From Fibrobacterota bacterium (GTDB taxonomy: Bacteria > Fibrobacterota > Fibrobacteria > UBA11236), in the NCBI GenBank assembly GCA_028287465.1, contig JAQBPO010000067.1, positions 5,353 through 69,352 on the forward strand: a stretch of 64,000 nt of DNA. The letters are read 5' to 3'. Made by a program: the position numbers and the translations under genes. Positions 1 through 64,000 of this stretch are shown here, one piece after another. Each line of letters starts with the position of its first letter. Positions within the stretch are counted from its first letter, which is position 1. The notes below the pieces were generated by a model that was given only the letters and a program-made list of their open reading frames with translations, was not told where the DNA came from and ran no database searches.

Positions 1-428
1 ACGCGGGCGGCCGCCCCCACCTGCTCATTGGTATAGGCGGCGATATCGTCCATGACGAAGTCCACGAAGCGGCCCTTCTCCTGCAGAAGGGACAAGAGCA
101 TCAGCGCTTCCGACCCGGGCTCGGAGGCGGTGTGGATGGGTTTGGGCGGCGCGGCGGGCTGGATGGCCGGAGCGGGCGCGGCGGTGGGTTTGGGCTCCGC
201 GGCGCTTCGGCCGTCGGCCAGGCCGCGGACCAGGAGGAAAAGCCAGAGGACGCAGAGCAGGAGGGCCAAGGCCAAGGCTTCCGCCAGGACCGTTTGGATG
301 CGCATACCCGCATCGCCCGCTCCCCGGGAGCCGATGAGCGCCCAGGCCGTCACCGCCGACAGGATCAAGGCGAGAAACAAGGCGATGCCCGCCGCCGTTC
401 GTAAAGGTTTCGTATCGTTCCTGACCAT
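1..428 (-). CDS. Partial CDS: small membrane protein whose 5' end is in the window and which runs off the left edge; possibly DUF2760-like
   Basis: ATG at 428 on the reverse strand, preceded by a GGGAGG RBS. Translation begins MVRNDTKPLRTAAGIALFLALILSAV, has a second hydrophobic segment, and ends LLSLLQEKGRFVDFVMDDIAAYTNEQVGAAAR. It is open to the window edge and is therefore absent from the ORF track. The opposite-strand ORF 52..456 is low-complexity antisense. Confidence 0.45.
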   Translation of the reverse strand, partial: MVRNDTKPLRTAAGIALFLALILSAVTAWALIGSRGAGDAGMRIQTVLAEALALALLLCVLWLFLLVRGLADGRSAAEPKPTAAPAPAIQPAAPPKPIHTASEPGSEALMLLSLLQEKGRFVDFVMDDIAAYTNEQVGAAAR

Positions 429-521
429 CCTGCCTCCCTGGGTGCGACGGGTATGAAATAGAATTCCGAGGCCGGGATCGAAAGCCCGGACTTGCGGGGT
501 TCGGTTACATTTAAGGGAAGT

Positions 522-1208
522 ATGGCCAAGAGCGGCGGAAATACCTTCAAGGGTGCGGTCTTCGATCTGGATGGACTGCTGATGGACAGCGAGCCGGTCT
601 GGAGATGGGCCCAGCAAATCGCCTTCACCGAATTGGGACTCTCCCTCTCGGAGACGATGCAGCATGCGACCACGGGTTTGCGCCTGTTTGAGGCCGTTGT
701 CGTATGGAAAGGCTATTTCCCGGAGGCGGATTTGGACCCGGAAAAGCTGAGGTCGAGACTGGTCGGCCTGGTGGCCGGAACCTTGCGCGATTCCGGACAG
801 CCCAAGCCCGGGGCGATCCGGGCCCTGGAAATCTGCGCGCAGGCCGGATGCCGTATGGCCATCGCCTCCTCATCGGCCCCCGAAGTCATCCATGCCGCCC
901 TGGATAGGTTGGATTCCCTGCATCCGGGGGCGAAGGGCTGGTTCCGGGAAATCCTGTCGGCGGAAGGGGAGATTCATGGGAAGCCCCACCCGGCCGTTTA
1001 CCTGTCCGCGGCGGCCAGGCTCGGGGTGGAGCCCCGCGAATGCATCGCCTTCGAGGATTCCGTGTTCGGTCTGAAATCGGCCCATGCCGCGGGAATGCAT
1101 TGCGTGGCGGTCCCGGAAGCCCATAATCGGGGCAGGACGGAATACGCCATCGCCCATCGGATCCTGGATTCCCTGGAAACGTTCAAACCGGAATATCTCA
1201 GCCCATGA
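522..1208 (+). CDS. HAD-superfamily hydrolase, subfamily IA (beta-phosphoglucomutase/phosphatase-like)
   Basis: Motif I FDLDGLLMDSE lies near the N-terminus when the start is MAKSGG at 522 (AAGGGAAG RBS). C-terminal FEDSxFG and HCVAV motifs are present. The stop overlaps the next ATG as ATGA. Confidence 0.8.
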   Translation: MAKSGGNTFKGAVFDLDGLLMDSEPVWRWAQQIAFTELGLSLSETMQHATTGLRLFEAVVVWKGYFPEADLDPEKLRSRLVGLVAGTLRDSGQPKPGAIRALEICAQAGCRMAIASSSAPEVIHAALDRLDSLHPGAKGWFREILSAEGEIHGKPHPAVYLSAAARLGVEPRECIAFEDSVFGLKSAHAAGMHCVAVPEAHNRGRTEYAIAHRILDSLETFKPEYLSP

Positions 1209-2032
1209 AAAAACGGAATACAATCGTATTGCGGCTTTCCATCCTGGTCGTTTCATCCTCCTGGGCCGGGAGCCGGGCCGAATCGCCTCCCCCATATGCC
1301 GACGGAAAGGTCAGGAGCATCGTGGTGGACAAGGGCCGTATCCGCGTCAAGGCACCGCGCGGCGGCTATCTTCCGGACGCCGACCTGTTGGGAGCCAAAC
1401 TGGTCGGCATGGACGAGGAGGGCCGGAGCGTGGCCTTCCGCATCGACAGCATCATCCCTTACCGCGACAGTATCGTGGACATGACCCTGTACTCCTTTTC
1501 CTCGCCGGATTCCCTGGGCCATTGGAACAACAGTTGCGGTCCGGATCGGATGGGCCGGCGCAGGGGGTTCGTGATGGAGGGTTACTTCGACGCGAAGGCC
1601 CTCCAAGTCGAGGATTCCTCCGCCTTCACCGTCACGTGCACGAGCGGCTCCGCGGGTAAATGCGTGCTTTTCGGATATGGGCCCTGGCTGAAGGGAACGG
1701 ATGGGTCGTCCATCAAGCCCTTGTTCCAGGCCTGCACGCGGATGGTGCGCGCGGATTATTGCGGGGACGGGACGCCCCATACCCGCAATGGGACCTTCAT
1801 CGAGCTCTGGGATTATAAGGGCATCCAAGGCGATGATCACCGGTCGCCCAACCGCTTCGAGGCGTCGTGGGCGCCGGAGGGCGCGGTCTGGATCAAGCGG
1901 ACCCGGATCCCCGAGGTCGCCACCCTCGATTCCATCGCCAAAGAGTGCCCGGAGCGTTACCGGACCAAAATGAGCGTTCCTTCCGATACTCTGGGTTTTG
2001 GCGAAGCCGTCTTATTCAATCGATCCCGGTGA
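1205..2032 (+). CDS. Secreted ADYC-domain protein (signal peptide; conserved ADYCGDGTPHTRNGT segment)
   Basis: N-terminal signal MKKRNTIVLRLSILVVSSSWAGS, and the ADYCGDG motif typical of ADYC-domain proteins. Confidence 0.6.
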   Translation: MKKRNTIVLRLSILVVSSSWAGSRAESPPPYADGKVRSIVVDKGRIRVKAPRGGYLPDADLLGAKLVGMDEEGRSVAFRIDSIIPYRDSIVDMTLYSFSSPDSLGHWNNSCGPDRMGRRRGFVMEGYFDAKALQVEDSSAFTVTCTSGSAGKCVLFGYGPWLKGTDGSSIKPLFQACTRMVRADYCGDGTPHTRNGTFIELWDYKGIQGDDHRSPNRFEASWAPEGAVWIKRTRIPEVATLDSIAKECPERYRTKMSVPSDTLGFGEAVLFNRSR

Positions 2033-2148
2033 CGTGGATCACAGGGTCAAATCGGCCCCGATTCACTACTTAGATTTTGGGAATCGGATGGGCGCCTTGT
2101 TGGACCTCGCCTATCTTCAGGCCTCCCCTAATCTTTATGGAGGTCTAA

Positions 2149-2736
2149 ATGGAATACAACATCACCCGATTGGCCGTCTGCCTTGTCATGACCGGTTTCG
2201 CGATGGCGCATGCGGGATTGAATGCGACGAATGGGTTGAATTCAATGAACGGTTTGAGCGGGGCCAATGGCTTGAACGCGATGAATGGCTTGAACGCGAT
2301 GAATGGCTTGAACTCACAGAATGGTTTGAACACCGCCAATGGGTTGAATGCAACGAATGGATTGAATGCGCAAAACGGTTTGGGCTCGGTCAATGGGTTG
2401 AACGCCATGAACGGTTTGAACGCAGGGAATGGTTTGAGCGCAACGAACGGATTGGGTAGTGCCAATGGGCTTAACGGGGCCAATGGCTTGAATGGAGCTA
2501 ATGGCTTGAATGGAGCTAATGGTTTTAATGGGTCCAATGGTTTGTCAGGCGTCAATGGCTTACAGGCAGCGAATGGCTTCAACACCGCCAATGGCCTTTC
2601 CGCCTCGAACGGAACGGCGGCGGCCTCGGTGGCTCCGGCGGCATTTGTCGCGCCGAAAAGCGTTCCCGGCGTCACGGTCAACCCCAAGAATACCGTGATC
2701 CACCTAGTTGGGATAGTCCTGGCTAACGGAAAGTAG
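2149..2736 (+). CDS. Secreted low-complexity protein made of 22 tandem GLNxxN hexapeptide repeats
   Basis: GGAGG RBS. Signal peptide MEYNITRLAVCLVMTGFAMAHA, then GLNATN GLNSMN GLSGAN GLNAMN ... for 22 units, then a short hydrophobic C-terminal tail. The opposite-strand ORF 2145..2687 (KPLAPF repeats) is the mirror artefact. Confidence 0.7.
   Translation: MEYNITRLAVCLVMTGFAMAHAGLNATNGLNSMNGLSGANGLNAMNGLNAMNGLNSQNGLNTANGLNATNGLNAQNGLGSVNGLNAMNGLNAGNGLSATNGLGSANGLNGANGLNGANGLNGANGFNGSNGLSGVNGLQAANGFNTANGLSASNGTAAASVAPAAFVAPKSVPGVTVNPKNTVIHLVGIVLANGK
2215..2610. repeat. 18-bp tandem repeat, about 22 copies, with consensus near aatggcttgaacgcgatg; codes for the GLNxxN units
   Basis: Direct reading of the sequence. 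The period of 18 nt is a multiple of 3, so copy-number change would keep the reading frame. Confidence 0.85.
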
Positions 2737-2816
2737 ACTTCGCCAGAAGCCCTTTCGATAGCTATGGACCGGAGCGAGGAGAGGATCGGGGAAACCCGTT
2801 TCCTACCGGCTCCGGT

Positions 2817-3284
2817 TCAGTCCGTTAGGCCGAACTCCCGCATCGCGGGAGGGAAGTTCCGGTTCTCATGCCCGGGGCGGCTGAGCTTGACCAAAGCGAA
2901 GCGTTGCAACGGATGCAAGGACGCCCAAGCCGCCAAGGGAAGTTCCATTCCCAGGGCATGGGCTTGTTCCAGTACTTGTTCGGGCACCAGATCGGCATTC
3001 TCCCAGACGGTTTCCGGCAGCTCAGGCAGCATGGAGGGCCGCGCTCCGGAGGATTCCTCCGCCATCCGGGATACCGCTTCGCGATAGGCTTCGATTTCCG
3101 TTTCCGTCCCGCACGGCTTCGAGGCCAGTTCCAGCCTCTGGTCCCGGGACAGCTTGGACCATTCGTTCAGCTTGAGCTTCACGCCTGTAATGTCCAGACG
3201 CATGCGGACCGCCATGGGGATGCAGCGCAGGCTGTCCACGAAATCCGCTTCGAATCCGAAGAATTCCGATCCGGGGTCCTGCAT
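2817..3284 (-). CDS. Nitrate reductase-associated protein (small conserved partner found in NasA clusters)
   Basis: 155 aa. Its start ATG overlaps the nasA stop (CTGATGCAG). Contains the conserved segment DITGVKLKLNEWSKLSRDQRLELASKPCGTETE. Confidence 0.6.
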   Translation of the reverse strand: MQDPGSEFFGFEADFVDSLRCIPMAVRMRLDITGVKLKLNEWSKLSRDQRLELASKPCGTETEIEAYREAVSRMAEESSGARPSMLPELPETVWENADLVPEQVLEQAHALGMELPLAAWASLHPLQRFALVKLSRPGHENRNFPPAMREFGLTD

Positions 3285-5521
3285 CAGGAGGGATCCTTTT
3301 CCACCCTGACCGCGCAATGCTTGTAGGAAGGCTGGCGCGAGTGGGGATCGAAGGAGGGGAAGGTCAGCCGGTTGACCTCGACGTCGTGCATGGGCATGAA
3401 CAATTGCCCGGGCTGGACGGTGGAAGCCACGGAGGCGCGGGCTCGGGCCTGGCCGCGGCGGGACCGGACCAGGACCCAGTCCCCGGAAGCGATCTTGAGC
3501 CGGGAGGCGTCCTCGGGGTGGATCTCCACCAGGGAATCGGCGGGATAGAGCTTGCGGAGCACGGCGGATTTCCCGGTGCGGGTATTGGTGTGCCATTGGG
3601 CCGAGGAACCGCGGCCGGTCAGGAGGGCGAAGGGAAACTCGGAGGTTACGGGCTCGGGGATGGGCTGCGGCGGGCTGAACTTGAATTTCGCCTTGCCGTC
3701 CGGATGGTAATACCGGCCATCCTCGAATAGGCGCCGTTCCCGGACGATGGGCCGGGCCGGGGTTCCGGCGCCGGGTCCTTCCGGATCCGGGGAGGCGGGA
3801 AGGGGCCATTGGATGCCCCCTTCCCGATCGATCATGCGGTAGTCCGTGATGCCGGTGAAATCGCAGGGGCGGCCCGCCGATAGCCTGGCCATCATCCGGA
3901 AGGCCTGTTCCGGCGTATCCATGTCCTTGAAGAGGGATTCGCATCCCCAGTATTTGGCGATGAGCTTGAAGATGTAGAAGTCCGCCAGGGCCTGGCCGGG
4001 GGCGGGATGGACCTTTTTGAACAGGCCCATGCGCCGTTCGGAGTTGATGACCACGCCTTCCTTCTCCCCCCAGGCGGCCGAGGGCAGGACCAGATGGGCG
4101 AGCTTGGCCGTGTCGGTATCGTGGTACATGTCCTGGACCACCAGGAATTCCAGCTTGGCCGCCGCGCGCCGGAAGTCCTCCTGATCGACCCAGGAGTGCG
4201 CGGGATTCGTCGCGATGACCCAGAGCGCCTTGATGCGGCCCGCGTTCACGCCTTCGATGATCTGATCATAGGCCAGGCCCGGCTTGTCCTGGATGATGCC
4301 GGCGTCGATGCCGAGGATTCCGGCCACCTCTTCGCGGTGCTTCGGATCCTTGAACTCGCGGCCGCCCGGGAGACCGGTGGTATTGCTGAAGAGGCGGGAT
4401 CCCATGGCATTGACCTGGCCGGTGATCGAGTTCGCGCCCGTGCCCGGCTTGCCCATATTCCCCGTCATCAGGGCCAGGTTGATGATGGCCTGGGCCGTGC
4501 GCACGCCCTCGTGGCTCTGGTTCACGCCCATGGTCCACCACAAGGATACGCGTTTGCCCGGGCGCAGGGACTCCGCGAACTCCATCATGCGGGCCTCGCC
4601 CAGGCCGGTAATCCTCCCTACCGCGGCCGGATCGAAGGTCTTCACGTGTTCGCGGAACTCCTCGAACCCGGTGGTATGGGCCTCCAGATAGTCCCGGTCG
4701 ATCCAGCCCTCGCGGATGAGGATGTGGGCGAGGCCGTAAAGCAGGGTGAGATCGGATTTGGGCTGCAGGGGATAATGGCGGGTGGCGGCCAAGGCGGTTT
4801 CCGTCTGGCGCGGATCCACCACGATGATTTCCGGGTTGCGCTTATTCATCATCACGCGTTCCCACATGATGGGATGGGCGATGCAGGGGTTCGCGCCGAA
4901 GAAGACGATCACGTCCGACTCTTCGAAATCCTTGTACGAAAACGGAGGCGCATCGAATCCGAAGGATTGCTTATAGGCGACGTGCGATGTGGCCATGCAT
5001 TGGCGCGTATTGGCGTCCCCGTGCACCAGCCCCATGCCGAACTTGGCCAGGAGGCCGAGCGCGAACATCTCTTCCGTGGGGATCTGCCCCGTACTCAGGA
5101 AGGCGGCGGCTTCCTTGCCATGGAAGGCGAGGACGGATTTGAACTTGTCGGTGAAGACGCGGAGGGCCTGATCCCAGTCGACGGGAGCGAGAGCGCCGTC
5201 CGGGCCGCGCAATAGGGGAAGGGCGGCGCGGTCATCGGCCTTCAGGGGGGTCAATGCCTCCCAACCCTTGGGGCAGGCCATCCCCAGGTTGACGGGGTAC
5301 TCCGGATCGGGCGTGAGGTTCACGGCCTTTCCGTCCTTCAGGTGGATCTTGAGCCCGCATCCCGTGGAGCAGAATCCGCAGACCATGGAAGTGGTGGAAT
5401 CGGGTTGCAGGCGTTCAGGGGTCTTGCCCAGGCCGAACCGGCCCGGGGACAGGACCATCTCATGGGTCAGCTTGCCGGTGCGTTGCCGCATGAATCCGGC
5501 GAATCTGTCTTTCAAATCCAT
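3284..5521 (-). CDS. nasA: Assimilatory nitrate reductase catalytic subunit (molybdopterin oxidoreductase, NasA/NarB type); cytoplasmic, with no twin-arginine motif
   Basis: N-terminal 4Fe-4S motif [13 protein letters not shown]-binding regions are conserved along the full length. 745 aa. Confidence 0.9.
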
Positions 5522-5607
5522 GGATGAACGTCCCCTCGATGACCGCAGTATACTTTTTTCGCGGCATGCCTGCTACCGGCCGCTCGGACGCATTCCGGCC
5601 TAGGTGG

Positions 5608-7350
5608 TCAAGCGCCCGGCATCCTCGGCGGCACGCAGGCGGAAAAGAACAGGTAGCGTTCCAGGCATTCGCCTGCGAGAAGCAAGGCCAGGACGGAGAC
5701 GGAAAGCAAGGCATCGGCAGGGCCCGTCCCCGCGAAACCCCGATAAAGCCAGAGGATGGGAAGCAGGAAGCCTCCTGCCAGACCGGCATTGAAGCGCCAG
5801 GCATGCGTGGAACGCAATTCCCCGCGGAGCAGCAGGGCCGCTTTCTTGAGCGGGTTGGCCTCCTGGTCGTCCAGGTGGCGGTGGATGCGCGCTTCGCAAG
5901 CGAGTTTGGCGATCAAGGCCAGCGGCAGTGCCATGGTAAGGCCGAGCGCGAGATGCGGGATCGATTCTCCCGTGATTCCGGAGCAGGAGATGAGGGCCAG
6001 CAGGCCGGCGGCGCCGGTGAGGGCGGCGGTGAGGAAGAACTTCCCGGAAGTGAGGCGCGTCGCCCAAAGCGCGCGGGGCGTGTCCCGGTAGACCATGGCG
6101 GAACAATGCACGGCGAGTGCCGCCGATACCGCTAGAGCGATGCGGACCCAACCCGCGGATGCGTATCGGCCCAGGTCCGCAATCCAGGAGGAGGGCCCGG
6201 CTTCGAGGCCGAAGAGCGGAAGCGGAACGCCCGTCGCGGCACGCGATGCGATCAGGGCCGTCAAGGCGGTTCCCGCGGCGGCGGCCATGGCGAGGCCGCC
6301 GAGAAGCCCGAAGGCGACGATTTCGCGGCTGAGCCAGGAACGGCGGAACCCGAGTACGGCGCGGAAGGCATACAGGGGGCGGCCGAGATGGGTGATGCTG
6401 ACGGCGATGGCGACGGACATCAGTAAGGCGCCCAGGGCATGGGCCCATGCCTGGAAGAAAGGTTCGGCGGGGAGCAGGCCCGAAAGCGAGCCGGCCTCCA
6501 GGGCGATGAAGAACCCGGCGGCCATCTGGGACAGGGTCAGCATGAACACCAGGGGGAAATGCGCCTTTTCCTTCTTCAACCTGTATGCATCGGCCGCTTC
6601 CATGCCGGCGGGGAACTTGCGCGCGGTGCGGTAGCGGGTGGTGGGCTTGGTGTACGCGGGATCGGGCGCGCCGGGCAAGGCCGCGTAGTCGGCGAAATTC
6701 GCGCGGACTTCGGCTTGATCCACGAGGGAGATGCGGATGGCCTTGGTGGGGCAGGCCTGCACGCAGGCGGGGGCCTCGCCAGACTCCAGGCGGCCGATGC
6801 ACATGTCGCATTTGCGCACGATGCCTTTGCCCTTGTGGTATTGCGGTACGTCGTACGGGCATTTCAGGATGCAGTATTCGCAGCCGATGCACTGGTCGTC
6901 CAGGTGCCTGACGATGCCGGTGACCGGATCCTTTTCGTAGGCTTTGACCGGGCAGCCGTGGGAGCAGGCGGGCTCCAGGCAATGCTGGCAGGCGGTGGTG
7001 ACGGTCTGCTGCAGGGGCTTGCCGATCACGTTGTGGATGAGCCCGACCGAGCGCCAGGTTTCATCCTCGTCCAGCCCGTTGAGATTGTGGCAGGCGGTGA
7101 CGCAGGCCTTGCAACCCGTGCAGCGATCCAGGTCGACTTCGAAGGCGTATTGCTGTCCGGGCCGCGGTTTTTCCAGGGGAAGGAGATCCCGGTAATGGCT
7201 TTCCAGGCGCGGCTTGGCCCCCAGGGCATGCATGTCGTCATGGAGCCCGGAAAACCGCTCCACGGCGGTCAGGTTCTGCTGCTCCTCGAGATAGGCGCCG
7301 ATCAAGGCGGGCCCGTCCCCGAGGAACTTGGAAAGGGAGGGCTTGATCAT
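5608..7350 (-). CDS. Fusion of a 4Fe-4S dicluster ferredoxin domain (DmsB/NrfC-like) with a DmsC/NrfD-like polytopic membrane anchor
   Basis: Start MIKPSL at 7350, overlapping the cysJ-like stop (TGATG). There are four Cys clusters (CTGCKACVTAC, CQHCLEPACSHGCP, CIGCEYCILKCP, CDMCIGR...CVQACP). The C-terminal 350 aa or so form many hydrophobic helices. Confidence 0.75.
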   Translation of the reverse strand: MIKPSLSKFLGDGPALIGAYLEEQQNLTAVERFSGLHDDMHALGAKPRLESHYRDLLPLEKPRPGQQYAFEVDLDRCTGCKACVTACHNLNGLDEDETWRSVGLIHNVIGKPLQQTVTTACQHCLEPACSHGCPVKAYEKDPVTGIVRHLDDQCIGCEYCILKCPYDVPQYHKGKGIVRKCDMCIGRLESGEAPACVQACPTKAIRISLVDQAEVRANFADYAALPGAPDPAYTKPTTRYRTARKFPAGMEAADAYRLKKEKAHFPLVFMLTLSQMAAGFFIALEAGSLSGLLPAEPFFQAWAHALGALLMSVAIAVSITHLGRPLYAFRAVLGFRRSWLSREIVAFGLLGGLAMAAAAGTALTALIASRAATGVPLPLFGLEAGPSSWIADLGRYASAGWVRIALAVSAALAVHCSAMVYRDTPRALWATRLTSGKFFLTAALTGAAGLLALISCSGITGESIPHLALGLTMALPLALIAKLACEARIHRHLDDQEANPLKKAALLLRGELRSTHAWRFNAGLAGGFLLPILWLYRGFAGTGPADALLSVSVLALLLAGECLERYLFFSACVPPRMPGA

Positions 7351-9206
7351 CAGTACACGTCCCGCTGGTAGCGCTTCTGTTCCTTCATGCGATCCAGGTA
7401 GGCGCGGGCCTCTTCGGGGCCCTTGCCGCCTTCCTTGGCGATTACCCGCTGCAGGGCCTCGTCCACGTCCTTGGCCATGCGCTTGGCGTCGCCGCAGACG
7501 TAGAAATGGGCTCCTTCTTCCAGCCATGCATAGAGCTCCTTGGAGCGTTCCGCCATGCGGGTCTGGACATAGACCTTCTCCTCCTGGTCCCGCGAAAAGG
7601 CGAGGTCCATGCGGGTGAGGAATCCGGAGGCCTGCATGGCCACGAACTCTTCGCTATAGAGGAAGTCGTACCGGCGGCGCTGATCGCCGAAGAAAAGCCA
7701 ATTCTTGCCCGTATCACCCAGGTGACGGCGCTCCTGGAGGAAGGCGCGGAAGGGGGCGATGCCGGTTCCGGGGCCGACCATGATGATGGGCGTCCCCGCC
7801 ACGGAGGGCGGGGCGAAATGGGCGGCCGGCTGCACGAAGACGGGAACGGTCATGCCCAGGGGGACGCGTTCGGCAAGGAAGGTCGAAGCCACGCCGCGGC
7901 GGAGGCGTCCGCCCGCGCTGTAGCGGACCACGCCCACGGTGAGATGCACCTCGCCCGGATTCTCCTTGGGCGAGCTGGAAATGGAATACAGGCGCGGGGC
8001 GAGCTTGCCCAGGGTGCCGGTCAGTTCCTTGGCGTCCAGGCGGGTGTGCGGGAAATCCTCCAGAACGTCGAGCAGGTCGTTGTCCGCGAGGTAGATCCGC
8101 ATCCTTTCGCCATCGTTGAGGAGTTCGTAAAGGCGCCTCTTCTCGGACTGGTTGCGGCAGACTTCAAGGAGGCACTTCAGCAGCCGGTCGGAACCGCGGC
8201 GCAAGTCCAGCTTGGAGATGAGAGCGGTGCGGAGGGCGATTTCCCCGTCGCCGTCCACGACGATCTTCTCGTTGCCCAGGCAGTTGAGGGAAAGGATGAT
8301 GCGGTCGACCAGATCGTAGCAGTTGCGGGGAACGATGCCCAAGGCGTCGCCAACGCGGTATTCGAGACCGCTCCCCAGCAGGGAGATGGCGATATGGCGC
8401 GTGTCCTTGGCGGACCCTTTGGCGTTCAAGGGATGGTTCTCCAGCAAGGAGGCCTGGAACGGGTTCTTGCGGTTGTAGACGGCGGCGGGCTTGGCCGAAG
8501 CGGAGCCTTCGGGCATGGCGGCATTGCCGGCCTGGGTGCCGGTCGCGTTGGAACCGGCGGCCGTAATGGCGGGCGCACTCGAGATGAAGGCGTCGACCGC
8601 CCCGAGGGCCTCGTTCATCCAGGCTTCGGTGCGGGCTTCATAGTCGGTGTCGCATTCGCAGAGCGGAAGGAGGCGTTTCGCCCCCAGTCCGGCGAAGCGG
8701 GAATCGAGGTTCTTGCCGGCTTGGCAGAAGCGGGTGTAATTGCGATCGCCCAGGCCCAATACCGCGAAGCTCAGATGGGGCATGGCCGGCGCTTCCGGAG
8801 CCTTAAGCCAATCCCAGAAGGCGACGGCGTTATCAGGCATGTCTCCATCGCCCCAGGTGCTGGTAAGCATGAGGATATGATTGACCGATGCCCACTCGAC
8901 TTCCTTGAACTTTTCCATGCCGAGGACGCTCGGCGCGACCCGGGCCCCGCCTGCGAAGGAATGGGCCTTCAGTTTGTCGGCCAGGGATTGCGCCAGGCCT
9001 TCGACCGTCCCCGATTGGGAACCATAAAGGACCAGCACGGGCATGGCGGGCAAAGCCGGAGCCCGGGCGATCGGAGCGGCGGCGCGCGACCCGGAGGCGG
9101 ACGCGAAGGTTGTATTGGACAATCCGGCCAGGAAGCCGTTCAGCCACATCCGTTGATCGACGCTGAAGGGCGCGGATTCGGGAAGGAAGGGCGCGTTCTG
9201 GCTCAT
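7350..9206 (-). CDS. NADPH-dependent flavoprotein reductase of the sulfite reductase alpha (CysJ) / cytochrome P450 reductase type, with flavodoxin and FAD/NADP domains; probable electron donor for NirA/NasA
   Basis: Start MSQNAPF at 9206, overlapping the nirA stop as ATGA. Flavodoxin region VLVLYGSQSGTVEGLA. The FAD/NADPH region includes RLYSISSS, GPGTGIAPFRAF and a YVCGDAKRMAKDV tail. Confidence 0.8.
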   Translation of the reverse strand: MSQNAPFLPESAPFSVDQRMWLNGFLAGLSNTTFASASGSRAAAPIARAPALPAMPVLVLYGSQSGTVEGLAQSLADKLKAHSFAGGARVAPSVLGMEKFKEVEWASVNHILMLTSTWGDGDMPDNAVAFWDWLKAPEAPAMPHLSFAVLGLGDRNYTRFCQAGKNLDSRFAGLGAKRLLPLCECDTDYEARTEAWMNEALGAVDAFISSAPAITAAGSNATGTQAGNAAMPEGSASAKPAAVYNRKNPFQASLLENHPLNAKGSAKDTRHIAISLLGSGLEYRVGDALGIVPRNCYDLVDRIILSLNCLGNEKIVVDGDGEIALRTALISKLDLRRGSDRLLKCLLEVCRNQSEKRRLYELLNDGERMRIYLADNDLLDVLEDFPHTRLDAKELTGTLGKLAPRLYSISSSPKENPGEVHLTVGVVRYSAGGRLRRGVASTFLAERVPLGMTVPVFVQPAAHFAPPSVAGTPIIMVGPGTGIAPFRAFLQERRHLGDTGKNWLFFGDQRRRYDFLYSEEFVAMQASGFLTRMDLAFSRDQEEKVYVQTRMAERSKELYAWLEEGAHFYVCGDAKRMAKDVDEALQRVIAKEGGKGPEEARAYLDRMKEQKRYQRDVY

Positions 9207-11113
9207 AGGGTCTCCGCTGCCGCAAAGGGGGCCGTTGTCGCGTTCGCCGGAAGGGCGGCCGCGGATTGTGATACGGGAACATCGGCGGCGGCCCCGTCCC
9301 AGGCGAAGATCGCCTGCAGGTCCGCGTCCGGCAGGCGCGCGGTGAATTGCGTGAAGGATTCGGCGTCCGTGCGTTTGGCCAGATAGATGCGGAGGATGCG
9401 TTCGACTTCCGCCGGGACTTCCGGGGCGGGGACCGAGCGCCGGGCCGGGACCGCCATGCGGCCTTCTCGGCCATAACCGCCGCCGATGAAGAAATGGAAT
9501 CCCGCTCCCTTGTAGGACGCGTTCTCCACGCCGGCGCCCAGGAGGCCGATATCGCCGATGAAATGCTGGGCGCAGGAGTGGGTGCAACCCGTGAGATGGA
9601 TATTGACCGGGCTGTCCAGGCGGATGCGGCCGCGAAGGTGGGTGGTGATGGCCGTCGCGGTGGACTTGGTGGGGGCCATGCCGAACTTGCAGCCTTCCGC
9701 GCCGGTGCAGGCCACAAGTCCCGCCTGGATGGCGTCTGGCTCGTGGGTCAGGCCCAACCGGCCCAAGGCGGCCAAGGCCCCGTCCAAGCGCGATTCGGGG
9801 ATGTCCGAGATGAGCAGGTTCTGCCATACGGTGAGCCGCAGGGTCCCGGAACCGAAGGCGGCCGAAAGGTCGGCGAGGCCGCGAAGCTGTTCCACGGTGA
9901 GCCTTCCGACCGGAACGTCGACGCCGAGGTAGCAAAGGCCGTCCTGGCGTTGCGTATGGATGCCGAGATGGCCGGCCTTATCCACCGCGGGCGCGAGGCG
10001 GCACTCCGTTTCGGGCAGGCGGCGCAGGGCGAAGGGAAGCCGCTTCTGGGTCTGTTCCAGGAATTCCGGGACGCCGAAGGCCTCCAGGACGTATTTGAGC
10101 CTGGCGCGCTTGCGGTTGCCGCGATCGCCGTTCATGACATAGACGCGGATCATGGCCGCGATTACGGGAATGCATTCCGACGGCTTGAGCAGCAGGCCCG
10201 TGTCCTTGGCGAGATCGCCGTGCCCGGTGATGCCGCCGAGGGCGAGGCGGAAATAGATCCCTTCCTCGACTCCGTGGCCGGCGTCCACCTTCACCGCCCT
10301 GAGGCCGATATCATTGGTGTCTTCCAGGGAGGAGATGGAGTTCCCGCCGTCGAAGGCGACGTTGAATTTGCGGGGCAGGCCGTACAAGGTCCTGTCGTGC
10401 ATGATATGGTGGTGCAGCTCGCGGCACAAGGGTAGCACGTCGTAGAACTCATGGGCGTCGATGCCGCAGGTGGGATTGCCGGTGACGTTGCGGATATTGT
10501 CCGCACCGGATCCCCTCGGTACGATGCCGGCTTCATGGAGGTCGGCGAGGAGCGGCGCCATATGGGCCCCGCCGATTTCCCGGATCTGCAGGTTCGCGCG
10601 GGTGGTCAGGTCCACGTAGCCGCCGCCGTGGGTTTCCGCGGCGGCGGCGATGGCCCGGGCCTGATAGGCGCGCAGGATGCCGCCCGGGATGCGCAGGCGG
10701 CACATCATGGACTCCTGGGCGGGGGAGACGTTCCACAGGCCGTGGGTCTTGAAACGGAAGATGTCCTCGCCGACCGGGAGCCTGCCTTGGGCGGACAGCT
10801 CGGCGATGCGCGGCCAGGCGTCCAAGGGGTCGGAGTCGAACTTGATCTGCTCTTCCTTGGAAAGCCGTTTGCCGGACGCGAGCCAGGCGAGCTGCGCCCG
10901 CTTGCCGGGGGGCAGGGACGCTTCGGCTTCCGCGGATCCGGCGGAAGCGGCAGGGGATGCGTCCGCGGGTGCGGCCTGGTCGGGTTGACCGCTCAAGGCC
11001 CGCAGGAAACCATCGAGGTATTCCTTCTGCAGGTCGGTGAATGGGAGAGCTTCCGTAGGTATCAACTGTGTTTCCCCCGGCGGTTTCGAGTCGCCGGGCC
11101 GGTCTTGTGCCAT
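9203..11113 (-). CDS. nirA: Ferredoxin-nitrite/sulfite reductase family hemoprotein (siroheme/4Fe-4S; NirA-type assimilatory nitrite reductase) with an N-terminal extension
   Basis: Start MAQDRPG at 11113, with an AGGAGG RBS 8 nt upstream. Two NiR/SiR ferredoxin-like repeats. The siroheme-binding Cys cluster is CTGAEGCKF...CTHSCAQH. Confidence 0.85.
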   Translation of the reverse strand: MAQDRPGDSKPPGETQLIPTEALPFTDLQKEYLDGFLRALSGQPDQAAPADASPAASAGSAEAEASLPPGKRAQLAWLASGKRLSKEEQIKFDSDPLDAWPRIAELSAQGRLPVGEDIFRFKTHGLWNVSPAQESMMCRLRIPGGILRAYQARAIAAAAETHGGGYVDLTTRANLQIREIGGAHMAPLLADLHEAGIVPRGSGADNIRNVTGNPTCGIDAHEFYDVLPLCRELHHHIMHDRTLYGLPRKFNVAFDGGNSISSLEDTNDIGLRAVKVDAGHGVEEGIYFRLALGGITGHGDLAKDTGLLLKPSECIPVIAAMIRVYVMNGDRGNRKRARLKYVLEAFGVPEFLEQTQKRLPFALRRLPETECRLAPAVDKAGHLGIHTQRQDGLCYLGVDVPVGRLTVEQLRGLADLSAAFGSGTLRLTVWQNLLISDIPESRLDGALAALGRLGLTHEPDAIQAGLVACTGAEGCKFGMAPTKSTATAITTHLRGRIRLDSPVNIHLTGCTHSCAQHFIGDIGLLGAGVENASYKGAGFHFFIGGGYGREGRMAVPARRSVPAPEVPAEVERILRIYLAKRTDAESFTQFTARLPDADLQAIFAWDGAAADVPVSQSAAALPANATTAPFAAAETL

Positions 11114-11501
11114 AGCCCTTTCCTCCTGCTGCCAGGGGAGATCGCAATGGCCAAAGGTTCGGACGGACCGGAGACAGTTGGCGAATATGCCTTCGGTACA
11201 ACGCAAACGGCGTACCAGGATGGATTCGGGGCCTTCCGGCCGGATGCGCGGGAATAGGGCCGATTACGGCGGTCAAGCGATCGTCAATGTTTCCATTGGT
11301 CATCTTATGTCATTCCGCGGGATTACAATATGAGCCAACGTTGGCGTTCTTTACGGAGTTTTGACGGAATGGGGAGCGGTCGGAAACCCCCTACGATCCG
11401 GTGCCTCGTCGGGACCTTCTATAGAGGACGCCGGCTGAAGCGCGGATTTCCGCCGGGGGTTTGTCAAACGGAACCCCTCCTTGGCAGGAACTGTCCCCAA
11501 G

Positions 11502-11517
11502 TGGCGCGCGGTTTGCT
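11502..11517 (+). promoter_or_regulatory. Candidate sigma54 (-24/-12) promoter in front of narK: TGGCGC-N5-TTGCT
   Basis: Matches the TGGCAC-N5-TTGCW consensus and sits about 30 nt upstream of the narK ATG. The nirA-narK intergenic region is 434 bp and divergent. Confidence 0.35.
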
Positions 11518-11547
11518 TTCCCTCCAAGGCATCAGGGAGATTCCGCA

Positions 11548-12762
11548 ATGAAATTCAAAGACTTCGCCAAGGCCGGCCACGCGCCGACGCTTTTTTCCGC
11601 CTTCCTCTATTTCGACATGAGCTTCATGGTCTGGGTGTTGCTCGGACCCCTGGGCGTGCATATCGCCAAGGATCTCGGCCTGTCCCCTTCCCAAAAAGGC
11701 ATGATGGTCGCCGTACCGGTCCTGTCCGGCGCGATCATGCGCGTGTTCATGGGCCTGCTGGTCGACAGTATCGGCGCGAAAAGGGCCGGGCTGATCGGAC
11801 AGGCCATCGTGCTCACCGCGCTGATGGCGTCCTGGCAGTTCGGATTGCATAGCCTGCATGCGGTATACCTCCTGGGCATCTGTCTGGGCGTCGCGGGCGC
11901 CTCCTTCGCCGTCGCCCTGCCCCTGGCATCGCGCTGGTATCCGCCCGAAGCCCAGGGACTCGCCCTGGGGATCGCCGGCGCCGGCAATTCCGGCACCGTA
12001 TTCGCCGCCTTGTTCGCGCCCCTGCTGGCCAACCACTTCGGATGGACCAACGTTTTCGGCCTGGTCCTCATCCCGCTTTCCATGACCATGGTCATCTACG
12101 CCTTCCTTGCCAAGGATGCCCCGGGCAGGCCTCCGGCCCAGAAGCTCACCAAGTACTTCCATGTCCTCAAGGAGCGCGATGCCTGGTGGTTCATGCTTTT
12201 CTACCTGGTCACCTTCGGCGGCTTCGTGGGCCTGGCCTCCAGCCTCGTGATCTATTTCAACAGCCAATTCGGCCTGCCCCCTTCGGTCGCGGGCTACCTC
12301 ACCGCGGGCTGCGTCTTCTGCGGTTCCATGTTCCGGCCCATCGGCGGGTCGATCGCCGATCGCGTGGGCGGGGTCCGGGCCCTGCAGACCATGTATATCG
12401 TGGTCGTGCTCGCCATGCTCGGCGTGGCCTTGCTGCCCACCTCCCTGACGCTTTCCCTGACCTTCTTCGCCTTCGGGATGATGGCCATGGGCATGGGCAA
12501 CGGTGCGGTATTCCAGCTGCTGCCTCAGCGCTTCTCCCGCGAGATAGGCACGCTCACCGGTCTGGTGGGGATGGCAGGCGGCGTGGGCGGATTCTACCTG
12601 GCCTCTTCCTTGGGCCTTTCCAAACAGTTCAGCGGGGATTACCGGTTGGGATTCCTCATGTATGCGCTCATGGGAGCGTTCGCGTTCGGGATCCTGTTCA
12701 AGGTGAAGGTCCGCTGGCGCTCCACCTGGGGCGCGCCCGGCCTGGCCCGGGCGCGGGTTTGA
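11548..12762 (+). CDS. narK: MFS nitrate/nitrite transporter (NNP family, NarK/NasA-type)
   Basis: Start MKFKDF, with an AGGGAGA RBS. Twelve transmembrane helices. Gly-rich NNP signature GIAGAGNSGTVFAALFAP. Confidence 0.85.
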   Translation: MKFKDFAKAGHAPTLFSAFLYFDMSFMVWVLLGPLGVHIAKDLGLSPSQKGMMVAVPVLSGAIMRVFMGLLVDSIGAKRAGLIGQAIVLTALMASWQFGLHSLHAVYLLGICLGVAGASFAVALPLASRWYPPEAQGLALGIAGAGNSGTVFAALFAPLLANHFGWTNVFGLVLIPLSMTMVIYAFLAKDAPGRPPAQKLTKYFHVLKERDAWWFMLFYLVTFGGFVGLASSLVIYFNSQFGLPPSVAGYLTAGCVFCGSMFRPIGGSIADRVGGVRALQTMYIVVVLAMLGVALLPTSLTLSLTFFAFGMMAMGMGNGAVFQLLPQRFSREIGTLTGLVGMAGGVGGFYLASSLGLSKQFSGDYRLGFLMYALMGAFAFGILFKVKVRWRSTWGAPGLARARV

Positions 12763-12781
12763 TTTTCTGCCCGCCGAACCG

Positions 12782-13822
12782 GTGAGAATCGGCTTCGTGC
12801 CGTTGGTGGACTGCGCCCTGCTCGCCGTGGCGCAGGAGCTTGGGTTCTTCCGGCAACACGAGCTCGAGGTCGAATTGCGCAAGGCCCAATCCTGGGCCCA
12901 GGTCCGCGACAAGCTCATGGCGGGAGAGTGGGACGCGGCCCATAGCCTGATAACCATGCCGATCCAATCGGCCCTGGAGAATCCCCCCGGCGATCACCCC
13001 CTCAGCTACGCCTTCACCTTGAGCCGCAACGGCAACGGGATCATTTTTTCCAATTCCCTCTGGAATGACGGGGCCAGGGACCCGGTAGGCCTTTCCTCCT
13101 GGATGGCCCAACGGCCCGGCCGCGTTTTGAGGCTTGGCGTGGTCTTTCCCCGCGGCACCCAGGAATACTTCCTGCGGTCCTGGCTGGCCTCGGGCGGGCT
13201 TACCATTGGGGAGGGCATCGCCTTGACCATCATTCCTCCCCAGGAAATGGTGGGACGCCTCCGCAAAGGGGAGATCGACGGATTCTGCGCCGGAGAACCC
13301 TGGAGCCGGCGCGCTTCCGCCTCGAAGCTCGGCCGATTGGTGGCCGAGAGCGGCGGGATCCTTCCTGGACTCGGGGAAAAGGTCCTGGCCGTCCGCACCT
13401 CCTGGCATCGTGCCCATTCCCTGGCCCACTCCCGTCTGATACGCGCCCTTTCCCAGGCTTCGGCTTGGCTGTCCGATCCTTCGAACCTGGATGCTGCCGT
13501 GGAGATAATCGCCTCCAAGCGCTACGTCAATACGCCCAAATCCGTGGTCGAGGGCGCGCTCAGGGACGCCGCCGGGCGGGCATCGGTACCGGGCGATGCG
13601 AACGGGATCCGGTTCCGCGGCGGAAACGCCAACGCCCCGGCGCCGTCCCACGCGAAATGGTACATCGATCAGATGGCGCTCTGGGGGCACTCGGACGTTA
13701 CCCGCATAAAAACCCTCGATCTTGCTCCCGTCTGCCTCGATGCTTTTTACCATTCCGTGGCATCGGCGCTTCCCCAAAGCCCGCCAGCCCGCGTCCTTAC
13801 GAGCGCGGCGGCCGATATCTGA
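12782..13822 (+). CDS. Cytoplasmic NrtA-like nitrate/nitrite-binding protein with no signal peptide (NasS-like sensor?)
   Basis: GTG start. NrtA/SsuA-type periplasmic-binding fold (FVPLVDCALLAVAQELGFF, GFCAGEPW) but no export signal. Lies between narK and nrtA. Confidence 0.55.
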   Translation: MRIGFVPLVDCALLAVAQELGFFRQHELEVELRKAQSWAQVRDKLMAGEWDAAHSLITMPIQSALENPPGDHPLSYAFTLSRNGNGIIFSNSLWNDGARDPVGLSSWMAQRPGRVLRLGVVFPRGTQEYFLRSWLASGGLTIGEGIALTIIPPQEMVGRLRKGEIDGFCAGEPWSRRASASKLGRLVAESGGILPGLGEKVLAVRTSWHRAHSLAHSRLIRALSQASAWLSDPSNLDAAVEIIASKRYVNTPKSVVEGALRDAAGRASVPGDANGIRFRGGNANAPAPSHAKWYIDQMALWGHSDVTRIKTLDLAPVCLDAFYHSVASALPQSPPARVLTSAAADI

Positions 13823-14390
13823 CCCAATACCCGATCCTATCGCCGATACCGGGATCGCTTCCGCGCGCCATCCCGCCGCATCGCGCCGTCCGCGCGGTTG
13901 TCAGCATTTGTCGGGCAAATCCTAACAGTAGGTGCCATTCCCCGATCGGGCAGGGGGGAAACATTGACATTACCCCCGTAAATCGGGCCATGGGCGGGAA
14001 AGCGCGCTTGGTACAGGCTTTGCTTTTCAATACCGTGATAAGTCAAACGCCAACTGATCGTTGGCGGCGGTGGTCTGGACGGACCACGCCATCCGGGATA
14101 GCCGAAAGCGCCCGGATACGCCGCCAGCGATAAGCAGGACGAACGATCGTCCCGGCCACCGCGGAAAGCGGGGCCAGCTTACTCCGGTCCGCCCGGGCTT
14201 TTGGACATACGGACAACGGCCGGAATATCAGGCCGGAGGAGTATGCCCAATGTGGTCGGAATTCAGGATCGGAATCGGAAGCGCGACCAGCGGCGGAAAC
14301 CGCTCCCGCACTGGCCGCGCGAACGCTCCCCAGCGGACTCCCGAGGCCGCCCTTCCGTCCAACCGCGGAAAGGCATTCCCGGCCCAGGGA

Positions 14391-14452
14391 GGGGATGCTC
14401 CCCATCCCCATCTCCCGGTAGGACCATGCCCCGCATGCCCCCTCCTACCGGG
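14391..14452 (+). promoter_or_regulatory. Two consecutive stem-loops in the long (about 700 nt) leader before nrtA; candidate attenuator or antitermination target
   Basis: Hairpin 1 pairs GGGGATG with CATCCCC (14391-14409). Hairpin 2 has a perfect 10-bp inverted repeat, CCCGGTAGGA-N19-TCCTACCGGG (14414-14452), followed by a weak T tract. Confidence 0.3.
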
Positions 14453-14519
14453 GGACCGCACCCTTTCATCGCCCGCCGCGCCAGCGCCGGAATTCCCGAA
14501 ACACCTAAGGAGCTCGATC

Positions 14520-15875
14520 ATGCAGGTTGCCATTCTTGACCTATCCACCCCCACCGGCCCGTTCCGCCCGATCGATTCGATCGGAAGGCGTTCGAACCGC
14601 GTCGCGCGCATCCTGGGCGTCGCGGCCGCCTGCCTGGCGCTCGCCTTCGCCGCCGTGCCGGCCCATGCGGACGGGAAACCGGAAACGACCAAGGCCAAGC
14701 TCGGCTTCATCGCCCTCGCCGATATGGCTCCCCTGGCGGTGGCCAAGGAAAAGGGATTGTTCGCCAAGTACGGCGTGCCGGACGTCGAGGTGCTCAAGCA
14801 GGCTTCCTGGGGCGCAACCCGCGACAACCTGGAACTGGGTTCCGGGAACGGCGGCATCGACGGCGCGCATATCCTGACGCCCATGCCCTATGCCCTCACC
14901 TTGGGCCTCAACACCAAGGGCAACAAGCCGGCGCCCATGTACATCCTGATGCGCCTCAACTACAACAACCAGGCCATCTCCGTGGCCGAAAAGTACAAGG
15001 AATCCGGCATCAACCTGAACGCGTCCGGATTCAAGCCCTGGATCGAATCCGCCAAGAAGCGCAACGCCAAGCCGCTGACCTTCGCCATGACCTTCCCGAC
15101 CGGCACGCATAACCTGTGGATCCGCTATTGGCTCGCCTCCAGCGGCATCGATCCCGACCTCGACGTCGCCACCATCGTGATCCCGCCTCCCCAGATGGTC
15201 GCGAACATGCGCGTGGGCAATATGGACGCCTTCTGCGTCGCCGAGCCCTGGGGCCAGCAGCTCATCAACCAGCGCATCGGCTATACCGCCGCGATGACCC
15301 AGGAGATCTGGAACGACCATCCCGAAAAGGCCCTGGGTATGCGCAAGGATTGGGTGGACGCCCATCCAAACGCCACCAAGGCCATCATGAAGGCGGTCAT
15401 GGAAGCCCAGATGTGGTGCGACAAGCCGGAGAACCGGGACGAGATGGCGCGCATCCTCTCCACCAAGAATTGGATCAACGCCCCGTACGAGGACCTGATC
15501 CCCCGCATCAGCGGCAAGATCGATTACGGCGACGGCCGCCCCAAGAAGGAAGGGGTGTTCATGAAGTTCTTCAAGGACAACGCGTCCTTCCCCTACAAGA
15601 GCCATGACAAATGGTTCCTGGCGGAGATGCGCCGTTGGGGCTTCTTCCCGAACGGAGTCGAATACGACAAGATCGTGGATCAGGTCAACCGGGCGGACCT
15701 CTGGCGCGAATGCGCCAGGGAAATCAAGGTCACGGCCATCCCCGCCACCGATTCCCGCGGCATCGAGAAATTCTTCGACGGCGTGACCTTCGATCCGGCC
15801 GATCCGGAAGGGTACCTGGCCAAGCTGAAGATCAAGAACATCGACGGCAAGAAAGGCGCGGTGGCGCGGAAATGA
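14520..15875 (+). CDS. nrtA: Nitrate ABC transporter substrate-binding protein, secreted (signal RRSNRVARILGVAAACLALAFAAVPAHA)
   Basis: AAGGAG RBS. NrtA/CmpA fold; paralogous to the NasS-like gene at 12782 (shared FCVAEPW and similar motifs). Confidence 0.85.
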   Translation: MQVAILDLSTPTGPFRPIDSIGRRSNRVARILGVAAACLALAFAAVPAHADGKPETTKAKLGFIALADMAPLAVAKEKGLFAKYGVPDVEVLKQASWGATRDNLELGSGNGGIDGAHILTPMPYALTLGLNTKGNKPAPMYILMRLNYNNQAISVAEKYKESGINLNASGFKPWIESAKKRNAKPLTFAMTFPTGTHNLWIRYWLASSGIDPDLDVATIVIPPPQMVANMRVGNMDAFCVAEPWGQQLINQRIGYTAAMTQEIWNDHPEKALGMRKDWVDAHPNATKAIMKAVMEAQMWCDKPENRDEMARILSTKNWINAPYEDLIPRISGKIDYGDGRPKKEGVFMKFFKDNASFPYKSHDKWFLAEMRRWGFFPNGVEYDKIVDQVNRADLWRECAREIKVTAIPATDSRGIEKFFDGVTFDPADPEGYLAKLKIKNIDGKKGAVARK

Positions 15876-16807
15876 TCATGAACACGGAAAAACCGATCGG
15901 CCAGCAGCCGTTCAATGAACGCCCTAAGCCCATGGTTACCGGCCTCAAGGCGGTTCAAACCAAGGTGTCTTCGAAGGCGAAGCCCGCGGCCGGGCTCCCG
16001 CCCCCCAGCGAGGATCCCGAGCGTACGGCGCGCATGCGGGATCGCGCGCGCACCTTCATCATGCCCGTGGTCGCGCTCTTCTTCTTCGGGCTTTTCTGGG
16101 AAATCTATTCTTCCGGCGACGGGGTGGTGCTTCCCGGCCCCATCAAGACCATCACCCAGTCCTGGAACCTCATCGCCCATCCCTGGTTCGACAATGGGCC
16201 CAACGACAAGGGCCTGGGATGGCAGTTGCTGTTCTCCCTGCAACGCGTGGCCACGGGCTATTCCCTGGCCGCGGTGGTGGGCGTCCTCCTGGGCATCATC
16301 ATCGGCAAATCGGCCATGGCCTTCAAGGCCCTGGATCCGATTTTCCAGGTGCTCCGCACCATCCCGCCCCTGGCCTGGCTGCCCATCTCCCTGGCCACCT
16401 TCAACCAGGCCCAGCCTTCCGCCATCTTCGTCATCTTCGTCACCGCCATCTGGCCCATCATCATCAACACCTCGGTGGGCATCATGCGCATCCCCGCGGA
16501 CTACGAGAACGTGGCCAGGGTCTACCAGTTGACCGGAACCCGGTATTTCTTCAAGGTGATGCTTCCGTCGGCCGCGCCCTACATCTTCACGGGCCTGCGG
16601 ATCTCCATCGGCATGGCCTGGTTGGCGATCGTCGCCGCGGAAATGCTGACGGGCGGGGTGGGCATCGGGTTCTTCATCTGGGATTCCTGGAATTCCTCCC
16701 GCATGAGCGACATCATCGTATCCGTGTTCTACGTGGGCATGATCGGCCTGGCCCTGGATCGCATCGTGGCCAGAATCGCGTCCCTGTTCGGGACGAGGGG
16801 GGACTGA
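15872..16807 (+). CDS. nrtB: Nitrate ABC transporter permease
   Basis: The ATGA overlap couples its start to the nrtA stop. Six or more transmembrane helices. EAA-like loop present. Confidence 0.85.
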   Translation: MIMNTEKPIGQQPFNERPKPMVTGLKAVQTKVSSKAKPAAGLPPPSEDPERTARMRDRARTFIMPVVALFFFGLFWEIYSSGDGVVLPGPIKTITQSWNLIAHPWFDNGPNDKGLGWQLLFSLQRVATGYSLAAVVGVLLGIIIGKSAMAFKALDPIFQVLRTIPPLAWLPISLATFNQAQPSAIFVIFVTAIWPIIINTSVGIMRIPADYENVARVYQLTGTRYFFKVMLPSAAPYIFTGLRISIGMAWLAIVAAEMLTGGVGIGFFIWDSWNSSRMSDIIVSVFYVGMIGLALDRIVARIASLFGTRGD

Positions 16808-17632
16808 ATGACCGACGCAATCAGGGATCAAATCGCGGAGAACGAAGCCAGATTCGTGGACATCTCCGGGGTGCACAAGCTCTTCGGTTCGGGTAAATCC
16901 CGCTACCATGCGCTGGCGGGCGTCGACCTGCGCATCGCCAAAGGCGAGTTCGTGAGCATCATCGGCCATTCGGGATGCGGCAAGTCCACCTTGCTCAATC
17001 TGGTAGCGGGGCTCTACCAGGCCACCACGGGTTCGGTCGCCGTGAACGGCAAGGAAGTGACGGCGCCGGGCCTGGACCGGGCGGTGGTTTTCCAGAGCCA
17101 TTCCCTGCTGCCATGGCTCACCGTGCTCGAGAACGTGATGGTGGCGGTGGACAGCGTGCATCCGGGAAAGGGCAGGCAATTCCGCCTCGACGAGGCCCGC
17201 AAGTACGTGGACATGGTCCATCTCGCCCAACATGCGGGCAAAAAGCCGCCGCAACTTTCGGGCGGCATGAAACAGCGCGTGGGCATCGCGCGCGCTTTCG
17301 CCGCCGATCCCCAGGTTCTCCTGCTGGACGAACCGTTCGGCGCCCTGGACGCGCTCACCCGCGGCAGCATGCAGGACGAGCTCACCACCATCTGGGAGAA
17401 GAACCGGAAGACGGTCATGATGATCACCCATGACGTGGATGAGGCTGTCTTCCTTTCCGATCGCATCGTGTTGATGTCGAACGGCCCCGCGGCCGTCATC
17501 GCCAAGGTCGTGGACGTGCCCATCGCGCGCCCCCGGACCCGGGAGGCGCTCCTCGAGGATTCCCAATACCTGGAAATCCGCAAGGAGCTTCTGCATTACT
17601 TGATTGGTACCGGCATGCACGCCGCGGCCTAG
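16808..17632 (+). CDS. Nitrate ABC transporter ATP-binding protein (NrtD/NrtC-type, single ABC domain)
   Basis: Walker A GHSGCGKST, signature LSGGMKQRVGIARA, Walker B LLLDEPFGALD. Confidence 0.85.
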   Translation: MTDAIRDQIAENEARFVDISGVHKLFGSGKSRYHALAGVDLRIAKGEFVSIIGHSGCGKSTLLNLVAGLYQATTGSVAVNGKEVTAPGLDRAVVFQSHSLLPWLTVLENVMVAVDSVHPGKGRQFRLDEARKYVDMVHLAQHAGKKPPQLSGGMKQRVGIARAFAADPQVLLLDEPFGALDALTRGSMQDELTTIWEKNRKTVMMITHDVDEAVFLSDRIVLMSNGPAAVIAKVVDVPIARPRTREALLEDSQYLEIRKELLHYLIGTGMHAAA

Positions 17633-17751
17633 AGGACCCGTCACCATCCGTCCGGTCCGTCCGGACGGACAGCCTGAACATCGTCTCCGGAAGCGGCCCG
17701 GCCGCCACGGGGAGAGAATCGCGTATAAACCCGAACCTCCGAGGAGATTCC

Positions 17752-19083
17752 ATGAGAGCCCTGAAGACCGCCATCCACCTGTTACCTAGCCTTGCCGTGG
17801 GGATCGCCCTCGGGGCGGTCCCTTCCGAGTCGCCCTATTCCACCCCCCAGCCCCCGTTCTACGGGCAGGTCCGGACCCGCACGGAATACGACATCAAGGG
17901 CATGGCCGACACCACCACCAAGAAGGCGCTGCTGAATACGCAATTGCGCACGCGCTTGGGATTCGTGGCCGTGCCCAACCCCGCCATCGAAATCAAGATC
18001 GAGATCCAGGACGTCCGCTTCATGGGGAGCGAAACCAATGCGGCCAACAATCCGGCCTCCGCCACCGTGGGCAATCTGAAAGGCCTGGATCTGATGCAGG
18101 GCTATTTCGCCGTGGAGCAGGGACCTTTCAAGACCGCCATCGGCCGCCAGAAGATGTCCCTGGGAGCGGGACGCTTCCTGAGTACCCTGGAATGGAGCCC
18201 CACGTCCCGTGCCTTCGATGGATGGTCCGGCAATCTCGCCCTGGGAAACGGGAACCTGACGGGCCTGGCCTACCTGATCCGGGATACGAACACCATCGTC
18301 ACCGGGGACAATGCGATCCTGTCCGGGCTTTACTACAGCCATCAGATCACCCCGGACATCGTCGCGGAAGCCTACGGCTTCTATGACGAGTCCCGCCTGG
18401 CCAGCGCCTACGGCGGCGTTACCGCCCAGGCCTTCGACCTGCTCAACTACGGCGAACGCGTGGCCGGCAAGGTCGGCATATTCGCATTCGAAGAGGAATT
18501 CATCTGGCAGGGCGGCGAAGTGTCGGTGGGCGGCAAGGACAAGGACAATACGGCCTTCCAGCTGGCCACGCGCCTGGGCATCGCCTTAGGGACGCATAAG
18601 GCCAATGCGGGCCTGGACATCATGAGCGGCGACGATACCCCGACGGACGATGACATCTCGACCTACCGCGCCAATTATTATTTCGCCCACAACCTGTACG
18701 GCTGGATGGATTATTTCGCGTCCAATCCCGCCTTCGGCGTCATGGACTGGCGCCTGGACGGCGACTTCGGCTTCCTGCCGGGCCCGAACGGGAATCCCCG
18801 CGTCTCCTTCAAGCCCCAATACCATTTCTTCACGCCCCAGGCCGCCCCATCCGGAATGGACGACGCCTACGGCCAGGAAATCGACGCGGAAGTGCACGTG
18901 GCCTGGTTCCCGAAGTCCAACATCGTGCTGGGCGCGGGCTTCTTCATCCCCGGCGACAATGCCTTCCGGCTTCCCGCCGCCTCGCAGGCTTCGCCCGGAG
19001 TCCCTACCGCGCGCCTGGCGAATGCAACCGCTAGCAAGGAGACCGGCTTCTTCCTCTACTTCATGCCTGTGTTCAACTTCTGA
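17752..19083 (+). CDS. Outer-membrane porin of the alginate-export (AlgE-like) family, placed directly after the nrt genes
   Basis: Signal peptide, an alternating beta-strand pattern, and a C-terminal ...FMPVFNF ending in Phe. Confidence 0.55.
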   Translation: MRALKTAIHLLPSLAVGIALGAVPSESPYSTPQPPFYGQVRTRTEYDIKGMADTTTKKALLNTQLRTRLGFVAVPNPAIEIKIEIQDVRFMGSETNAANNPASATVGNLKGLDLMQGYFAVEQGPFKTAIGRQKMSLGAGRFLSTLEWSPTSRAFDGWSGNLALGNGNLTGLAYLIRDTNTIVTGDNAILSGLYYSHQITPDIVAEAYGFYDESRLASAYGGVTAQAFDLLNYGERVAGKVGIFAFEEEFIWQGGEVSVGGKDKDNTAFQLATRLGIALGTHKANAGLDIMSGDDTPTDDDISTYRANYYFAHNLYGWMDYFASNPAFGVMDWRLDGDFGFLPGPNGNPRVSFKPQYHFFTPQAAPSGMDDAYGQEIDAEVHVAWFPKSNIVLGAGFFIPGDNAFRLPAASQASPGVPTARLANATASKETGFFLYFMPVFNF

Positions 19084-19135
19084 GCCTGTAAAATGGAGCG
19101 CGCCATGCGGCAGGCGCGCCACTATCGCCGGTCCG

Positions 19136-19759
19136 TCAATCCCAGGCTTCGCCGAAGTTGAAGGACAAACCCGCGCCCCACCGGTATTCGTACGCTTCGT
19201 TCCAGAAATAGGGCGAAAGGCTTTCGCCGTGGAAGAGCGTCCCGGGCTTATGGTTGTTCAGGTTGGCCTGCAGGCCGCCTTCAGCATAGAGCGATACGTA
19301 GCGCGTCCTCCCCCATTCGGCTCCGATCAGCGCCGGTACCGAAAGCAGCCGGACCTCGCCTTTCACGGTCTCTTTCAGCCCCAGGGAATCATCCTCCACA
19401 TCGAACCTGGCGTTCTGCCTGGTATGGACGATCCCGGTCGCCAGATAGAAATGGCGAAAGGGGTAATAGCGGTATTCCAGGGTGGCGGCCAAACCGGAAA
19501 CCCGCACTTCCACGGGAAGGGTCCGCCTTTCATGCACCAGAAAGGCATCGAAGGTGCCATTGGATTGCGTCACGCCGGCCATGGTCCTGAACTGGTGCCT
19601 TTGGCCGCAGTTCAAGGCGAGGCCTGGGCCGGATCCGCTTCCCGTTCCCGTATGCAGGAAAAACCCCAGGGGTTTCACGCCTTCGCCCGCGTCCGCGAGG
19701 CCGGCAAGCAGGACGGCGACGGTAAGGATCGCGGCCAATTCGGGTCCGAAGGAACGCAT
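19136..19759 (-). CDS. Small outer-membrane beta-barrel protein (hypothetical)
   Basis: Signal MRSFGPELAAILTVAVLLAGLADA, alternating hydrophobic beta strands, and an aromatic-rich C-terminus. Confidence 0.5.
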   Translation of the reverse strand: MRSFGPELAAILTVAVLLAGLADAGEGVKPLGFFLHTGTGSGSGPGLALNCGQRHQFRTMAGVTQSNGTFDAFLVHERRTLPVEVRVSGLAATLEYRYYPFRHFYLATGIVHTRQNARFDVEDDSLGLKETVKGEVRLLSVPALIGAEWGRTRYVSLYAEGGLQANLNNHKPGTLFHGESLSPYFWNEAYEYRWGAGLSFNFGEAWD

Positions 19760-19845
19760 GGTATCCCAAACGATAATAAACGGTCCGGGCGGGAAGTCCG
19801 CACCCGGCTTTTCTGGGACCCGCCCCGCGATGGTATATTAGACCC

Positions 19846-21939
19846 ATGCAGCCAACCCGATCGACCCAGGCAAAACCCGGATTCCCGGTTTTCACCTATC
19901 CCGCCACCCGTAAATCCGACCAGCAGGACATCCTGCATGGCGTCCCCATCGCGGACCCCTACCGATGGCTGGAAGACCTGGATGCGCCGGAAACCGCGGC
20001 CTGGGTGGAAGCGCAGAACCGGGTGACCTTCGGTTTCCTGGAATCCATCCCCGCGCAGGAGCGCCTTAAGGCGTGGCTGACGGGTTTGTGGAATTTCGAA
20101 CGGTACGGGTCGACCTTCAGTAAGGGCGGGCGTTACTTCTTCTTCAAGAACGATGGCCTGCAGAACCAGAGCGTCCTCTATACCATGGCGCGCCTGGAGG
20201 ATGAACCGCGGGTGCTGATCGACCCGAACGGTTTCTCGGCGGACGGGACCGTGGCCTTGACCACCCTCGGAATCAGCGAGGACGGGGAACTCCTGGTCTA
20301 TGGCACCTCCGCATCGGGCTCGGATTGGGAAACCTGGCGGGTGCGCAAGGTTTCCGGCGGGGAAGACCTGGCCGACAGGCTCGATCGCATCAAATTCTCC
20401 TCGCCCGCCTGGAGCAAGGACGGATCGGGATTCTTCTACGCGCGCTTCGACGGCGATGCGGCCAAGCTCGAAGAGGTCAACCGGTTCCAGAAGCTCTATT
20501 TCCACCGCCTGGGCGATGCGCAGGAATCGGACCGGCTGGTATACCATCGACCCGACCAAAGCGAATGGGGCTTTTCGCCGGAGGTGAGCGAGGACGGGAG
20601 CACCCTGATCATCTCGGTATGGAAGGGGACCGATCCCAAGAACCTGATTTTCTGGCAGGACCTGCGGGACCCCGGTTCGGAAGTGCGCGAACTGGTTCCG
20701 GAGTTCCGGGCCAAGTTCACCCATTCCGGGGACGCGGGCCGGACCTTGTGGTTCCTCACCGATCTGGACGCCCCGCGCGGCCGGGTATTGGCCATCGATC
20801 TGGACCGGCCGGAAGAGAAGGATTGGCGGGCCCTGGTCCCGCAGGACGCGGATACCCTGGAGGGGGTCCATGCGGTGGGTAACCGCCTGGTCGCGTCCTA
20901 CCTGCGTGACGCCCACTCGGTGGTCCGCGCCTTCTCCTTCCAGGGGGAGGCCTTGGGCGAGATCGCCCTGCCGGGCCTGGGCACGGTGAGCGGCTTCACC
21001 GGGGAGACGGGCGACATGGAATCGTTCTTCGGGTTCACGGGGTTCACCGTCCCTTCCGCCGTCTACCGCCATGACTTCAATACCGGCAAGTACGGGCTCT
21101 TCCGCAAACCGGTCCTGGATTTCGACGCTTCCCAGTTCGAGACCAGCCAGGTGTTCTACGCCGGCAAGGACGGGACGCGCATCCCCATGTTCCTGGTGCA
21201 CAAGCGCGGTCTGGTCCTCGACGGCAACGCGCCGGTCTACCTGTACGGCTACGGCGGGTTCAACATCTCCCTGACGCCTTCCTTTTCGGTGGGCAACCTG
21301 CCCTGGCTGGAGCTGGGCGGGGTGCTGGCGGTGGCCAACATCCGCGGAGGCGGCGAGTACGGCGAGGAATGGCACCAGGCCGGGGCGAAGGAACGGAAGC
21401 AGAACTGCTTCGACGATTTCATCGCCGCGGCGGAATGGCTCGTGAAGGAGCGCTATACGCGGCCCGCGCGCTTGGCCATCGGCGGCGGCAGCAATGGCGG
21501 CCTGCTGGTGGCGGCGTGCATGGTGCAGCGTCCGGATCTGTTCGGAGCGGTTCTGCCCGCGGTGGGCGTGCTGGACATGCTCCGATTCCACAAGTTCACC
21601 ATCGGATGGGCCTGGGAATCGGACTACGGCAGCCCGGATCGCGAGGAGGATTTCCGCATCCAGCTTGCCTATTCCCCTTTGCACAACCTGAAACCCGGCA
21701 CGGCCTATCCCGCGACCCTGATCACCACGGCCGATCATGACGACCGCGTGGTCCCTTCCCATAGCTTCAAGTTCGCGGCGGCCCTGCAGGCGGCCCAGGC
21801 CGGGCCGGCGCCCACCCTGATCCGCATCGAGACCAAGGCGGGCCATGGGGGAGGCAAACCCATGACCAAGGTGATCGAGGAGACCGCCGACCGCTGGGCC
21901 TTCCTGGTGCGCGTGCTTGGGGTCGATTTCCCGGGTTAG
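19846..21939 (+). CDS. Prolyl oligopeptidase (S9A family serine peptidase)
   Basis: N-terminal ADPYRWLEDLD, a beta-propeller region, and the catalytic GGSNGGLL...DDRV...H arrangement. Confidence 0.85.
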   Translation: MQPTRSTQAKPGFPVFTYPATRKSDQQDILHGVPIADPYRWLEDLDAPETAAWVEAQNRVTFGFLESIPAQERLKAWLTGLWNFERYGSTFSKGGRYFFFKNDGLQNQSVLYTMARLEDEPRVLIDPNGFSADGTVALTTLGISEDGELLVYGTSASGSDWETWRVRKVSGGEDLADRLDRIKFSSPAWSKDGSGFFYARFDGDAAKLEEVNRFQKLYFHRLGDAQESDRLVYHRPDQSEWGFSPEVSEDGSTLIISVWKGTDPKNLIFWQDLRDPGSEVRELVPEFRAKFTHSGDAGRTLWFLTDLDAPRGRVLAIDLDRPEEKDWRALVPQDADTLEGVHAVGNRLVASYLRDAHSVVRAFSFQGEALGEIALPGLGTVSGFTGETGDMESFFGFTGFTVPSAVYRHDFNTGKYGLFRKPVLDFDASQFETSQVFYAGKDGTRIPMFLVHKRGLVLDGNAPVYLYGYGGFNISLTPSFSVGNLPWLELGGVLAVANIRGGGEYGEEWHQAGAKERKQNCFDDFIAAAEWLVKERYTRPARLAIGGGSNGGLLVAACMVQRPDLFGAVLPAVGVLDMLRFHKFTIGWAWESDYGSPDREEDFRIQLAYSPLHNLKPGTAYPATLITTADHDDRVVPSHSFKFAAALQAAQAGPAPTLIRIETKAGHGGGKPMTKVIEETADRWAFLVRVLGVDFPG

Positions 21940-22057
21940 CCCGAGAGGAATGGCCCGGAGCGTAAGGAAGGACGCGGGTCGGCCGGAGTGGGGACTCATA
22001 CGGCCGCGAAATAGTATTCTTTCACCTTGGATCCATTACATCCCCCAAGGAGTCCGC

Positions 22058-22510
22058 ATGCCCGTAGAACCCCACATCCATCTCCATTGGCCCGCCCTCG
22101 CGACGGCGGTGCTCGTCAGCATGATTTTAAGCTTCCTTTGGTTCGGACCGATCTTCGGAAGGACCTGGGCCCGCGAAATGAAATTCGCCCCGGACTTCAG
22201 GCCCACGGCGGCAGCCATGATCAAGGCGACCGTATTGCAGCTCATAGGAACCCTCCTGACGGTCTACGTACTCGCGCATAGCGAAGAAGTCTGGAGGCCC
22301 TTTTCCTCCTGGGGCTTGGGGACCACGGACGGCCCGAACTGGATGTACGGCGTGATGTCCGCCGGGTTCACCTGGATCGGCTTCCAGGTGCCGTTGCTGC
22401 TCTCCGCGATCGGCTGGGAACACAAAACCTGGAAGCTGTTCGGAATCAATGCGGCGGGAAACCTGGTGACCTTGCTCGCGCAGGGGATGATCCTGGCCAC
22501 CTGGCGTTGA
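22058..22510 (+). CDS. DUF1761-family small membrane protein
   Basis: AAGGAG RBS, start MPVEPHIH, four transmembrane helices. Confidence 0.5.
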   Translation: MPVEPHIHLHWPALATAVLVSMILSFLWFGPIFGRTWAREMKFAPDFRPTAAAMIKATVLQLIGTLLTVYVLAHSEEVWRPFSSWGLGTTDGPNWMYGVMSAGFTWIGFQVPLLLSAIGWEHKTWKLFGINAAGNLVTLLAQGMILATWR

Positions 22511-22531
22511 ACCGCCCGGTCGGGTAGGACC

Positions 22532-23224
22532 TTATGGGTCCGTGGGGTCCGTGGTGTCCGTAGGGCCCGCAGCCTCGCGGGATCCGCGGGCCTGGCGCTT
22601 GCCGATGATCAGGCTTCCGTACTGCTCCCGCAGGGAAGCCGCGATCGCGGGATTCTCGCCGAGATGCTCCAAGGCGAAGGCCACGGCCTCGATGGTGGAT
22701 AGCCCTTCGCTCTTGACCTGGGGCCGCAAGGAGGGATGATCCGGGTTCAGGCTGATGCGATTGAGCTTCAGCAGCCATGAGTTACGCCACCATAGCGCTT
22801 TGGATTGCTTCCAGGTCCCATCGAGGGCGATGATGCCCTTCAGCCCCGGAATCTCCTTCAGCGGCAGCTTCTTGGGATTGATGATGGTGAGCGGGTCGTC
22901 GGATTTCTTCTGATCCGGCTTCAGGTAGAGCACGCCCCATTGCGAGGGCATTTCCTCCGGCCCGGCCACCTTTTTGAAACTGGGCCAGGAAAGCCCGACG
23001 AAAATATCGCTGTTCCTGAGCGCCAGGCGGGTGAGGCGCGCCGAGTTCAGGGACTTGAACTGCTCCTGGGGATGCTGGAGGATGACCACGCGGAGCCTAT
23101 TGCCGCTCGCCGCGACCTTGGCGCAGATGCAGGAATCCTTGGGCCGGAAGCAGTTTTCGCAGACCGAAGCCTTGTCGAATTTCTGCTTGGCGCGCGGGTC
23201 GGTGGGGATGAATTTCGGCTGCAT
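22532..23224 (-). CDS. DTW-domain protein (tRNA acp3U synthase-like, TapT/YfiP family) with a C-terminal (T)DP repeat tail
   Basis: Cys cluster CENCFRPKDSCIC and a DGTW motif (ALDGTWKQSKALW). The tail PTDTTDPTDP is encoded by 9-bp repeats at 22535-22561. Confidence 0.75.
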   Translation of the reverse strand: MQPKFIPTDPRAKQKFDKASVCENCFRPKDSCICAKVAASGNRLRVVILQHPQEQFKSLNSARLTRLALRNSDIFVGLSWPSFKKVAGPEEMPSQWGVLYLKPDQKKSDDPLTIINPKKLPLKEIPGLKGIIALDGTWKQSKALWWRNSWLLKLNRISLNPDHPSLRPQVKSEGLSTIEAVAFALEHLGENPAIAASLREQYGSLIIGKRQARGSREAAGPTDTTDPTDP

Positions 23225-23261
23225 TTAGGTTGGCCCGGAAATATAGAACCTTAACGAAACC

Positions 23262-24035
23262 TTACGAAGCCCGTCGGTACGCCCGGAAGGCCTGGGTCGA
23301 GATCCAGACCGAAACCAGCATGAACCCCAGCAGCATCGCCGCCGCTTTGGCCACTCCCAGCCAGTCCTGGCCGAGCATGGCGTCCCGGGAGGCCACCACG
23401 GCCCAGTTCACGGGATTGGCGCGGGCCAGGGCCCGGATCCAACCGGGCATGAGATCGGAGGCCATGAAGGCGGTGGAAAGGAAGGTCAAGGGAAGGCCGA
23501 AGAAGTTGATCACGGCGATGAGGGTTTCCTCCCGCCGCGTGATGAGGGCCAGCCCGTTGGACAGGGCGGACATGCCCGCGCCCAGGAGCGACCCCAGGGA
23601 CAGGATGGCCAGGAACCCGGGAAGGCCGCCGGCAATGCGGGCGCCGAGCAGCATGCCGAAAAGCAGGATGATGACGGACTGCACGGCCACGGTGATGGCG
23701 GCATGGAGGACCCGCGCCGACATGAGAGCGGCGCGATGGACCGGCGTGGCCAACATGCGATCCATCACCCCATCGGTCAGATCCTCGATGATGCCCATTC
23801 CCGACCAGGCGGATCCGAATAGCGCGGTCATGATCACCACCCCGGGCGTGAGGAACTGGATGTAGGAGGCCGAACCGAATCCCGGGATCTCCACCACGCG
23901 GCGGAACAGCTGCCCGTAGATGGTGAGCCAGATGACCGGCTGGATCAGGGTTATGGCGATCCAGATGGGAATGCGCACGGTGGTGCGCAGGTGGCGCAGC
24001 AGTATGAACCAGGTATCGGAAAGGAAGGCCTTCAT
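23262..24035 (-). CDS. ABC-2 type transporter permease
   Basis: Six transmembrane helices; coupled to the upstream ATPase by an ATGA overlap. Confidence 0.75.
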   Translation of the reverse strand: MKAFLSDTWFILLRHLRTTVRIPIWIAITLIQPVIWLTIYGQLFRRVVEIPGFGSASYIQFLTPGVVIMTALFGSAWSGMGIIEDLTDGVMDRMLATPVHRAALMSARVLHAAITVAVQSVIILLFGMLLGARIAGGLPGFLAILSLGSLLGAGMSALSNGLALITRREETLIAVINFFGLPLTFLSTAFMASDLMPGWIRALARANPVNWAVVASRDAMLGQDWLGVAKAAAMLLGFMLVSVWISTQAFRAYRRAS

Positions 24036-25012
24036 GCCGCCGGCTCCGATCCGGCTTCGCCTTCACCCTGGAAGCGGCGGCCGGTATGGTGGAGATAGAC
24101 ATCGTCCAGGGTGGGGCGGCTCAGGGTCGAGGAGCTGACCGTGATCCCGGCCCGCTCCAGGGTGGTGATGAGGAGGGGCATGGCCGATGCGCCCCGGTCC
24201 GCGCGCACGATGGCCCGGGAACCGTCGGCGATGGTTTCCAGGACCCCTGGGAGCGGTTTCAGCAAGGCGGCCGCCCGCGCGGATTCCCCGCCCACCTCCA
24301 GGGTGACGGTATCGCCGCTGATGCGCGCCTTCAGTTCCGCCGGGGTGCCTTCCACCACGACCTTGCCGTGATCGACGATGGCCAGGCGATCGCAGAGATG
24401 ATCAGCCTCCTCCAGGTAATGGGTGGTCAGCAGCACGGTCAGGTTCCGCTCCTGCCTCAGGCGCTTCAGATCCCGCCACAGGGCGGCGCGGGTTTCCGGA
24501 TCCAGCCCGGTGGTGGGTTCGTCCAGGAAGAGCACGGTGGGTTCATTGACCAGGCCCATGGCCAGGTCCAGGCGGCGCTTCATGCCTCCCGAATAGGTTT
24601 TCACGATGCGGTCGGCGGGACCGGTCAGATCGACCCATTGCAACAGGGTCTTGACCCGCGAGGGGATTTCGCCGGCCGGCACGCGCATGAGATGGGCCTG
24701 CAGGGTGAGGTTTTCGCGCCCGGTGGCCCACTTGTCCACGCCCGAAGCCTGGGCCACCAGGCCGATGCGCAGGCGGACGCCCGCGGGGTTCCCGATCACG
24801 TCGCAACCCGCCACGGAAGCCGTGCCGCCGTCGGGCCGGGTGAGGGTGGCCAGGATGCGGACCGTGGTGCTCTTGCCGGCCCCGTTGGGGCCGAGCAGGC
24901 CGAAGATCTCCCCCGGACGCACCTTGAAGGAAACGCCTTCCAGGGCCTTCACGCCGTTCTTGTAGGTTTTTTCCAGGCCTTCGCAGGCGATGGCCGCGTC
25001 CATATGGGGCAT
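24032..25012 (-). CDS. ABC transporter ATP-binding protein (DrrA-like exporter ATPase)
   Basis: GPNGAGKST, LSGGMKRRLDLA, LFLDEPTTGLD. Confidence 0.85.
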   Translation of the reverse strand: MPHMDAAIACEGLEKTYKNGVKALEGVSFKVRPGEIFGLLGPNGAGKSTTVRILATLTRPDGGTASVAGCDVIGNPAGVRLRIGLVAQASGVDKWATGRENLTLQAHLMRVPAGEIPSRVKTLLQWVDLTGPADRIVKTYSGGMKRRLDLAMGLVNEPTVLFLDEPTTGLDPETRAALWRDLKRLRQERNLTVLLTTHYLEEADHLCDRLAIVDHGKVVVEGTPAELKARISGDTVTLEVGGESARAAALLKPLPGVLETIADGSRAIVRADRGASAMPLLITTLERAGITVSSSTLSRPTLDDVYLHHTGRRFQGEGEAGSEPAA

Positions 25013-25088
25013 AACCGGTAAATCTAAATAAGTACGCCGTTTTGGGCCCCGGCGCTACCTGGAAACGGGCGTCATTTTATTAATCTTA

Positions 25089-25721
25089 ATGGATATGCAA
25101 AGCCTGAATTCCCTCTTCGACAACAACCGCCAATGGGCCAAGGAAATCCTCAAGGTCGACGCGCAGTTCTTCGAGAAACTCTCCAAGCAGCAGTCCCCGC
25201 GATACCTGTGGATCGGCTGCTCGGACAGCCGCGTTCCCGCCAACGAAATAGTCGGGCTCCTCCCCGGCGAACTCTTCGTGCACCGCAACGTGTCCAACCT
25301 GGTGGTCCACACGGACATGAATTGCCTGTCGGTGATGCAATACGCCGTCGCCGTCCTCAAGGTCGAGCATATCATCGTCTGCGGCCATTACGGGTGCGGC
25401 GGCGTGGCGGCGGCCATGGAGGATCGGCCCCATGGCCTGATCGACAATTGGCTGCGCAACGTGCGGGACCTGTACTATCTGTACGAGAAGGAGATGGTGG
25501 CCATCAAGGATCCCACCGAAAGGGTGAACCGGCTGTGCGAGATCAACGTGGCCAGCCAGGTCTTCAACGTCTGCAATACCACCATCGTGCAGGAAGCCTG
25601 GGACAAGGGCCAGACCCTCAACGTGCACGGCTGGATCTACGGCATCAACGACGGACTCCTGCGCGATCTGAACGTTTCCGTTTCCTCCGTGTCCGAAATG
25701 CGCCAATTGGGGATCCGGTAA
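25089..25721 (+). CDS. Beta-class carbonic anhydrase
   Basis: CSDSR...HxxCGG motif set (GCSDSRVP, HYGCGG). Confidence 0.85.
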   Translation: MDMQSLNSLFDNNRQWAKEILKVDAQFFEKLSKQQSPRYLWIGCSDSRVPANEIVGLLPGELFVHRNVSNLVVHTDMNCLSVMQYAVAVLKVEHIIVCGHYGCGGVAAAMEDRPHGLIDNWLRNVRDLYYLYEKEMVAIKDPTERVNRLCEINVASQVFNVCNTTIVQEAWDKGQTLNVHGWIYGINDGLLRDLNVSVSSVSEMRQLGIR

Positions 25722-25785
25722 AAAGCTTCCCCGGAGCGGTCGAGAATGTTAGTTTCATCGACACAATCCAAAAGGAGCATCCAAC

Positions 25786-26208
25786 ATGCCTGCACGTAAA
25801 GCCAAAGCCACCTGGCTCGGGGACCTCAAGAGCGGAAACGGACAGATGTCCTTCGGCGGCCGTTTCGAACAGCCTTTCTCCTTTTCGACCCGCTTCGAGA
25901 ACGGAAACGGCAGCAATCCCGAAGAGCTGATCGGCGGCGCCCTCGCGGGCTGCTTCTCCATGGCCCTCTCCGGCGGCCTCTCCAAGGCCGGCTTCACCGC
26001 CACCCGCATCCAGAGCGAAGCCGACGTCTACATCGAGAAGGTGGGCGAGGGTTTCAAGATCACCAAGATCGACCTGCGGACGGAAGCCGAGATCCCCGGC
26101 ATCGATCGCGCCAAGTTCATGGAAATCGCCGAAGCCACCAAGAAGGGCTGCCCCGTTTCCCAGGCCCTGGCCTCGACCCCGATCAATCTGGAAGCCAAGC
26201 TGGCCTGA
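25786..26208 (+). CDS. OsmC/Ohr-family peroxiredoxin
   Basis: 140 aa with two conserved Cys (LAGCFS and KKGCPVS). Confidence 0.85.
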   Translation: MPARKAKATWLGDLKSGNGQMSFGGRFEQPFSFSTRFENGNGSNPEELIGGALAGCFSMALSGGLSKAGFTATRIQSEADVYIEKVGEGFKITKIDLRTEAEIPGIDRAKFMEIAEATKKGCPVSQALASTPINLEAKLA

Positions 26209-26224
26209 TCCCTCCGTCCGCCGC

Positions 26225-26815
26225 ATGCCGGATAACGGCCATGCGGCGGCTGATGGACCGCCCGTAAATGGCTACCTTGGGGCGATGGCAACGCGCACCG
26301 CAAACGTCATCGCCCTGATCCTAATCCTGGCCTCCTTCGGATGCCTGGTCCCCGGCCTTTCCCTTCCCGCACTCACCCTGGATATCTCGCCGGTCCTGCC
26401 CTTCCTGGGCAAGATGGCCCTCTACCACCAGACCCGCAGCATCATCGGGACGGTGCGTAACCTGTACGATACCGGCAACACCCTGGTGGCCGGCCTCATC
26501 CTCCTCTTCAGCGTGATCGTACCCTTCGCCAAAGGGCTGAGCCTGCTGTACGTGATGTCTTGGAAGAGAGCGCCCAACCGCATGGCCTTGTTCCGCTTCG
26601 TCTCCGCTATCGGCAAATGGTCCATGGCGGACGTGTTCGTGATGGGGATCTTCCTGGCGTACCTGGCCACCGGGGCGGCCGTGGGCGTCACGGCCCAGCT
26701 GCACGAGGGATTCTGGTTCTTCCTCGGGTATTGCCTGTTGTCCGTGGCCTCGGCCCAATTGATGCGGGTGGAAACCGCTCCCGCTTCCCCGGCTTCTCCG
26801 GCCCGGACGGTCTGA
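26225..26815 (+). CDS. PqiA-like (paraquat-inducible protein A family) membrane protein, single-domain form
   Basis: Four transmembrane helices and a KWSMADVFVMGIF motif. The true start may be the downstream MATRT at 26285. Confidence 0.5.
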   Translation: MPDNGHAAADGPPVNGYLGAMATRTANVIALILILASFGCLVPGLSLPALTLDISPVLPFLGKMALYHQTRSIIGTVRNLYDTGNTLVAGLILLFSVIVPFAKGLSLLYVMSWKRAPNRMALFRFVSAIGKWSMADVFVMGIFLAYLATGAAVGVTAQLHEGFWFFLGYCLLSVASAQLMRVETAPASPASPARTV

Positions 26816-26829
26816 AAGGCCCGGCCGGC

Positions 26830-28431
26830 CTAAGGTACGGCCGGCCCCACCGTATAGTGGAACATCATGTCCGATTCCATATGCTCGGAGATATGGCAGT
26901 GGGCCAGCCAGTCCCCGGGATTGCTCGCGTCCAGGAGGATGTCCGTGGTCTCGCCTTTGCCCACCAGGTAGGTGTCCTTCCATCCCATTTCCGAGAAATT
27001 CTCCTGCCCGTTGATGCGGACCACCAGGAAGCGCTGCCCGTGGAAATGGATGGGGTGGGGCATGGGATGCATTGAGGTCGAATCATTGTAGATCCGGATC
27101 AGGACCCGGTCCCCCTGCTTGAAGGCCCATCGGATTTCGTGGTTCTCCAGGCCGGTCGCGCGATCGCGGATGATCCAGGTCATGGTCTCCGAGGTGCTCG
27201 CTTCGTTCATGCCCCCCATATGGTCTTCCCATTCGATCCCGTCCGTCAGATGCTGCGCGGCGCCGGTCTTGGCCGCGGCATGGGAATGGCCTCCCATGCG
27301 CGCCGTGAGCAGAAGCTCCTTGTCCGGCGTCTTGCCGAAATCCCGCCGGAAGGGGTCTATGGTCTTCATGGCGTACGCGTTCGAATCGTAGGAATAGAAA
27401 AGCCTGTGGAGCCCCGAGGCCGCGCTATCGTCCAGCACCTGGACGCGGGCCAGGCGGTAGTCCTTGTTGGGGGTATCCTGGATCAGGGAGTCGACGCCTG
27501 GGGTGGGGAAGTAGCATTCGAAGACGCTGCGTTCCCCCGGGGCGAGGTATTCCGCGCCGCTCAGGATGGGATTCTCGAAGGGCCCATTGTCGGATCCGAC
27601 CAGTTTGATGTTGCTGTTCAGGGCGAACCCCAGGCGCAGCACCCGCGCATTGGAAACGTTGGTCACGTAGAACCGGATCAACTCATTCCTCTTCACCGTC
27701 AGGGAATAGCCGGTATCCCCGTTCACCAGGAACAGGTTCCCGAACCTTCCCATCATGGCATAGTCCGTCAAATCCTTCCGGAACGGCGCGATCCCGAGGC
27801 TGTCCGTCAATACGTCGTCGATGACCAGGAACTCCTCCCGGTCCACGGGCTTCCAGAAGGATGGATCCTTCGGCACCACGTAATAATTGCCGTACAGGCC
27901 CATCTCCTGGGAATAGTCCTCGCGCACATGGCTATGGTACCAGAACAGGCCCGGATCCGGGAACTTGATCGTATACGGCACGGCCTCGCTGTCCGTGGCC
28001 GCTACCGTACCTGCCGAGTTACCGTCGAAGCGGGAGTCCATGCGCACGCCGTGGGAATGCAGGGAGGTGGGCGATCCGGTCCGGTTCTTGAGCAGAACGG
28101 TGATGGTCGCGCCTTCGGGGACCTTGATGAGGGGGCCGGGGATGGATCCGTTATAGGCCAGCATGCGCGTTTCCCGGCCGTGCAGGATCTTTTTCACGGG
28201 GGCGGCGGTGAGCCTGAGGGTATCCCCGTCCTTCAACTCCAGGGTCTGCATGGGCCGGACCGATTCAAGTCCCTCCACGCCCCTGGGGAAATAGTCGGGG
28301 GCGGCGACCTCGGGGGATGTCTTCCCGCCTCCGGGACCGCAGCCGGACAGCCCTAGGAGCCCTACGAGCCCAATGAGCCATGGGGCCGCGATAGAGGCCG
28401 AGGCGCGGCCCAACCCATCGGTCATGTTCAT
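26830..28431 (-). CDS. Multicopper oxidase lipoprotein (CopA/laccase-like)
   Basis: Start MNMTDG with lipobox LLGLSGC. Copper sites HSHG, WYHSH, HPIHFHG, HCHISEHMESDMM. Confidence 0.85.
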   Translation of the reverse strand: MNMTDGLGRASASIAAPWLIGLVGLLGLSGCGPGGGKTSPEVAAPDYFPRGVEGLESVRPMQTLELKDGDTLRLTAAPVKKILHGRETRMLAYNGSIPGPLIKVPEGATITVLLKNRTGSPTSLHSHGVRMDSRFDGNSAGTVAATDSEAVPYTIKFPDPGLFWYHSHVREDYSQEMGLYGNYYVVPKDPSFWKPVDREEFLVIDDVLTDSLGIAPFRKDLTDYAMMGRFGNLFLVNGDTGYSLTVKRNELIRFYVTNVSNARVLRLGFALNSNIKLVGSDNGPFENPILSGAEYLAPGERSVFECYFPTPGVDSLIQDTPNKDYRLARVQVLDDSAASGLHRLFYSYDSNAYAMKTIDPFRRDFGKTPDKELLLTARMGGHSHAAAKTGAAQHLTDGIEWEDHMGGMNEASTSETMTWIIRDRATGLENHEIRWAFKQGDRVLIRIYNDSTSMHPMPHPIHFHGQRFLVVRINGQENFSEMGWKDTYLVGKGETTDILLDASNPGDWLAHCHISEHMESDMMFHYTVGPAVP

Positions 28432-28511
28432 GTTCGCGGACCCCCCACGTGCATAAGATAGTCCGTGGCGAGGGGGACGGCACGGGGCTTCGATGGATCG
28501 GATCCCGGGGC

Positions 28512-29693
28512 TCAGGGCCCCAAAAACCCGCCCACCAGGCTTCCCATGCCGTAGGTGATGGCCGCGGCGGCCAATCCGAAACCCACTTGGCGCAATCCGG
28601 AGCGGAGCGCGCTCCGGCCCGTGAACAGGGTGACCGCGCTGCCCAATAGGTAAAGGGCCGCGGCGCTGCAGACCAGGGCCCCGATCAAGGCGGCGCGCCC
28701 GGAGAGGAACAGGAATGGCAGCACCGGAAAGGAGGCTCCCAGGGAGAAAAGCAGGAAGGACGCGGCGGCGGCGGCCCAGGCGGATCCGCCCAGGGCATGC
28801 GGATCGATCCCCAGTTCCTCGCGCGCCATGGTCTCGATCGCCAATCCGGGTTCGCCCAGGATCCTCTCCGCCATGCGGCGGGCTTCCGGCTCCTCCATGC
28901 CCTTTGCCTGGTAGATGAGGGTGAGTTCCTCGGCCTCCTCCTGGGGCGAAGCTTCGATTTCCTGGCGCTCCAGATCGATCTGCTTCTCGTAGGACTCGCG
29001 CGAACTCTGTACCGACAGCCATTCCCCCAGGGCCATGGAACAGGCCCCCGCGGCGAGTCCGGCCATCCCGGCGATCAGGACGTTATGGCCCGCAGCATCG
29101 GCCCCGGCCACGCCCATCACCAGGCTCAGGTTGGAAACCAGGCCGTCATTGGCGCCCAGCACGGCGGCCCGGAGGGCGTTGCCCCCGCTCATGCGATGCC
29201 GCCCCTCCAGGCGCGCGAAATCCCCGCCCTCGATACCGTGATCCCCGGTGGACCGGGTGATGGCGGTCAGGAGCTTCATATGCGAGCGTTCCTCCCGGCT
29301 CATGCCGCCGGCTTCCGGCTGGTTGAGGTAGTTCCCGCTGTCGGCGCGCTCGCGCCCGGCCAGGGCCGGCAGGATGAAGGACACGCCGAAGGATTTGGCC
29401 AGCCGGATATACAGGCGGGTCCGGAATGAGGTCCGGAACGGGGGGATGCCGGCCCCGGATTCCACGGCCATGCGGCGCCAGGCCAGGGCATGTTTTTCCT
29501 CGGCCAAGGCCAGCTTCCGGTAGATTTCCCCCAGATGCGGGTCCTTTTCGGTATCGGCCAGGGCCGCGTAAAGGGCGGAACTGTTCAGTTCCGACTCCAT
29601 ATTCTCAAGATAGCGGCGTTGCCGGGCGGGGCCCCGGCGATCTTCAGGGAGCATTAATCTATCCAAATAAAATACCTGGGTGCCGATCGCCAT
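28512..29693 (-). CDS. mbfA: Membrane-bound ferritin-like/VIT1 fusion (erythrin-vacuolar iron transport family, MbfA-type Fe/Mn exporter)
   Basis: N-terminal rubrerythrin-like helix pair (EEKHALAW), then a CCC1/VIT1 membrane domain (GANDGLVSN...). The start could also be M13 or M32. Confidence 0.7.
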   Translation of the reverse strand: MAIGTQVFYLDRLMLPEDRRGPARQRRYLENMESELNSSALYAALADTEKDPHLGEIYRKLALAEEKHALAWRRMAVESGAGIPPFRTSFRTRLYIRLAKSFGVSFILPALAGRERADSGNYLNQPEAGGMSREERSHMKLLTAITRSTGDHGIEGGDFARLEGRHRMSGGNALRAAVLGANDGLVSNLSLVMGVAGADAAGHNVLIAGMAGLAAGACSMALGEWLSVQSSRESYEKQIDLERQEIEASPQEEAEELTLIYQAKGMEEPEARRMAERILGEPGLAIETMAREELGIDPHALGGSAWAAAAASFLLFSLGASFPVLPFLFLSGRAALIGALVCSAAALYLLGSAVTLFTGRSALRSGLRQVGFGLAAAAITYGMGSLVGGFLGP

Positions 29694-29804
29694 TCTTTTT
29701 TTTCCCCGCCGGACTTTAGATTTTATTTTTCAGAAAACACATTAATTGGGACCCCGGAGTCCCCTGGTTCCCCTCCGAATATGGGGGGGATTCCTGGAGC
29801 AAGA

Positions 29805-31298
29805 ATGACCTCTTCAGAATCCCCGATCTGCCAAACCGGAATCGCCGGCCTCGATCAAATCCTCCGCGGCGGTCTGCCGCGGCATCGCTTCTACATGATC
29901 CAGGGGGATCCTGGGGTGGGCAAGACGACCTTGGCCCTCCAGTTCCTGCTCAACGGAACGAAGCAGGGGGAAAAAGGCTTGTACATCACCCTGTCGGAGA
30001 CCCGGGACGAGCTGCTCGCGGTGGCGAAGTCCCATGACTGGAACCTGGACCATATCGAGATCCTCGAACTCACCTCCATGGCGCAGCAGGCGGAATCGCA
30101 GAATACGCTTTTCCATCCCTCCGAAGTGGAGCTGATGCAGACCGTGGAGACGGTCCTGGCCCGGGTGGAAAACGCCAAACCCGATCGCGTGGTCATCGAT
30201 TCGCTTTCCGAATTCCGCCTGCTGGCCCACGACGCCTTGCGGTACCGCCGGCAGATGCTTTCCTTCAAACAGTACTTCGCCGCGAACGGGGCCACCGTCC
30301 TGTTGCTGGACGATCGCACTTCCGGGGAGACGGATCAGCTCATCCAAAGCATCGCCCATGGGGTGATCAACCTGAAGCGCCTGGTGTCCGATTTCGGGGC
30401 GGAACGGCGCCAAATCAATATCATCAAATTGAGGGGATTGAAATTCGAGGACGGCAACCACGACTACACCATCCAATCCGGAGGCCTGGTCATTTACCCC
30501 CGGCTCAAGATGAGTTCCAAGCCTCCCATTTTCAAAACCAGCCCGCTCCCGAGCGGCCTTAAGGAACTGGACGATCTCTTGGGCGGAGCAGGACTGGAGA
30601 GGGGAACCGGAACCCTGTTTATCGGTCCGGCCGGCGCGGGCAAATCCACCATCGCGGCGAAATTCGCCTGTACGGCGGCCGAGCGGGGGGAAAGGTCGGC
30701 CGTCTTTATCTTCGACGAGAACCTGCACACCTATATCGAGCGCGCGGAAAACCTGGGCATGGGCATCCTCAAACATATGGAAAAGGGCCTGATCACCCTG
30801 AAGCATGTCGATGCCGCCGAGCTCTCCCCGGGGGAGATGGCGCATGAAATCTGCGCCATGGCCGATACCGGGAACGTCAAGGTCGTCATCATCGACAGCC
30901 TGAACGGGTACCTGAACGCCATGCCTGAAGAGAAATTCCTGCTCCTGCAATTGCACGAGATGCTCGCCTACCTGAGCCAAAGGGGCATCGCCTCCATCCT
31001 GGTGATGGCGCAACACGGCCTCCTGGGCGATATGCATTCGCCCGCCGACCTCACCTATCTCGCCGATACCGTGCTCCTGCTCCGCTATTTCGAATTCAAG
31101 GGCGCCATCAAGAAATCCATCGCCGTGATCAAGAAACGCAGCGGCGGGCATGAGAATTCGATCCGGGAGTTCATGATCCGGGACAATCGCCTGGTGGTGG
31201 GAGAGCCCCTGCGCCAATTCCAGGGCATCCTCAAGGGCATCCCCAACTTCCTGGGCGGATCCGATGCCATGCTGACGGGCCAGGCGGACAAGGACTGA
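29805..31298 (+). CDS. kaiC: KaiC-family double RecA-like ATPase
   Basis: Two Walker A sites (GDPGVGKTT and GPAGAGKST). About 500 aa, with two tandem KaiC domains. Confidence 0.85.
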   Translation: MTSSESPICQTGIAGLDQILRGGLPRHRFYMIQGDPGVGKTTLALQFLLNGTKQGEKGLYITLSETRDELLAVAKSHDWNLDHIEILELTSMAQQAESQNTLFHPSEVELMQTVETVLARVENAKPDRVVIDSLSEFRLLAHDALRYRRQMLSFKQYFAANGATVLLLDDRTSGETDQLIQSIAHGVINLKRLVSDFGAERRQINIIKLRGLKFEDGNHDYTIQSGGLVIYPRLKMSSKPPIFKTSPLPSGLKELDDLLGGAGLERGTGTLFIGPAGAGKSTIAAKFACTAAERGERSAVFIFDENLHTYIERAENLGMGILKHMEKGLITLKHVDAAELSPGEMAHEICAMADTGNVKVVIIDSLNGYLNAMPEEKFLLLQLHEMLAYLSQRGIASILVMAQHGLLGDMHSPADLTYLADTVLLLRYFEFKGAIKKSIAVIKKRSGGHENSIREFMIRDNRLVVGEPLRQFQGILKGIPNFLGGSDAMLTGQADKD

Positions 31299-31302
31299 TC
31301 CG

Positions 31303-33288
31303 ATGGGCGATCTGGAAGAGCGTATCCTGGTGCTCGCCCCCACGGGCCGCGACGCCGATATCGCTTGCGATGTGCTGCGCAAGGCCGGGTTCAAGGCCGA
31401 TCCCTGCGCCAACCTCGAGAGCGTGGCCGAGGAACTGAAGATCGGGGCCAGCGTCCTGATGCTGGCCGAGGAGGGTCTCTCCGCGCGAGGCATGCCCACC
31501 TTGATGGCCACCTTGGCGATGCAACCTCCCTGGTCGGACATCCCCATCGTGCTCCTGACGGGTTCCGGCGAAATGAACGAGGCCCGCATGCGCAACCTCA
31601 ACGCCTTCGCGCCCTCCGGCAACGTGACCTTCCTGGAGCGGCCCTTCCGGCAGATGACCTTGACCAGCACCTTGAAGATGGCCCAACGGGCGCGCGAGCG
31701 CCAGTACCAATTGCGCGGCACCCTGGCCAGCCTCAAGGAAAGCGAAGAACGCCTGCGCCTGGCCCTGGACTCCGGCAAGATCGGGGCCTGGGAATGGAAC
31801 GTCCGGCTCAACCGCCTGGTCGGTTCGCCGAGATTGCACGAATTCCTGGGATTGCAGGATGCCTCTCTGCAGGACGGCATGGAGGCTTTGATCTCCCTGA
31901 TCCATCCCGAGGAGGCCCCTGCCTTCCGGGAAGCCGTAGCCTGGTCCCTGGAGAGCGGCCGAGACTGCGAAACGGAGTTCCGGGTGCTGCGCCCGGACGG
32001 CGAAATGCGCTGGCTGTATACGCGGGCGAAGGTCTTCTTCGACCGGGACAACACCCCCGCCCGTCTCATCGGCGCGACTATGGACATCAGCGAGCGGAAG
32101 CGGGTGGAGGAGGATTTGCGCAAGGGCAAGGAAACCCTTCTGCAATCCCAGAAGATGGAGGCCATCGGCAAGCTGGCAGGCGGTATCGCCCATGATTTCA
32201 ACAATATGCTGACCGCGATCAACGGATACAGCGAGCTCCTGCTGGGACAGCTCCATGATCAGGCGGCCCTCAATATCGGCCTGGGCGAGATCCTGCGGTC
32301 CGGCAAGCGCGCAGCGGCCCTGACGAACCAGCTGCTCGCCTACAGCCGCCAGCAGATGATGGCGTTCCAGCTCGTTGATCTCAACTCCGTCGTGGAAGGG
32401 ATGTATGGCCTTCTGCAGCGGCTGCTCAACGAGGACATCCGCCACGTGCTTCGCCTCAAATCGCGCCTGCCTTCCATCAAGGCGGATCCGAGCCAGGTGG
32501 AGCAGGTGGTCCTGAACCTGGCCCTCAACGCCCGGGACGCAATGCCCCATGGCGGGCAATTGGAGATCGAGACCAACTTGTTGCGTCTGGGGCCGGGCGT
32601 GGAATCCCATCATAACGGCGCGCCGGCCGGGGATTACGTTTGCCTAAGGGTGCGGGATACCGGCGTGGGCATGGACGAGGCCGTCAAAGCGCATATCTTC
32701 GAGCCGTTCTTCACCACCAAGCACCTGGGCAAGGGCACGGGCATGGGATTGTCGACCGTTTACGGCATCGTACAGCAGTCCGGGGCATTCATCGCCGTGG
32801 AAACGGCGCCCGGACGCGGTTCGGTGTTCGAGGTGATATTCCCGGCGGTGAAGGATGCCAGGAAGGCGCCCGATCCGCCCGCCTCATCGAAGGTCCCGGC
32901 CGAGCGGGGCCGGGAAACCATCCTGGTGGCGGAGGACGAAGGTTCGGTCCGGGTCTTCCTGCGGCAGTTGCTGACCCAGCAGGGTTATACCGTACTTGCC
33001 GCGGCCAACGGCCATGAAGCCCTGGACTTGGCCAATTCCCATGCCGGGGAGATCCATCTGCTGCTGACGGACGTGGTGATGCCGGGCATGGGCGGCCGCG
33101 AGCTGGCGGAGAGGCTCTCGCCGGTACGGCCCTCCATGCGGATGCTGTTCATCTCCGGCTACACGGACGACGCCATCCTGCATCACGGGGTCCTGGACGG
33201 CGAAACCGCCTTCATGAACAAGCCTTTCCCGCCCGCCTCCCTCCTGGAAAAGATCCGGGAACTCCTCTCGGTCCCTTCCGCGTCCTGA
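31303..33288 (+). CDS. Hybrid sensor histidine kinase: N-terminal pseudo-receiver, PAS, HisKA, HATPase_c, C-terminal receiver
   Basis: Begins 4 nt after the kaiC stop. The N-terminal receiver-like fold lacks the phospho-acceptor acidic pair. H-box GGIAHDFNNML. G-boxes. C-terminal REC domain with D at LLLTDVVMPGMGG. Confidence 0.85.
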   Translation: MGDLEERILVLAPTGRDADIACDVLRKAGFKADPCANLESVAEELKIGASVLMLAEEGLSARGMPTLMATLAMQPPWSDIPIVLLTGSGEMNEARMRNLNAFAPSGNVTFLERPFRQMTLTSTLKMAQRARERQYQLRGTLASLKESEERLRLALDSGKIGAWEWNVRLNRLVGSPRLHEFLGLQDASLQDGMEALISLIHPEEAPAFREAVAWSLESGRDCETEFRVLRPDGEMRWLYTRAKVFFDRDNTPARLIGATMDISERKRVEEDLRKGKETLLQSQKMEAIGKLAGGIAHDFNNMLTAINGYSELLLGQLHDQAALNIGLGEILRSGKRAAALTNQLLAYSRQQMMAFQLVDLNSVVEGMYGLLQRLLNEDIRHVLRLKSRLPSIKADPSQVEQVVLNLALNARDAMPHGGQLEIETNLLRLGPGVESHHNGAPAGDYVCLRVRDTGVGMDEAVKAHIFEPFFTTKHLGKGTGMGLSTVYGIVQQSGAFIAVETAPGRGSVFEVIFPAVKDARKAPDPPASSKVPAERGRETILVAEDEGSVRVFLRQLLTQQGYTVLAAANGHEALDLANSHAGEIHLLLTDVVMPGMGGRELAERLSPVRPSMRMLFISGYTDDAILHHGVLDGETAFMNKPFPPASLLEKIRELLSVPSAS

Positions 33289-33305
33289 CTTGGTCAGGCC
33301 TGACC

Positions 33306-33334
33306 CGGCCGGGCCCGGCCCGGCTTTGTATTTT
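33306..33334 (+). terminator. GC-rich palindrome CCGGGCCCGG followed by TTTGTATTTT; probable intrinsic terminator after the kinase gene
   Basis: Sequence 33306-33334. Confidence 0.4.
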
Positions 33335-33341
33335 AGTGGCC

Positions 33342-33701
33342 ATGCAGCATATCACTAATGAATCCGAAGCGGTAACAGCCGTCTCGGCATCCGCCGGTAA
33401 ACCCGTCATCATCTACAAGCACAGCGCGATCTGCGGGATGTGCGATATCGCCATCGTCGAATTCGAGCGGTTCCGCGAGAGGGAATCCGATCGCTTCGCG
33501 TTCTACCAGGTCGATGTCATCGGAGCGCGCAAGGCATCCCAGAAGATCGAAGCCCTCATGCAGGTGCGGCATGAGTCCCCCCAGGTCCTCATGATTTGGG
33601 ACTCCCGGTGCCTTTGGCATGGGAGCCATCGGGCCATCAAGGAAGATCGGCTGCGGACGGAGGCCGAAGCCTTTCTACTAGGCCTTCCCGGCCGGTCCTA
33701 A
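33342..33701 (+). CDS. YtxJ-family (DUF2847) thioredoxin-like monothiol protein
   Basis: The characteristic segments HSAICGMC and VRHESPQVLMIW...WHGSH match YtxJ/BrxC-type proteins. Confidence 0.7.
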   Translation: MQHITNESEAVTAVSASAGKPVIIYKHSAICGMCDIAIVEFERFRERESDRFAFYQVDVIGARKASQKIEALMQVRHESPQVLMIWDSRCLWHGSHRAIKEDRLRTEAEAFLLGLPGRS

Positions 33702-33832
33702 GCGGTCGGTACGACCCCCATGAATTATTGCTCCCCGTAAGGGTCTCCCGCGGCGCGCCCGTTTCCGGGCCATTCTACGGGTAAATCTTGTAACCAAAAC
33801 CAGCTTAGAACGTTCGACGGAAAGTCAAAAAA

Positions 33833-33858
33833 GGCCTTAAAATGGGCTTAAATGGCTA
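33833..33858 (+). promoter_or_regulatory. Shared upstream motif GGCCTTAAAATGGGCTTAAATGGCTA, about 120 nt before the lipoprotein A gene
   Basis: A near-identical copy lies at 42344-42368, in front of the second TIGR02147 gene. Confidence 0.35.
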
Positions 33859-33978
33859 TATTTTGTTTTCAGATTCCGTAGTTCTATTGCCAACCCCGGT
33901 TTTCGGGGAGCATATTGTATCGCATACCGCCCCGACACGCGTCTCAAGGGGAAGTGGATTTTTCACAAAGGAGCTGCG

Positions 33979-35979
33979 ATGGAATCGCGAATCAGGAATA
34001 ACGGAATGTGGCTGTCGGCTTTGGGAGTATGCGGTGCGCTGTTCGCCGGATGCCTTTTCGAAGGAGGCGAGAAGACCGGGCCCGCCGGGCCGTCCCCCAT
34101 CCCCAGCATGCGCTGCGCCGATCTGAGCCCGTCCCAGCAGAAGGCGGGGGATTCCCTCGTCGCCTTGGCCCAGAAGCTGCAGGCCTCGGACGTGGAGATG
34201 ATGGTGTCCTCCCGCCAACCGCAATGGAACGAGGTGGGCGACGGCCGGGTCCGGGCTTCCATGGCGTATTACAACCAGGCTCTAGCCGCGGCTCCCGGCC
34301 ATTGCGGCGCCCTATTCGGCCGGGCCCTGGCCCAGAGCCAATTGCTCCTCCAGGACAAGGGCCTGAATGCCGTGGTCTCCCAGGCGCTTCCCGGGTCCGG
34401 GGCCGGAGCGATGGCGAAGAGGGCCGGCGGTTCGTCCCTGCCGGTGGCGCAGGCTTTCAAAGCGCCCCGCGATGAAGCCGCTCCCATGCTCCTTCGCATC
34501 GCTTCCGGCCTTTCCCGGGTCGACAAGCCCTTCATCTCCGCGCAGCAGGAGCGGTTCGCCACCGAGGTGCTGCCCACCCTGGATTCCGTGATCGCGTCGT
34601 TGGACGCGGTGCTGGCCAAGGGGGATTTCTCCATCACCTATCCCAAGGCGGACGGCGGGTTCATCGAGATCGACGCCGGCGAGGTGGGACCCGTCCTGGG
34701 CGGCCTGAAGGTGGCCCGCGCGGTCGTGCTGCTCCTCTCGGGCTACCAATGGGAAATCGCCCGCGAGAACTCCTACGACTGGATCGATCGCGTGGGGAAC
34801 CTGCGCCCCGCGGACTTCCGCCGGCTGACCGCGACCCAACGCGCCGATCTCGATCACCTGACCGGGTTCTTCCGGCCCGGCAACGCCTTCACCCGCGTCA
34901 AGCCCGAGTGGAAGGCGAGCATCCAGGGCATTCCCGACCTGCTGTTGCAGGCCGTGGACAATACCATCACCGGCCTCAAGTACTCCCTGGCGGAGGCCGG
35001 CCATCCCGAAAAGCAGATCAACGACGTGTACCGCGTCGGCACCGGGGAAGGGGACGATATCGACCCCAAAGAGCTGGAAGGCGTCATCGACGCCCTGGAC
35101 AGGACCCGGAAATACCTTAAGGGCGAGGTGAACCTGTCCTACAACAACGGAACCCATACCCTGAAGCTCAACTTCCCGAAGGTGTTCGCCTGGGATGGCC
35201 TGCAGAATTTCCTCCCGTACTATACCCAGGCTCCGTACGAAACCTGGTTCGCCCCCCTCGCCGATCCCGGAGAGGTCGAAGTCGAGTCGGGCCTCGAAAA
35301 CGGGGATCCGGCCGCCAAGGTCCTCGAGGCGCTCGGTCTTTCCTCGAGCGATGCCGTCCGCATCCGTCCGGACGGGGCGGGCTATCAGGTGATGCTAGAG
35401 GATAATACCGACGAGTGGTTCGGCAATACCTATAGGGGTCCTGCCGTCCTCCTGGCGGATCTGACTCCCGGCGCCGCTCCCTGCACCTTCGAATTCGCGA
35501 AGCATGCGGGCCGGCGCCGCGCGGAACCGACCCCGTTCTTCCCCGATGAAAACACCTTCGTATCCACCGCGGAAGAATCCACCGGCCTCATCGCCCTGGG
35601 CAATGCCTGCCGGGTTACCGCCGCGGGACAGGAATACCTGACGACGCGCTATTCCGGCGAAGCCGTGCCTTTCTGGTTCACGGACGCCTCGGGCAAAAAG
35701 ACCCTGGAGCCCGCCCAGTTGGGGCAAATCGTGAACGACCTCGGCCTGGCCGCCCTTACAGGCAAGGTCGTGTTCCGGGATCCCACCTTCGGCGGCGCGT
35801 TCCCGGAGCTGAACAACGACAATATCTGGTCGACCATCCAGTCCCTGGACAAGGTGGGTCCCCGCCTGAACGAAAAGTGCGGCCCGGACGGCCAGGAATG
35901 CACCCATGAACTTCCCGATAATCCTTCGGACCTGGACGTTTGGGCCCATTACCTCTTCTGGCTGGACAACCTGTTCTGA
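33979..35979 (+). CDS. Lipoprotein, paralog A of a two-member family (unknown function)
   Basis: Lipobox LFAGC. Shares blocks with the 38554 gene: APxHCGAxFG, GYQW, KYLxGEV, LTGKVVFxDPTxGGxFPxLxN, PSDLD. Confidence 0.7.
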   Translation: MESRIRNNGMWLSALGVCGALFAGCLFEGGEKTGPAGPSPIPSMRCADLSPSQQKAGDSLVALAQKLQASDVEMMVSSRQPQWNEVGDGRVRASMAYYNQALAAAPGHCGALFGRALAQSQLLLQDKGLNAVVSQALPGSGAGAMAKRAGGSSLPVAQAFKAPRDEAAPMLLRIASGLSRVDKPFISAQQERFATEVLPTLDSVIASLDAVLAKGDFSITYPKADGGFIEIDAGEVGPVLGGLKVARAVVLLLSGYQWEIARENSYDWIDRVGNLRPADFRRLTATQRADLDHLTGFFRPGNAFTRVKPEWKASIQGIPDLLLQAVDNTITGLKYSLAEAGHPEKQINDVYRVGTGEGDDIDPKELEGVIDALDRTRKYLKGEVNLSYNNGTHTLKLNFPKVFAWDGLQNFLPYYTQAPYETWFAPLADPGEVEVESGLENGDPAAKVLEALGLSSSDAVRIRPDGAGYQVMLEDNTDEWFGNTYRGPAVLLADLTPGAAPCTFEFAKHAGRRRAEPTPFFPDENTFVSTAEESTGLIALGNACRVTAAGQEYLTTRYSGEAVPFWFTDASGKKTLEPAQLGQIVNDLGLAALTGKVVFRDPTFGGAFPELNNDNIWSTIQSLDKVGPRLNEKCGPDGQECTHELPDNPSDLDVWAHYLFWLDNLF

Positions 35980-36000
35980 GACCGGACCTTCCGGAGGAAA

Positions 36001-36024
36001 GGCCCGCCGCAAGCGGGCTTTTCC
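36001..36024 (+). terminator. Intrinsic terminator GCCCGC-cgcaa-GCGGGC followed by TTTTCC
   Basis: Lies 22 nt after the lipoprotein A stop. Confidence 0.5.
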
Positions 36025-36107
36025 CGCGCCTAGCGTCTATACTTCCACCCATGAGGCGTTTCGCGGGCCCGGCTTCGGGCCCTATTCCATTTTTACATTC
36101 CCATCCC

Positions 36108-37631
36108 ATGTTCCTTTTCCTGATCCTCCTGCAGGCCCCGGCCTTCGGCCTGGCGCGGATCTGGGAGGCGAACCTGGCCCGGCCCATGGATTTCCTGTCC
36201 CCGGGCGCCCATGCCGCGGGGGAAACTTCCACGATACCGTATCCGGAAGGGGACTGGACCGCCATCTATTCGGCGTCCCTGGACTGGACCGGTCTCGCGC
36301 GCAGGGAAGGGGCATCCTTCGGCGAGGTCGCCTCCGGCAGCGCGGTCCAGGCCGTATGGGCGAGACCCGCGCCCATGCTGGACCTGGCTCTCACCTGGTC
36401 CGGAAGCGTTGAACGCAACCGGTACATCGATCCCGGTAAACTCGATTTGAGCCTGGGCGGAACCCGCGCCGGCCGCGGCCTGGCCGTGGTCTACCACCTG
36501 GCCCTGATCGATCTGGGCCTCACCTTGCCGGACGTGGACAGGCAGGCCTATGCCTGGATGCTCGCCGCCGGCCGCAACGGCCCGTGGCGGATCGAATATT
36601 CCCTGGCGCAGCGGGACGTGGACGAGCCATTCACCGTGGCCAACCTGGACAGCAACGGCAGCGGGGAACGCGTGCAGGGCTCGTACCGCATGCGCTCCTT
36701 GGCCCATCGGATGCTGGGCCGGGCGCCCTTGGCGGGCGGGAGCCTGGCCTTGATGGGGACATATGCCGAAGGCGCCCCGGAAAGGCCGGAGGGGGAGTTC
36801 TGGCTGAGCGATTCCTCCCGGAGCGCGGAGGCATCCGCCTCCTACGAACGCCCGTTCAGCCGCGGGACCTGGGGCCGGTGGCGCATCCGGAGCGCGTATC
36901 GCGAATGCGAAGCGTTGACCTTGGGGCGCCGCATGCCGCCGGGATCGGAAGGCCTGAAGCGCTTCCATTACGCGCGCAATCACGGGGAATCCTGGGAAGC
37001 CGGAGCCGCCTGGTCCCCGGGGAAGGCGGCCGGTCTGGATCTGGGCGGCGCGTACCGGGACTATGCCTGGACCAGCACGCCATCCGCGGATGCCCTGGAC
37101 TCCCGCAACGAAACCCTGAGCTACAATCGGCTGGGTCTCTCCTTCATCGCCAATGTATACGGAGGCCTTTTCAAGGCCGCGGAAATCGTATCGGGATCGT
37201 TCCATGCCGGGGCCTGGGAAGCCCATGGGGACTGGGCCGGCAGGCTCGCGGGGCGGCCTGCGGGCGCGGCCGCGACGGGATGGGGCGGCCTGAGCGGGAC
37301 CGCCGGCCTCTCCCTGTACCGCGCGGATTTCCGGTTACGCACCGAAGGGCATTCCCTGACCCAACGCGTCTTTTCCGTGGACACTTCGGCGGCCTATGGG
37401 CGTGACGTCCGCGGCTTCCTGATCGGGGCCACGCCGCGGTTGGGCGCCGCCTGGACCCTGGGGCGGTTCCGGTTCGGGTTGAGCGTGTCCCAAATCGTCC
37501 CCATGGTCTTCCGCTTGGAGAGGGACCCGAACGCCGGCGGGGAGACGTCGGGGGCGGCGGAAGAGCGGGGGGAATATCCCCTGTTCCGCAACGGATTCTC
37601 GGCCCAGGCGGGCCTGCAGGCCGGGTATTGA
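36108..37631 (+). CDS. Secreted Gly/Trp/Arg-rich protein, possibly an outer-membrane beta-barrel (hypothetical)
   Basis: Signal MFLFLILLQAPAFGLA and a C-terminal ...GLQAGY. Its stop directly abuts the TIGR02147 start. The antisense ORF 36093..37226 was rejected. Confidence 0.5.
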   Translation: MFLFLILLQAPAFGLARIWEANLARPMDFLSPGAHAAGETSTIPYPEGDWTAIYSASLDWTGLARREGASFGEVASGSAVQAVWARPAPMLDLALTWSGSVERNRYIDPGKLDLSLGGTRAGRGLAVVYHLALIDLGLTLPDVDRQAYAWMLAAGRNGPWRIEYSLAQRDVDEPFTVANLDSNGSGERVQGSYRMRSLAHRMLGRAPLAGGSLALMGTYAEGAPERPEGEFWLSDSSRSAEASASYERPFSRGTWGRWRIRSAYRECEALTLGRRMPPGSEGLKRFHYARNHGESWEAGAAWSPGKAAGLDLGGAYRDYAWTSTPSADALDSRNETLSYNRLGLSFIANVYGGLFKAAEIVSGSFHAGAWEAHGDWAGRLAGRPAGAAATGWGGLSGTAGLSLYRADFRLRTEGHSLTQRVFSVDTSAAYGRDVRGFLIGATPRLGAAWTLGRFRFGLSVSQIVPMVFRLERDPNAGGETSGAAEERGEYPLFRNGFSAQAGLQAGY

Positions 37632-38495
37632 ATGGAAATCTATCCCTACGAGGATTATCGGGCGTACCTGCGGGATTGTTTCCGCGAGCGGAAAGCCCTC
37701 GAGCCCGGTTTCACCCATCGCAAACTCGCCGAGGCCGGCGGCATCGCCAATCCCGGATTCTTCAACGAAGTGGTCAAGGGACGCCGGGACCTGACGGAGG
37801 ACGCCGCGGACAAGTTCTGCCGCGCCTTCGGGCTGAAGGTCAACGAGGCGGAATATTTCAGGCTGCTGGTCGCCCATAACCAGAGCCGCGATCAGGATGA
37901 GAAGGACGAGCTGTTGCGCAAGATGCAGTTCCGCCGGGGCCGGAGCGCGTTCGCCCGCACCCATCCGGCCGCCATCCGGTATTACCAGGACTCGAGCTAC
38001 GCACTGGTGCGCGCCGCCCTCCGGGTCCTGGACTTCCGCGGGGAGTACGAACGCCTGTCCCGTTTCCTGAAGCCGCCCATGCCGGTCCCGCTCGTCAAGC
38101 GTTGCGTACGCGACCTGTGCGAATGGGGCCTGGTCAGGCAGGAGAGGGACGGCCGCTATGCCGTAACCAGCGCCTTCCTTGAACCCGGCCCCAATATGGA
38201 GGAAGCCCTCAAGCGGATGCATCGCGAATGGATCCAGCAGGCGTCCGAGACCCTCGACGCCTTTCCCAAGGCGGACCGGCATATCTCTTCCGCCCTGATC
38301 ACGGTTACGGAAAAGGGCTACCGCGACCTGATGAAGCGCGTGGAGGCGTTCCGGGCCGAAATGCTGGAATTGGTCAAAAAGGAAAGCCGCGGGCCGGAAC
38401 GGGTGGTGCAGTTCAACATCCAGGTGTTCCCAAAAAACGACATGGCGAACGACAAGGCGAACGACAAGGCGAAAGATAAGGCCGTGAAATGGTAG
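37632..38495 (+). CDS. TIGR02147-family protein (DUF4423-type HTH; paralogous regulator family)
   Basis: The N-terminal Y(x)DYRxYLRDxF...RK and FxGxANPGxxNxVxKG pattern is typical of TIGR02147. It is 50% or so identical to the 42476 gene. Confidence 0.7.
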   Translation: MEIYPYEDYRAYLRDCFRERKALEPGFTHRKLAEAGGIANPGFFNEVVKGRRDLTEDAADKFCRAFGLKVNEAEYFRLLVAHNQSRDQDEKDELLRKMQFRRGRSAFARTHPAAIRYYQDSSYALVRAALRVLDFRGEYERLSRFLKPPMPVPLVKRCVRDLCEWGLVRQERDGRYAVTSAFLEPGPNMEEALKRMHREWIQQASETLDAFPKADRHISSALITVTEKGYRDLMKRVEAFRAEMLELVKKESRGPERVVQFNIQVFPKNDMANDKANDKAKDKAVKW

Positions 38496-38553
38496 CGCTT
38501 TTCCCCCGCCGATTCGTCTCCTTCGCTACAATGGAAGGGATATAATCGTCTCA

Positions 38554-40161
38554 ATGATCATGAAAACCGATTCTCACGGATTTCCCATCTTGCGCGCCTG
38601 CGCGGTCCTGGCCGGATCCTTGATGCTGGGCGCATGCCTGTTCCAGGGCAAGGAATCCGCCCACGGGGGCGGGGGCTGGGACGACTTCCCGAACGCGGAT
38701 CAGAACCTCTGCGGCGACATCACCCCCGACCAGATGGCCAAGGCCGATTCCCTGGTGCAACAGGCCAAGGGCCACCTGGACGGGGAAGCCGTCTTCCTCT
38801 CCAGCGATTCGGCGGAAGCGTGGAGCAAGCTGAAGGGCCGGGACTTGGATTCCCTGGACGCCTATTACAGCGGCGCCCTCAAGGCGGCCCCCAACCATTG
38901 CGGCGCCATATTCGGCAAGGCCATCGTCACCGCGTATTCCATTTTCGGGGACGCCACCCTGGATTCCCTGGTGAAGGAAACGGAAGGATCCGATTTGGGA
39001 TCCTCCGGCGTGTTCGCCAAGTTCACCGCGGAAGGGGCCGCTCCCGCGCTCCTGGACGTCCGCCGCGGCCTGGCCGGCGCGGACAAGTCCCTGTTGACCC
39101 TGGCGCAGCAGGTGGGCGAGAGCGTTCTCCTGCCCAAGCTGGACTCCTCCATCCAAGGCCTGGAGCGGGTGGTGGCCCATCCGGGGTTCCGCTTCCGCGT
39201 AGGCAACCTGGATCAGGATTGGAGCGTCGATCGCGGCGAGGCCGCGCCGCTGCTGGCCACCCTCAAGATCGCCAAGTCCCTGGTCATCCTCGTGGCCGGG
39301 TACCAGTGGAACACCGAGCTGGACGACGGCTATCCCTATCTCCCCATCCTCCGCGGGATCGGCGCCGCCGACCTGGATTCCCTGACGGCCCGGCAGAAGG
39401 AGGCCTTGGATCATTATACCGGCCTCCTGAGCCGGGGCTCCACCTTCACCCATGTCCGCGCGGGTTGGGAAGCGCGCACGGCATCCATACCCGCCCTGCT
39501 CAACGAGGCCATCGGGCATGTCCAGGCGGGCCTGGAATACGGCATCCTGCAAGCCGAAAAGAAGATCGATCAGAAGAACGATCCCTATCGCGTGGGCGTG
39601 GACGAAACCTCGGACGTGGATCCGGCGGACTTGCGCGACGCCATAACCCGGTTGGAACGCGCCAGGAAATACCTGACGGGAGAAGTGCTCCTCGCCTACT
39701 CCCGCGACAGCGCGACCTTGCGCATCAACGTGCCGAAGTTCTTCAAGCTGAACGGCCTGCAGGGCCTGCTGCCCTATTTCCGCTTCCATCCCTACGAGGA
39801 ATGGAACGACGACCTGCCCGCCGATTCCCTCCATCCGGAACCCCGCGAGAAGGGTCCCATCTATTTCACGGATGCGGCGGACAATAAGACCCTGGAGGCC
39901 GCGGACGTGGATTATTACGCGGACGACCTCGCCACCCTGACGGGAAAAGTGGTGTTCCCCGATCCCACCATGGGCGGCATCTTCCCCGATCTCACCAACG
40001 CGAATTTCTGGCCCAAGGCCAAATCCCTCCTCGGCGTGAGGAGCCGCGTCCGCGATGAATGCGCCGGGGCCCCGCTGAACGGCGCGCCTGCGGGTTGCGG
40101 CCTCCCCGTGAAGCCATCGGACCTGGATATCCTGGTATACTTCCTGGGCCTGGGATTCTGA
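38554..40161 (+). CDS. Lipoprotein, paralog B of the lipoprotein family
   Basis: Lipobox MLGAC; conserved blocks as listed for paralog A. Confidence 0.7.
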   Translation: MIMKTDSHGFPILRACAVLAGSLMLGACLFQGKESAHGGGGWDDFPNADQNLCGDITPDQMAKADSLVQQAKGHLDGEAVFLSSDSAEAWSKLKGRDLDSLDAYYSGALKAAPNHCGAIFGKAIVTAYSIFGDATLDSLVKETEGSDLGSSGVFAKFTAEGAAPALLDVRRGLAGADKSLLTLAQQVGESVLLPKLDSSIQGLERVVAHPGFRFRVGNLDQDWSVDRGEAAPLLATLKIAKSLVILVAGYQWNTELDDGYPYLPILRGIGAADLDSLTARQKEALDHYTGLLSRGSTFTHVRAGWEARTASIPALLNEAIGHVQAGLEYGILQAEKKIDQKNDPYRVGVDETSDVDPADLRDAITRLERARKYLTGEVLLAYSRDSATLRINVPKFFKLNGLQGLLPYFRFHPYEEWNDDLPADSLHPEPREKGPIYFTDAADNKTLEAADVDYYADDLATLTGKVVFPDPTMGGIFPDLTNANFWPKAKSLLGVRSRVRDECAGAPLNGAPAGCGLPVKPSDLDILVYFLGLGF

Positions 40162-40224
40162 TCCCTGGCGCGCGGACCCCGTCCACGGCCGGTCCCGGGA
40201 CGATGGGCCCGGCCTGAACCGGGC

Positions 40225-40953
40225 CTAAGCGCCCAGCTCGCTCTTGATCCGCTCCACCGTCTCCTTCAGGGCCGCGTAGCCGGCCTTCAATTCCTCCACC
40301 TCGCGCTTGAGTTCCTCGAACTCGTCCCATTTGGATCGCGCCGCGCCGGCTTGAGGCTTGAGGGCGCCCGCGCCTTCCTGGGAACCCTCCGCCTCCATGG
40401 CTCCCGCGCCGCCGGTCCCGCCCATGCCGCCGGAGGCCGCGTCCTCGCCATGGGTCCGCACCGTGTCCCGCCAACGCGGTTCTTTCCAACCCGGGCGCTT
40501 GGGAAGGAGTTCCGCCAGGGGTTCGTCGCGCTGGGCAAGGCGCGTCAATACGGCCTCGGCTTCCTCCAGGGACTCGATGGGATGGAGGCTGGAGGCGCGG
40601 AGCTTCACCTCGTTCAGGGTCTGGCTGCCGCGCAGGAGGAGCACGGCGAACGCGGCGAGTTCCGCCTTGCCCAGGTTGAAGCGAACGTCCTCCAGGAAGT
40701 GCCGGTACTTGTAATTGTTCCCCTGGGAGCCGTAGGGGATGAAGGTGACCAGGCATTTCCGCTTCAGGCCGGACAAGGCCAACGACAGGGTGTCCTCGTC
40801 GTATTCGGTCACGGGATCCCGGCTGCTCTTCTGGTTGCAGGCGTTCCGCAGGGAGTTGAGGGTCATGGGGTAATAGTCCGGCGTGGCCAGGCTTTTCTCG
40901 ATGAGGGTGCCCAGGGCGCGCGCCTCTTCTCCGGTCAGGGTCTCGATGAGCAT
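40225..40953 (-). CDS. YceH/UPF0502 (DUF480) family protein
   Basis: Start MLIETLTGEEARALG with an AAGGAG RBS. N-terminal winged-helix region NACNQKSSRDPV. C-terminal coiled coil EFEELKREVEELKAG. Confidence 0.8.
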   Translation of the reverse strand: MLIETLTGEEARALGTLIEKSLATPDYYPMTLNSLRNACNQKSSRDPVTEYDEDTLSLALSGLKRKCLVTFIPYGSQGNNYKYRHFLEDVRFNLGKAELAAFAVLLLRGSQTLNEVKLRASSLHPIESLEEAEAVLTRLAQRDEPLAELLPKRPGWKEPRWRDTVRTHGEDAASGGMGGTGGAGAMEAEGSQEGAGALKPQAGAARSKWDEFEELKREVEELKAGYAALKETVERIKSELGA

Positions 40954-40982
40954 GGAACGGCTCCTTGCAGGTATCTTTGAGG

Positions 40983-41849
40983 TTACGTAGGGCCGGGGCG
41001 GTAGCGTCCGTCCATCGGGATATGCCTGAATACCGATTGCCCGAACCCGCCTTCGGCATTGCTTCCCGTCAGCTCCTTGGCCACCGCCCGGATCCTGGCT
41101 TCGGCATTGGCCACGGCGATGGACATGGGGAGGCCTTCGAGCAGGCGGAAGTCGTTGTCGGAATCGCCCACGGCGATGGCCTGCCGGGCTTCCAGACCCA
41201 GGTGGCCGAGCAAACGGGTGGCGCCGGAAAGCTTGGAGACGCCCTTGGGGGTGATCTCCAGCATGAATTCCGCGTAGTAGGTGTTGCGCAGGATGACGGT
41301 CTCCACGTCCAAGGCGGCCACCGCCTCCGCGGCGATCAGCAGATCCTCGCGGCGGCCGATGAGGACCAGTTCCACGATATGCGCCCCGTCCAGTTCGCGC
41401 CAATCCATGACATGGCGGGCATGGGCCGAGTTCTTGGAGATGAAGTCCCCGTTCAGGAGCGCGTCATGGCGATGGAACACGTCCGCGGTCGCCCCATCCG
41501 GATTGTGGCCCAGCACGATGGGCTCCAGGCCGATGGCGTTCAGGCGATCGGCCGCCTGCAACAGGAGGGGAACGGGGAAATCGTGCTGGTACAGGATCCG
41601 GTCCCGCGCCACCTCGCGGACCATCATCCCGTTGTTCAGGATGCAGAAGTCGATCAAGCCGTGCAGGTCAAGGCGATCCAACAGGCGGCGGCAGGTGGTC
41701 CAGCGCCTGCCCGTGGCCAGGCAGGTCCGCACATCCATGCTGCGGCAATGCTCCAGGGCCCGGCGGTTCAGGTCCGGGAGGCCGCCCTCATCGTCGAGCA
41801 GGGTGCCGTCGATATCCGTGATGACCAGGCGGTAGGGGGAGGGAGGCAT
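40983..41849 (-). CDS. Cof-type HAD-IIB hydrolase
   Basis: ITDIDGTLL motif I and a GDSDND motif IV. Confidence 0.85.
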   Translation of the reverse strand: MPPSPYRLVITDIDGTLLDDEGGLPDLNRRALEHCRSMDVRTCLATGRRWTTCRRLLDRLDLHGLIDFCILNNGMMVREVARDRILYQHDFPVPLLLQAADRLNAIGLEPIVLGHNPDGATADVFHRHDALLNGDFISKNSAHARHVMDWRELDGAHIVELVLIGRREDLLIAAEAVAALDVETVILRNTYYAEFMLEITPKGVSKLSGATRLLGHLGLEARQAIAVGDSDNDFRLLEGLPMSIAVANAEARIRAVAKELTGSNAEGGFGQSVFRHIPMDGRYRPGPT

Positions 41850-42027
41850 GTCTCGATAGAACTTATCATTATCCCGGTTCCGCGTCCATTTGGCGATTTA
41901 GACGCTCATGCATCCGGGCAGCCGGGAAGGTGGCGCCTGAATACGTGATAACTATAGTCGTTATAACGATTATTTGAGTACCTTTATGGGCCAGGGGCGC
42001 TCCGTCCCTGAACCAAAGGAAGTTCCC

Positions 42028-42231
42028 ATGAGCTCGAAACTCACCCCAATCAAAAACGGTCCGTTGAAACTCGAAGGCGAATTCGAGTTGTGCGATTCCG
42101 CCGGCAAGGCGTTCACGACCGAAGCGGGCAAGGCCGTCTTCCTCTGCCGTTGCGGCCAGAGCGCGAACAAGCCCTTCTGCGACGGCAAGCACCGCGCCGC
42201 CGAGTTCGCTTCCGAAATCACGGTCCCGTAA
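42028..42231 (+). CDS. CDGSH-type iron-sulfur domain protein
   Basis: CRCGQSANKPFCDGKH motif; about 67 aa. Confidence 0.7.
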   Translation: MSSKLTPIKNGPLKLEGEFELCDSAGKAFTTEAGKAVFLCRCGQSANKPFCDGKHRAAEFASEITVP

Positions 42232-42343
42232 ACGCCATGGGAGGAGCCTTACGGCTCCTCCAGCCCGGGCGCGGCGGCTTCCGGACCGGCCGAGCCGGCC
42301 GGGATTCCGTAATAAATATTTCCCCAAATCACCTTTAGAGGAG

Positions 42344-42368
42344 GGCCTTAAAACGCTTAAAATGGCTG
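42344..42368 (+). promoter_or_regulatory. Second copy of the motif GGCCTTAAAACGCTTAAAATGGCTGA, about 110 nt before the second TIGR02147 gene
   Basis: See 33833-33858. Confidence 0.35.
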
Positions 42369-42475
42369 AATGACGGGAAAAATGGGTTCTGTCCGTAATA
42401 CGCATCCCATCGACATGATGTCGGGAAGAAGGGCCCGGGAGTATATTTGGAAGGAATGGGAAGCGAGCGCGTGTA

Positions 42476-43294
42476 ATGGATATTTACCAATACGATGACT
42501 TCCGTCTTTTCCTCAAGGAAAGATACCATCAGAGGATGCTGGACGTGCCGAAGTATTCCTACCGGAAGTTCGCCAAGGAGGCCGGGTTCGCGAATCCCGG
42601 TTACCTCAACGACGTGATCAAGGGCTTCAAGCCGCTCAGCGACAATGCGGCGGAGAAGATGGGCAAGGTCTTCCAGCTGAAGCCCCATGAAACCGAATTC
42701 CTGAAACTGCTCGCCGCCTTCGGCCAGGCCCGCACCCAGGAGAAGAAGACCCGCTTCTACAAGCAGATCACGGTGCGGCGCAACCGCAGCCGGTTCACGC
42801 GGCTGAATCCGGCCCTGAGCAAGTACTACCAGGATTACCGCTACCTGCTCGTGCGCGGCGCCATCGAGGTGCTGGACTTCCGCGGGGACTACGATGCGCT
42901 CGCGGCCTTCCTGGATCCGCCGGTGCCCGTCGCCATGGTCAAGAAGCTGGTGCGCGATCTCTGCGAATGGAATCTGGTGGAGCAAGGGCCGGACGGCCGC
43001 TACCAGACCACGTCCTCGGTGGTGGAGCCGGGCAACCTGATGCCGGGAATGGGGCGCCAGCTCAACGGGGAGTGGCTGACCCAGGCTCGGGAGGCCCTGC
43101 ACCGGCTTCCCAAGGAGAAGCGCCATGTCTCCACCATGGTATTGAACATCAGCGAAGCCCTGAGCCGCGAGATCAACGAGATGGTCGAGAAATTCCGCGA
43201 GGAGGTCTTCCGCAAGGTGGAGTCCGACCGCAACCCGCAGCGGATCATGCAATTGAGCGTGGCCTACGTGCCCAAGTCGAGGATTAAGGGGTAA
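42476..43294 (+). CDS. TIGR02147-family protein (second paralog)
   Basis: MDIYQYDDFRLFLKERY... is collinear with the 37632 protein. Confidence 0.7.
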   Translation: MDIYQYDDFRLFLKERYHQRMLDVPKYSYRKFAKEAGFANPGYLNDVIKGFKPLSDNAAEKMGKVFQLKPHETEFLKLLAAFGQARTQEKKTRFYKQITVRRNRSRFTRLNPALSKYYQDYRYLLVRGAIEVLDFRGDYDALAAFLDPPVPVAMVKKLVRDLCEWNLVEQGPDGRYQTTSSVVEPGNLMPGMGRQLNGEWLTQAREALHRLPKEKRHVSTMVLNISEALSREINEMVEKFREEVFRKVESDRNPQRIMQLSVAYVPKSRIKG

Positions 43295-43297
43295 CGA

Positions 43298-44773
43298 ATG
43301 AAAAAGCCGGACCGCAAACCCCTTTCCGCTCCGCATGCGCTCAACGCGCTGCTCATCCTTATCGCCGCTGCTTTCCTGTACGGGTGCCTGGGAGCCAAGG
43401 ACCAGACGCGCGTGGCCGGCGGGGACGATATCCCCAACGACGTGGAGCCGCTCGGAAAGAAATCCGCCCAGGCGCGCGACGATTCCGCGGACTGGAACGG
43501 ATACAAGTCCATGCCCAGGTCCGGTCCGGGCATGTACGATACGACATCCGTTCCCGACGGCATGCCGGATACTTCCGGATCGGGAGGCGCCCAACCCAAG
43601 CCCTCGTCCCTCGGCGGTTCGGCGGCCGGCCGGCCGGGCTACGCATCGGGTCCGGTTCCCTCCGCGGAAGAAGGCATCCCGCCCTTGCCGGATCCCCTGA
43701 AGCCCTTGGATACCCTGGTCACCAAGGTGGTGGACACGGCCAAGGGCGTGGTCGAGGCGGTGCATACCCGGGTCAAGGACGCGGTGGTGACGGTGGACAG
43801 CACCCTCTTCGTGCCCGCGGACTCCGCGAGCCCGGGTTCGACCGGGGGCGTGCTGCAGGTGGCCGGAAGGATCACCTATGGGGATACGGGCATCTGGAAG
43901 GCCTATCGCTTCCGGGACGCGGACGGGGACGGTTTCCTGGCCCCCCGCCCGGGCTCCCGCAACCTCGCCGATCTGGACGCGGCCGAGAAGACGGCGGAAG
44001 GAAAGGTCCGACGCAGCGTACGGCGCGTCGCCGCCGGCAAGGATCTCGACTTCAACGCCCGCGGGGACAACCAAGTCCTCTCCAGTCTCGTGGCGGTTAC
44101 CCTGGCCGCGGATACCCTGGACGTATTCCGCCTGCTGGACGCGGACGGGGATTCCCTGGTGCTGGACTTCACCAAGGACACCAACCTGGTCGACCTGGTG
44201 GAAGAGCATCGTTATCCTTCGGGCGGCGCCATCGCCTCCATGACCCAGAGGGCCCGCCTGGTGGTGTTCTCCAGGGATTCGGCGAAAAACTATGCCGTAC
44301 GTTTCGAACGGAGGACCATCAACCGGGACGGATCCGTGCTCGAGGTCGCGACGCGCGGCGCCGGGGCGGACTCGTCCTTCCATGCGGGCATGGACGCGGT
44401 ATGGACGGAAACCCTGACCTTGCCGGCGGGGGACGGCTTGGCGTCCCATGCGCGCGCCTTCCGGGTGCGCCTGGCGCCGGCGCCGGGGGCCTTCAAGGGG
44501 AATACCCTGTCGGGCCTCGCGGTCACGGAGATCCACCATAACGAATCCTTCGATCGCTTCACTTTCGATTTCCAATCCGAGGCCCCGGTGGCGGACGGCA
44601 AGTGGATCGGAGCCGGAGCCGTCAAGGCGATGCTGTCCTACCGACAGGGCGCGACCCTGACCTTCGAAGGCCAGGCGATCGCGAACGGCATGGAAGGCTC
44701 GGTGGCGAGCTCGGCCGGAACCTCCATCAGCCTCTTTTTCGACCGTAACGGGGCCGCTACCCGGCGCCCCTGA
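43298..44773 (+). CDS. Lipoprotein (hypothetical); start lies 3 nt after the TIGR02147 stop
   Basis: Lipobox FLYGC, a Pro/Gly/Ser-rich linker, then a globular beta-rich region. Confidence 0.6.
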   Translation: MKKPDRKPLSAPHALNALLILIAAAFLYGCLGAKDQTRVAGGDDIPNDVEPLGKKSAQARDDSADWNGYKSMPRSGPGMYDTTSVPDGMPDTSGSGGAQPKPSSLGGSAAGRPGYASGPVPSAEEGIPPLPDPLKPLDTLVTKVVDTAKGVVEAVHTRVKDAVVTVDSTLFVPADSASPGSTGGVLQVAGRITYGDTGIWKAYRFRDADGDGFLAPRPGSRNLADLDAAEKTAEGKVRRSVRRVAAGKDLDFNARGDNQVLSSLVAVTLAADTLDVFRLLDADGDSLVLDFTKDTNLVDLVEEHRYPSGGAIASMTQRARLVVFSRDSAKNYAVRFERRTINRDGSVLEVATRGAGADSSFHAGMDAVWTETLTLPAGDGLASHARAFRVRLAPAPGAFKGNTLSGLAVTEIHHNESFDRFTFDFQSEAPVADGKWIGAGAVKAMLSYRQGATLTFEGQAIANGMEGSVASSAGTSISLFFDRNGAATRRP

Positions 44774-44812
44774 AGGTTCCCGGCCCCGAGGGTCCGGCGT
44801 CCCCGCCGGATA

Positions 44813-44858
44813 GAGCGGCGCTCCCATCCCGCAACGCCATGGGAGGGCCGCTCTTTCC
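44813..44858 (+). terminator. Intrinsic terminator with a 15-bp stem (GAGCGGCGCTCCCAT/ATGGGAGGGCCGCTC) followed by TTTCC
   Basis: Lies 40 nt after the lipoprotein stop. Confidence 0.5.
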
Positions 44859-45241
44859 GCCCGGATCCATTCCCCGCCAGCTCCGCATCCTGAACCGTCT
44901 ACGGATCCCCCAACCATGCTTCCATGAGCTTCCGATAGCCCGGGCGGACATCCCGAGGGCCGTCCGGAACCCGATTCACGTACTATGGAAATTCAGCCCT
45001 TACCGGGATTTTTGGAACTAAAACCGTAATAAGAAATCATGGCTTCCGTATCCTTCGAGCAGCCAATAAATGGATAAAAAAGGATAAAAAACCAGATAAT
45101 ACGAGGATGTCTGTAATATCCAGGAAATCATGACATTCCGGAGGCCCCGTAATTCGGGTATCATGGGTATGTGAACGACGAAGGGGATGGTCCGCTGCGG
45201 TGGCGGCCTGAACCGAAGAAACCCTCACAAGGAGTCCTCCC

Positions 45242-64000: not shown

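Follow-up and report, generated by a model that had tools for sequence, protein, structure and literature searches.

An exported Asn-Gly repeat protein with a six-residue period, and its association with an ADYC-domain gene in a Fibrobacterota bacterium

The 64,000-nt stretch of Fibrobacterota DNA considered here (the window) contains a small ORF encoding a protein made, after its signal peptide, almost wholly of in-frame hexapeptides, next to a gene for a secreted protein with an ADYC domain (PF20032). The locus raises two questions: what kind of repeat protein this is, and whether its neighbor is there by chance. A first, sequence-only reading had noted the signal peptide, the hexapeptides and the ADYC gene, all of which are confirmed, and had suggested a β-helical or antifreeze-like solenoid of variable length. 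Feature positions are collected in Table 1.

Table 1. Positions of the repeat gene, its parts and adjacent features in the window.
Feature	Position	Strand	Remarks
ADYC-domain gene, 275 aa with signal peptide	1205..2032	+	PF20032, E 5e-44
Shine-Dalgarno-like GGAGG	2139..2143	+	5 nt before ATG; read from sequence
Antisense shadow ORF, 180 aa, KPF/KPL repeats	2145..2687	-	Judged not to be a gene
Repeat-protein ORF	2149..2736	+	195 aa plus stop, ATG start
Sec-type signal peptide MEYNITRLAVCLVMTGFAMAHA, 22 residues	2149..2214	+	Predicted cleavage after AHA; sequence reading
Array of 22 in-register 18-bp / 6-aa units, G-[LF]-x-x-x-N	2215..2610	+	
Units 4-5, exact tandem duplicate	2269..2304	+	Read as recent unit duplication
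Units 16-17, exact tandem duplicate	2485..2520	+	Within GLNGAN stretch 2467-2556, source of the spurious Pfam Collagen match
Non-repeat C-terminal tail, 41 aa	2611..2733	+	
Conserved C-terminal motif VIHLVGIVLANGK	2695..2733	+	Signature of Fibrobacteria-clade partners, [VI]xLxGI[VI]L[AP]...
Strong GC-rich hairpin 3' of stop codon	2765..2818	.	Fold of 2730-2860

The plus-strand ORF is a genuine gene and encodes an exported Asn-Gly-rich protein. When column entropy was compared over the six frames, the plus frame was lowest (1.00 bit), with the open antisense frame at 1.49 and the others at ~1.9. Since this entropy is the lowest and two amino acid columns are invariant despite synonymous codon variation, the repeat is not a chance pattern. 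Wobble positions fall in the same places in the antisense and plus frames, and only this coincidence keeps the antisense frame open; the plus-strand ORF is therefore taken as the gene.

The 18-bp in-frame repeat has exactly the limits first read for it, and its perfect register also stands, with no indel across 22 units; the proposed GLNxxN motif does not, except as a consensus. Position 1 of the unit is Gly in all 22 (with all four Gly codons in use) and position 6 is Asn in all 22. Position 2 is Leu in 20 and Phe in two, while position 3 is Asn in just 15, with four Ser, two Gly and one Gln. Position 4 is always small (Ala, Gly, Ser or Thr only, with Ala, Ser or Thr in about 16–17 of the 22), and position 5 is variable. 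On this per-position content the strictly kept core is N-G-[LF], the invariant Asn-Gly pair spanning the unit boundary at a spacing of six. The repeat region as a whole is 28% Asn and 23.5% Gly, without a charged residue, Pro or Cys.

As DNA, the array is old, and its units have diverged. Tandem Repeats Finder reports an 18-bp period with 70–83% matches, mean pairwise identity between units is 0.63, and no exact self-match at period 18 exceeds 30 nt; the only identical neighboring units are the two pairs in Table 1. Contingency loci are defined by a long stretch of tandem units that are all but identical; none is present here, and with units this diverged (63% identity) the array is not a classic slippage-prone tract of that kind. 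The first reading's suggestion of length change is borne out in the family, where copy number does vary (see below).

The ADYC gene lies on the same strand as the repeat gene, across a 116-nt gap. A Fibrobacteres bacterium MAG encodes an identical product (P0037, 100% identity), and the protein has six conserved Cys residues and a RADYCGDG motif; the invariant polar residues of ADYC are K152, R182, D184, Y185, D203 and E219. A PDB profile search with the ADYC alignment gave no match, and the best result of a Foldseek comparison of the P0117 model (a fusion protein discussed below) with the PDB had an E value of 0.08 and a TM score of ~0.1, leaving ADYC without a fold neighbor in the PDB. A literature search for ADYC and PF20032 found nothing relevant. 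The wider surroundings in the window include a HAD phosphatase gene upstream and nitrate-assimilation genes downstream, with no ECF sigma factor or TPR kinase neighbors.

Every ADYC ortholog at 55–67% identity is followed directly by a small gene on the same strand. This layout, with the same position and strand as in the window, is found at loci L001, L003, L006, L148 and L149, and the translated downstream genes encode a signal peptide, then Asn-Gly-containing tandem units, then a tail of the form [VI]xLxGI[VI]L(A/P).... The end of the window's signal peptide, ...GF(A/T)xxHA before the first Gly, is common to L001, L003, L148 and L149. In the tail alignment, VIHLVGIVLANGK of the window corresponds to ..KLVGIILPEDEK, ..HLVGIVLPEEI and ..VRLxGI[VI]LA.D.E in its relatives, with the L, G, I and L columns invariant. 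A profile of the partner tails, run against a set of 5.8 billion proteins, recovered only P0157, the partner at L003; small partner genes of this type are poorly represented in protein collections.

Beyond these close relatives, a scan with the ADYC alignment over one genome per species gave 80 loci in Fibrobacteria, Alpha- and Gammaproteobacteria, Myxococcota, Cyanobacteria, Thermoanaerobaculia and others, and the domain is spread over at least five bacterial phyla. A metagenome scan with the clade alignment added 61 further loci, including just one close relative, already known; a metagenome scan with the single ADYC protein as query gave no match. Partner-like ORFs were present at 88 of 151 ADYC loci, yielding 93 unique sequences, and it is from these 93 that the ADYC-associated Asn-Gly repeat family is defined here. 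The partners are small same-strand genes encoding a signal peptide, Asn-Gly-containing repeats and a conserved C-terminal tail. Most (84 of the 93) lie upstream of ADYC and have a period of five residues; four with the same period lie downstream, and five with a period of six lie on either side. Two partner paralogs occur at many loci. Among ADYC loci with at least 1.5 kb of sequence on each side, 47 have a separate partner, four are fusions and 36 (~40%) have no adjacent partner, as counted with a strict filter, which passed over some genuine partners as well.

In at least eight cases signal peptide, NG/QG pentapeptide repeats and ADYC form a single ORF (P0117, which is locus L151, and loci L016, L113, L116, L133, L134, L136 and L137). 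An AlphaFold model of P0117 from a 48-sequence alignment has a pLDDT of 82 and a pTM of 0.80, and its ADYC-proximal repeats (residues 54–89) are regular β strands at pLDDT >90. It is mainly the recurrence of fusion and the conservation of adjacency that argue for repeats and ADYC working as one unit. The ADYC neighbor of the window gene is thus not incidental: it is a conserved genetic, and sometimes fusion, partner of such repeat proteins. The window gene shares the same-strand ADYC adjacency, encodes a signal peptide followed by Asn/Gln-Gly units at fixed spacing, and has the alternating hydrophobic strand motif in its tail, although most tails are longer and less diverged than this one, and those of other phyla, of the form h-x-L-x-DG-x-x-h-x-L-K, are longer too. 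Its product is an unusual member, of the Fibrobacteria type and with a period of six residues, of a widespread, uncurated and undescribed family of ADYC-associated secreted proteins.

The linkage to a length-variable Asn-Gly repeat protein, up to fusion with it, provides a first functional handle on PF20032. It also defines a second uncurated family, whose members gene callers often miss or place on the wrong strand. The widespread ADYC/Asn-Gly-repeat gene pair was previously undescribed, and the six-residue variant in the window is a new one for this type of short-repeat protein. What this brings for the window is modest in practical terms: a gene pair now correctly stranded and named.

One resemblance within these pairs was pursued and set aside. 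A strict motif common to the partner tail and the N-terminal hairpin of mature ADYC was found in 21 of 93 tails and 17 of 101 ADYC N-termini, with a background of 0.3% and a shuffled control of 0.9%. It is enriched, yet not general, and unclear in the window pair, so that it carries no weight in the argument here.

The gene neighborhood differs in some lineages. At 16 loci, mainly in Lysobacterales, a gene for a TPR-repeat Ser/Thr kinase comes after ADYC, and at 12 of these a divergent ECF sigma factor gene (PF07638) precedes the partner gene, placing the Asn-Gly-repeat/ADYC pair of the Lysobacterales between sigma factor and kinase. L006, from Fibrobacteria, also has an ECF sigma factor upstream. 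These neighbors hint at a link to envelope signaling in the lineages concerned.

Unit spacing is six in the window protein, and five in 88 of the 93 family members. The other period-six members are at L003 and L148, with two more at L149/L150. In a neighbor-joining tree of ADYC, built without bootstrap, period-six partners go with a single subclade, and the period-five Fibrobacteria loci L001 and L006 fall outside it; a single change from five to six in the window's lineage would be the simplest reading. Within the period-six clade the core N-G-L is kept and the remaining three positions vary between genomes, with units of the type NGLNxx in the window, NGLSTS in L148, and NGLSSI and NGLNAL in L149. 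A switch from five to six inside one orthologous lineage is unusual for short-repeat proteins, and offers a natural test of how much unit length matters in such arrays.

Copy number varies as well. The period-six arrays have three units in the downstream gene of L149, four in L003, at least 14 in the upstream gene of L150 (a lower bound, as the contig end interrupts the array), 22 in the window and ~27 in L148. The L148 array is, in contrast to the window's, young and unstable: its units are 92% identical in DNA, with an exact period-18 self-match of 107 nt. Near-identical period-five partners differ by one or two units in the sets L145/L146, L139/L141, L106/L135 and L103/L112/L118. An identical ADYC protein, P0045, occurs on four contigs with downstream genes of 61, 61, 67 and 79 aa; the difference between 61 and 67 is one of start-codon calling, while the 79-aa gene implies two extra units, judged from gene lengths alone. 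Because near-identical relatives differ in this way, length variation in the family is real. No second copy of the window locus itself was found by product look-up, in either metagenome scan or in the tail-profile search.

The pentapeptide repeat proteins (PF00805/PF13599) are among the described proteins closest to the family. PF00805 is defined by a five-residue period, the consensus A(D/N)LXX, the Pfam cut-off and a right-handed quadrilateral β-helix fold; Rfr-fold proteins of this type include Qnr, MfpA and the lumenal cyanobacterial Rfr proteins, and exported pentapeptide repeat proteins exist. Like the window protein, they are long arrays of very short units with a fixed central Leu or Phe and a polar or Gly turn. 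Several period-five partners exceed the Pfam Pentapeptide cut-off (e.g., those at L001, L035 and L051), the L001 partner with 28.6 bits against a cut-off of 20.2; the ADYC protein of L001, P0043, is a Fibrobacteria ortholog ~57% identical to the window's. Over a larger sample, Pfam pentapeptide families match just 8–9 of 71 partners at E≤1e-3. The family thus has the pentapeptide period and is in part recognizable as pentapeptide repeat protein, without forming a clean subfamily. The window protein differs further, in its strict period of six, its invariant Asn-Gly and the lack of a Pfam match (neither Hexapep nor Pentapeptide at E≤10), and in having a bulky residue before the polar one where pentapeptide repeat proteins have a small one. 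Nor have pentapeptide repeat proteins been described as linked to ADYC.

The explanation that best accommodates these observations, and that is given a somewhat better than even chance, is that the window gene encodes an exported repeat module which associates with the ADYC protein, a counterpart in trans of the fusions seen in cis. The two proteins would function jointly, as a single unit outside the cytoplasm. Tight turns of two residues are classically made by Asn-Gly, and for that reason the array is best pictured as regular, turn-rich and elongated; Asn-Gly would lie at the turns and Leu would be the sole buried position. The number of units would set the length of the module, and the conserved tail would be the likely contact with the ADYC protein. 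Units come and go through in-frame duplication and deletion, and module length therefore drifts between lineages and strains. That the two proteins bind each other, what shape the module takes and what the tail does are the inferred parts of this model; the gene and its family membership, the ADYC linkage and fusions, and the copy-number differences among relatives are observed.

The repeat part of the window protein may, on the other hand, be disordered, as pentapeptide models recognize few of the partners and not the window protein. A competing explanation, unlikely but one that has to be reckoned with, takes the array as a disordered, uncharged Asn/Gly segment, either a flexible tether or a prion-like, amyloid-prone matrix subunit nucleated or anchored by ADYC. 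It would suit the composition of the array, with no charge and a single hydrophobic position per unit, the low confidence of AlphaFold for the window protein, the nearly pure Ser/Thr/Asn/Gly units of L148, and the tolerance of orthologs for both periods.

It also draws on proteins found in the search for other GLNxxN sequences that the sequence-only reading had suggested. Exhaustive phmmer searching of 1.8 billion representatives yielded 2,117 matches, mostly low-complexity proteins, among which no further ADYC-type partner was recognized. A distinct group among them consists of unrelated, uncharacterized apparent lipoproteins (P0193, P0195, P0210, P0270, P0286 and P0005), with an NGLNxx array, a Cys-rich domain of the form LMTSxxGRxTxSYxVRCAL and ricin-B, CBM6 or F5-8C lectin modules, in that order; the array follows the signal peptide or putative lipid-attachment Cys and precedes the globular domains. 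These proteins share with the window protein the repeat motif and period (e.g., NGLNAHNGLAAI), export and a variable number of units. They differ in that the repeats are the N-terminal spacer of a large multidomain protein, and in having no tail of the window type. By analogy, the placement of the NGLNxx array in them fits a spacer or stalk role, which speaks for the exported module preferred above, and as an N-terminal linker it is also the kind of segment that a disordered tether would predict. What counts against disorder is that N-G-L strictly holds its spacing although codons have changed synonymously, a pattern that suggests more than a compositional bias; that period-five relatives reach the Pfam Pentapeptide threshold; and that the repeats of the fusion protein are modeled as confident β structure.

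The preferred reading, of an exported module associating with ADYC, can be extended more speculatively to a split extracytoplasmic machine, in which the array has a regular fold not seen before, an Asn-Gly solenoid or ribbon that turns at every unit and accepts units of five or six residues. Tuned in length by the gain and loss of units, it would dock in trans on an ADYC protein of new fold that senses or acts on an envelope or extracellular ligand, and in Lysobacterales, where the pair lies between ECF sigma factor and TPR kinase, the machine would be part of a new signaling-input module. In this full form it is rather improbable.

A further alternative reverses the roles: the repeat protein would be a substrate or multi-core precursor, and ADYC an extracytoplasmic enzyme that cleaves, cyclizes or cross-links its Asn-Gly units. 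Asn-Gly is chemically the most reactive context for Asn, a general property that would favor such a role, as would the arrangement of many short units after a signal peptide beside a Cys-rich protein with invariant polar residues. This is nevertheless doubtful. Recurrent fusion of repeats and ADYC in one chain is unexpected for a substrate, the units differ in sequence within one protein, a conserved non-repeat tail is present, and comparisons with NCBIfam, PDB profiles and Foldseek found no resemblance of ADYC to an enzyme family.

The initial proposal, an autonomous left-handed β-helix or Asn-ladder antifreeze-like solenoid forming a phase-variable surface or matrix protein, now looks quite implausible. 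It had in its favor the strict six-residue period with fixed Leu, Asn and Gly, the export of the protein and, from the present comparisons, the varying copy number of its relatives. Left-handed β-helix proteins (Hexapep PF00132, LpxA-type acyltransferases) do share the period of six with one aliphatic residue per unit, but those enzymes are cytoplasmic and their motif is [LIV]-[GAED]-x-x-[STAV]-x, and the window's order, G-L-x-x-x-N, places Gly before Leu; this, with the absence of a Hexapep match noted above, speaks against that fold. Beta-helical antifreeze and ice-binding proteins are likewise exported and built of short, regular units in which Asn and small residues abound. The window's orthologs, in contrast, do not conserve the position-3 Asn (NGLSTS, NGLSSI), and those with just three or four units are too short to fold alone into a solenoid and cannot present an ice-binding face. 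A PDB sequence search with the window protein returned collagen-like and low-complexity matches only, with per-stretch E >2 and no antifreeze protein among them; these were not accepted as homology. The expected β-solenoid did not appear in a single-sequence AlphaFold model (pLDDT 46 overall, 34–44 in the repeats, no secondary structure), a result that is uninformative and not negative proof. The phase-variable part of the proposal found no evidence, and the divergence of the window's units weighs against it.

Collagen-like proteins also appeared among the profile matches. Pfam Collagen (PF01391) matches residues 105–145 of the window protein with 34 bits (cut-off 27.2), and NCBIfam gives weak matches to Scl/Lcl collagen-like adhesins, far under their cut-offs. 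Gly at every third residue is confined to units 15–19 (GLN-GAN) and fails in the remaining 17, so that the match is a compositional, low-complexity artefact; with no Pro and no charged residue in the array as well, a protein of the Scl1/Scl2 or Lcl type was rejected. Matches to Pfam GLTT and Lamprin were judged compositional too.

That the ORF might be no gene, the repeat being non-coding or the true gene its antisense counterpart, is very improbable: the antisense frame is open, gene callers chose it in L148 and a look-up of the exact products, for the window ORF as for P0037, returned no record, but entropy and the two invariant columns favor the plus frame, the ribosome binding site and signal peptide belong to the plus-strand ORF, orthologs keep signal peptide and tail, both outside the repeat, and comparison with orthologs found no conserved ends for the antisense ORF. 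The call in L148 is the same shadow-ORF artefact. Downstream of the window gene, the fold that contains the hairpin of Table 1 has an energy of −58 kcal/mol (z = −2.9), and the hairpin is a possible terminator common to the repeat gene and the convergent gene.

Partner proteins, the small secreted Asn-Gly repeat proteins encoded beside ADYC (PF20032) genes, are almost missing from protein databases, probably because gene callers have taken an antisense shadow ORF in their place. At L148, a locus with a six-residue-period partner like that of the window, the ORF called as a gene is a shadow of about 30 KPLLVD repeats, and the real NGL[ST]TS repeat gene on the opposite strand was passed over. 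The window has an open antisense ORF of the same kind (see table). Annotation of the ADYC gene itself also differs from the ORF seen here: in the public version (P0037; JWP91_3292, 235 aa, from a Fibrobacteres MAG) it starts at an internal codon (…VDKGRI), so that the annotated protein has no signal peptide. The window ORF, starting at 1205, encodes 275 aa including a signal peptide, with an N-terminus that agrees with those of orthologues.

Features of the window and of two ADYC loci in other genomes or contigs
Sequence	Feature	Coordinates	Strand	Remarks
Window	ADYC ORF	1205..2032	+	
Window	Open antisense ORF	2145..2687	-	same kind as L148 shadow ORF
Window	Nitrate-assimilation cluster	2817..5521 and onward	-	convergent
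Window	Short tandem repeat	25939..25989		24 bp, 2.1 copies
Window	Short tandem repeat	38436..38482		12 bp, 3.9 copies
L148	Antisense shadow ORF	1317..1952	-	called as gene
L148	Real repeat gene	1345..1977	+	passed over by gene callers
L151	FGE-sulfatase domain gene	3..770		precedes P0117

At loci of Lysobacterales and of a single Thermoanaerobaculia genome (L012, L018, L019, L023, L024, L035, L038, L041, L045, L046, L049, and L054), a divergent gene for an ECF sigma factor (PF07638) comes before the partner gene; ADYC is next, and after it a gene for a TPR-containing Ser/Thr kinase. An ECF sigma factor is likewise upstream at the Fibrobacteria locus L006. Many ADYC loci have two partner paralogues, usually both upstream of ADYC (L115, L121, L124, L130, L139, L141, L144, L104, L108, and L142); at L149/L150 there is one on each side. 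At L151, a gene with a formylglycine-generating enzyme-like (FGE-sulfatase) domain precedes P0117, a fusion of the repeats with ADYC.

At a subset of loci, the C-terminal tail of the partner (h-x-h-x-L-x-DG-x-x-h-x-L-K) resembles the N-terminal hairpin of mature ADYC (FxLxLxDGRVL). The strict motif was found in 21 of 93 partner tails and 17 of 101 ADYC N-termini, vs. 0.3% of background windows. This similarity suggests either that the hairpin was duplicated when one gene split into two, or that the partner and ADYC proteins associate by strand pairing.

N-terminal arrays of NGLNxx hexapeptides also occur in a distinct family whose members look like lipoproteins (P0193, P0195, P0210, P0270, P0286, P0276, and P0005). 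These proteins have, in addition, a Cys-rich domain (LMTSxxGRxTxSYxVRCAL…) that matches nothing in Pfam, as well as lectin modules (ricin-B, CBM6, or F5-8C).

In window order, the nitrate-assimilation cluster has a gene for a NarM-like nitrate-reductase-associated protein and then one for a NasA/formate-dehydrogenase-like molybdopterin oxidoreductase. Of the 375 codons in the NarM-like ORF, only the last 144 encode the domain, which suggests that translation really begins within the ORF.

Follow-up and report, generated by a model that had tools for sequence, protein, structure and literature searches.

The five genes studied here lie on the minus strand of a 64,000-nucleotide stretch (the window) of contig JAQBPO010000067.1 from a Fibrobacterota bacterium (assembly GCA_028287465.1), and run in the order nirA, cysJ-like, fus (a 4Fe-4S/DmsC fusion), nasA and narM (Table 1). 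An earlier reading of the sequence alone had called these genes, and all of them are in place, with every domain assignment confirmed by profile search; for narM, PF09655 gives 184 bits and TIGR02664 162 bits (cut-off 110). The same reading had described the genes as overlapping in series, which holds for three of the four junctions: nirA and the cysJ-like gene have an ATGA in common (4 bp overlap), and the cysJ-like/fus and nasA/narM pairs each meet at a TGATG (1 bp overlap), whereas fus and nasA are separated by 86 bp, compared with a median of 35 bp across 79 related loci. An AGGAGG ribosome-binding site lies 5' of the nirA ATG. The divergent MFS transporter matches MFS_1 in Pfam (E = 1.7e-41) and is 88% identical to the product of the syntenic gene in a related locus (L001), while the plus-strand genes at 12782..19083 give Pfam matches to NMT1_2 (twice), BPD_transp_1, ABC_tran and Alginate_exp; nrtA, nrtB and nrtD encode an ABC nitrate transporter. 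No Rfam family was found in the nirA/MFS intergenic region or in the rest of the window. With the MFS transporter, NrtABD and NarM nearby, the surroundings of fus–nasA are assimilatory.

Table 1. Features of the nitrate/nitrite reductase operon and its surroundings (positions in the window).
Feature	Position	Strand	Description
narM	2817..3284	(-)	155 aa, nitrate reductase maturation/associated protein
nasA	3284..5521	(-)	745 aa, Mo-bisPGD/[4Fe-4S] nitrate reductase catalytic subunit
NasA N-terminal extension, residues 1-46	5384..5521	(-)	Upstream of the FS0 cysteine motif
fus-nasA spacer, 86 bp	5522..5607	(-)	Contains GAGGGGA ribosome-binding site for nasA
fus (4Fe-4S/DmsC fusion)	5608..7350	(-)	580 aa
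fus membrane domain, residues 264-569	5644..6561	(-)	Eight DmsC-type helices; putative quinol site S318, H321, E343, cytoplasmic face
fus FeS domain, residues 67-237	6640..7152	(-)	16 Cys in four groups
fus N-terminal extension, residues 1-65	7156..7350	(-)	Family-specific, consensus LIxxLLxEQQxLTAVERFS...YRDLLPL
cysJ-like	7350..9206	(-)	618 aa, NADPH diflavin reductase
CysJ-like motif P13-L29 (PFSVDQRMWLNGFLAGL)	9120..9170	(-)	N-terminal
nirA	9203..11113	(-)	636 aa, siroheme/[4Fe-4S] nitrite reductase of 'NirA family'
NirA motif P24-L40 (PFTDLQKEYLDGFLRAL)	10994..11044	(-)	Followed by Ala/Ser/Pro-rich linker
nirA/MFS divergent intergenic region	11114..11544	(.)	Presumed promoter region
MFS transporter gene	11545..12762	(+)	Divergent from nirA; presumed nitrate/nitrite carrier
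NasS-like NMT1_2 protein, nrtA, nrtB, nrtD, Alginate_exp-family porin	12782..19083	(+)	From Pfam and ORF list

The fus protein matches Fer4_11 and DmsC (PF04976; 59.6 bits against a gathering score of 22.3) in Pfam, is 100% identical to a protein from a Fibrobacteres MAG and gives an AlphaFold2 monomer model with a mean pLDDT of 86.7 and a pTM of 0.85. Its FeS domain and DmsB of E. coli share 36% identity (E = 6e-35), and the fold of this domain has Foldseek matches to FdnH, ArrB and PsrB. Sixteen cysteines (C77/80/83/87, C121/124/129/133, C154/157/160/164 and C181/184/196/200) show little or no variation in the homolog alignment and would suffice for four [4Fe-4S] clusters. The N-terminal extension has no counterpart in E. 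coli DmsB, residue 4 of which aligns with fus residue 67; it has low pLDDT in the monomer model, and Q24, F33, Y53, P58, P62 and G65 are among its conserved positions in 77 homologs. This extension is not a signal peptide; no Tat motif was found on fus at any of 80 loci.

The hydrophobic half of fus had been taken for a homolog of DmsC or NrfD, a proposal that was to fall if profile searches disagreed; instead, profile search, pairwise alignment and fold all agree on a DmsC homolog. The membrane domain can be aligned over its whole length with residues 7–275 of E. coli DmsC, its hydropathy profile has eight peaks, and its fold has Foldseek matches to ActC and PsrC. In the pairwise alignment, H321 and E343 of fus correspond to DmsC H65 and E87, respectively, which have been implicated in menaquinol binding in E. 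coli. Both are invariant in the 77 homologs, which are 48–80% identical to the window protein, and S318 is kept in at least 90% of homologs. A TM2 serine is conserved in all quinone-reactive NrfD-like subunits (PMC8076601), and S318 may be its equivalent in the sequence. The quinol site is putative, its assignment being carried over from E. coli DmsC on two or three residues. Lysine plus arginine number 16.4 on the FeS side against 2.1 on the opposite side, and the bias has the same direction in all 77 homologs. Because of this charge bias and the lack of Tat signals, the FeS domain of fus is placed, by prediction, on the cytoplasmic face, which is the opposite orientation to that of DmsABC. 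SoeABC is a precedent for such an inverted DmsC/NrfD anchor (PMC8076601), and a putative SoeC has an HLGRP…SWLSRE motif in common with fus.

NasA matches Molybdop_Fe4S4, Molybdopterin and Molydop_binding in Pfam, and scores under the NasA_Halo and NasC equivalog cut-offs. Its closest solved structure is NapA from D. desulfuricans (E = 8e-107), the Cys-Met motif of which (RLCMAS) aligns with RQCMAT of NasA. The absence of a Tat signal, which had been noted for NasA, was confirmed on the window protein and extends to fus; among fus-linked NasAs, two dubious Tat matches were found in 79 loci. Nearly all of the 46 fus-linked NasAs listed, in every phylum sampled, carry the N-terminal extension in the form LTxELLLxPGxFGLGxVP, whereas NasA from Methylocystis, which is not fus-linked, does not have it.

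The association of the two genes is strict: in all 79 loci with room for it, from six phyla, nasA is the next gene after fus and has the same orientation. Loci of this kind occur in Fibrobacterota, Verrucomicrobiota, Planctomycetota, Myxococcota (including cultured Sorangium), Vicinamibacterales and Omnitrophota, and the order nirA–cysJ–fus–nasA is the same in the three related Fibrobacterota genomes recovered (3/3). The nitrite reductase beside fus–nasA, however, is NirBD in 46 loci, NirA with a CysJ-like protein in 13–14 and a ferredoxin-type NirA-like protein in four; since this neighbour varies, fus is the only constant partner of NasA. The operon had been regarded as atypical, which is correct only in comparison with textbook Nas systems. 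As an arrangement unusual for this genome it does not stand, since the related Fibrobacterota have the same order, fus–nasA is the norm in Planctomycetota, Verrucomicrobiota, Myxococcota, Vicinamibacterales and Omnitrophota, and the arrangement is literally the standard one for the clade. The suggestion that NasA is membrane-tethered or quinone-linked, on the other hand, is the best-supported reading, given the conserved quinol-site residues, the strict fus–nasA synteny and the predicted cytoplasmic orientation.

A rather unlikely alternative is that fus is only a membrane tether and internal wire, in which NAD(P)H electrons would pass through the CysJ-like protein (or NirB/NirD elsewhere) to the FeS domain and on to NasA, while a quinone-inert DmsC-like domain would hold the reductase beside the nitrate transporters. 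The TGATG overlap couples cysJ-like and fus translationally, an NAD(P)H-linked nitrite reductase is found near every fus–nasA locus with enough sequence, and in Paracoccus electrons reach the nitrate reductase from the nitrite reductase flavoprotein via a small FeS protein. B. japonicum uses the flavoprotein Flp for NasC (PMC4724949). Nevertheless, the adjacent reductase is inconstant (NirBD, CysJ-like or ferredoxin-type NirA-like) and none of these soluble donors co-varies with fus. The invariance of H321, E343, HLGRP and SWLSRE in 77 homologs from several phyla is not easily reconciled with a passive anchor, and eight conserved helices far exceed the needs of tethering.

We consider it improbable that fus–NasA is instead a dissimilatory or energy-conserving nitrate reductase, acting either as a redox-balancing electron sink or electrogenically, as a functional analogue of NarGHI, through DmsC-like proton channels to the periplasm. 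As in NarGHI, quinol would reduce nitrate at a cytoplasmic active site, the fus helices contain the invariant polar residues K482, E561 and R565, and proton half-channels have been proposed for NrfD-like subunits, although these are ill-defined even in the branch of DmsC, PsrC and SoeC (PMC8076601). Every locus examined, however, has an assimilatory context, with an ammonium-forming NirA or NirBD, NrtABD and MFS uptake, and NarM, and none of these loci showed a respiratory nitrite or NO reductase next to fus–nasA. Such a role would also be compatible with assimilation, the two not being mutually exclusive.

For the second half of the operon, NirA matches NF007126 ('NirA family protein') with 752 bits (cut-off 523) and contains two NIR_SIR and two NIR_SIR_ferr domains (Pfam). 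The CysJ-like protein consists of the N-terminal motif followed by flavodoxin (FMN), FAD and NAD(P)H domains (Flavodoxin_1, FAD_binding_1 and NAD_binding_1 in Pfam); it scores 514 bits with NF004859 (cut-off 432) and 599 bits with TIGR01931, which is under the cut-off of 668, and shares 40% identity with E. coli CysJ across residues 18–618. NirA and the reductase adjoin wherever both occur in the surveyed loci, in either order, and the pair is also found in Alphaproteobacteria (Methylocystis and Sulfitobacter), where it is already annotated in RefSeq. In some lineages the flavodoxin domain is swapped for a PF04060 Fe-S domain, with the motif and the FNR part retained, as one would expect if the protein were a dedicated low-potential donor to NirA. 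A point against an NADPH-driven enzyme is that the related NirA from P. aeruginosa was reported to work with ferredoxin rather than with NADPH and free flavin (PMC8092218); unlike the window gene, its gene has no CysJ partner. A CysJ-type, NADPH-driven nitrite reductase, as had been suggested, fits a full-length CysJ homolog that is always adjacent to this NirA subfamily. It is very improbable that the pair is a sulfite reductase, or a bifunctional sulfite/nitrite reductase, present in a nitrate cluster by chance: although NF004859 carries the NCBIfam name 'sulfite reductase subunit alpha', the flavoprotein resembles CysJ to the extent given above and M. tuberculosis 'NirA' reportedly turned out to be a sulfite reductase, the window NirA is far under the CysI (146 versus 457) and Sir (78 versus 731) equivalog cut-offs, it matches the NirA family and ferredoxin-nitrite reductase best, and the pair adjoins nasA and nitrate transporters in Fibrobacterota, Verrucomicrobiota, Planctomycetota and Methylocystis, in operons that would otherwise be without any nitrite reductase.

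The sequence-only reading had also pointed to a related N-terminal motif in NirA and the CysJ-like protein as a possible docking element. The motif itself is real: it is kept in most NirA and CysJ-like orthologs of other phyla, in most NirA orthologs that adjoin a CysJ-type reductase and in 14 CysJ-like partners of NirA. An HMM of the CysJ-like motif, built without window sequences, ranked the NirA ORF second among 693 six-frame window fragments (E = 0.015), and NF004859 independently matched NirA residues 15–66 (E = 0.006), both being of marginal significance in these unbiased searches; the strong hhalign score for the pair was obtained with segments that had been chosen by regular expression. 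The conserved positions of the NirA motif differ from those of the CysJ motif (Y for W, D/Q/E for N). Docking is plausible, as the CysJ-like motif aligns with E. coli CysJ residues 31–44 (QLAWVSGYFWGVLN), within the N-terminal 51 residues through which CysJ octamerises (PMC11195156). In line with this, it is the N-terminus of the E. coli hemoprotein that binds CysJ (PMC11195156). The hemoprotein, however, contacts the FNR domain of CysJ and not the CysJ N-terminus (PMC11195156), so a tether to the oligomer is an extrapolation.

We thus favour, with a probability of roughly 0.55, the reading that the operon encodes a complete cytoplasmic nitrate-to-ammonium pathway composed of two separable redox modules: a quinol:nitrate oxidoreductase (fus and NasA) and an NADPH nitrite reductase (NirA and the CysJ-like protein). 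Homology, conserved residues, predicted topology and synteny are what the analysis shows, and from these we infer which complexes form, what donates the electrons and which way they flow. In the first module, fus would reside in the inner membrane with both the four-cluster ferredoxin domain and the quinol site toward the cytoplasm. Quinol, probably menaquinol, would be oxidised at the S318/H321/E343 site, and the electrons would pass through the four [4Fe-4S] clusters of fus to the [4Fe-4S] cluster and Mo-bisPGD of NasA, which would dock on the FeS domain, possibly via the family-specific N-terminal extensions of both proteins. Nitrate imported by the adjacent MFS and NrtABD transporters would then be reduced by NasA. 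The quinol protons would be released on the side where nitrate reduction takes up protons, and the fus–NasA step would therefore probably be electroneutral; its reducing power would still arrive via the energy-coupled NADH:quinone segment. NarM, which has been reported to assist the maturation of cyanobacterial NarB, probably aids that of NasA. In the second module, for which we propose the architecture of E. coli sulfite reductase (CysJI), electrons would flow from NADPH through the FAD and FMN of the CysJ-like protein to the [4Fe-4S]-siroheme of NirA, which would reduce nitrite to ammonium, and the shared N-terminal motif, which corresponds to the CysJ oligomerisation segment, would most likely tether NirA to the reductase oligomer. 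The literature that we searched yielded no description of the fus–nasA wiring, and yet it is conserved in several phyla.

The nitrate-assimilation operon comprises nirA, a cysJ-like gene, fus, nasA and narM in series; fus encodes a four-cluster ferredoxin fused to a DmsC-type membrane anchor. The domain calls of all five genes were confirmed by Pfam and NCBIfam. The sequence-only reading, in which each gene overlaps the next, proved largely correct with one overlap excepted: as read from the sequence, the nirA/cysJ-like junction is an ATGA overlap and the cysJ-like/fus and nasA/narM junctions are TGATG overlaps, but an 86 bp spacer parts fus from nasA, which has its own ribosome-binding site. 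The product of narM, a gene that overlaps the nasA stop codon, is a full-length match to TIGR02664/PF09655 (162 bits versus a cut-off of 110). Together with the divergent transport genes upstream, the region (G+C about 64%) is a complete nitrate-assimilation island. RNA families from Rfam gave no match anywhere in the window.

Directly 3' of nrtABD lies a gene for an Alginate_exp-family outer-membrane beta-barrel (E = 2.8e-23), through which nitrate or nitrite may cross the outer membrane during uptake. The NMT1_2 (NrtA-like) protein has an ORF start without an obvious signal peptide and resembles the cytoplasmic nitrate sensor NasS; no ANTAR (NasT) partner for it was noticed among the nearby ORFs and Pfam hits examined. 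Two genes shortly downstream of the operon, for an ADYC-domain protein (E = 5e-44) and for a protein bearing collagen-like repeats, appear unconnected with nitrate assimilation; the second lies in a 2–3 kb stretch with a G+C of 0.55 versus about 0.64.

Coordinates of the operon, its surroundings and selected comparison loci (window positions unless a locus handle, L, is given for a sequence retrieved from another genome)
Feature	Location	Strand	Remarks
nirA, cysJ-like, fus, nasA, narM	11113 to 2817	-	636, 618, 580, 745, 155 aa
fus N-terminal extension	7156-7350		fus residues 1-65
NasA N-terminal extension	5384-5521		residues 1-46; seen across loci L001-L047
MFS transporter, NasS-like NMT1_2 protein, nrtA, nrtB, nrtD, Alginate_exp-family porin	upstream of operon	divergent	Pfam, ORFs
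NMT1_2 (NrtA-like) protein	12782-13822	+	
Alginate_exp-family barrel	17752-19083	+	
ADYC-domain protein and collagen-like-repeat protein	1205-2736	+	
nirB-nirD-fus-nasA, Sorangium cellulosum So0157-2	L015 5864-12911		
Methylocystis sp. MJC1 plasmid reductase	L082 10620-12209		four-Cys PF04060 'putative Fe-S cluster' domain
Molybdopterin oxidoreductase, 4Fe-4S protein and DmsC-family anchor, Azospirillum sp. TSH58 plasmid	L087 1957-6683		

The fus protein is 100% identical to a protein of a 'Fibrobacteres bacterium' metagenome-assembled genome, and its database names are 'formate dehydrogenase iron-sulfur subunit', 'DMSO reductase anchor subunit' and 'putative anaerobic reductase component'. 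Residues 67–237 align with E. coli DmsB (36% identity, E = 6e-35), and the 16 cysteines of this FeS domain fall into the four classical groups of four [4Fe-4S] clusters, being invariant or at least 90% conserved among 77 homologs. The domain scores 125 bits against the DmsB equivalog TIGR02951 (cut-off 214) and 43 bits against the narH model TIGR01660 (cut-off 524); it is thus not a NarH-type subunit, and it is a relative of DmsB rather than DmsB proper. The hydrophobic half, earlier proposed to be DmsC-like, is a DmsC homolog by profile search: PF04976 matches it at 59.6 bits versus a gathering score of 22.3 (Pfam), and residues 264–569 align with residues 7–275 of E. coli DmsC at 27% identity (BLASTP). 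By this alignment H321 and E343 of fus are equivalent to H65 and E87 of DmsC, for which mutagenesis by Rothery, Geijer and Weiner reportedly indicated a part in menaquinol binding. H321 and E343 do not vary among the 77 homologs, where the invariant motifs HLGxP and SWxSRE surround them, and S318, a serine of TM2, is at least 90% conserved; the three residues are putative equivalents of the quinol site.

Eight helices make up the membrane domain, seen both as eight peaks of the alignment-averaged hydropathy and as eight long helices in an AlphaFold2 model. This model, which was computed with the 77-sequence alignment, is confident (pLDDT 86.7, pTM 0.85), and Foldseek related its FeS domain to FdnH, ArrB and PsrB and its membrane domain to ActC (E = 2.4e-4) and PsrC (probability 1.00). 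Lys and Arg residues in the loops number on average 16.4 on the FeS side versus 2.1 on the opposite side, with the same sign in 77/77 sequences, whereas the charge bias of E. coli DmsC, judged by eye, is the opposite. Neither the fus protein nor the NasA of the window carries a Tat or Sec signal; fus therefore departs from the DmsC type, in which the termini and the FeS partner are periplasmic and Tat-exported. Owing to the charge bias and the absent Tat motif, we conclude that fus is a DmsB–DmsC fusion lying upside-down relative to DmsABC, with its clusters and its putative quinol site on the cytoplasmic face. A periplasmic location of fus and NasA was rejected on account of the absent signal peptide and the strong charge bias. 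The first 65 residues of fus, modelled with low confidence, are a conserved, family-specific extension (consensus LIxxLLxEQQxLTAVERFS…YRDLLPL) that has no counterpart in E. coli DmsB.

The closest solved structure to NasA is the monomeric NapA of Desulfovibrio desulfuricans (2jio; E = 8e-107). In the alignment of the two, RQCMATS of NasA falls on RLCMASA of NapA; thus NasA conserves the Cys-Met pair, the cysteine of which is the molybdenum ligand in NapA. Formate dehydrogenases have SeCys/Cys-His at this position, and the active site of NasA, Cys then Met, is of the Nap/Nas type, unlike theirs. Assignment of NasA as a formate dehydrogenase was accordingly rejected: Fdh-alpha is the best NCBIfam match, but it reaches only 484 versus a cut-off of 666. 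NasA carries a Molybdop_Fe4S4 domain (Pfam) and scores under the cut-offs of both NF041323 NasA_Halo (456 versus 1000) and NF047855 NasC (393 versus 1100), and so belongs to a separate subfamily. It has no twin-arginine motif and its neighbours are NirA, NarM, the MFS transporter and NrtABD, as befits a cytoplasmic, assimilatory enzyme.

Of the 46 fus-linked NasAs listed, nearly all have some 40 additional N-terminal residues (LTxELLLxPGxFGLGxVP) ahead of the first cluster cysteine. This extension occupies the exact place of the Tat signal in exported molybdoenzymes, and it could serve either to dock NasA to fus or to bind a maturation chaperone; the latter function has been reported for the remnant signal of NarG. 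A Methylocystis NasA that is not linked to fus lacks the extension and has a C-terminal BFD-like [2Fe-2S] domain instead. One NasA homolog, at locus L073, starts with the twin-arginine-like MDNPSDGSRRRFLLRAK. Tat-like matches among the NasAs occur at only 2 of 79 loci, this one included, and the resemblance at L073 may be due to chance, to a wrongly called start or to a vestige of a signal.

Homologs were sought in one genome per GTDB species with patterns derived from an alignment of fus homologs. At least 583 fus relatives were confirmed, and synteny was read in the best 80 of these, which come from Fibrobacterota, Verrucomicrobiota, Planctomycetota, Myxococcota, Vicinamibacterales and Omnitrophota and include nine complete Sorangium genomes. 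Among the best 80, nasA lies immediately 3' of fus on the same strand at 79/79 loci with any sequence beyond fus (median spacing estimated at 35 bp), so that the Mo subunit, the four-cluster protein and the anchor of a three-part molybdoenzyme are encoded in adjacent genes. The neighbouring nitrite reductase varies within the same best 80: nirB–nirD is found at 46 loci, nirA with a CysJ-type reductase at 13–14, the order of the two genes and the side of fus–nasA on which they lie being variable, and a distant ferredoxin-type NirA-like gene at four. The commonest order across phyla is nirB–nirD–fus–nasA (46 loci, L007–L079, for example in Sorangium cellulosum); thus the membrane-anchored NasA most often goes with NirBD, the NADH nitrite reductase, and the NirA/CysJ-like pairing of the window is a minority form among the fus–nasA loci retrieved. 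Since fus–nasA is constant while the nitrite reductase changes, fus–nasA is one module and nirA–cysJ another, and both are standard in their lineages. The make-up of the operon, which the sequence-only reading called atypical, is so in comparison with textbook systems but not with the organism's relatives, as three related Fibrobacterota genomes have the same order, nirA–cysJ–fus–nasA.

When the membrane domain alone was compared with 1.84 billion cluster representatives, 779 matched at E ≤ 1e-10, and most of the full-length ones have 540–620 aa, the size of the fusion. No record of the plasmid collection held a full-length fus homolog at a coverage of at least 80%. A MAG contig recorded as 'uncultured Bifidobacterium sp.' (L021) has the order fus–nasA–cysJ–nirA in a layout almost identical to that of a Pedosphaera locus (L016); its taxonomic label looks wrong.

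The CysJ-like protein of the second module aligns with E. coli CysJ at 40% identity from residue 18 onward to its end, QLAWVSGYFWGVLN included, and has the CysJ architecture of flavodoxin, FAD and NAD(P)H domains (Pfam) with an N-terminal oligomerisation segment. It passes NF004859, 'sulfite reductase subunit alpha' (514 versus 432), and misses the cut-offs of the CysJ equivalogs TIGR01931 (599 versus 668) and NF008197 (485 versus 838). NirA is a full-length member of NF007126, 'NirA family' (752.5 bits versus 523, residues 23–604); it also exceeds the CobG cut-off (353 versus 235), but a CobG assignment was rejected, as NirA scores twice as high with the NirA-family model and lies in a nitrate context.

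The N-terminal motif that had been noticed in both NirA and the CysJ-like protein is genuine. It takes the form PFxxxQ(K/R)xYLxG(F/Y)(F/L)xxL in most NirA orthologs of the CysJ-paired type and PFxxxQRxWLNG(F/Y)(L/F)AGL in their reductase partners, followed in each by a low-complexity linker, and it recurs in the RefSeq-annotated pairs of Methylocystis ('NirA family protein' and 'sulfite reductase subunit alpha') and Sulfitobacter ('NirA family protein' and 'flavodoxin domain-containing protein'). NF004859 matches NirA at E = 0.006, a modest and unbiased statistic, and an HMM of the motif built without the sequences of the window placed NirA second of 693 window fragments at a similarly modest E = 0.015. 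The hhalign value of 97.9% between the two motifs was discounted because it is inflated by the choice of the segments with a shared regular expression. The segment of E. coli CysJ homologous to the motif is residues 31–44, inside the N-terminal 51 residues. These 51 residues alone suffice for octamerisation of CysJ, and the E. coli hemoprotein binds the flavoprotein and mediates assembly through its own N-terminus (PMC11195156). It is therefore a reasonable reading that the motif would act as a tether recruiting NirA to the reductase oligomer.

The E. coli NADPH sulfite reductase (CysJ8–CysI4) likewise consists of a diflavin reductase and a siroheme/[4Fe-4S] hemoprotein encoded by adjacent genes. 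Nevertheless, the hemoprotein of the window is a NirA-family nitrite reductase and not CysI, and it carries a copy of the reductase's N-terminal motif, which is not visible in CysI. Furthermore, the NirA partners of some lineages have a PF04060 Fe-S domain where others have flavodoxin; one such partner is that of Methylocystis, in which the motif and the FNR part are kept. Three loci (L005, L006 and L060) gave shorter reductase matches, to the FAD/NAD part only, and their reductases may be built like that of Methylocystis. This domain swap fits a dedicated NAD(P)H-to-NirA donor. The NirA of P. aeruginosa (PA4130) has been reported to be ferredoxin-dependent; the paper mentions neither CysJ nor a flavoprotein partner, and thus it says little about the NirA/CysJ-like pair.

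Textbook assimilatory nitrate reductases receive electrons from soluble carriers, namely ferredoxin, flavodoxin or NAD(P)H flavoproteins, as do all of the classical systems compared here: NarB–ferredoxin, Klebsiella NasA–NasC, Bacillus NasBC, Paracoccus NasC–NasG–NasB and Bradyrhizobium NasC–Flp. These resemble the system of the window in the family of the catalytic subunit, in its cytoplasmic location and in the nitrate transporters and siroheme nitrite reductase encoded nearby, with NarM as in cyanobacteria. Besides their soluble donors, they differ from the NasA of the window in that it lacks the BFD-like C-terminus present in, for example, the Methylocystis NasA and has an N-terminal extension of its own. 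NarGHI, the respiratory quinol:nitrate oxidoreductase, shares with fus–NasA the overall reaction proposed, quinol to nitrate, a cytoplasmic active site and a four-cluster FeS subunit between membrane and molybdenum. However, NarI is a diheme cytochrome b with a periplasmic-side quinol site, which renders the reaction electrogenic, and NarG, of type II, has Asp as its ligand, whereas fus is weakly NarH-like (43 versus 524) with a DmsC-type anchor and NasA, a Nap/Nas-type enzyme, has Cys. In DmsABC, the menaquinol:DMSO reductase of E. coli, the FeS subunit (36% identity, 16 Cys) and the anchor (8 TM, H65/E87) are homologous to the two halves of fus; the differences are that DmsAB is Tat-exported and faces the periplasm, whereas fus has no signal and a reversed charge bias, and that DmsABC has separate subunits, a type III S-/N-oxide reductase catalytic subunit and a respiratory role.

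Among described molybdoenzyme complexes, only SoeABC, the sulfite:quinone oxidoreductase of Allochromatium vinosum and Aquifex aeolicus, has a heme-less DmsC/NrfD-type anchor thought to be inverted; its FeS and Mo subunits and its quinone site lie on the cytoplasmic (N) side (PMC8076601), as proposed for fus. It differs in its catalytic subunit, which belongs to another branch, oxidises sulfite and delivers electrons into the quinone pool, and in having three separate subunits with no FeS–anchor fusion and no link to nitrogen assimilation; the partner of fus in 79/79 loci is a Nap/Nas-type nitrate reductase rather than SoeA. A putative SoeC of Azospirillum is closer to the membrane domain of fus than is E. 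coli DmsC, with 40% identity over TM2–TM4 and HLGRP…SWLSRE in common, compared with 27% for DmsC. The Azospirillum gene cluster, on a plasmid, adjoins xsc (sulfoacetaldehyde acetyltransferase) and, from this neighbourhood, is probably soeABC.

According to Wells et al. (2020), the canonical four-cluster and membrane-anchor subunits do not occur with any member of the Nas/Nap/Fdh clade (PMC7331816); the fus–nasA pair contradicts this generalisation. A complex of the fus–NasA type is not listed in the catalogue of NrfD-like complexes by Calisto and Pereira, and the words 'fused', 'fusion', 'assimilatory' and 'nitrate reductase' do not occur in this NrfD review (PMC8076601); the planctomycete NrfD cluster of PMC10732223 is a different one, of the ACIII type. 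No description of a NasA with a DmsC- or NrfD-type subunit, or of a NirA–CysJ enzyme, was found in open-access papers and preprints, and an earlier one is possible. The fus–nasA pair extends known architectures rather than founding a new one, and it is widespread and easy to test.

In the loci retrieved, the sole constant partner of the fus-linked NasA subfamily is fus, with its chain of four clusters and a putative DmsC-type quinol site, all predicted to be cytoplasmic. In the simplest mechanism, electrons from quinol would pass through the four [4Fe-4S] clusters of fus to FS0 of NasA and from there to Mo and nitrate. Menaquinone has a midpoint potential near -74 mV and the nitrate/nitrite couple one near +420 mV, which makes the reaction from quinol to nitrate strongly favourable. 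The quinol protons would emerge on the side from which nitrate reduction takes up protons; thus the nitrate step itself would probably not be electrogenic, and electrons from NADH would first pass the coupled NADH:quinone segment. It is from homology, residue conservation, predicted topology and synteny that we infer the complex, its quinol donor and these energetics. The main rival, which we consider improbable, would reduce the membrane domain of fus to a mere tether and supply NasA from NAD(P)H flavoproteins. For the combined mechanism, in which fus–NasA would act as a quinol:nitrate reductase and NirA with the CysJ-like protein as an NADPH nitrite reductase, we estimate a probability of about 0.55, and the corresponding interpretation offered by the sequence-only reading is supported as far as sequence analysis reaches. 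The chances are about even that fus–NasA represents a fourth, unrecognised class of assimilatory nitrate reductase, cytoplasm-facing and quinol-dependent, with a Nap/Nas-type subunit and an inverted, fused DmsB–DmsC, which would be the standard enzyme of Planctomycetota, many Verrucomicrobiota, Myxococcota such as Sorangium, Vicinamibacterales and Fibrobacterota.

In the operon, the three-part molybdoenzyme plan of Mo subunit, four-cluster protein and heme-less anchor appears in an inverted and fused form that has been put to use in assimilatory nitrate reduction; next to it stands a proposed NADPH nitrite reductase of sulfite-reductase architecture. The fus–nasA pair is kept in at least 80 species-level genomes of six phyla, cultured Sorangium included, and, if confirmed, fus–NasA would be only the second inverted, cytoplasm-facing complex of the DmsC/NrfD type, after SoeABC. 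The pair of NirA and its CysJ-type reductase is a simple system for how a diflavin reductase recruits a siroheme enzyme. Metagenomic surveys label fus as 'formate dehydrogenase iron-sulfur subunit' or 'DMSO reductase anchor', and recognition of its role would correct the scoring of nitrate assimilation. If the quinol-fed mechanism is true, bacteria that are abundant in soil and water would take the electrons for nitrate assimilation from the respiratory quinone pool and not from NAD(P)H or ferredoxin; assimilation would be cheaper in energy, because of the coupled step through which NADH electrons reach quinone, and it would be tied to the redox state of the respiratory chain.
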